Assembly (NCBI GenBank): GCA_025350525.1 | Contig: JANXXR010000006.1 | Span: forward strand, 1-35,865 | Length of the DNA stretch: 35,865 nucleotides | Reading direction: 5' to 3' | Source: Deltaproteobacteria bacterium | Lineage (GTDB): Bacteria > Myxococcota > Myxococcia > Myxococcales > 40CM-4-68-19 | In this document: piece by piece, positions 1 to 35,865 of the stretch | Layout: the number at the start of each line of letters is the position of its first letter | How positions within the stretch are numbered: position 1 is the first letter of the stretch | Program-made: the position numbers and the translations under genes | Notes under the pieces: model-generated | What the model saw: only the letters and a program-made list of their open reading frames with translations | The model's database searches: none | Told to the model about the DNA's origin: nothing

Positions 1-125
1 ACGCTGAAGATGGCGGTGGTGGCGCCGATGCCCAGCGCCAGCGCCAGCACCGCCGCGGCGGTGAAGCCCGGCGTGCGCAGGAGCCCCCGAACCGCGAAGC
101 GGAGATCGCGCAGGATTGCGTCCAT
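1..125 (-). CDS. ABC transporter permease (MacB/ADOP-like), N-terminal fragment; continues beyond the left edge
   Basis: ATG at 125 lies 2 nt after the stop of the upstream permease. It translates as [41 protein letters not shown], nearly identical to the N-terminus of 128..2539. Not in the ORF track because it runs off the window. Confidence 0.9.
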
Positions 126-127
126 GA

Positions 128-2539
128 TCAGTCCGCCCTCAGCGCCGACATCGGATCGACGCGCGTCGCCCGCAGCGCAGGGAGGTAGCTCGCCGCCAGC
201 GCCACCGCGGCCAGCACCATCGAGATGACCGCGTAGGTGAACGGATCGCGCGCGCCCACGCCGTAGAGCATGGAGGAGAGCACCTGCGCCGCGAGCAGCG
301 CCGAAGCGAGGCCGATGGCAACGCCCAGCCCCGCCACCTTGAGCGCGCCCCCCATCACCAGGCGCACCACGTCGCCGGGCTGCGCGCCCACCGCGATGCG
401 CACGCCGATCTCCCGGGTCCTCTGCGTCACGCCGTACGAGGTGACGCCGTAGATGCCCACCGCCGCGAGCAGGAGGGCGAGCGCCGCGAACGCGCCCAGG
501 AGCCGCAGCGGAAAGACCCGCGGCGCGAGCGAGTTGGCGACGACCTCGTCGAGCAGGTCGATGCGGCCTTCCGGCTGCGTGGGGTCGATGCCCGCGAGCG
601 GCTCGCGGAGGGAGGCGGGCGAGACCGCGCCGCGCAGCACCAGCGTCATCTGGTCGGGCGGCGATTGCGCAGCGGCGAAGTAGTAGACGGGCGGAGCCGG
701 GCGATCGAGGCCCTCTTCGCGCGCGTCCCCCACGACGCCGACGATGGTGCGCCACTCTCCCTCGCGCGGCCTCTTGGTGTCGAGCCGGATGCGGTGCCCC
801 AGCACCTCGCGACCTGGAGAGTAGCGCCGCACCCAGGCCTGGTTGACCAGCGCCACCAGCGGCGCGCGGGCGTCGTCGGACAGCGAAAATTCGCGGCCGG
901 CGACCACGGGCTGGCGCATCGCCTTGAAGTAGCCAGGCATGGCGCGGCGGATGGCGTCGCTGGGCTGCGGCTCGCCGGACGGCGGCTGGTAGCCTTCGAT
1001 GAAGTAGCTGAGCCGGTAGTTGCCCTCCATCGGCAGGCGATCGATCCCGCCGGCGGCCTCCACGCCGGGCAGCGCGCTCGCGCGGCGGAGCGCCTCGTCG
1101 AAGAAGCGGGCGCGGGCGGAGTCGTCGTCGTCGTACGCGGGGCCGCCGGGCGACAGTCGCGCCGCGGTGGCGCCGGCGGGGTCGAAGCCGGGTGAGACGC
1201 GGAGCAGGCTGGCGAAGCTGCGCAGCACCAGCCCCGCGCTCACCAGCACCACCAGCGAGAGCGCAACCTGCGCCACCACCAGCATCGAGCGGAGGCGTCC
1301 GGCGGAGACGCCGGCGGTGGTCTGGCCGCCCTCTTTCAGCGAGCCGGCGAGATCAGGCCGGCTGAAGCGGAGCGCGGGCAGCAGCCCCGAAAGGATGGTG
1401 GTCGCCGCAGTGACCCCGACCGCGAACGCCAGCACCGCGCGGTCGACGCGGATGTCGGCGAGCTGGCGGATCTGGCGCGGCGCGGTGGCGAGCAGCCCGT
1501 CGAGGCCCCAGGCGCCGATCAGGACGCCCAGCGCCGCGCCCATCACCGCCAGCACCGCGCTCTCGGTGAGCAGCTGACGGGTCAGCCGCGCGCGGCCCGC
1601 GCCCAGCGCCGATCGCAGCGCGAACTCCCGCTGCCGCGACGCCGACCGCGCCAGCATCAGATTTGCCACGTTGCCGCAGGCGATGAGCAGCACCAGGAGC
1701 ACGAGGCCGAAGAGCAGCCACAGTGGCTGCCGCGACGATCCGACGAAGCGGTCGCGCAGGGGCGCCGTGCTGAAGCGGAAGCCCTGCTCGGGCGCGTAGC
1801 TCTCCGGGTGGGCCGCGCGCACGCGGGCGCTCAGCTGATCGAGCGCCGCCTGGGCCGCCTCGGGCGAGAGGCCTGCGCGCAGCCTGCCGACGCCCTCGAG
1901 GTAGTGCGCCCCCCGCTGCTTGAGCCGCTGCTCGTCGGTAAAGCCGAACGGCACGTAGAACTCGCGCGTCCCGCCGTAGCGGAACGAGTCGGGCAGCACG
2001 CCCACGATGCGGTAGGGGTGGCCGTCCAGCGTGACGCTGCGCCCCACCACCGCGGGATCGGCCCCGTAGCGGCGGCGCCACGCGGTGCCGTCGAGCAGCG
2101 CGACCTCATCGTGGCCCTTGAAGTCCTCGTCCGGCGCGAAGCCGCGGCCAAGGACCGGCTGCACGCCCAGAGTCTTGAAGAAGCTGCCGGTGGCGTTGGC
2201 CACCCGGACCCGCTCGGCCCGCTCGCCCTGCAGCGCGGCCGTGCCGTCGGCGAAAGCGCCGGCCGCCTCGAGGAACGGCGCCGCCGTGAAGTCTTCGTAC
2301 TCGGGCACCGAGAGCGAGAAGCCGACCAGGTGGCGGGTCATGAAGTCGGTGCGCAGCGAGACCAGGCGGCTCTCGTCGCCCCATCCCAGCGATCGCAAGA
2401 GCACCGCGTGGACCACGCTGAAGATGGCGGTGGTGGCGCCGATGCCCAGCGCCAGCGCCAGCACCGCCGCGGCGGTGAAGCCCGGCGTGCGCAGGAGCCC
2501 CCGGATGGCGAAGCGCAGGTCGCGCAGGAGAGCGTCCAT
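128..2539 (-). CDS. ABC transporter permease, MacB/FtsX-type with duplicated periplasmic and TM modules (ADOP-like), 803 aa
   Basis: [27 protein letters not shown]-terminus; two FtsX-like TM blocks ([23 protein letters not shown] and [14 protein letters not shown]); C-terminal RVDPMSALR. Confidence 0.95.
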
Positions 2540-2540
2540 G

Positions 2541-3235
<695 letters not shown>

Positions 3236-3239
<4 letters not shown>

Positions 3240-4480
3240 TTCAGCCTCACTCGGTCGGCCTGGTCCCAGGCGGACATGTCGGAAAGGATCACGGTGTCGC
3301 CCTCGGCAAGCCCTTCGAGCACCTCGACGGTGGAGACGGAGCTGCGGCCCAGCTTCACCTTGGCGCGGCGCGCCTCGTCGCTCTCCCTGGCGAGGCGGAA
3401 GAGCTCGATCTGACCCTCGGGCTGCGCGCCGGCGGGGCGGCCGACGTAGAGGACGTTGGCCAGCTTCTCGATCTCCACCGTGCCCTCGATGGTCAGGTCG
3501 GGCCGGGCGCCGCGCGGCAATTCGGCGGGCAGCGAGACGTCGACCTCGACCGAGCCCTGGTTCGCCGAGGGCGAGATGCGCGAGACCTTGCCCTGCACGA
3601 TGCCGTTGCGGGTGTCGATCGAGGCCGAGAGCTGCAGCGCCAGGTCGCGCGCCTGCGTCTCGGGAATGCGCAGCACGGCCTTGAGCTTCTCGGGCTGGAC
3701 GACCTTGGCGAGCAGCGAGCCCGGCGTCACCCACTGGCCCAACTCCAGCGGCAGCTCGGAGAGGACGCCGTGTTCCACCGAGCGCACCTTCATCGATTCG
3801 ACCTGCTTGCGGCGGAAGGCGACCACCGCCTTGAGCCGCTCGATCTGCGCCCGCTGGGCCGCGACCACTTCCCGGCCGCTGCTGGAGACGACGCCGAGGC
3901 GCCGCTTCTCGAGAGCGAGCCGGCGGGTCAGCTGGGCGGCCTTTTCGATCTGCTGGTTCGCCTCGAGGCCGCTGATGACGCCGTCCTGCGCCAGCTTGCG
4001 GTCGGCCTTGGCGCGGCGCTCGGCGTCGAGGGCGTCGGCTTCCAGCGAGGCGAGGCCGGATTCGGTGACCAGCTCGTTGCCGCTCGAGGTCGCGCGCAGG
4101 TTGATGAGGTCGGCCTGCGCCTGCGCAAGCTGCCGCTCGGCGTCGAGCGCCTGCAGCATGACGTCGGGGTTGGACAACTCGAGCAGCACCGTGCCGGCCT
4201 CCACCTTTGCGCCGGGACGCAACGGGATGCGCTCGACGCGGCCGGCCGTGTCGGCGGTGATCAGCCGGATCTGCTCGGGCACCAGCGTGCCGGGGCCCTT
4301 CACCTCGCGCAGCATCGGTCCGCGCTTGACGGTGTCGGTCCAGAGCGAGGCGCGATCGACCACCGGCGCCGCCGACCGCAGGCGCGAGAGCCCGATGGTG
4401 ATCGCGATCAGCGCGGCGACGCCGGCGCCGATGGCCGCCCAGCGCGCCTTCTGGCTGCGCGGCTTGCGCGGAATGTCCAC
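3236..4480 (-). CDS. HlyD/MacA-family periplasmic adaptor (membrane fusion protein)
   Basis: N-terminal TM anchor, V.RG.M.REV.GPGTLVP, lipoyl-like halves around a coiled coil, C-terminal EVLEGLAEGDTVILSDM. Start placed at GTG 4480 (MDIPRK); ATG 4510 is an alternative. The TTG at 4540 falls on the sigma54 promoter. Confidence 0.88.
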
Positions 4481-4523
4481 GATGCTCGCTGCTCGCTGGG
4501 GCTCGGCCATCGGGCGGGTAGAG

Positions 4524-4539
4524 AGCGAAAGTTGTGCCA
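4524..4539 (-). promoter_or_regulatory. sigma54 (-24/-12) promoter of the HlyD-ABC operon
   Basis: Minus strand reads TGGCACAACTTTCGCT: TGGCAC box with exact GG-N10-GC spacing, just upstream of the adaptor gene. Confidence 0.65.
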
Positions 4540-4550
4540 ACCGTCTCGAG

Positions 4551-4582
4551 GGCCTCGGGCCTCAGGCTTCAGGCCTCAGGCC
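4551..4582. repeat. 7-bp tandem repeat (GGCCTCA-like) x4.5
   Basis: ggcctcg ggcctca ggcttca ggcctca ggcc in the divergent intergenic region. Confidence 0.8.
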
Positions 4583-4706
4583 CAAGACAACGTGTGCGGA
4601 TTTGGGACTGGCCGTCCCCGAACCGGGCATCTCGCCGATCGAGGACGTCTTCCTGATCCTGGCGTATACGGTCTGAAATCGCGGCGCCTGACCGCCCAGG
4701 GCTTTC

Positions 4707-6635
4707 ATGCCAGTCACCCAGGATGGAATTGACGCAGGCACGCCCATGGGCGCGACCGTCGTAGAAGGAGGTGCCACCTTCCGGGTCTGGGCGCCGGGGG
4801 CGCGCGACGTCTATTTGCGCTTTCCCGACGACGCGGCGACGGGATGGCTGCCGTCGGCGGGAAACCGACTCGCCCGACAGCCGAACGGCACCTGGGCGGG
4901 GTTCGTCGCCGGTGCGAGCGACGGCGAGCGATACCGGTTCTTCGTGCGCGGCACGGGCAGCGAAGGCTTCAAGCGCGACCCCTACGCCCGCGAGCTGACC
5001 GAAGAATGGCCCAACCCACGCTGCGTGCTGCGAGCTCCGAGGTATCCTTGGCACGATGGCGCTTTCATGGGGCCGGCGCTGGCGGACCTGGTCATCTACC
5101 AGTTCCACATCGGCACCTATCGCGCCGTCGACGACGCCGGCCACGACCTCCGCAACGGCCGGGTGGCCAGGCTTCTCGACGCCGTCGACCGCATTCCATA
5201 TCTGGCAGACCTCGGCTTCAATGCAGTAGAACCACTTCCCATCGACGAATTCACGGGCCCTTTCAGCCTCGGATACAACGGCGTCGATTACTTCTCGCCG
5301 GAGATGGACTATTCAGTCCCGGCGCCGGAGCTCCCCCGATACCTCTCCAGGGTGAACGCGCTGCTGGCGGCGCGTGGCGCACCGCCGGTCATCGCGCGCG
5401 ATCTCGAGGCGCACGGCGACCAGGTGCGCGCCTTCGTGGATCTCTGCCATCTGTACGGCATCGCCGTGCTCTTCGACGTGGTCTACAACCACGCGGGCGG
5501 TGACTTCGGCGACCAGGGACTCTACTTCTTCGACCGCCGGCCCGAGGGCAATCGGAACGACAGTCTCTATTTCACCGATCAAGAATGGGCGGGCGGCCTG
5601 GTCTTCGCTTACTGGGACGCGGACGTGCGGCGGTTCCTCGTTGATAACGCGCGTTCCTATTCACGCGAATACCACGCGGACGGCCTTCGTTACGACGAGG
5701 TGACCGTCATTGCGCGCAAGGGCGGTTGGCAGTTCTGCCAGGAGTTGACGGCCGGGGTCCGCGGCGAGCCCCGGCCTGCGATTCAGATCGCCGAGTATTG
5801 GGATGACCCGTTCTACGTGGTCGAATCGGCCCGGGAAGGCGGCGCCGGCTTCGATGCGCACTGGAGCGACCGCCTGCGAGTGGCGGTGCGCCGCGCTCTC
5901 GGACAAGCTGCGGCAGGTCGCGATGCCCAGGTCGACATCGAAGGTCTCGCCCGCGCGTTGTGGCCCGACGACCGATACCCCGCGTACCGGGCTGTCCATT
6001 GCCTCGAGAACCACGACCTGGTGCTGGTCACACATGCCGACGCCGTGCCTCGCATCGTCACTGTCGCCGACGGCTCCGATCAGCGCTCCTGGTGGGCACG
6101 CAGCCGGACGCGAGTCGCGAACGGCTTGCTCCTCACGGCTCCCGGCGTTCCCATGATGTTCATGGGCCAGGAGCTGCTCGAGCGAAACCTGTGGCACGAC
6201 GATCCCACCGACGCCGGCCATCTCGTGCAGTGGGACGGACTTGCGAGCGATCCCGCCGTCATCGACCACCACCGCTTCGTACGCGAGCTCATTGGCATCC
6301 GCCGCAGCTATCCCGCGCTTCGCGGAGAACGTATCAACGTGTTCCACGCGCGCGACGACAGCCGCGTCCTCGCCTTCCATCGCTGGCTCGACCAGCAGGG
6401 CCGGGACGTCGTGGTCGTGGCGAGCCTGTGTGAGACGACGTACGGCCGCTACCGTATCGGCTTCCCCCTCGCGGGCGCGTGGCGTGAAGTCTTCAACAGC
6501 GAGGCGTACGACCGGTATCCGGCGACAGGAAACGCCGGCCGCGCCGACGCGCTCGGCGTGCCATGGGACGGCTTGCCGGCCTCGGCCGAGATCGTCGTTC
6601 CGGCGTGCTCGATCATGATCTTCGCGCGCGAGTAG
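4707..6635 (+). CDS. GH13 alpha-amylase-family enzyme with N-terminal CBM48-like domain (branching enzyme / trehalohydrolase-like), 642 aa
   Basis: GATFRVWAP, DPYAREL, GFNAVEPLP, DVVYNH; catalytic GLRYD, IAEYW and ENHD motifs; PGVPMMFMGQE. No signal peptide. Confidence 0.9.
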   Translation: MPVTQDGIDAGTPMGATVVEGGATFRVWAPGARDVYLRFPDDAATGWLPSAGNRLARQPNGTWAGFVAGASDGERYRFFVRGTGSEGFKRDPYARELTEEWPNPRCVLRAPRYPWHDGAFMGPALADLVIYQFHIGTYRAVDDAGHDLRNGRVARLLDAVDRIPYLADLGFNAVEPLPIDEFTGPFSLGYNGVDYFSPEMDYSVPAPELPRYLSRVNALLAARGAPPVIARDLEAHGDQVRAFVDLCHLYGIAVLFDVVYNHAGGDFGDQGLYFFDRRPEGNRNDSLYFTDQEWAGGLVFAYWDADVRRFLVDNARSYSREYHADGLRYDEVTVIARKGGWQFCQELTAGVRGEPRPAIQIAEYWDDPFYVVESAREGGAGFDAHWSDRLRVAVRRALGQAAAGRDAQVDIEGLARALWPDDRYPAYRAVHCLENHDLVLVTHADAVPRIVTVADGSDQRSWWARSRTRVANGLLLTAPGVPMMFMGQELLERNLWHDDPTDAGHLVQWDGLASDPAVIDHHRFVRELIGIRRSYPALRGERINVFHARDDSRVLAFHRWLDQQGRDVVVVASLCETTYGRYRIGFPLAGAWREVFNSEAYDRYPATGNAGRADALGVPWDGLPASAEIVVPACSIMIFARE

Positions 6636-6769
6636 ACAGCCTCTGATGCAACACTCGCCATTCTTCACCGTCCTCAGTCCACTCCAGCCCCCCTTTTGTC
6701 GAGGGCATTTCCCTGTTAGGGTTAGAAGGCGATGCAGCAGCATCCAGCGCGTCGCTCTTGGGGGACAAG

Positions 6770-9700
6770 ATGCGCGCACACCGGCCAGCGCTAGTCGCAG
6801 CGCTTTGCATTGCCGCCGCATCCTGTAATTCGGGTTCGCCCGCTGCGCCCGGCAAACGGGACCGCAGCCACGAGGTCATCTCGGATGCGGCCCACAACAG
6901 CGGCACGCCGGGAATCTATTTCCTCCGTCCCATGATGCCCGCGCAGCCGGCGCAACTCGGGCACAGCGCCCCGCCCGGGAGCTTCGGCGGCCCCTGGGTG
7001 GTCATCGATCGCATCTCGCTGCCCGCGGGATGCGTCAACGACTGCCCGGCGCAGGTGATCACGCCCAACGTCACCACCATCACCCGCACCGCCACCAGCG
7101 ACGGCACCGGCATTCCCGTCAGCAAGGGCGACGCGCGCAACCGGCTCGTCTACCACGTCAACCGCGTGCCGCCTCCGCCCGGCGACAGCGAGCCCGACGC
7201 CGACCTCGACGACGTGCCCGACGGCTACTGGTCGACGCACTGGGAGTCGGACGACTTCGGCACCCTGGTGAACGGCATCTACCGCGCTCACGTGTTCGTG
7301 GGCAGCGTCGCGCAGCCGCTCGAGCTCGGGTTCGCCGACATCGAGATCGTTCCCGACGGCATCTCGAACGCCGTCTGGAAGAAGATCGATCGCACCGAGT
7401 TCGTGCCGCTCAAGTTCGGGCACACCCTCCTCATCACCTTCCAGATCGAGCCTTCGGCGCTGGTCTGCCTGGGCGTCGCCTGCACCGCTTCGGACTCGTG
7501 CCACCTGGCGGGCGTCTGCGACCGCAGCACCGGCGCCTGCTCGACCCGGCCGCGCCGAACGGCACCTCTTGCGCGACCAACGGCGGTCAGTGCCACGGCG
7601 GGAGCTGCTCGTGCCCGACCGGGTACTCGCTCGCGAACGGGACCTGCACGCCGATCGACAGCTGCCTCATCCATCACGGCGGGTGCAACGGCGCTGCCGT
7701 CTGCACCAGCACCGGGCCCGGCCAGAACGTCTGCGGCTGCAACCCGGGCTACACCGGCGACGGCAAGAGCTGCACGCCCGGCCTCGCCATCACCGGCGTG
7801 ACCGACGGCGAGATCACCAACGCCGCCTCGGTGACGCCGGTGATCGTCTCTCCCGCGCCGGTGACGGCGGCGCTCGCCGGCGCGCCCTTCCTCTCCGGGA
7901 CCGCGGTCGCCGCCGAGGGAGATCACCTGCTCGCCGCGACGGCGGCAGACGCCTTCGGCAACCAGAAGTCGGCGACGGTGCACTTCTCCCTCGATCGAAC
8001 TCCGCCAGCCGTGGTCATCGCCGGGGTCAGCGACGGCGAGCTTCGCGCCGCGCCGGCGACCATCTCCTTCAGCGCCACCGACGCGCACCTCGCATCGGCG
8101 GCCGCGACCCTCGATGGCGCGCCCTTCGCCTCGGGGGGCACGGTCGCTAGCGAAGGCCTGCACCAGGTGGTGGTGACCGCTGCGGACGCCGCGGGAAACA
8201 GCGCCGTCGCCTCGGTGACGTTCCGCATCGTGCTGACGCCGCCCGCGATCGTGGTCGTGGCGCCGAGCGATGGCGCCTACCTCAACACCGCCACCGCCTC
8301 TGTGGTCGCGCAGGTCACCGACCAGGGCGGCGGCATCGCGCAGGTCCAGGCCAACGGCGTCGCGATGGTGTTCTCCACGGGCGCATTTCGCGCCGACCTG
8401 CCGCTGCTCGAGGGCGTGAACACCATCGCCGTCGCGGCCAGCGACCTGGTCGGCAACCGGTCGCAGGTGACCCTTTCGGTAATGCGCGACACGACACCGC
8501 CCGCGATCAACCTGACCTCGCCCGCCGACGGCGCGCACCTCGCGGCTGCGAGCGTGCAGGTGGTCGGCGTCGCCACCGACGCGAGCCCGCTGGTCGTGCG
8601 GGTCGACGGCGCGCCGGTGTCGCCGAGCTTCGCCACCACGGTGGCGCTGACTCCCGGGGCGAACCTGATCGTGGTCTTTGCCACCGACGCGGCCGGCAAC
8701 TCCTCCACCGTCACGCGCCAGGTGCGCTCGAACACGGTGCCGCCCGCGCTCGCGGTCCTGTCGCCGCCCGATGGCCTGATCACCAGCCAGACGACCATCG
8801 CGGTTTCCGGCACTGCCCCTCCCGGCGACAGCGCCGACACGCTCTCAGTCACCATCGACGGCGCGCCCGCGGCCCTGACCGGCGCGGCCTTCAGCGGCGC
8901 CGTCTCGCCCCCCGAGGGCGACCACACCATCGTCGTCACCGCCAAGGACAGCTACGGCCTTTCCGCGCAGCGGCAGATCCACCTCACGCGCGACACCACG
9001 CCGCCCGTGATCGCCATCAGCGGCGTGGCCGACGGCGAAATCCGCACCAGCCCCGTCAGCATCTCGTTCAGCGCCAGCGACGCGCACCTCTCTTCCGTCA
9101 GCGCCACGCTCGACGGCGCGCCCTTCGCGAGCGGAGGCACGGTGAAGAGCGCGGGGCCGCACGCGCTGGCCGTCCTCGCCAGCGACGCAGCAGGAAATGC
9201 GTCGGCCGTGTACTGCACTTCCGCCTCGCCCTTGCGCCGCCGCAGGTCACCATCCTCGCGCCTGCCGACGGCAGCTACGGTAACTCGCCCACCGCGGCCG
9301 TGGTCGCGCAGGTCACCGACGGCGGCGGCGGCATCGCGCAGGTCACCGCCAACGGCGTGCCGATGGCGCTGGGGGCAGGCGGGCTCTTCCGCGCCTCGGT
9401 GGCGCTCACCGAGGGCCACGACCTGATCGCGGTCACGGCCACCGATCTGGCGGCGCAGTCGGCCCAGCAGACGATCTCGGTCGTGCTCGACACGCAGCCC
9501 CCGGCCCTCAACCTCGCCGCTCCGGCCGAGGGCGCGTTCATCGCCGCGCTCAGCGCCACCGTCAGCGGCACCGTCACCGACGCGAGCCCGCTGGCGCTGA
9601 CGGTCAACGGCGCGGCGACGGCGGTGGCCGCCGGCGGAAGCTTCTCCATCACGGCGGCGCTGTCCGCGGGAGCGAACACCATCGTGGCGTTGGCGACCGA

Positions 9701-11867
9701 CGCGGCGGGCAACTCCTCGGCGGTGACGCGCCACCTGCGCGCAAACAGCGTGCCGCCCGCGCTCACCGTCTCGTCGCCGGCCGAAGGCTTGATCACCAAC
9801 CAGACCACCATCGCGGTCTCCGGGACTGCTACGCCCGGCGACAGCACCGACACGCTCTCGGTCACCATCGACGGTGCCCCCGCGGCCCGGTCGGGCTCCG
9901 CGTTCAGCGGCGCGATCTCGCCGCCCGAAGGCGATCACACCATCGTCGTCATCGCCACCGACAGCTACGGGCTCTCCTCGCGGCAGGAGGTGCACATCAC
10001 GCGCGACACCACGCCGCCGGCCATCGCCATCAGCGGCGTCGCCGACAGCGAGGTCCGGACCAGCCCCGTTACCATCTCGTTTAGCGCCACCGACGCGCAC
10101 CTGTCGTCCGTCAGCGCCACGCTCGACGGCGCCTCGTTTGCGAGCGGAGGGACGGTGAGCGCCGCGGGAGCTCACGCGCTCGTGGTGGTGGCCGCCGACG
10201 CGGCGAGCAACCAGGCGACGCAGACCGTGCACTTCAGCATTGCGGCAGCGGGCGTCTTCAGGCTCGGCGGAACCGTGACCGGCCTCCCCTCGAGCCTGGT
10301 CCTGGCGAACGGTGCGGAGCAGCTCACCGTCTCGGACAACGGCGCCTTCGCCTTCGACACGCCCCTGGCCAGCGGCCAGAGCTACTCCGTCGGCATCCAG
10401 TCGCAGCCCGCTCCGCCTGCCCAGACCTGCACCGTGACCAACGGCGCCGGCGTTGCCACCGCCGACGTGACCAACGTGGAAGTGGACTGCCCTCCGTTTG
10501 CCGTCGCCAGCGGGCTGGTTGGCCCGGCCCTCGTCAAGGTCAATGGCTCGTCGGTCTACTTCGCCACCTCGAGCACGGTCAGCTGCTACGGCACCGGCAC
10601 CCCGCGGGACGGCATCATGATGGTGCCCACCAGCGGCGGTACGCCGGTGGCCATCGCGCCCATCGACCATTTCGCCGGCAATTGCGGCGCCTATGGAATG
10701 CTCTTCGATTCGTCGTATCTCTATTGGGCCGACTATGCCGATGCGACCATCTGGCGGGCGACGCTGGCCGGCGTCGGCCCGACGCAGATCTTCAGTGGCG
10801 GACAATACCTGAACGGTCTCGCCATCGACGCGGCCGGCGGGTCGCTCTACTATCACCAATATGGCTATTCCTCGATCGGCCGCGTCTCGACGGCGGGAAG
10901 CGGGAATACCACCTTTGCCAGCGCCGGCTCGATCAACGGCGAGAACCTGACCAGCGACGGCGCCAACCTCTATTGGACCGACGCCACCGTCGGAACCGTC
11001 AACCAGGTCCCGTTCAGCGCCTCCCCGCCCGCCTCGCCGACCACCCTCGCAACGGGGGAGGCGGCCCCGTTCGCCCCCTTCGTCAGCTCCTCGTCGATCT
11101 ACTGGCTCGCCTCCGGCGCGCTCCGCTACGCCTCGCTGACGTCTCCGTCCGCTGCGTCGCTGGCGACCGGCCTCCTCGCGCCCAACAGCACGGTTGCGGA
11201 TGCGAGCTCCGTTTGGGTGCTCGCCTCGGGATCGGGTGCGTCCGACGGGCGCATCTATCAGATCCCAACTGGCGGCGGCGCGCCGGTGATCATCGCCAAG
11301 GGCCTCTACCAGCCGAGATCCCTGGCGCAGGACGCGAGCAACCTCTACTGAGCGAGCGCCAACACCAGCGGTAACCAGGACGGCACCATCCAGATGATCA
11401 GCAAGGGCCCCCGGACCAACAACTGCGCCGGCCTCGGCGTGGCCTGCCCGGTGGCAGGGGACGGTTGGTTGTGGGACAACGCGGGGCCGGGGTGCCGGTG
11501 CATCTTCAGCACCTGCAACTGCTGCGACTTCGGCGGCAACGGTTTAAGGGAGCTGAAGTCCCACGTCGTCACCTTCCTGGTGGCTGGCGAGTCGCTGTCC
11601 TTCACCTTCGCTCCCACCTTCAGCTCCTGCTTCACCGGCGCCGAGGACTTCACGGCCCGGTGGATCCCGGCTCCCGGAAACAACCACGCCGGCGTCACCA
11701 TCACACCGCAGGGGGGCGCCGCCGACCTGTTCCTCGTCAATGACGGCAGCCATCAAATGGTCGAGTCATCCACTTTCAACACGTACCACCCGCAGACCTT
11801 CACCATCGGCTTCCCCGACGGCCGGCAGTTCGTCATGGACGGCACGACCGGCTTGTTGGTCCACTGA
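6770..11867 (+). pseudogene. Giant surface lipoprotein/adhesin (~1,700 aa if repaired): Cys-rich + EGF-like + tandem Ig-like repeats + YW-repeat beta-propeller + Cys-rich C-terminal domain; interrupted at ~7543, ~9210 and 11349-11351
   Basis: Signal peptide with lipobox-like AASC from ATG 6770. The coherent protein reads through three frames (6770-7542, 7543-~9210, ~9210-11348). After the TGA it continues in the same frame to 11867. EGF motif CLIHHGGCNGAAVCTSTGPGQNVCGCNPGYTGDGKSC; repeated DTTPP..ISGV.DG..DAAGN modules. The lesions may be sequencing errors. Confidence 0.8.
7990..10245 (+). repeat. Internal ~1.0-kb tandem duplication of an Ig-like domain block (about 2.2 copies)
   Basis: Near-identical DNA about 1 kb apart, e.g. 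gatcacca(g/a)ccagac(g/c)accatcgcggt at ~8778 and ~9791, and cgcgcgacaccacgccgcc at ~8987 and ~10000. Boundaries approximate. Confidence 0.8.
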
Positions 11868-11876
11868 CCTCGCACG

Positions 11877-13439
11877 CTACCGGTCGTGGTCGTTGTCGTG
11901 TTCCCTGCAGACGAAGTTGGCCGCGTCGTTCGTGCTGCCGCGCCCCTTGTACTCGGCGAACTTCGGGAACGGGCACAGCGGGCGAGTGACCGCGACGCCG
12001 TTGGCAGGGTTGTCGCCGGTGAACTTGGTCGCCACGATGCTGTCCGGTGCGCGGCCCTGCTCGACCCATTGCACGAGCGGGGAAACCGTATCGAAAACGT
12101 TGGGGCCGGGCCCGCCGCCGCAGTGCAAAACGCCAGGAGCGAGGAAGAGGCGGTAGAACTCTTGCGTCTCCTCGCCGCCCTCGCGGGCGGAGACGGCATC
12201 GAAGTAATTGATGCTGCTCAGCGGAGAGATGGCCGGATCGTCCCAGCCGTGCCACTGGAGCAGCTTGCCTCCGTGCGCACGGAAGCGGCGCAGATCCGGA
12301 TCGGTGGAGTTGATGGTGCCGGCGGTGGTGTAATCAGCAAAGGAGACGTCGGTGTCGAAGTTGAACTTCGTGTAATCGAAGGAGGGATCCTCGAAGATGA
12401 TGAAGGTGAAGAACTGGTTTCCGAAGAACGCCTGGATGGTGGGCGAGCCCGCAATCGGGAAGGGTCCGGTGATCCAAGCCGACCAGCCGCCGGGCGCAGC
12501 CTCCGCGCCGGGGGCATAGCCCGGGAAGATCTGTCGGCCGGTGCGCGGGTTCCGCGGCCCGTCGTAGATGGCCTTCACCGCGGCCACCTGCGCGGCGGTG
12601 AGACAGGAGGGGCTGTCTGCGCCTTTGCACTGGATGCTCGCCGGATCGAAGTGGCACTGGCGCGGATCGTTGAGGACGCCGTCGAGGACTCCGTCCAGCT
12701 TGTCGCACTGGGCGAGGGCCGCAGCCTGGATGGCGGGGAGCTTGTTGGCGGGGATGCTGCCGGCCGGATCCGCGAACAGCGCCTTTTCGTTCCAGATGAA
12801 GCCGGTAAAGAGGTGCGTCCAGTCGTTGGCGGGAGCGCCGGCGGAGATGCCGTCGAAATCCTCGGGGAAGCGCTGCGCCTCCATCAAGGCCTCGCGGCCC
12901 CCGTCGGAGCAGCCCACGAAGTACGATCGCGACGGTCCCGTTCCATAGAACGCGGCGATAATCGCTTTTGCCTTGTCGGTGGTCTCCTTCAGCGCGCGGA
13001 ACCCGAAATCGATGACCTGCTGGTGGTGTCCCGGTGCGAAGGTGGCCGTGCCGCCGACGTGCCCGTCGTCGGTGCCCGCTGCCGCATAGCCGAGTTGCAG
13101 GGCGCCGGCGAGCGAGCCATAGGGAACCGCGCCGGCGAATCCGCCGTTGCCCGACTGCTGATATCTGCCGTTCCAGGTGGAGGCGGGCATCCAGACTTCG
13201 CTGATGATGTGCGAGTCGGGGCTGGGCGCGGAGTTGACTGCCACGCGGCAGAAGGCGGGGAGATTTGCGAAGGTCTGACCATTGGGCGCTTTGTAAGAAC
13301 CCGCCGGAACCGATTGTGCCGCGGTGATGGTGGCGTGGGGCAGCGAGAGTCCGGTCAGGCTGCTGCAGGGCGCTGCGTGGACGGGAGCGGCGGCGAACGC
13401 GGCGCACGCGAATGCGAGCGCGGTAAGGATGCGAGTCAT
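11877..13439 (-). CDS. Secreted tannase/feruloyl esterase family alpha/beta hydrolase, 520 aa
   Basis: Sec signal (..PVHA/AP), FCRV, GNGGFAG, nucleophile GCSDGG, HGWDD, LHCGGG (CS-D-HC motif), TRPLCPFP; AGGAGG RBS upstream. Confidence 0.95.
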   Translation of the reverse strand: MTRILTALAFACAAFAAAPVHAAPCSSLTGLSLPHATITAAQSVPAGSYKAPNGQTFANLPAFCRVAVNSAPSPDSHIISEVWMPASTWNGRYQQSGNGGFAGAVPYGSLAGALQLGYAAAGTDDGHVGGTATFAPGHHQQVIDFGFRALKETTDKAKAIIAAFYGTGPSRSYFVGCSDGGREALMEAQRFPEDFDGISAGAPANDWTHLFTGFIWNEKALFADPAGSIPANKLPAIQAAALAQCDKLDGVLDGVLNDPRQCHFDPASIQCKGADSPSCLTAAQVAAVKAIYDGPRNPRTGRQIFPGYAPGAEAAPGGWSAWITGPFPIAGSPTIQAFFGNQFFTFIIFEDPSFDYTKFNFDTDVSFADYTTAGTINSTDPDLRRFRAHGGKLLQWHGWDDPAISPLSSINYFDAVSAREGGEETQEFYRLFLAPGVLHCGGGPGPNVFDTVSPLVQWVEQGRAPDSIVATKFTGDNPANGVAVTRPLCPFPKFAEYKGRGSTNDAANFVCREHDNDHDR

Positions 13440-13548
13440 GGGTTCCTCCTGCGGGGCGAAGCTGGCGCGCAGTCAGCGCTGCGGAGTTCGCAAAATCAAG
13501 ACGCGACGGGTCACGCAGGGCCGGTCCGCGCCGCGTCCAACCGCACCA

Positions 13549-13690
13549 GTCGACGCGCGGCCGATCATCGTCGCCGTCGTGGGCCCAAATGGGGCCGGCA
13601 AGTCGACATTCTTTCATGCGCATCTCGCCTCGTCGGGTCTCGCTTCCTGAATGCGCATGACCTCGCCCCGGAGCTTGAGGTCGATGCGGG
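13549..13690 (+). pseudogene. Remnant of a zeta-toxin-like / predicted ABC-type P-loop ATPase
   Basis: VDARPIIVAVVGPNGAGKSTFFHAHLASSGL, then after a 1-nt shift at ~13640 RFLNAHDLAPELEVDA, which matches the family pattern GPNGAGK(S/T)T...F(L/V/I)NAD. No start codon and no recognisable C-terminal part. Confidence 0.7.
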
Positions 13691-13887
13691 CAACGGCAGC
13701 ACCAGGCGAGCGCGCGCGCCGGCGCGGTCGGTGCGGTTCTCCAGCGAGAGCGTGCCTTCGTGCGCTCGGCGATCTGCCGCCGCGAGCTCGGGCGCAACCT
13801 GACGGGCGGCCGAGCGCTTCCTTCGATCAGTTGCCCCACACATGCCGAATGGCGAACTTCTCGTGGGGTCGGTCGTGGGGGGGAATC

Positions 13888-15777
13888 ATGCGCGCGCTCG
13901 TCTGGGTGGCGGTCGTCTGCCTTTTGGCATGTGGTGGGACCTCTCCCGGCGCGGGGAGCGTGGCGCCTGCGGAGGACGGCGGGGGCAGTTCGTCCCAAGG
14001 CACTCCCGACGGCGGCGCAGGGCCGGCCACTTCGCCTGCCGATGCCGGACCGCCCGATGCCAGCACGCCCGACGCCGGGGCGAACACCCCCGACGCCGGG
14101 GCGAGCGACCCCGGCAAGCCCGACGCCGGTCCGCCCGACGCGGGCCCGGCTCAAGCGACCTTCATGCTGCGCATCCGGATCGAAGGACGCGGCGCGGTCG
14201 CTTCGTCATCGCGGAGCCTCGCGTGCGCGCAGAGCTGCCAAGGGGTGTTCGTCGCCGGCACCTCCGTGTTGCTGACCGCCACTCCCGACGCGGGTCAGAA
14301 GTTCGCCGGCTGGAGCGGCGCCTGCGCAGGCTTCGGCAACTGCACGGTGGCGGCGGAGGCCACCGTCATCGCCAACTTCGTCGTCGACGTGCCGCCGGTG
14401 CCTAAGCACACCTTGAAGATCTCAGTCGGCGGCTCGGGCAGCGTCGCCTCCCGGCCGGCCGGTATCCTCTGCGGCGCGACCTGCGAGGCCTCCTTCGACG
14501 AGGGCACCATCGTCGCGCTGACCGAGGTTCCCGGCTCGGGCGCCCAGTTCAACACCTGGACCGGCGCCTGCGCGGGCCCGGGGGGCTGCTCGGTGACGAT
14601 GACCGCGGACCTCCAGGTGAACGCCTGGTTCGAGCCGGCGCCCAACGCGGCCTCCTGCCTGGGCATCCGCGCCGCCGATCCCGTGCAGGAAAACGGCACA
14701 GGCTGGTACACCGCTGCCTCCTGGAGCTGCCTGCCGCCCGTCGGCGACGGGCTCGGCAAGCTCGCCTTCGGGGTGAGCGATCCGCAACAGCAGTCCGCCA
14801 ACATGGTCGTCTTCAACGCGGACTTCCACGGCAGCAGCGACGTCGTGGCCGGCCTCTACCTCAGCGGCGTGACGCGCGTGCAGCAGCAGTCCACCGGCTT
14901 CTTCGCCTGGAAACAGGGGACGCCGCAGGATGCGGGGGCGATCGCCGTCACGTACTGGAAGCCGGGGGAGAGCTCGTACACCATGTACGGCAACCTGAAC
15001 GGCCTCTTCCGCCCGGGCGTCTTCGCGTCGGAGGAATCGCCGCACGGCCTGCTCCTGGTCAGCGATCTCGACACCCGCACGCCCTCCGCGGTTCGCGCGG
15101 CCGTCCTGCTCAAGGCCAACCAGACTGGGTCCCCGGAGATCGCCTGGGGGCCCATCCAACTCGACGCCCGGGGGCCGGCCTTCGGCGCCGGCGTGGACGC
15201 TATGGATCGCACCATCGTCATCACCGACGGCTCGGCGAAGTTTGGCGCTGGCGCCATCTCGGCCGAGTGGCTGGGACCTGATGGCGCGCCCCTGACCGGC
15301 GAGTTCCTGCTCCAGGCTTCTGTCGTCCCGGGCGCCAACACCTGGTTCGAGACCTCGGCGCTCATCGGCGGAGGAGTGCTGGTGCGCCGGATGGACCTCG
15401 ACGCGCGCGGCACGCATTCGCAAGCCCTCGTCACCGTCGCGAGCGGCTCGCCCGTCGTCGCCCCGCCGCCGGGCTGGATGGTGGCCCGACGCGACAGCCG
15501 CCTCAAGATCGCCCGCGGCGGGAGGGCGTACGCGGTGCTGCCCTTCGGCGCCAAGGGCGTCGCCTGCTCGCAGCGGGTGGAGCTGATCGCTCCGGACGGC
15601 ACCTTCTGCAGCGCGAGCACGTACACGATCCGAGCGGGAGCCTGCGACACCGCCGACCTGGCCCTGGGCGAGGACGGAACGGTCGTGCAGACCTCGCCGC
15701 CGGTGTTCAGCACTGACGATCAAGGTAAGGCGAATATGAGCTGCACCTGGCAGTGGTGGGTCGGTACGCTCCGATAG
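13888..15777 (+). CDS. Lipoprotein with PDAG low-complexity linker, two divergent InlB-B/bacterial repeat domains and an unknown C-terminal domain, 629 aa
   Basis: ATG 13888 after a G-rich RBS; lipobox LLAC; several PDAG motifs; two G.G.V.S...C...C...F..GT.V.LT..P..G..F..W.GAC.G.G.C.V repeats. Confidence 0.85.
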   Translation: MRALVWVAVVCLLACGGTSPGAGSVAPAEDGGGSSSQGTPDGGAGPATSPADAGPPDASTPDAGANTPDAGASDPGKPDAGPPDAGPAQATFMLRIRIEGRGAVASSSRSLACAQSCQGVFVAGTSVLLTATPDAGQKFAGWSGACAGFGNCTVAAEATVIANFVVDVPPVPKHTLKISVGGSGSVASRPAGILCGATCEASFDEGTIVALTEVPGSGAQFNTWTGACAGPGGCSVTMTADLQVNAWFEPAPNAASCLGIRAADPVQENGTGWYTAASWSCLPPVGDGLGKLAFGVSDPQQQSANMVVFNADFHGSSDVVAGLYLSGVTRVQQQSTGFFAWKQGTPQDAGAIAVTYWKPGESSYTMYGNLNGLFRPGVFASEESPHGLLLVSDLDTRTPSAVRAAVLLKANQTGSPEIAWGPIQLDARGPAFGAGVDAMDRTIVITDGSAKFGAGAISAEWLGPDGAPLTGEFLLQASVVPGANTWFETSALIGGGVLVRRMDLDARGTHSQALVTVASGSPVVAPPPGWMVARRDSRLKIARGGRAYAVLPFGAKGVACSQRVELIAPDGTFCSASTYTIRAGACDTADLALGEDGTVVQTSPPVFSTDDQGKANMSCTWQWWVGTLR

Positions 15778-15795
15778 TCGCAGAGGAGATCGCCT

Positions 15796-16536
15796 TCAGG
15801 CCTCGTCGAGCTTGAAGAAATGCGCCTGGCGGTCCCGGTGGGCCAGGAGCGCGGGCGTGATCGCCGCTGCCACCGCCCCATCGAGCCACCCGAAGGCGCC
15901 GCGCGCTCTGGCTGGCAAAGCGCGGATCGAGTCGGGCAGCGGCAAGAGCGCATTGATGCACGCCGCGCAGTACACATCGAGCGCCGAGAACCGATCGAAG
16001 AAGAACCGCCTGCCCCCGAGCCGCCCATCGAGCGCGCGCAAAAGGGAGACGCAGCGCTCGCGCGCCCAATCCAGCTCATCAGGCTGGTGCCCATAGCGCC
16101 CTAAGAGAAATTGCCCCGCGCGCGGCGCCAGCCCTTCGCGTCCGTCGGTCGCGAGCCCGCGAGAGACGAGCATTGCCCGCCGCGCCCAGGCCAACCCGCG
16201 CTCCCCGAGCAGCTCGTGGCCGAGGCCGAAGAGCTCGACCCGGTGCTCCGGAGGAATGTGCCCCGGTGCGAGCCGCTCGAGCAGCGAGAGGATCTCCGCC
16301 CAGCCGCTGCGGGGAAGCTCCCCTGAAAAGAGCGCGGCCGGCGCGTTGGCGACTCCCGACCAGCGCGTGGTCTCGGCGTCGCCGGCCGCGAGCCGCACCG
16401 CGACCGCGTCGAGCTGCTTGGCCGCGACCAAGGCAAGGACCGAGTCGGACCACGGGCTGGGGGCGCTGGTGAGCAAGACCAGCCGCAGACCGCTCGCCGC
16501 CTTCGCCGTCTCCAGTTCGACGAATGTGATTCCCAT
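15796..16536 (-). CDS. Glutathione S-transferase-like protein, 246 aa
   Basis: ATG 16536 (MGITFVEL..); SPWS and NAP motifs in a thioredoxin-like N-domain; C-terminal FFFDRFSALDVY GST-C motif. The ORF-track extension to 16968 overlaps the divergent gene. Confidence 0.75.
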   Translation of the reverse strand: MGITFVELETAKAASGLRLVLLTSAPSPWSDSVLALVAAKQLDAVAVRLAAGDAETTRWSGVANAPAALFSGELPRSGWAEILSLLERLAPGHIPPEHRVELFGLGHELLGERGLAWARRAMLVSRGLATDGREGLAPRAGQFLLGRYGHQPDELDWARERCVSLLRALDGRLGGRRFFFDRFSALDVYCAACINALLPLPDSIRALPARARGAFGWLDGAVAAAITPALLAHRDRQAHFFKLDEA

Positions 16537-16641
16537 GCCGCGCACAATGCCACGGCGCGCGGCCCCTGAAACTCTCTCCGCCTCTTCCGTGCTAGATCTG
16601 GCCGCGGGAGAGAACATGGCCGCGGATTCGGGTCGCCGGGC

Positions 16642-17169
16642 GTGAGGGCGAGACGGAACGACCTCAGCGCGCTCGACCTCCAGATCGATCCCGAATGGGA
16701 AGCTGTGAAGGCGGTCTGGGACCCGTGCCGGGTCTTCCTCGAGCGGGGAGGGCTCGCGGATGACGAGACCTACCAGCTCGCCATGGTGGCGCGCGAGCTG
16801 CTCGAGAACGCCGTGAAGTTCGGAGCCTTCGCGGAAGGGGATCGCGTTCAACTCGCCATCCGCGTCGCCGCCGAAGACGTCGTGGTCGAAGTGAAGAGCC
16901 GCGTCGGCGTGGACGAGGCGCACCTGCGTCGCTTCGATCAGACCATCCAGTGGATCCGCGGGTTCCAATATCCCTTCGAGGCCTTCGTCGAACGGATGAA
17001 GCTCGTCTCCGCGCAGCCTTCCTCGGAGGGCGAGACCGGCCTCGGACTGACCCGCATCGCCTACGAAGGGAGAAGCATCATCGATTTCTACCTGGACGAA
17101 GACGACCTCCTTGCGGTCTCGGCGATCTACCGGCGGGACATCCCGGGGGGCGTTTGGAGAACTCCATAA
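16642..17169 (+). CDS. Stand-alone GHKL ATP-binding protein (RsbW/SpoIIAB/SiaB-like Ser/Thr kinase), 175 aa
   Basis: N-box RELLENAVKFG and G2-box GLGLTRI; no His-kinase dimerisation domain. Confidence 0.85.
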   Translation: MRARRNDLSALDLQIDPEWEAVKAVWDPCRVFLERGGLADDETYQLAMVARELLENAVKFGAFAEGDRVQLAIRVAAEDVVVEVKSRVGVDEAHLRRFDQTIQWIRGFQYPFEAFVERMKLVSAQPSSEGETGLGLTRIAYEGRSIIDFYLDEDDLLAVSAIYRRDIPGGVWRTP

Positions 17170-17528
17170 AGAAATGGGTCCAGACGGGTCTCGAGATCTC
17201 CCTCGCGCAGGAGCCAGGCGGACTTCGCCTGAGCTGGGTGGGCAAGAGCACGGCGCGCGAACCCCGGGTCTTCCTGGTGCCGATCCTGCTGGAGGCGTTC
17301 CAGAGCGCCCTGGCCGCCGCGCTTCCGTTGGTGCTCGACTTCACCGCGCTGGACTACATGAACTCGGCCACCCTGACCTCGGTGGTGAAAGCGTTCGAAG
17401 AGTCGCGCCGGCTCTCGGTTCCGATCGTCCTCGAGTACAGCCTTTCGCGAAGGTGGCAGGCGCTTTCGTTTGAAGCTTTCCGGACCTTCGAGACGCCCGA
17501 CGGCCGGATCAAGGTCACCGGCAAGTGA
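17154..17528 (+). CDS. STAS / SiaC(DUF1987)-like phosphoacceptor protein, 124 aa
   Basis: TTG at 17154 after a G-run, overlapping the upstream gene end. LVLDFTALDYMNSAT resembles the anti-sigma-antagonist phospho-site loop. The TGA overlaps the next GTG. Confidence 0.75.
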   Translation: MENSIKKWVQTGLEISLAQEPGGLRLSWVGKSTAREPRVFLVPILLEAFQSALAAALPLVLDFTALDYMNSATLTSVVKAFEESRRLSVPIVLEYSLSRRWQALSFEAFRTFETPDGRIKVTGK

Positions 17529-18928
17529 TCGGCGCGCCCGTCGCGGAGCCGCGGCGCAGGGGACGCTCCGTGCTCAGCGGGCGGCCGCTGACGTTCAGCG
17601 CCGGGGCGGCGAGCCGGCTCAGCCTCGAGGTGTCCTTCGAGGAAGGTGCCGTCCTCCCCGACGGCGCCGAACTGCAGTGGGTGGAGATCGAGCTGGCGCA
17701 GCTGGTCCGGCTCGGCCGGTGCCGCTTCGCCGCACAGGACGGCAAAAAAGAGGGCGCTGCCGGACGCTTGCTCTTCCTCGACGAGGTGTACGACTGCCGG
17801 ATCCTGATCCGCGACGGCAGGTTGATGGACCTCCGCGGCTTCTTCCAGAACCTGCCCCTGGTCCTCTTGCAGCGCGAGCGCATCCGGCCCGAGTTCAAGG
17901 AGCACTGCGCGCGGGTCGTCTACGACCTCGCGGTCTACAAGCGCTTCTTCGACGAGCAGGACCGGATCATCGACGAGGAGCCGGCCGACGTCGCCGGCGC
18001 CGCGCGCGAGGCGCTGCTCAAGGCCGACGGCCGGCGCTTCCTCGGCTTCCTCGACGAGAAGGTCCGGGAGCTCGACGCGCTCGTCCACGACTACACCTAC
18101 GAAGAGCACGAGCGGCACGGCTTCTATCTGCGCCGCTTGCTCTGGCCCTATCTCATGTCGGGCAAGATCCTGCGCCGCTCAAACTTGAAACCGCAGGGCT
18201 ATGCCGGCGATGCCGAGATGATGATCATGGTCTACGAGAACAGCTACGCAGGCCGGACCGTCTTCGACCAGCTGATGCACAAGCACGCGGTCGAGACGGC
18301 CGCGGCCGAAGCGGTCCGCTCCCGGCGGCGGCTGGTCCCCCGCGTGCTGCGGGAAGTGGAGGAACGGGTTGGGGATCCAGGGCCAGACGGATTCCACTTC
18401 CTCTCGCTGGCCGCTGGACCCGCGAGCGAGCTCGAGGAAGTCTTCCGCGGTCCGGGCGACGTAGAGCGGTTCAACCTGACGCTCCTGGATCAGGACCCCG
18501 TCGCGCTCGACCTGGCCCGGGCGACCGTGCGGCGGATCGAGGTGGCGCGGGGGGCTGCCCTGTCCGTGCGCTACCTGCAGCAGTCGGTTCGAACCGTGAT
18601 TCGCAGCCGCGACCTGGGGAGCGTGGTGGGACGGCATCACTTCGTCTACTCGATGGGGCTCTTCGACTACCTCTCCGCGCCCGTGGCGCGCGCGGTCCTG
18701 GCAAAGATCTGGGAGGTGGTGCGCCCCGGCGGCACGCTCCTCGCCGGCAATTTCCACTCCAGCACCGCCTCTCGCTACCACATGGCGTACTGGGCCGACT
18801 GGTCGCTTTGGTACCGCACCGAGGAGAGCTTCTTGGCCCTCGCTGAAGGTCTCGAGTACTCCTCGGCGCGCATCGATTTTGATGAGACCGGCTGCCAGAT
18901 GTTCCTTCGCCTGGAGAAACCCGCCTGA
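17525..18928 (+). CDS. Class I SAM-dependent methyltransferase, PhcB-like (3-hydroxy fatty acid methyl ester synthase family), 467 aa
   Basis: KPQGYAGD.EMM motif; SAM motif I LSLAAGPASE; LLDQD; YSMGLFDYL; VRPGGTLLAGNF; DW.L.YR. Length and motifs resemble Ralstonia PhcB-type proteins (recalled, not searched). Confidence 0.85.
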   Translation: MIGAPVAEPRRRGRSVLSGRPLTFSAGAASRLSLEVSFEEGAVLPDGAELQWVEIELAQLVRLGRCRFAAQDGKKEGAAGRLLFLDEVYDCRILIRDGRLMDLRGFFQNLPLVLLQRERIRPEFKEHCARVVYDLAVYKRFFDEQDRIIDEEPADVAGAAREALLKADGRRFLGFLDEKVRELDALVHDYTYEEHERHGFYLRRLLWPYLMSGKILRRSNLKPQGYAGDAEMMIMVYENSYAGRTVFDQLMHKHAVETAAAEAVRSRRRLVPRVLREVEERVGDPGPDGFHFLSLAAGPASELEEVFRGPGDVERFNLTLLDQDPVALDLARATVRRIEVARGAALSVRYLQQSVRTVIRSRDLGSVVGRHHFVYSMGLFDYLSAPVARAVLAKIWEVVRPGGTLLAGNFHSSTASRYHMAYWADWSLWYRTEESFLALAEGLEYSSARIDFDETGCQMFLRLEKPA

Positions 18929-18957
18929 GGGTCAGCGGATCCTGAAGGTCAGCGGAT
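18924..18957. repeat. 17-bp tandem duplication at a convergent gene junction
   Basis: cctgagggtcagcggat / cctgaaggtcagcggat (16/17 identical); spans the stop codons of both converging genes. Confidence 0.8.
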
Positions 18958-21744
18958 GTGGATCGCCCCGGAGGTCAGCTTGCCGGTGATCGCCGTCCCG
19001 TCGCTGAGGGTGAGGGTGATCGAGCCGCCCCCCACCGCGCTGTCCACCGCCACCAGCGTGAAGGTGACGAGGTGGCCGGCGTTGACACCCGCGCCGGTCA
19101 TGGTCGCGCTGTGGCTGACCGGATCCGAGGAGGCCGAATCCGTCCGCGTCGAGCGGAAGCTGGTGCCGGTGCCGTCGTCGCGGTAGTCGGCCTTCTCGCC
19201 GCCGTCGTTGCAGACGAAGGCGAACTGGCCGTGCTTTCCGTTGCCCTCGTCGGTCTCGCCGGCGCCGTCGTCGTGCTGGTCGCCGCAAGTCAGCGGCACC
19301 GGCCCGACGTTGCCCAGCGTGAAATCGAACGACCGGGTCGCGTCCACGTCGGTGTAGAGGTCGGTGCGGGAGTTGTCCCGGCCAAAGGTGAGCGCGGTCA
19401 CGTTGTAGAGCGTGCTGCCGAGGATGGGGCGGCCCGGACCGAAGCCGTCCAGCGGCACGTCGATGGTGATGATGTCCCCCTGCACGGAGCCCTGGGCGGC
19501 AAACTCGGCCGGGTACTGCACCACCTTGCAGGTGTCGGGGGTGGTGATGACGCAGCCGGTGCCGGGGACCGCGCCCTGCGAGGAGGAGCCGCTGCCCGCG
19601 AAGAAGCTGGGCGGGCCGCCCGCCACCGACTCGGCCCCGAGGTAGAAGATGCGGTACGACTCCTCTCCCTGGTCGCCCCGCGAGAGCGCCTGGAAGCGGG
19701 TCAGCCAGACCGCGTTGGCCTTGCCCGGCGGCGGCGCGAAGCTCGCCAGCTTCTGCAGACCCATCTGCACCCGCAGCGTCTTGAGGTCGGGCTGGCTGAG
19801 CGCGATGCCGGTGAAGTCCAGCTGCGGCTGATTGGCGCCGGGTCCGGTCACCGGCGCGTAGTGCGGCGACTGCGCGTCGCCGGTCGGGTCGAAGGTCGGG
19901 TCTCCCGGCGGCGTCTCGGAGAGGACCCTGCCAGAGGCGGTCGGGCCGGCCAGCTGGCGGGTCTCGAAGAGGTGCGCGCCGTGGTGCTGGCTGGTGGTGT
20001 CGTTGTAGACGATGCGCAGCCTGCCGTCGCGGTCGAGGGTGATGCCGAAGTAGTCGGCCATGGTGCGATCGCCGCCGCTGATGCAGAGCGTGCCGTTGGT
20101 GCAGATCTGGCCGTAGTGCATCGGCTTCTCGGTGAAGCGCGCCTGGGCGAAGGCCGGCGTCGCCGAGAGCGCATTGGTGATGACCGAGGCGTAGCCGTAC
20201 CACTTGTACGCGGTGGCGGCCTGCCGGTTTACCGTCCACGAGGCCATGAGATTTGGATCGAGGCGCTCGGAGGTGCCGTACCAGACGGCCACCAGCGTGC
20301 CGGCGGCGCCCGCCTGCGTCCAGGGCATGATGTTGGTGTTCGCGTCCGGGCCGCCGTTGATGCGGACGATGGGACCCCAGTGCGCCCCCGCGTCGGTCGA
20401 GGCGGTGTAATAGACGTTGTAGTCCTTCCGATCGACCCACACCGCGTAGAGGTTTCCGGCGGCGTCGGTCGAGACCACGGGGAAGAGGTTGCTGACGTTG
20501 CCGCCGGGCGAGGCCGGCGTGTTGACGGTGTGGAAGAGGATGCCGGTGCGCTGGCCAGGGTCCACGTGGCCCACCGAGATGATCACGTGGTCGCCGCCGC
20601 CGCAGGGCAGGTAGAGGTTGCGGCGCACCGGATCGAAGCGCATCTGGCCGCAGGGCGCGCCGGTGTTGACCGTCGTCTGCGGCGCCGCCGTGGCAGGCTG
20701 GTAGACGATGCCGCCCACCGGATCGGCCGGGCCCGTCGAGCCGGGCGTCGAGTAGACGTACGGCCCGGTTTGGAGCTGGCGGAAGGTGAGAAAGACGGTG
20801 TTGTCGGTCGCCGCCGCGGTCAGGCCGTTGTCGACCGCGAGCCACTGCCGGTCGATGGCGGCGTTGGCTCCCCCGAACGGATTCTTGCGAAAGCTGTTGC
20901 CGTGGTCGTTGGAGACGGAGACCCCGATGCCGGTGAGATCCTCGAGGTCGGAGAAGTATGCGTAGCCCTGGTCGTCGACGACGACGTCGGTGTCGCCGCC
21001 GCCCGGGGGCGGGTCGGGCCGCACGCCGACGCTGAGGGGCGTGACGATGTTGAACTGGTCGCCGCGGTCCACCGAGCGGTGGATGAACGACTGGTTGGTG
21101 CTGGCGCCGAACGGCCCCGACTCCCAATAGGCGCCCGAGCTGTCGATGACGCTGAGCGGCTCGCCCTCGGTGCGCTGCGCGTCGACCACTGTCGCCGGAC
21201 CGAAGGCGAGTCCTCCGGTGGTGCGGGGCGGACCCTGCGTCGGGCCGCCGGGGGTCGAGGCGAAGAGGGCCGTCCCGCTGTAGCCTCCCATCACCACGGT
21301 GGCGGGCAGCACGCGGACTTCATACGTGCCCGACGGATTCTTCAGGAACACGCTTTCGGTGCAGGTCCCGCCTGCCGACTTTCCCACCTGCGTCCCCGCC
21401 GCGTCGTAGACGTAGAGGTCGAAGTCGTTGAGCGTGCTCGGGCAGGTGATGTCGATCCGGACCCCGCCGTTGTTGGTGGCCCAGTAGGAGCTGGGGACGT
21501 CCACCGTCAGGTAGTAGTGATCGCAGCGGAGGTTGGCCGGGTCGGCCGCGGGCGGGCAGGCGGCCGGATCGGCGTTGACGCCGACCACGTACGTCTGCCC
21601 GGTCCAACTCGCCGAGGTCGAAGCCGGACCGACGGTGCCGGCAGGCGGTGTCGCAGCCCGGGACGAGAAGGCGGCGAGCAGGGCCGCGACGGCGAGTCCA
21701 GCCGGCGACAGGCGGTGCGAGTGAGTCCACTGAGCGCAGGTCAT
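18949..21744 (-). CDS. Secreted Asp-box (BNR/sialidase-like) beta-propeller protein with PPC-like N-domain and C-terminal beta-domain, 931 aa
   Basis: Signal peptide ending SRA/ATP; NDFDLYVYD PPC-like motif; Asp-boxes SVDRGDQF, SNDHGNSF, STDAGAHW; DRQWLAVD; GGAG RBS. Confidence 0.85.
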   Translation of the reverse strand: MTCAQWTHSHRLSPAGLAVAALLAAFSSRAATPPAGTVGPASTSASWTGQTYVVGVNADPAACPPAADPANLRCDHYYLTVDVPSSYWATNNGGVRIDITCPSTLNDFDLYVYDAAGTQVGKSAGGTCTESVFLKNPSGTYEVRVLPATVVMGGYSGTALFASTPGGPTQGPPRTTGGLAFGPATVVDAQRTEGEPLSVIDSSGAYWESGPFGASTNQSFIHRSVDRGDQFNIVTPLSVGVRPDPPPGGGDTDVVVDDQGYAYFSDLEDLTGIGVSVSNDHGNSFRKNPFGGANAAIDRQWLAVDNGLTAAATDNTVFLTFRQLQTGPYVYSTPGSTGPADPVGGIVYQPATAAPQTTVNTGAPCGQMRFDPVRRNLYLPCGGGDHVIISVGHVDPGQRTGILFHTVNTPASPGGNVSNLFPVVSTDAAGNLYAVWVDRKDYNVYYTASTDAGAHWGPIVRINGGPDANTNIMPWTQAGAAGTLVAVWYGTSERLDPNLMASWTVNRQAATAYKWYGYASVITNALSATPAFAQARFTEKPMHYGQICTNGTLCISGGDRTMADYFGITLDRDGRLRIVYNDTTSQHHGAHLFETRQLAGPTASGRVLSETPPGDPTFDPTGDAQSPHYAPVTGPGANQPQLDFTGIALSQPDLKTLRVQMGLQKLASFAPPPGKANAVWLTRFQALSRGDQGEESYRIFYLGAESVAGGPPSFFAGSGSSSQGAVPGTGCVITTPDTCKVVQYPAEFAAQGSVQGDIITIDVPLDGFGPGRPILGSTLYNVTALTFGRDNSRTDLYTDVDATRSFDFTLGNVGPVPLTCGDQHDDGAGETDEGNGKHGQFAFVCNDGGEKADYRDDGTGTSFRSTRTDSASSDPVSHSATMTGAGVNAGHLVTFTLVAVDSAVGGGSITLTLSDGTAITGKLTSGAIHIR

Positions 21745-21756
21745 GGCGAGCTCCGG

Positions 21757-24639
21757 TTAGCGGGGGTGGATGGAGAGGACGCCGGACACCAGCGGCGCGC
21801 TCTTCTGATAGAGGAAGCCCAGCGGCCCGGTGATGGTCATGGTGAAGGTGCCGACCTGCGTCGCCGTCGGCAGGTTGCAGGCGGTGAACGCGTAGGTGTA
21901 GCCGGGCTGGAGGTTCACGGTGGCGGCGCCGAGCAGGTTCACGCAGGCGCCGTTCGAGTAGGTGACGGCCTGCGAGCCGCCCACGCTCTGCATGGTGAAG
22001 TTGTCGCGGGGCGCGCTGTACTCGACGTTGCTGTTCTCCGGGTGGTTCGGGTCGTCGGAGAAGCTGGCGTGATCGCGGTCGGCAGCGTCCGAGTCGTCGC
22101 CCTCGCCGCTGTCGCCGCCGCCGCTGCCCGGAGGAGCGCCCACCCAAGTGGCGGTGTCGAACCGGTATGTGCCGTTGAGGCGGGTGAGGTCGGAGATGCC
22201 GTCGCCCCCGCCGGTCTGGGCCTGGCCGCGCAGGCCAATAAAAGTCGCGCCGGAGACGATGGCCCCGTGCTTCTGCAGCGCGTTCAGCTTCGCCAGCGCG
22301 ACCTTGACGGTGACCTGCTTGTTGACGAGGTCGAAGGCGCCGAAGTCCGCCGGACCGACGGTGGTGTAGACCATGTGCCCGCCGGAATCGCGCACCGCGG
22401 TTCCGTACGAGAACGTCTGCACTCCCTGCGGGTCGGTCGCGGCCAGCAGGAACCACTGGTCGGCGTGGTCGGAGACGAACGGCCGCGTCGGGTTGGTGGC
22501 GAAGCTCATCCGCCAGGTGCTATCGGGCGGCACCGAGGTCAGCCCCGACAAGCGCATGGTGGCGCTGATCAAGGTCGTCGGCGTGGTGACGTCGCAGCCG
22601 TATTGCACCGAGAGGATGTCCACCGGGCTGTCAGTCGGGGTGACCGCGAGGAGCCCGGCGGCCTGATCGTGCAGCTCGTCGACGACCTGGGGCTGCGTCG
22701 GGTCCGGCGCCGGCGCGCGATCGGTTCCCTGGATCTTCACCTGCGCGCCGGTGTGGAGGCTCAAGCCGCCGGTCTGGTGGGTGACGTACGGGTTCCCCTT
22801 GTAGTCGTTGTGGTCGTCGTCGAAGGTGATGAAGGCGAGGCCCTGCGGGTCGGTCTCCAGCTGGAAGAAGTCGCCCAGGTTGCGGTTGGCCGCGCCGCCG
22901 AATCCGCCCAGGCTGATGTTCGAGCCGTGCACGTAGTGGTCGCTCGCCACCGACTGGTAGAAGGTCGGGTTCTGCGCGGTCGCGTTCAGGCTCTCGGCGA
23001 AGAAGACCTTCCAGTTGGCGGCGTCGTTGTTCTGGCCCTTGCCGTCGTCGGTGTCGGAGACCTCGGTGCCGTACCAGGCCACGGCGATGCTGCCCGGCTT
23101 CTTGCCGGTGGTGATCCAGGGCAAGAGCGAGGTCGAGGGGCTGGCGAGGTTGCTGACCTTCACCGGCTGCGTCCAGGTCTTGCCCTGATCGGAGGAGGAG
23201 GCGAGGTAGATGGCCACGCCGCCGTCCGAATAGGCGACGTAGACGGTGCCGTCGGGCGCCACCTTGCACACGGGAAAGAGCGCCGCGATCGTGGCCGTCT
23301 TTCCCGTGGCGGCGGTGACGGTGTGGAAGTCGGCCGCGGTCGGCCCCAGCGAGCGCACCGTCGGGTGGCCGATGGCGACGTTCAGCTGGTTGGCGCTGGT
23401 CCCCTGCATGCAGAAATAGACGGTGCCGTCGCGCTGATCGACGGTGACCGGGCCGGTGGTGTTGCCGCCCACGGCGGCGAGGACGGGCGGGCCATAGGAG
23501 AAGCCGGCGTCGGTGGAGCGGTTGATCCAGAACTTCGAGGTTGCCACGAGGCCGGTGAAGTCGCGGTAGGCGAGGTAGACGGTGTCGCTGCCGTCGAACT
23601 CCATCCAGTTGCGGTCGTCGAGGGGGCTGGCCGAGTTGCCCGCCGGGTTGCGCTGGTAGCTGTTGGCGCGGTCGAAGGAGCGCTGCGTGGAGATGTTGGC
23701 CGCCACCAGGCTGGAGAGCGCCAGCGCCGGCACGTTGCCGCCGCCCGACGTCTGGGGCAGCGCGAAGCCGACCGCCATGTCCATGTCGCCGCCGCCGTCG
23801 CCCCCCAGCTGGGGGTTCTGCTGGCCGGTGACCGAGTCGGGCATGCCCTTGTACGACGGGTTGAAGGAGTTGCCGCCTCGGTCGATCGAGGCGGTCGCCC
23901 TCCGCAAGAAAGGATCGTAGCTGGCGCTGTTCGGGTTCAGGTCGAAGCGCCAGAGGTCATCGCCGCCGGGCACTCCGCGGATGCCGCCCGCGTAGGCGTT
24001 TCCCTGGAAGTCGACCCGGACGCTCGGCTCGTTGTCGCCGGTCGCGGCGAAGGCCAGGAGCGTGCGGTTGCGGCTGAAGGAGATGCCGACCTTGCTGCCC
24101 GGCACGTAGTTCGCCACCCGCGGCGCGGGTCCGGCCGGAATGGCCTCGAGCGCGGCGGTGCCCGTGTAGGGATCGGAGGTCACCACCGCGAAGTAGATGG
24201 CGCGCACCGCGAAGGTGTCGTTGACGCCGGCCGCGACGACGCGGTCGATGTCGAGCGTGGTCTCCTCGCTGGTCTCGGGAACGCCTCCGCCCTTCGAGGC
24301 CACCAGCGGGCCGGAGACGGAGCCGGTGAAGACGTCCAGATCGTAATCGTTGTACTGGTTCACCCACGCGATCTTGAAGTGGATGCGCTTGCCGGTGTAG
24401 TCGCCCGGCGCGAGGCGCAGCGTGAAGGTGTCGCAGTTGGTACCCTCGATGCAGGTGGTCTCGCCCTGCGGGCTCGCGGCCACCGCGGCGAATCCGTTCC
24501 AGGTCACAGTGGCGCCGGGGCTGAGCGTGCCGCTGGCCGGCGTCGCGGCCCGGGCTTCGCGGTGAAAGGAGGACAAGCCGGCGGTCACCACCAGGGTCAC
24601 TGCCGCGGTCAGCGTCGCGAGCATCAACTTGGTTTTCAT
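21757..24639 (-). CDS. Secreted Asp-box beta-propeller protein, paralog of 18949..21744, 960 aa
   Basis: Signal peptide ending ARA/ATP; NDYDLDVF; Asp-boxes SFDRANSY, STDAGFSY, SSDQGKTW; DRNW; AGGAG RBS overlapping the upstream stop. Confidence 0.85.
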   Translation of the reverse strand: MKTKLMLATLTAAVTLVVTAGLSSFHREARAATPASGTLSPGATVTWNGFAAVAASPQGETTCIEGTNCDTFTLRLAPGDYTGKRIHFKIAWVNQYNDYDLDVFTGSVSGPLVASKGGGVPETSEETTLDIDRVVAAGVNDTFAVRAIYFAVVTSDPYTGTAALEAIPAGPAPRVANYVPGSKVGISFSRNRTLLAFAATGDNEPSVRVDFQGNAYAGGIRGVPGGDDLWRFDLNPNSASYDPFLRRATASIDRGGNSFNPSYKGMPDSVTGQQNPQLGGDGGGDMDMAVGFALPQTSGGGNVPALALSSLVAANISTQRSFDRANSYQRNPAGNSASPLDDRNWMEFDGSDTVYLAYRDFTGLVATSKFWINRSTDAGFSYGPPVLAAVGGNTTGPVTVDQRDGTVYFCMQGTSANQLNVAIGHPTVRSLGPTAADFHTVTAATGKTATIAALFPVCKVAPDGTVYVAYSDGGVAIYLASSSDQGKTWTQPVKVSNLASPSTSLLPWITTGKKPGSIAVAWYGTEVSDTDDGKGQNNDAANWKVFFAESLNATAQNPTFYQSVASDHYVHGSNISLGGFGGAANRNLGDFFQLETDPQGLAFITFDDDHNDYKGNPYVTHQTGGLSLHTGAQVKIQGTDRAPAPDPTQPQVVDELHDQAAGLLAVTPTDSPVDILSVQYGCDVTTPTTLISATMRLSGLTSVPPDSTWRMSFATNPTRPFVSDHADQWFLLAATDPQGVQTFSYGTAVRDSGGHMVYTTVGPADFGAFDLVNKQVTVKVALAKLNALQKHGAIVSGATFIGLRGQAQTGGGDGISDLTRLNGTYRFDTATWVGAPPGSGGGDSGEGDDSDAADRDHASFSDDPNHPENSNVEYSAPRDNFTMQSVGGSQAVTYSNGACVNLLGAATVNLQPGYTYAFTACNLPTATQVGTFTMTITGPLGFLYQKSAPLVSGVLSIHPR

Positions 24640-24649
24640 TGGGTAGCTC

Positions 24650-27535
24650 CTAGAAGTGGAAGGACCAGATGCCGCGGCCGAAGGTCGCGGCGAGGAGGAG
24701 GTTGGGATCGTTCGGGGCGAAGGTCAGGGCCGGCGTGGTGAAGGCGGGAAGGTTCGCGAGGACGCGCCAGGTGCCGCCGTCGAGCGTGCTGGAGATGAAG
24801 ACGCCGAGGTCGGTGCCGACGATCAGCCGGGTGCCGTGGACCACCACCCAGTCGGCCGGCGTGTCGGGCAGGTTGCCGGAGACGTCCACGAAGGTGTTGC
24901 CGCCATCCACCGACTTGAAGACGTGGCCGGTGCCGACGTTCTCCTGGAAGACGGCGCCGGGCGGCAGCCAGTGCGTGCTGTACCCGCCCAGTGCCGCGTA
25001 GACCGTGCGCGGATTCGCGGCGTCCATCCGCACCGAGTTGATGTACCGCCTGGGCAGCCCCGCGGGGTTCGGGATGACGTGCCAGCCGTTGCCGGTGAGC
25101 CGCTGCGCAGGCAGGGCGCCGCCCACGTTGGTGGCGAGCCCGCGACCGAAACGGTGCTGGCTGGTGCCGCTGCAGGGACCGCAATACCCGACGTAGGCGT
25201 TGTCGCCGACCAGGTCCACCGCGGAGAGCCGGTTGTTGGGATCGGCGGTGGTCTTGGTCGCGGCGGCGTCGCCCGGATGGTCGGCGGTGCCGAGGTCGAA
25301 CACCTTGGTCCAGACAAAGCCGGCGCAGGTCTCCTTGGCCGGCGTATTCACCACCGTGCAGGGCTGCGTGTACGCGTCGGTCGTCTCCTGCACGTCGCGC
25401 CCGCCGATGAGCAGGTGGCCAGCGCTGGTCGGATCCTGCTGCAGCGGCGTGGCGAAGAGCGGCGTGGTGAGCGCCGGATCGACGTGCTTCCAGGTGCTGC
25501 CGCCGTCGTTGGTGAGGGCGACCACGCCGCCCGCGTACTCCTCGACGATGTTCTTCGAGTTGTCAGGGTCGATGGCGGTGAAGAAGCCGTCGCCGCCGAA
25601 GATCATCACCTCGTATCCGGTGGGGGTGATCTTCATCTCGCCGTTGTCTTGAAGGCCGGCGACGATGGTGCCGTCCTTGGCGGCGGAGAGGTGGTAGGGC
25701 AAGAGCGTGGCGAGGCCGTCGTTGGCTCCGTTGCCCCAGCGGTCGTTGGAGAAGTCGGCGCCCGCGGCGACGTGCTGGAGGAAGGCGCCGCCGTCGTTGC
25801 CTGCGAGCAGCGTGACCCCGCCGCCCGACGCGTCGGGGACGAAGAGGCCGGCGTGCTGGTCGGGGTGCGTGGTGGTGCCGGGGATGGGCGAGGCGGCGCC
25901 GTTGCACTGGTAGCCCGGCAGCGAGAAGGCACAGGCGTTCCAGTAGCGGGCGATGACCTTCCAGGGAGTCGCCGCGGCGCTGACGCCGTTCTGCGGCTCG
26001 CCGACGAGGGTGTTCTCCCAGATCTCCTCGAGGCCGAAGGCGACACGGGTCGGCGCGTGGGTGAGCGCGTCGGTCGACGTCGGGTCGGCGTCGATCCAGA
26101 GGTTGTACCAGGACTGGACGCCCGGGTCGTAGCCGAGGGCGGCGCCGGCCGGCCCGAGCGAGCTGTTGGTCCCCGGCAGGGTGAGCTGCGACCAGTCCAT
26201 GATCTTGGTCCAGGTCTGGCCGAAGTCCTTGGAGACGTACGCGCCGTCGAGCACGGTGGGCGGGGCGGCAGTGCCGGCCGCGAGGCAGGTGTTGACCTCG
26301 AGGCCGGCCTGCACCTCGTCGAGGCAGCCGGCGATCTTCTGCGCGTCCTGCACGATGGCGTAGACGAGGTTGTGATCCTGGCCCACGCCGTGCGCGACGG
26401 TGAGCGCGGTGCGGCCGACGACGGGCGTGGGGGCGAAGCCGTTCTTCGAAGGGTTGCCGCCCGGGTCGACGAAGCTGAACGTTCCCGGCCTGCCGCTGGC
26501 GGAACGATAGATGCCGTTTTGCGGCGCCTGCTGAAGCGTGGTCGAGAGCGTTCCCTCGGCGTTGCGCATCTTCAGCTGGCCGCCGATCCAGCCGACCGCG
26601 GCGATCACCTGGCCGCCGCCCGCGCCGTTGGCGTCGGCGGGGCGGACCGTCACGTCGGTGACGATGTTGGCGAAGAAGCAGGCGCCGCTGGTGGTGTCGC
26701 CGGCGCAGTTGACCGGGTATCCCGCGGGCGAGGTGGGCAGGGCGACGTTGACGAAGGAGGCGCCGCCGTCGGTCGAGCGGTAGAGGCCCTTGCTGGTGGC
26801 GGCGTAGAGCGTCGCGCCGGTCGCGTCGCTCGGGTCGACGGCGATCCTGAACGAGAGCGCGCCGCTCGGGATCCCGGCGGCGTGGGTCCAGTGGCTCAGG
26901 TCGCGCGTGGTGAAGACGCCCAGACCCGACAGGGACAGGCCGCCGCCCATGGCGTTGTCGCCGGTGCCGGCGATGAGCGTGCCGCCGCCATAGCGGGAGA
27001 AGGCGATGGCGCCGACCACCTGGGTGGGCAGCCGATCGCCCACCGACTGCCAGCTGCCGCCGCCGTTGGTGGATTGCCAGACGCCGCCGCCCGCGACAGA
27101 AGCGAAGTAGCGGCCGGGCCGCGCCGGATCGGCGGCGAAGCCGGTGACGCGCGCCGAGAGCTTCACCCAGCCCAGCGAGCTGACGCCGTCGTTGATGTCG
27201 TTGTAGGCGGGATCATTGGCGTAGAGCGGGGCGTGGCCCACCTGGTGCCAGCCGTTGCCGGCGCCGGTGGCCCCGGTTCCGTCGTCATGATCCATCCCGT
27301 CGCGCTCGGCGATGGCCGACTCCTCCGCCCCTTCGGCGACCTCGTCGTAGGGGGCGGCGTGCTTGGCCACCGCCTCGAACTGGCGCGAGAGCTCCTCGAT
27401 GGGACTCTCGCCCGCGACCCGCCCCTCCCCGGCCTCCCGCTGCGCGCCGGGCCGGTCGGCGCAGAGGACGGCCGCGGCGAGGGACAGGACTGCGAGCCAG
27501 GAGTTCTGCCAACTCAGAGCGCGGAACGGTCGCAT
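24650..27535 (-). CDS. Secreted VPS10/GH74-like Asp-box beta-propeller protein, 961 aa
   Basis: ATG 27535 with AGGAG RBS; hydrophobic signal; at least 6 Asp-boxes (STNGGGSW, STDGGASF, SKDFGQTW, TNDGGSTW, SVDGGNTF, TLDGGTW); HPDQH, GNDGG, GLQDNG, GGDG; C-terminal AATFGRGIW. Confidence 0.88.
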   Translation of the reverse strand: MRPFRALSWQNSWLAVLSLAAAVLCADRPGAQREAGEGRVAGESPIEELSRQFEAVAKHAAPYDEVAEGAEESAIAERDGMDHDDGTGATGAGNGWHQVGHAPLYANDPAYNDINDGVSSLGWVKLSARVTGFAADPARPGRYFASVAGGGVWQSTNGGGSWQSVGDRLPTQVVGAIAFSRYGGGTLIAGTGDNAMGGGLSLSGLGVFTTRDLSHWTHAAGIPSGALSFRIAVDPSDATGATLYAATSKGLYRSTDGGASFVNVALPTSPAGYPVNCAGDTTSGACFFANIVTDVTVRPADANGAGGGQVIAAVGWIGGQLKMRNAEGTLSTTLQQAPQNGIYRSASGRPGTFSFVDPGGNPSKNGFAPTPVVGRTALTVAHGVGQDHNLVYAIVQDAQKIAGCLDEVQAGLEVNTCLAAGTAAPPTVLDGAYVSKDFGQTWTKIMDWSQLTLPGTNSSLGPAGAALGYDPGVQSWYNLWIDADPTSTDALTHAPTRVAFGLEEIWENTLVGEPQNGVSAAATPWKVIARYWNACAFSLPGYQCNGAASPIPGTTTHPDQHAGLFVPDASGGGVTLLAGNDGGAFLQHVAAGADFSNDRWGNGANDGLATLLPYHLSAAKDGTIVAGLQDNGEMKITPTGYEVMIFGGDGFFTAIDPDNSKNIVEEYAGGVVALTNDGGSTWKHVDPALTTPLFATPLQQDPTSAGHLLIGGRDVQETTDAYTQPCTVVNTPAKETCAGFVWTKVFDLGTADHPGDAAATKTTADPNNRLSAVDLVGDNAYVGYCGPCSGTSQHRFGRGLATNVGGALPAQRLTGNGWHVIPNPAGLPRRYINSVRMDAANPRTVYAALGGYSTHWLPPGAVFQENVGTGHVFKSVDGGNTFVDVSGNLPDTPADWVVVHGTRLIVGTDLGVFISSTLDGGTWRVLANLPAFTTPALTFAPNDPNLLLAATFGRGIWSFHF

Positions 27536-27579
27536 GCGGGCTCCTGCGGAAGCGCCAGGGATGGCGCGCAAGGCCCTTC

Positions 27580-27595
27580 AGCAAGGGCGGTGCCA
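27580..27595 (-). promoter_or_regulatory. sigma54 (-24/-12) promoter of the three-propeller operon
   Basis: Minus strand reads TGGCACCGCCCTTGCT, matching TGGCAC-N5-TTGCT, 45 nt upstream of ATG 27535. Confidence 0.85.
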
Positions 27596-27601
27596 GCGGG
27601 G

Positions 27602-27743
27602 GCTGGAGCGGCCACGCTGGGAAGTGCGTCCGCGTCCCTGCGCCGCCGAGAGCAAAAGCTGCGCGTTTGAGCAAGAGCGCCAGCCGGAGAGCAACTCTTG
27701 CTCACTGCGGTCCCTACCGGCACCAGCGTGCGGCCGCTCCAGC
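27602..27743. repeat. Long inverted repeat (REPIN-like) downstream of the RAYT gene
   Basis: gctggagcggccacgctgg (27602-27620) pairs with ccagcgtgcggccgctccagc (27723-27743) with one 2-nt bulge. Confidence 0.65.
27650..27704. promoter_or_regulatory. Candidate enhancer (UAS) array for a sigma54 activator
   Basis: GAGCAA at 27650, 27669 and 27689 (19-20 bp period). The last copy forms the palindrome GAGCAA-ctc-TTGCTC, and TGAGCAAGAG (27668-77) / CTCTTGCTCA (27695-704) is a perfect 10-bp inverted repeat. About 80-135 bp upstream of the predicted start site. Confidence 0.55.
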
Positions 27744-27800
27744 GAGCGGTCCGCGGCTCATCGAGTGGCTCTTCGCCCGGCTGATGTGCTGTGGCGTCGG

Positions 27801-28424
27801 TCAGTCGTTGCGAGACAAAGGCGATCGGTCGTGCGCGGGCCGCCTGGGTCGGGCCCGCCGCCATCCGACGCGCAGGAGCCAGGTGCGCGGCTCAGACAGC
27901 ACCTCGCGCGCCGCCGGCTCCGCCGAGGAGAACGGGTCGCGCCCGGCCGCGGCGAAGTGGTGCGCGGCGTTGCCGAGTACGTAGGCAATGGCGTTGGCCA
28001 GCGCGGTGGGCGAGGTTAGCAGGCGTGCGTGGTAGTGGTCGCCGAAGACCTTCCCGGCGCGGCCCATCATCTTGTTGAGCGCCTTGGCGATGCGGATGCA
28101 AAGCCCCTGCAGCGCCCGCGAGAGCGAGGCGTGGTCGTCGGCCTCGAGGATGAGGTGCAGGTGGTTCCCCTGCACGCTGAACTCGACGAGCCGCACCCCG
28201 AAGCGCCCGCGAGCTTTTTCGAAGCAGCTCCGGATGCGCCGGAAGCTCCGCTTGGAGCGCAAGTTCCAGACGTGATCGCGCATGCCCAGGGTCACGTGCA
28301 CCGGCGTCGCCCGCATGAAGCGCGGCCGGGCGGCGTGCGAGACGCGGTTGCCGCGCGGGCGGCCAGCGCCGTCGCGACGACCGCCGCGGGTGGGGAAGCT
28401 GAGCTGGCTGGAGCGAGCGCGCAT
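27801..28424 (-). mobile_element. REP-associated tyrosine transposase (RAYT; IS200/Y1 HUH family), 207 aa
   Basis: PVHVT, FSVQGNHLHLILE (HUH motif), GKVFGDHYH, AIAYVLGN (catalytic Tyr), DPFSS; N-terminal GGRRDGAGRP. ATG 28424 lies just downstream of a sigma70 promoter. Confidence 0.88.
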
Positions 28425-28437
28425 GAATTCGGGACTA

Positions 28438-28466
28438 ATTGTACGATCGGCGCCGAGGAGAGTCAA
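28438..28466 (-). promoter_or_regulatory. sigma70-type promoter of the RAYT gene
   Basis: Minus strand TTGACT (28466-28461), 17-nt spacer, TACAAT (28443-28438), 13 nt before the ATG; no Shine-Dalgarno. Confidence 0.75.
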
Positions 28467-28534
28467 GCCCCGATGATTGAAAAGCCTTTACAGTTACAGT
28501 CGAGGCGCAAGGCGGCGCCGTCGAGGCGGGCTCG

Positions 28535-28642
28535 CGTGCTCGTCCTCGCCTCGGCTCGCGGACGCGCCCCAGGACCAGCCCGAAACCGAGGCCCTGAACG
28601 AGGACGCGGACGAGCACGGCGCTTAGACGAGCACGGCGCTTA
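28535..28642. repeat. Imperfect long hairpin plus 17-bp tandem duplication upstream of RAYT
   Basis: CGTGCTCGTC (28535-44) / GACGAGCACG (28609-18) and GCCTCGG (28548-54) / CCGAGGC (28586-92); GACGAGCACGGCGCTTA repeated exactly at 28609-25 and 28626-42. Confidence 0.75.
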
Positions 28643-28678
28643 AGTGGGCGGCATTGGGCGAGGGATAGCGGCCCCCGA

Positions 28679-29701
28679 TCAGGGAGCGACGTTCGCCTTC
28701 GACTCGTTGAAGAGCCGGGTGCTCGAATCGAAGAGCGCCGCCTGCTCGGGCGTGTCGCAGACGGTGCCGGCGGAGGTGGAGGCGCCCGGGGCGACCAGCT
28801 TGCCCGGGCAGTTCTGCGCGATCTGCGGGTTCAGCGTGGCCCACCGCTGCTTGGAGAGGCAGACCGCGCCCTTCGTGTTCCAGCCCGCCTCGAAGACGAA
28901 GGTGGGGTCGGAGGGCCCGTGCAGCTGGAAGGGGCCCGGCGCGGGGGCGGTGTCCCAGACGTTGATCCGGGTGCCGTTCTGGGTCCAGGTCCGGCCGTCG
29001 CCGCAGTAGTCCGCGCGCGCCAGGCGGGTACAGGCCCAGTGCAGGTTGGAGAACGTCAGCGAGGAGCCCGCGGCGTCGGTCAGCCACGGCCGGTAACCCC
29101 AGCGGTAGCACTTGGCCATCACGCCGCGGGTGCAGGCGAAGGAAAACTGCGTGGTGGACTCGACGCGGTTGCCGCCGCTGTCGAAGGTCGCGGCGATGGG
29201 AATGGCGGCGGCGACGCCGTTCGCGTCGGCGGCGCAGAGCGGAGAGTAGGTTTTGCTCGAGGAGTCGTAGAGGTCGATGGAGTAGAGCCAGGTACTGCCG
29301 TCCGCGGAGGACGGATCCTGGGAGACGCTGCGCACCACCGTCCAGACGGCCTGGCCGGCGTCGTCGGCGGGGATCCAGCTGCCGGCGAGGGAGGCGCCTG
29401 CCAGTGTGCCCTTGGGTCCGGAGACCTTGAGCTCGCCCTTCTCGATCCGCGCGGACGGAAGCCAGCCGTTGTTCCACCAGCCCGAATAGCGGTGGTAGAT
29501 GGGCGGCTCGGCGCTGGCGGTTCCCACCGGCGCGGCGCTTTGCAGCACCCGGCCCTGCAGCTGCTGTCCCTGGTCCTGGTAGTACGCTGGGCTGCGCGGG
29601 ACCAGCGACATTCCCTCGCGAGCCGCGGGCACTTCCTCTCCGCAGGCCAGCGTGAAGAGGAAGAGGAAAGACCATGAGAGCCGCGCGAAGGGGCTGTTCA
29701 T
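28679..29701 (-). CDS. ADYC-domain lipoprotein, 340 aa
   Basis: ATG 29701; lipobox TLAC; FACTRGVMAKCYRWGY.PW, ACTRLARADYCGDG, FEAGW...GAVCL..RW. Confidence 0.88.
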   Translation of the reverse strand: MNSPFARLSWSFLFLFTLACGEEVPAAREGMSLVPRSPAYYQDQGQQLQGRVLQSAAPVGTASAEPPIYHRYSGWWNNGWLPSARIEKGELKVSGPKGTLAGASLAGSWIPADDAGQAVWTVVRSVSQDPSSADGSTWLYSIDLYDSSSKTYSPLCAADANGVAAAIPIAATFDSGGNRVESTTQFSFACTRGVMAKCYRWGYRPWLTDAAGSSLTFSNLHWACTRLARADYCGDGRTWTQNGTRINVWDTAPAPGPFQLHGPSDPTFVFEAGWNTKGAVCLSKQRWATLNPQIAQNCPGKLVAPGASTSAGTVCDTPEQAALFDSSTRLFNESKANVAP

Positions 29702-29753
29702 GAGGGCCCAACCTGCAAAGAACAAGGCTCGAAATCAAGCCCCCTGGCTCGAA

Positions 29754-32700
29754 TTATTGTTGATCGGAACACAATCGAAACCCGATGAGCAGGCCGCGGG
29801 CGGTGGCCTCGGAGGGCTCGCGGTTGACCGCGCGCGCGGAGAGGGCTCCCTGGTACCAGCTGCCGCCGCGGATGGCCGGCGCGCCCGACGGCGACACCAC
29901 CATCTCCCAGGCGTTGCCGGCCATGTCGGCCGCGCCCACCGGGCTGTTCGAGCGCGGGTGCGAGCCGACCGGGTCGGGCCCGAAGGCCAGCGGCTCGCGA
30001 CCGTAGGTCTCGTCGATGTTGGCGTCGGCGCCCGAGAGGGTGTCGCCGGAAGGAAAGGCGCGACCGTCCGCGCCCCGCGCCGCCCGCTCCCACTCCTCTT
30101 CGCGGCAGAGGCGAGCGCGGGGCACGCGGCCCTGGGAAGAGAGCCAGGCCGCGTACGCGCTCGCGTCCTGGAAGGTGATGCCGGTGACCGGCAGCTGTCC
30201 CCAGTCGACCGCCGCGTTGGTCCTGCGGCCGGGATACACCAAGGGCGCGCCCTCGACCGCCTCGTACGCCCGGGTGGTCGGCTGGATGCGGAGCACGAAG
30301 AGACCGTCGCTGCGCTGCGAGAGCGCGACGCCGTTGCGCGCCGTCTGCACCGCCGGCATCCGCAGCTTCCGCTCCGGCGGCGCGAGGGCGCGCAGGTAGT
30401 CCAGCCATTGGGCGAAAGTCACCTCGGTGCGGGCGATGGCAAAGGCCGCCGACTCCCGCTCGTGCAGCGGCGGCGCGCCGAAGATGCCCAGCCGCACGTC
30501 CTCCTCTCCTTCGTACCCGGTGAAGTAGCGGCCGGCGGGGAGCGCGATGAAGCCGGGCGGCGCCGGCCGGATGTCGCGCAGCTTCAGCTCCTGCCGGTCG
30601 CCGAAGCGGAGCAGCAAGGGCAGGCGCGCGCCAGAAGCCAGCTCGAGGACGTAGGAGCCGGGCTTGAGCTCGCGCTCGGCGCCGGGCTTGAGCTGGATCG
30701 CGGGCGAGGCGTCGAGCAGCGGCCGCAGCTGCGCGTCCACGTCGATCTTCAGGCGCGCGGGCCGCTCGAAAGGAGCGCGCCGCCCGCCGCCCGGGTCCAC
30801 CTGGGCCAGCTGCGCGAGGAGCCCGGCGCGCTCTCGCGAGAGCGGATTCTGCCCGTCGCGCTCCAGCCGGAAGACGACCAGGTCCGCGAGCAGCCGGCGC
30901 GGCTCCTCTCCGGGCGAGAGCAGGAGGGCGCTGTCGATGGCGCCCCGCGCCTGTTCGAGGATCTGCAAAAGGCTGTGGTCGGCCGCCAGCACCCGCGTCC
31001 AGACCTGCTCGGCCACCACCGTCTGGTCGGCGTCGAAGCGGGCGAAGGCCTCGCGGCGCAAGGACCGCTCCTCCTGGTCGAGCGCGCGTGCCTTCTCCAG
31101 CGCCGCGGCCGCCCCGTCCAGCTGCGCGGCGGCCAGCTTGTGCTGGGCGGCCTGCGCGCGCGAGCGGACCTCGGCGATTCCCAGCCCGAGGAGCAGGGGC
31201 AAAGCGACTGCGCCTGCAAGGATGAGGAAGCGCTGCCGGCGCGCCGCAGTGGTCGAGGCCAGGACGAAGCGGCGCTCCCGCTCTCCGAGCGGCAGATCGT
31301 CAAACTGCTGCAGGTCGCGCAGCCGCCGCCGGGACCAGAGGCCCTCCTCGCCGCGGGAGCTCTCCCATTCCTCGGCGGCCCGCTCCAGCCGCATCAACAG
31401 CGCGCGCTTCTGCTCGTCCTGACCCACCCAGGCGCGCAGCTGTTCCCAGCTCTGGATCAACGCCTCGTGCGCCAGCTCGTAGGTGGTGGTGGCCCCCTGC
31501 GCGCTGCCTTGCGGATCGCCCGAGGTGAGGATGCGGGCGGCCACCAGCGCCTCGAGGGCGCTCGAGATGTCGCCTCCGGGCGGGAAGTCGGCCCGGATCC
31601 TTCGCGCCCGGGTGCCCTGGGCGGTGACGAGAAGGCGCAGGATCTGCTCCGCGGCGCGCCGCTGCGCAACGGAGAGCTGGGCGATCGCCTGGTCGGCATG
31701 GCGCGCCAGTGCCCCGCCGACGCCGCCCAGCGCCAAAAGCGCGCTGCCGTCGATGACCCGCCGGATCGGATCGCGCCTCTGCCACAGCTCGGTGACGGCG
31801 AACTGCACGAGCGGCAGCGCGCCGGGCCCGACCTTGGCGGCGGCCACCAGGTCGTCCACCAGCGTCTCTGGCGCGAAGCGGAAGTCCGCCGCCCGCGCCG
31901 GCCCCTCGATGGCCTGTCGCAGGCCCTCCTCGGTGAGCGGCCGCAAGAGGTAGAGGGCGGCGCCGAGCTCGGGGCCGAGCGAGGGCAGCGCCGACAGCCG
32001 CGTGAGGAAGTCGCTGCGGGCGGTGGAGAGGAAGCGGAAGTTCGGGCTGCGAACCGTCAAGGCTCCGAGGAAGCGGCTGAGCGCCTCGGCGTCGTCGGGC
32101 GAGGCGAGCGAGACCAGCTCCTCCAGGCCGTCGATGAAGAGCGCGCGGCCCTGGCCGTCGGGGGCGGCGCGGGCCCGGGCGGCGAGCTGCTCCGGGTCGG
32201 TGCGCAGGGCCAGCGCCGCGGCGAGCTCGTCGACGCCGAGCCACTTTTGCAGCGCCGCTGCGACCGCCTCCACCGGGCGCATGCCGAGCGAGAGCGAGAC
32301 GACCTCGAAGCTCCGCTGCTCCAGCGCGCCTGCCCGCAGCTGGGGCAAGCACTCCCGCGCGGCAGAGCGAGCTCTTGCCCACTCCGGAATCTCCCGCCAC
32401 CAGCACGAACGACGCCGCCCGCAGCCGCTCCAGCACCGCGCGCACCTCGCGCTCCCGGCCGAAGAAGAGCGCCGCGTGCTCGGGCCCGAAGACGGAGAGG
32501 CCCCGGTAGGGCTCCTCGGGCAGGGGGCCGCGCTGGTGCGCCAAGAGCGGCTCGAGCACCTCGAGCAGCGCCTCGGCACGCTGGGGGCGGCTGCGCGGAT
32601 CCGGCGAGAGACAGGCATGCACCAGCGCCGCGACCTCTCTGGGAGCCCGTGCGAGCGGCGCAAACGACCCGGCCTCCGCCTGCGACCGCAGCTCGTCGAG

Positions 32701-33411
32701 CGTCCGCGCCTGGTAGGGTGGGCTTCCGCTGCAGATCTCATAGATGACCGCGCCCCAGGCATAGAGATCGCTCAGTCGCGTCCCCGGCGCGCCGCCGAGG
32801 AGCTCGGGAGCGGCGTAGAGGGGAGTTCCCACCTGCAGCATGGCGCCGTGCCGTGCCACCGGGTCCGCGGCGCCGGGAAGCGGCTGCGTCTCGGCGAGGC
32901 CGGGGGTGATCTTCTGCAAGGGCAGGGCGTCGGGTTCGGCCAGCGCCGCCGAGACGCCGAAGTCCACCAGCTTGAGCTCCCCGGCGTCGGAGAGCAGCAC
33001 GTTGGCGGGTTTCAGGTCGCGGTGCAGAACGCCAGCCCGGTGGGCGGCGGCGAGGGCACGGGCCAGCTGCAGCGCGATGGGCAGCACCTGGTCCAGGTCG
33101 AGCGGCAGCGGCAAGAGGTCGAGGCTGCGGCCGTCCACCCACTCGGAGACGATGAAGGGCCGCCCCAGCACCTCGCCGACGCGATGGACCGCGACCACGT
33201 TGGGATGCTGCAGCCGGGCCAGCGAGCGCGCCTCGAGCAAAAAGCGCGCGCGCATCTCCGGCCGCTCGGCATGGCGCACGAACTTGATGGCCACCTGCCT
33301 GCCCAGGAGTTCGTCGTCGGCGAGGAACACCTCGCCCATGGCGCCGCGGCCCAGCGGCCGGACGATGCGAAACTCGAAGAAGGCGCGGGGCGGCTGGAAG
33401 TCCTCGCTCAC
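29754..33411 (-). CDS. Ser/Thr kinase - STAND (nSTAND1-like) NTPase - TM - FGE-sulfatase(SUMF1)-domain receptor (~1,218 aa); +1 frameshift at ~32348
   Basis: Kinase motifs GRGAMG, VAIK, HRDLKPAN, DFG, GTPLYAAPE; PYRGL..F....A.LFFGRE; Walker A GDSGVGKSS; after the shift, Walker B LFIDGLEEL, RSDF, LPLVQF, ELAHEALI..W; TM; then TEVT..Q, RL..EEEWERAARG, DMAGNAWE, RGGSW, GFRL. The GTG start overlaps the upstream TGA. Confidence 0.88.
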
Positions 33412-35136
33412 GCCTGAAGCCCGTACTGCTTGACCTTGAGCACGAAGGTGCGCAGCGGCATCCCGATCAGCTGCGCGGCGTGCTTCTGCACCCCGCCGCT
33501 CGCCGCCAGCGCCTCGACCATCCGGGCGCGCTCGAGCGCCTTGATCTCCGCTCCGATGGAGGTGGCGAAGCCCTCGCGCTTCTGCACGGGCCGCGGCGGC
33601 GCGGGCGCCACCTCCCGTCCTTCACCGAGCGCGATCTCCTCGATGATGGGCCCTTCGTGCAGCGCGGCCAGCGCGGCCATGAGGTTGCGCAGCTCGCGGA
33701 CGTTGCCGGGCCAGGCGTGCAGAGACAGCTGCGCCATGGCCGCCGCGCTGATGGGTTGGCGTCCCGATGCCGAGAGCTTTGCAGGCGCTGGCGAGGAAGG
33801 TCCGCGCCAGCAGCGGGATCTCGCGGGGGCGGCTGCGCAGCGCCGGCAGCGCCACCCGCGCCGCGCAGAGGCGGAAGTAGAGATCCTCGCGGAAGCGGCC
33901 TGCTTTGACCTCGGCGGCGAGATCGCGGTGGGTGACGGCGATTACCCGCACGTCCACCGCCACGCTGCGCGAGTCGCCCAGCCGGACGATCTGGTGGGTC
34001 TCCGCGGCGCGCAGGAGCTTGGCCTGCAGCGGCAGCGAGAGCTCGCCGATCTCGTCGAGGAAGAGCACGCCGCCCGCGGCCGCCTCGAAGAAGCCCTGCT
34101 TGGCGGCGGTGGCCCCGGAGAAGGCCCCGCGCTCGTGGCCGAACAGCTCGCTCTCGGCCAGCGCCTCCGGCAGCGCTGCGCAGTTGACCGGGATGAACGG
34201 TCCCTGCGCCCGCCGGGATCGGGCGTGCAAGGCCAGGGCGATCATCTCCTTGCCGGTGCCGGTCTCTCCGGTGATGAGGACGGGCAGGTCGCTGGGGGCG
34301 AGCCGCTCCACCAGCCGGTAGAGGCCGCGCATGGCGGGGTCGGCGACGATCAGCTCCTGCGCGCCCAGCCCGACGCGCATCACCAGCTCGCGGGCGAGAT
34401 GGACGCCGGGCTTGCCGGCCGCCTCCCGCGCCGCCCACAGCAGCGACTCGCCGTCGGCTGCGTCCTCGGGAAAGAGGGCGATGCCGGCGCTCGCTTTGCT
34501 TTCCTCTAGCGTGGCGAGGAGCTCGGTCGCGAGCTGGACCACTTCCGGCTCCTCCAACTCCGGCAGCAGGAAGAGCAGCATCGCCGGAGAATCGAGCGCG
34601 CCCCGGTCGTGCGACCGCAAGCGGGACTTGAGGCGCGTCAGCTGCTGCGGCGCGAACGGCACCGGCGCCGACACCGCGATCAGCGCCAGGGGCCGCTCGT
34701 AGTGCGTCGAGCGGGCCAACTCCTCCGCCAGGCGCTCGCGCAGGCGGGGCAGCGGCACCAGGGAATCCTCGGCGTGGGCCCGCTGACCCTGCAGCACCAG
34801 CGTCACCTTGCCGAGCGTGATGACGTCTCCCGGCGCGATGGCCCGCGGCTCCTTGACGGCGGCGCCGTTGAGCAGGGTCCCGTTGCGGCTGCCCAGGTCG
34901 CTCAGCACCACGCTGTCCCGGGTCACCAGCAGCCGCGTGTGCAGCCGCGAGATCGATGGGTCGTCGATGATCAGGTCCGCGTCCACCGCCCGGCCGATGG
35001 TGAAGGGTCCCGTCCGCAGCGCCACCACCTGCGAGCTTCCCTCCTGCACGATCACCAGCTGGAGCCGCTCCCAATCGGCTTGCCTGGGCGCTGCTTCGAA
35101 GTCCTGGGTCTCCCGCGGGGGGGCCATCTCCGTCAT
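33408..35136 (-). CDS. FHA - degenerate GGDEF - sigma54 AAA+ - HTH enhancer-binding protein; +1 frameshift at ~33754
   Basis: FHA motifs IGR, SRLH, DLGSRNGT; AAA+ GETGTGKE, NCAAL..ESELFGHERGAFSGA, FLDEIGEL, FREDLYFRL; after the shift, WPGNVREL and a Fis-like HTH (ALAASGGVQKHAAQLIGM). Confidence 0.9.
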
Positions 35137-35233
35137 CCGGCCGCCAGCCAAGCACGACAGTCGCCGCTGGCGCAATGGCCGGCGCGGGTGCGATTGTTTT
35201 TCAGAATTCCGTACCAGGCTTGAAAGGATTTCA

Positions 35234-35865
35234 TTGCCGGACACCGACTCCCGCTACCTCCGGCTCAGGCTCCTCTATGCGCTCTTGCCGTTGCTGGCGC
35301 TGGACACGGTGCTGTTCGCGGCGCGGCTGCTCGAGCGGATCGAGCTCTTCTTTCCGCGGCCGGATCGGATGGAGCTGCAGGACTGGCTGAACATCAGCGC
35401 CTCCTTCTTCTTCTTCCACTTCGGCATCGCGCTCTTCGCCATCGGGCTGGTGCGCTGCAGCCGGCGGCCCGACCTCGCCATCTGGTTCCTGCGCGTGCTG
35501 GCGCTGCTGATCAGCCTCTGCGAAATCGTCGGACACATCTACTTCATGATCACCGGCGACTCGCTGGACTTCTTCCAGCTCGTCTACGCCCTGCAGCGCC
35601 CGCGCGAGGTCTGGCTGATCGCCCGCGCCGGGGCCAACGAGGCGCGGTGGCTCCTCGCCGTCGCGCTCTACGCCGTCCTGCTGGCCGCGCCGCGCCTGCA
35701 CCGCCGCTTCATTCCCCGGCCGGCCAGCACCCCGCGGGCCCCGCTCCTCACCCGCCGCGCCGGCTGGATGCTGCTGCTGGGCGGCATCCCCATCGCGGCC
35801 ATGGGCGCCCTCGTCTTCGCCGACCCCAGGCTCGACGCCATGGCCCGGCGCGATCCGGCCATCAA
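35234..35865 (+). CDS. Multi-pass membrane protein, partial; possibly the N-terminus of a sulfatase/LTA-synthase-family protein
   Basis: TTG 35234 with AAAGGA RBS; open frame to the window end with ~5 hydrophobic segments (..EIVGHIYFMITGDSLDFFQLVYAL..). No catalytic domain is visible. Confidence 0.65.
   Translation, partial: MPDTDSRYLRLRLLYALLPLLALDTVLFAARLLERIELFFPRPDRMELQDWLNISASFFFFHFGIALFAIGLVRCSRRPDLAIWFLRVLALLISLCEIVGHIYFMITGDSLDFFQLVYALQRPREVWLIARAGANEARWLLAVALYAVLLAAPRLHRRFIPRPASTPRAPLLTRRAGWMLLLGGIPIAAMGALVFADPRLDAMARRDPAI

Follow-up and report, generated by a model that had tools for sequence, protein, structure and literature searches.

The question raised by the locus analysed here is what a kinase/STAS partner switch controls when its genes are joined to that of a methyltransferase. 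The three genes lie within 35,865 nt of Deltaproteobacteria bacterium DNA (contig JANXXR010000006.1), referred to below as the window. RsbU/RsbV/RsbW and SpoIIE/SpoIIAA/SpoIIAB are partner switches. The outputs of such switches named in the literature consulted are sigma factors and the diguanylate cyclases SiaD, HsbD, and BgrR (PMC8457831, PMC7647112). The system used for comparison, SiaABCD of Pseudomonas aeruginosa, is composed of the PP2C phosphatase SiaA, the kinase SiaB, the DUF1987/STAS-like SiaC, and the diguanylate cyclase SiaD. The second system, PhcBSRQ, is presented in PMC13532016 as an operon for quorum sensing in the Ralstonia solanacearum species complex. The original prediction placed a PhcB-type synthase at the output position of a partner switch.

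All three genes are open reading frames on the plus strand and encode a kinase (16,642–17,169; 175 aa), a STAS/SiaC-like protein (17,154–17,528; TTG start, 124 aa), and a methyltransferase (MT; 17,525–18,928; GTG start, 467 aa). Their coordinates agree with the overlaps that had been read from the sequence: the 3' end of the kinase gene and the 5' end of the STAS gene share 16 nt (17,154–17,169, plus strand), the kinase stop codon TAA (17,167–17,169) being located 16 nt inside the STAS gene, and the STAS stop codon TGA (17,526–17,528) overlaps the MT start codon GTG (17,525) as GTGA (17,525–17,528, plus strand). A G-rich stretch (17,145–17,152) precedes the STAS gene. The short 5' leader of the kinase gene (16,584–16,641, plus strand), situated between a divergent GST-like gene and the kinase start, is kept in the closest relative, L019, to which blastn similarity (83%) starts at 16,584. 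A scan of 16,300–19,200 for terminators and for promoters of the sigma-70-like consensus type found none. The G+C content at third codon positions was 0.82, 0.86, and 0.89 for the kinase, STAS, and MT genes, respectively, versus 0.41–0.46 at second positions, as expected of real genes in a genome of about 70% G+C. Pfam matches of the window proteins were HATPase_c (25.4 bits) and HATPase_c_2 (23.6 bits) for the kinase, STAS (19.3 bits) for the small protein, and Methyltransf_25 (21.7 bits) for the MT. All of these were below the gathering thresholds, so the proteins were assigned to families from predicted folds, profiles, and alignments rather than from Pfam alone.

Judging by its predicted fold, the first protein is a GHKL Ser/Thr kinase-like protein of the SiaB/anti-sigma type. 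The best match of its AF2 model (pLDDT 88.1) in VIA-align was SiaB (6kko_B, Z 15.4, 150 aligned), followed by UsfX (15.2), the RsbW domain of Rv1364c (14.5), SpoIIAB (14.3), and RsbW (13.4), versus a Z of 8 or less for the CA domains of histidine kinases; the Foldseek result agrees with this placement. Among the 22 members of the kinase family, HATPase_c_2 was matched in 21 and DUF6272 in 12 (E ≤ 0.01). In their alignment, the N-box (E..EN..K.G) and the GLGL box are invariant, and no DxGxG (G1) ATP-binding box is recognisable, so the protein may be a pseudokinase with a binding role only. The kinase profile yielded weak N-box matches only in a sequence search of PDB.

The second protein is SiaC/STAS-like, and Ser71 within a Y-M-N-S motif is its predicted phospho-acceptor. 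This residue is invariant in the STAS family alignment. The family profile matched the anti-sigma antagonist TM1442 (E 2.9e-5), with YMDSAGLG aligned to YMNSSTIT and Ser71 aligned with the phospho-Ser region of TM1442, and also the anti-sigma antagonists RsbV and SpoIIAA. Pfam SiaC was matched in 20 of the 22 family members, and the window protein matches STAS alone (5e-4). The SiaC phosphopeptide given in PMC7647112 is LLYLNTSSIK, with the phospho-site T68; the N-S-S-T motif of the STAS family parallels SiaC N67-T68-S69 (N-T68-S-S). In the window protein, Ala occupies the Ser column right after Ser71, which is 99% conserved in relatives. Profiles, Pfam matches of relatives, and the predicted kinase fold thus bear out a pair of the SiaB/SiaC and RsbW/RsbV type, and the LDYMNSA motif of the STAS protein, like the KPxGYAGD motif of the MT (KPQGYAGD in the window), is present and falls within the most conserved columns of its family.

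The best curated sequence families for the pair are NCBIfam slr1658/slr1659 together with DUF6272, with scores far below the cut-offs: slr1658_superfam matched the window kinase at 1.5e-9 (37.6 bits against a cut-off of 100 bits, a distant relationship), and slr1659_superfam matched the STAS protein at 0.044 (14.1 bits, cut-off 100 bits). By these matches, curators seem to have noticed a related kinase-like/STAS-like pair already. A search of the window's own genome (one genome) found neither superfamily above the cut-off. Elsewhere in this genome, another SiaC-like/slr1658-like pair adjoins an ECF sigma-factor gene, which shows that a sigma factor can be served by a pair of this kind.

The AF2 model of the third protein (pLDDT 92.7) is that of a class I SAM-dependent methyltransferase, comprising an N-terminal β-barrel (about residues 11–84), a helical domain carrying the KPxGYAGD motif (about residues 104–282), and a Rossmann domain (about residues 290–464). 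The β-barrel is a degenerate PilZ-like domain: it is homologous to the corresponding domain of PilZ-motif-positive relatives (hhalign 94.4%, E 9.4e-8), Pfam PilZ was matched in 26 of the 98 members of the wider MT family and in none of the 27 members of the MT subfamily at E 0.01, and the RxxxR and D/NxSxxG motifs are not kept in the window MT, where A-x-S-x-x-S is found at the aligned positions. The prediction of an MT–STAS complex, run with unpaired alignments, gave scores of 0.00 and 0.00 and says nothing either way.

A CheR-like protein methyltransferase would methylate a signalling protein, possibly a membrane receptor or a component of the switch itself, and the cassette would then be an adaptation circuit instead of a small-molecule synthase. 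Weak Pfam CheR matches in 10 of the 27 subfamily members and 15 of the 98 wider-family members point in this direction, as do the PDB sequence matches of the window MT, which were CheR proteins only (E about 0.8), and the signalling nature of all the remaining cassette genes. However, the CheR matches are below the cut-off and confined to the common SAM-binding part, and the best Foldseek matches of the MT model were 3ocj and small-molecule O-, C-, and N-methyltransferases. The sole characterised family member met in the surveyed literature is PhcB, to which PMC13532016 ascribes the synthesis of a fatty acid methyl ester in Ralstonia. The CheR-like function is accordingly considered unlikely.

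Related loci were found using the 27-sequence MT alignment; of 311 confirmed loci, 80 were fetched, and 69 of them had room on both sides. A kinase gene upstream of the MT gene was present in 67 of the 69 loci, which belong to at least six phyla, and a membrane PP2C phosphatase gene was located downstream in 67 of the 69. The order kinase–STAS–MT–PP2C was found in 49 loci and kinase–MT–PP2C in 17, of which 15 had a STAS gene downstream; the remaining three loci contained kinase–STAS–MT only, MT–PP2C only, and MT alone. According to record titles, the carriers include Myxococcota, Spirochaetota/Leptospirales, Calditrichota, Thermodesulfobacteriota, Nitrospirota, and Saccharospirillum. In a Myxococcota sample, full-length cassette-type MTs (E 1e-150 or better) were detected in 27 of 301 genomes, a count that takes in the unpublished genome G598 and the window's own. 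In its complete and widely conserved form, the module thus consists of four genes encoding the kinase, the STAS protein, the PhcB-family MT, and a membrane MASE8-PP2C phosphatase. The trio recurs across phyla as predicted; the original prediction fell short in describing a three-gene unit and a myxobacterial module, since the natural unit has a fourth gene and is not specific to myxobacteria. All-against-all clustering of the flanks revealed no other conserved gene families near the cassettes, the cassette genes alone being near-universal, and no sigma-factor, fatty-acid, or export genes conserved in or near them. An apparent 76-locus 'sigma-54 activator' flank cluster was rejected as the PP2C cluster with a few linked ORFs, produced by single-linkage merging of overlapping frames. 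No description of a kinase–STAS–methyltransferase–PP2C module was found in the openly accessible literature searched, in line with the earlier statement that no description of the arrangement was known. The cassette looks like an undescribed, widespread signalling module.

The window copy departs from this form. No PP2C phosphatase gene is found beside the trio; the gene that follows lies on the minus strand, and its product lacks a PP2C domain. A paralogous cassette elsewhere in the same genome contains all four genes (SpoIIE/PP2C at E 4e-37). In columns conserved in at least 90% of relatives, the window kinase has the substitutions Y60F, Y115F, and S132T, the STAS protein S72A, and the MT KPQ instead of KPR; part of these substitutions are common to the nearest relative, L019, and as a set they could mean relaxed constraint. 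The window copy looks like an incomplete copy of the widespread module, with the phosphatase gene lost. The missing PP2C and the unusual substitutions would also fit a functionless, decaying duplicate, and the pair adjoining the ECF sigma-factor gene would fit a kinase/STAS pair serving another target, such as a distant sigma factor, with the MT as a passenger. Both versions are improbable, given that the kinase and MT genes lie next to each other in 67 of 69 loci from several phyla, where no sigma factor is conserved nearby, and that all three window genes are intact and full-length, keep the invariant residues, and have a coding-type composition. Moreover, the same trio occurs in another genome at 83–85% DNA identity with different flanks. 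With blastn similarity to two relatives stopping exactly at its ends and its order recurring in 67 of the 69 informative loci, the arrangement of the trio is far beyond chance.

The relation of the MT to PhcB was assessed against MTs of phcBSRQ-type operons recognised by synteny (annotation and Pfam), not against the experimentally studied Ralstonia protein. These operons comprised L100–L103 and that of a Paraburkholderia graminis plasmid (L089); no Ralstonia locus was present among the 80 loci kept of the 311 confirmed or among the plasmid matches. The window MT shared 29% identity with an MT of this type over residues 193–460 (E 5e-27), colinearly and at nearly equal length (467 vs. 468 aa), and JGI names on its close homologues carry the PhcB label. 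The lengths of the phc-type MTs (462–468 aa) span that of the window protein (467 aa), and the motifs KPxGYAGD, GPAxE, LLDxD, GLFDYL, and W.L.YR are colinear. On this sequence evidence, the MT and the phcBSRQ-linked methyltransferases are true homologues, alike in length and in the order of their motifs. In a FastTree phylogeny of 153 rows, a quick method, the cassette-linked MTs formed one clade (support 99, 76 labelled rows) and the phcBSRQ-linked MTs a separate one (support 100, 5 rows), and many clades with no assigned genomic context stood between them. Thus, of the proposed PhcB-type synthase, the homology stood (29%, E 5e-27) and the closer affiliation did not; grouping with PhcB had been set beforehand as a test, and the two kinds of MT fall in separate clades. 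The separate clade and the 29% identity mean that the substrate is not transferable from PhcB with confidence. No histidine kinase or response regulator genes (PhcS/PhcR/PhcQ) were found beside the window trio.

The second link to the Phc system is the membrane domain of the cassette phosphatase. PF20968 (MASE8), cited among 'membrane-associated sensor domains' in a preprint, is listed in precomputed Pfam data for 119 of the 120 homologues listed. With the local Pfam copy, the phosphatase of the paralogous cassette had no MASE8 match, and one of four PhcS-like kinases had a match below the cut-off (E 6.5e-4). Pairwise comparisons of the phosphatase membrane domain with the PhcS-like sensor domain gave a BLASTP E value of 3e-7 over 143 residues and an hhalign probability of 97.9% (E 4.9e-13, 174 columns), the real hhalign score being 89.7, while none of 30 column shuffles scored above 17.7 and the reversed control scored 15.6. 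The two domains are, by these profile and sequence comparisons, homologous; a shared MASE8-type sensor family is not proof of a shared ligand. In 12 loci of the Calditrichota/Thermodesulfobacteriota type, the phosphatase gene is followed by a fifth gene; in the three loci tested, Pfam identifies its product as a hybrid histidine kinase. The N-terminus of this kinase is homologous to the phosphatase sensor domain (hhalign 94.6%, E 6.8e-8), and a histidine kinase bearing a sensor domain of the phosphatase type (L084) is encoded in the window's genome as well.

These observations raise the possibility of true Phc-type quorum sensing, in which the MT would make a 3-hydroxy fatty acid methyl ester as PhcB does and the MASE8 domain of the phosphatase would be its receptor; in some lineages, the MASE8-like domain of the neighbouring hybrid histidine kinase would be a receptor as well, and an autoinduction loop would run via the partner switch. 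Consistent with this are the homology and colinearity of the MT with phcBSRQ-linked MTs, the PhcB label on its homologues, the kinship of the phosphatase sensor domain with that of PhcS-like kinases, the 12 loci with a fifth gene whose N-terminus is homologous to that sensor domain, and the L084 kinase. On the other hand, the MT lies outside the phcBSRQ-linked clade at 29% identity, the N-terminus of the hybrid kinase matches the PhcS-like profile weakly (5.7%, E 0.0067), and fatty-acid or export genes are not conserved in the cassette. A Phc quorum-sensing relative, in which a lipophilic methyl ester made by the MT is sensed within the membrane by the PhcS-like MASE8-PP2C phosphatase, which in turn feeds back on the synthase via a SiaB/SiaC-type switch, is a tentative reading, possible rather than probable.

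A SiaABC-like partner switch with a PhcB-family methyltransferase as its output is the reading regarded as probable, by analogy with the known switches. It draws on what was directly seen, namely the gene order, the overlaps, the conservation of the set, the homologies, and the predicted folds; from these we infer phosphotransfer, protein–protein binding, a direction of regulation, and a substrate. By analogy with SiaABCD of P. aeruginosa, the kinase would transfer a phosphate to Ser71 of the STAS protein, and the membrane phosphatase would strip it off again upon detection of a membrane-associated or lipophilic cue by its MASE8 domain. The unphosphorylated STAS protein would then bind the MT, or release it from the kinase, switching methylation on or off; the degenerate PilZ-like domain or the helical domain of the MT may be the docking site. 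The MT most likely would O-methylate a small carboxylate, for example a fatty-acid-derived molecule, as reported of PhcB. Because its phosphatase has been lost, the window copy would rely on that of the complete paralogous cassette or stay locked in the phosphorylated state.

Like SiaABCD, the four-gene cassette combines an enzyme output with a PP2C phosphatase anchored in the membrane, a SiaC-like phosphoprotein, and a small GHKL kinase; the kinase model is closest to SiaB (Z 15.4), and Pfam SiaC is matched in 20 of 22 STAS relatives. In contrast to SiaABCD, the output is a PhcB-family MT and not a GGDEF cyclase, the order is kinase–STAS–MT–PP2C with a MASE8-type membrane domain on the phosphatase, the predicted acceptor is Ser (Thr in SiaC), a DxGxG box is not discernible in the kinase, and the window copy has no phosphatase. 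The Rsb and SpoII switches resemble the cassette in the kinase fold (RsbW, SpoIIAB, and UsfX), the STAS profile (TM1442, RsbV, and SpoIIAA), and the SpoIIE/PP2C-family phosphatase, whereas the cassette has no sigma factor and its conserved fourth partner is an enzyme. In both PhcBSRQ and the related cassettes, the MT gene has a neighbour that encodes a membrane sensor domain of the same homologous kind. In the cassettes, this domain is fused to a PP2C phosphatase, while in PhcS it is carried by a histidine kinase; transduction is proposed to proceed via Ser phosphorylation of the STAS protein and not via PhcS/PhcR/PhcQ, and the MTs form a clade of their own.

If the switch operates as proposed, a SAM-dependent methyltransferase as a conserved partner-switch output would be a new class of controlled enzyme. 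The cassette puts homologues of the PhcB-type synthase and of its receptor's sensor domain in at least six phyla and makes testable the questions of methyl-ester signalling far outside Burkholderiaceae, of the cue for MASE8, and of the reuse of a degenerate PilZ domain. Should the cassette prove to be a relative of the Phc system, the synthase and the receptor would have remained linked through a replacement of the circuitry that connects them, and the system would be spread among Myxococcota, Leptospirales-type spirochaetes, Calditrichota, Thermodesulfobacteriota, and others.

The kinase, STAS and methyltransferase (MT) genes were confirmed as three overlapping open reading frames on the plus strand, as originally predicted: the kinase gene at 16642-17169 (175 aa), the STAS gene at 17154-17528 (124 aa) and the MT gene at 17525-18928 (467 aa, GTG start). 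The kinase and STAS genes have 16 nt in common, and the STAS and MT genes overlap by GTGA. The sole plausible start codon of the STAS gene is TTG, which is preceded by a G-rich stretch. The GC content at third codon positions was 0.82, 0.86, and 0.89 for the kinase, STAS and MT genes, respectively, and 0.41-0.46 at second positions, which is the coding signature of this ~70% GC genome. Of the long opposite-strand ORF at 15796-16968, only the GST-like lower part is real. Pfam and NCBIfam searches matched the kinase to HATPase_c, HATPase_c_2 and the slr1658 superfamily, the STAS protein to STAS and the slr1659 superfamily, and the MT to Methyltransf_25 (Pfam); each match points in the right direction but was under the curated cut-off.

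A comparison of some 48,000 PDB representatives with an AlphaFold model of the kinase (pLDDT 88.1) gave Z scores of 15.4 with P. aeruginosa SiaB over 150 aligned residues, 15.2 with UsfX, 14.5 with the RsbW domain of Rv1364c, 14.3 with SpoIIAB, and 13.4 with RsbW, against 8.0 and below with the ATP-binding domains of histidine kinases; Foldseek agreed with this ranking. Among 22 aligned kinase relatives, 21 matched HATPase_c_2 and 12 matched DUF6272 (Pfam). The N-box and GLGL box were invariant in them, an IQWIRG...PF.AY block was family-specific, and no DxGxG box was visible, so that catalytic activity of the kinase is putative. The STAS profile, built from 22 relatives, matched the anti-sigma antagonist TM1442 (E 2.9e-5) and, more weakly, RsbV, SpoIIAA, and SiaC. 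Pfam SiaC was matched by 20 of these relatives and the window's own protein matched STAS only. The Y-M-N-S-S-T motif was kept in at least 90% of the relatives, with an invariant Ser71, the predicted acceptor, which aligned with the Y-M-D-S segment of TM1442 and is the counterpart of T68 in N67-T68-S69 of SiaC. Passages of two SiaC papers (PMC8457831, PMC7647112) describe T68 as the phosphorylated residue, which also contacts the output enzyme. The SiaB/anti-sigma fold of the kinase model and the STAS profile matches bear out the proposal that the two proteins are a partner-switch pair, at the level of predicted structure and sequence.

To survey gene order, one genome per species was scanned, which yielded 311 relatives, and the best 80 were kept. 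Arrangements were classified with profiles from the window and from a complete paralogous cassette of the same genome in 69 loci having at least 1.3 kb upstream and at least 1.5 kb downstream of the MT gene; the flanks of the other 11 were too short, and these loci were excluded from the counts. The order kinase-STAS-MT-PP2C was found in 49 of the 69 loci and kinase-MT-PP2C in 17, of which 15 had a STAS gene past the phosphatase; kinase-STAS-MT, MT-PP2C and MT alone occurred once each. The predicted three-gene module is thus conserved as a set across phyla, but its natural unit has four genes; PP2C was present in 67 of the 69 loci. Judging by the titles of the cassette loci among the best 80 of 311, the carriers include Myxococcota, Spirochaetota (many Leptospirales), Calditrichota, Thermodesulfobacteriota, Nitrospirota, and the gammaproteobacterium Saccharospirillum. 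Clustering of every flanking ORF at cassette loci revealed no further near-universal gene. The MT profile was matched at E 1e-60 or better by 52 of 301 sampled Myxococcota genomes and over the full length at 1e-150 or better by 27, including the window's genome and G598, a sampled genome flagged as unpublished; genomes sampled from the genus and family to which the window belongs matched it only in part and more weakly. Extra SiaC/STAS-like genes, often on the opposite strand, lie just 3' of the phosphatase gene in Myxococcota loci (e.g., L008:5858-6241 (-) and ~8640-9560 in L025/L026), among them loci without STAS between kinase and MT; the tested example had no Pfam match at E 0.001. A second SpoIIE/PP2C gene was observed ~0.6-0.8 kb 3' of the cassette phosphatase gene in L042 (9298-10731), L045, L046, L052, L058, and L071, mostly Leptospirales-type, and ~2.6 kb 3' of it in L079.

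Three regions can be told apart in the AlphaFold model of the MT (pLDDT 92.7): a beta-barrel at the N-terminus (residues ~11-84), then a long helical domain bearing the near-invariant K-P-x-G-Y-A-G-D motif (~104-282), and a Rossmann-type MT domain (~290-464). Among PDB structures, Foldseek ranked 3ocj, an uncharacterised protein from Bordetella, first (E 1.8e-11), ahead of small-molecule methyltransferases, e.g., SibL, SgvM, and natural-product O-methyltransferases. At E 0.001 or better the family had 3754 representatives, and 219 of them reached 1e-30 or better. An N-terminal Pfam PilZ domain was found in 26 of 98 members of a diverse family sample and in none of 27 members of the cassette subfamily. 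In hhalign, the N-terminus of the latter matched those regions of distant members that have the PilZ motif (94.4%, E 9.4e-8), with the c-di-GMP-binding motif positions replaced, and it is read as a putative degenerate PilZ-like domain.

Many close MT homologues bear the JGI label 'extracellular factor (EF) 3-hydroxypalmitic acid methyl ester biosynthesis protein', the KEGG name of phcB. The PhcB-type comparison genes were picked by synteny, and the comparison proteins include no named Ralstonia PhcB. On a Paraburkholderia graminis plasmid, the gene for a 468-aa MT comes before those for an ATP-binding protein and for two response regulators, and 4 of 401 sampled Pseudomonadota genomes have MTs with 54-69% identity. 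In one of these four, Pfam showed the MT gene to be followed, with overlaps throughout, by genes for a HisKA-HATPase kinase, a receiver-HisKA-HATPase protein, and a receiver protein, in agreement with the order phcB-phcS-phcR-phcQ given in a passage of a review (PMC13532016). The window MT was colinear with the Paraburkholderia plasmid MT over residues 193-460 (29% identity, E 5e-27), and the family motifs were common to both. In a tree of 153 family members built with FastTree, a quick method, 76 cassette-linked MTs fell on one side of a branch (support 99-100) and five phcBSRQ-linked MTs on another branch (support 100), with several clades of unknown context between them. The alignment and the separate branches together place the window MT, as far as sequence indicates, in the PhcB family and outside the PhcB clade; of the predicted PhcB likeness, homology and colinearity stood, but grouping with PhcB did not.

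The window copy differs from the usual cassette: the gene 3' of the MT stop codon is read from the other strand and lacks a PP2C domain. DNA similarity to the nearest relatives starts at 16584 (L019, 83% identity) and ends at 18929 (L077, 85%, with no phosphatase within 6 kb); the phosphatase-bearing loci L017 and L003 are similar (72-74%) from kinase to MT only. At columns conserved in at least 90% of sequences, the window and L019 share Y60F, Y115F, and S132T in the kinase and KPR to KPQ in the MT; S72A of the STAS protein occurs in the window only, and the predicted acceptor Ser71 is retained. Because the same genome has the complete paralogous cassette on contig C379, the MT of which is 42% identical to that of the window, the trio may be served by the phosphatase of another locus; alternatively, it may be fixed in a single state.

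The position of the relatives' phosphatase is occupied by three successive large ORFs at 18949-27577 (-) of 931, 960, and 975 aa, with signal-peptide-like N-termini and almost without Pfam matches (one weak Sortilin-Vps10). Further on are an IS200-like Y1 transposase (27801-28487 (-)), an ADYC-domain protein, and a 1005-aa nSTAND1 NTPase-FGE-sulfatase-like fusion (29754-32771 (-)); these genes, between the trio and a sigma-54 activator, are possibly mobile or defence-like. This activator (FHA and AAA+, 33622-35253 (-)) has 68% DNA identity at 33868-34305 to a PrpR_N-PAS-AAA+-HTH activator (L003:10510-12459 (-)) located a few kb 3' of the complete cassette of an Anaeromyxobacter-like relative. 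About 15 kb could have been inserted between cassette and activator gene at the loss of the phosphatase; the likeness may also merely reflect the conserved AAA+ domain. A tannase/feruloyl esterase family gene at 11877-13439 (-) (Pfam E 4e-133) is apparently unrelated to the trio. A third, different partner-switch-like pair was observed elsewhere in the genome (L086, contig C106, ~3-1860), here with the STAS gene first: a SiaC-like protein (E-Y-F-N-S-A-F) and then an slr1658-like kinase are encoded after the C-terminal part of an ECF sigma factor and a membrane protein.

The product of the fourth cassette gene, ~450-480 aa long, crosses the membrane several times in its N-terminal half and also has a SpoIIE/PP2C domain (E 4e-37 to 3e-35). 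Among the 120 phosphatase homologues listed with precomputed Pfam annotation, 118 had PF20968 (MASE8) and PF07228, one PF20968 alone, and one PF07228 only; the local Pfam copy gave no MASE8 match in the paralogue's phosphatase. The membrane domain was colinear with the N-terminal membrane domain of PhcS-like kinases from phcBSRQ-type operons (BLASTP, 25% identity over 143 residues, E 3e-7), and S-x-Y-Y-A-G-L-N-L was common to both. Profile-profile comparison of 22 phosphatase and 4 kinase sequences with hhalign gave a probability of 97.9% (E 4.9e-13, 174 columns) and a score of 89.7, against a maximum of 17.7 in 30 column shuffles and 15.6 for the reversed alignment. One of the four PhcS-like proteins matched Pfam MASE8 (6.5e-4, under the cut-off). 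Calditrichota/Thermodesulfobacteriota-type cassettes have a fifth gene 3' of the phosphatase (12 loci: L028:8789-11629, L059:4607-6880, L068:8848-11232, and nine further loci). Its product has a related membrane domain, GAF present or absent, PAS, HisKA, HATPase, and receiver, and was a hybrid histidine kinase with TM region in all three checked; its N-terminus matched the phosphatase sensor domain (94.6%, E 6.8e-8) and, weakly, the PhcS-like profile (5.7%). The window's genome also encodes a histidine kinase on the 2.6-kb contig C697 (L084:121-1158 (-)) with a PhcS-like architecture: its N-terminal membrane domain is of the phosphatase type, has the motif S-P-Y-Y-A-G-V-N-L and 31% identity to the paralogue's phosphatase at residues 40-232 of the latter (E 7e-18), and is followed by HisKA.

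Since the MT is homologous to phcBSRQ-type MTs and the phosphatase sensor to PhcS-like kinases, homologues of both the Phc synthase and the Phc sensor travel together in the cassette, whereas the predicted transduction chemistry differs. The cassette sensor may detect the product of the MT. A full Phc-like autoinduction loop is the bolder reading and, in our judgement, rather improbable; a SiaABC-like switch with a methyltransferase as output is the best supported, and we consider it somewhat favoured. That no description of such an arrangement was known held for the kinase-STAS-MT-PP2C module within the literature searched, which included few subscription-journal papers; the curators' text for slr1658/slr1659 (NCBIfam) and DUF6272/MASE8 (Pfam), outside that literature, may mention such neighbourhoods. 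Partner switches with enzyme outputs are already known; a methyltransferase output together with a PhcS-like sensor phosphatase is, as far as the searched literature goes, undescribed.
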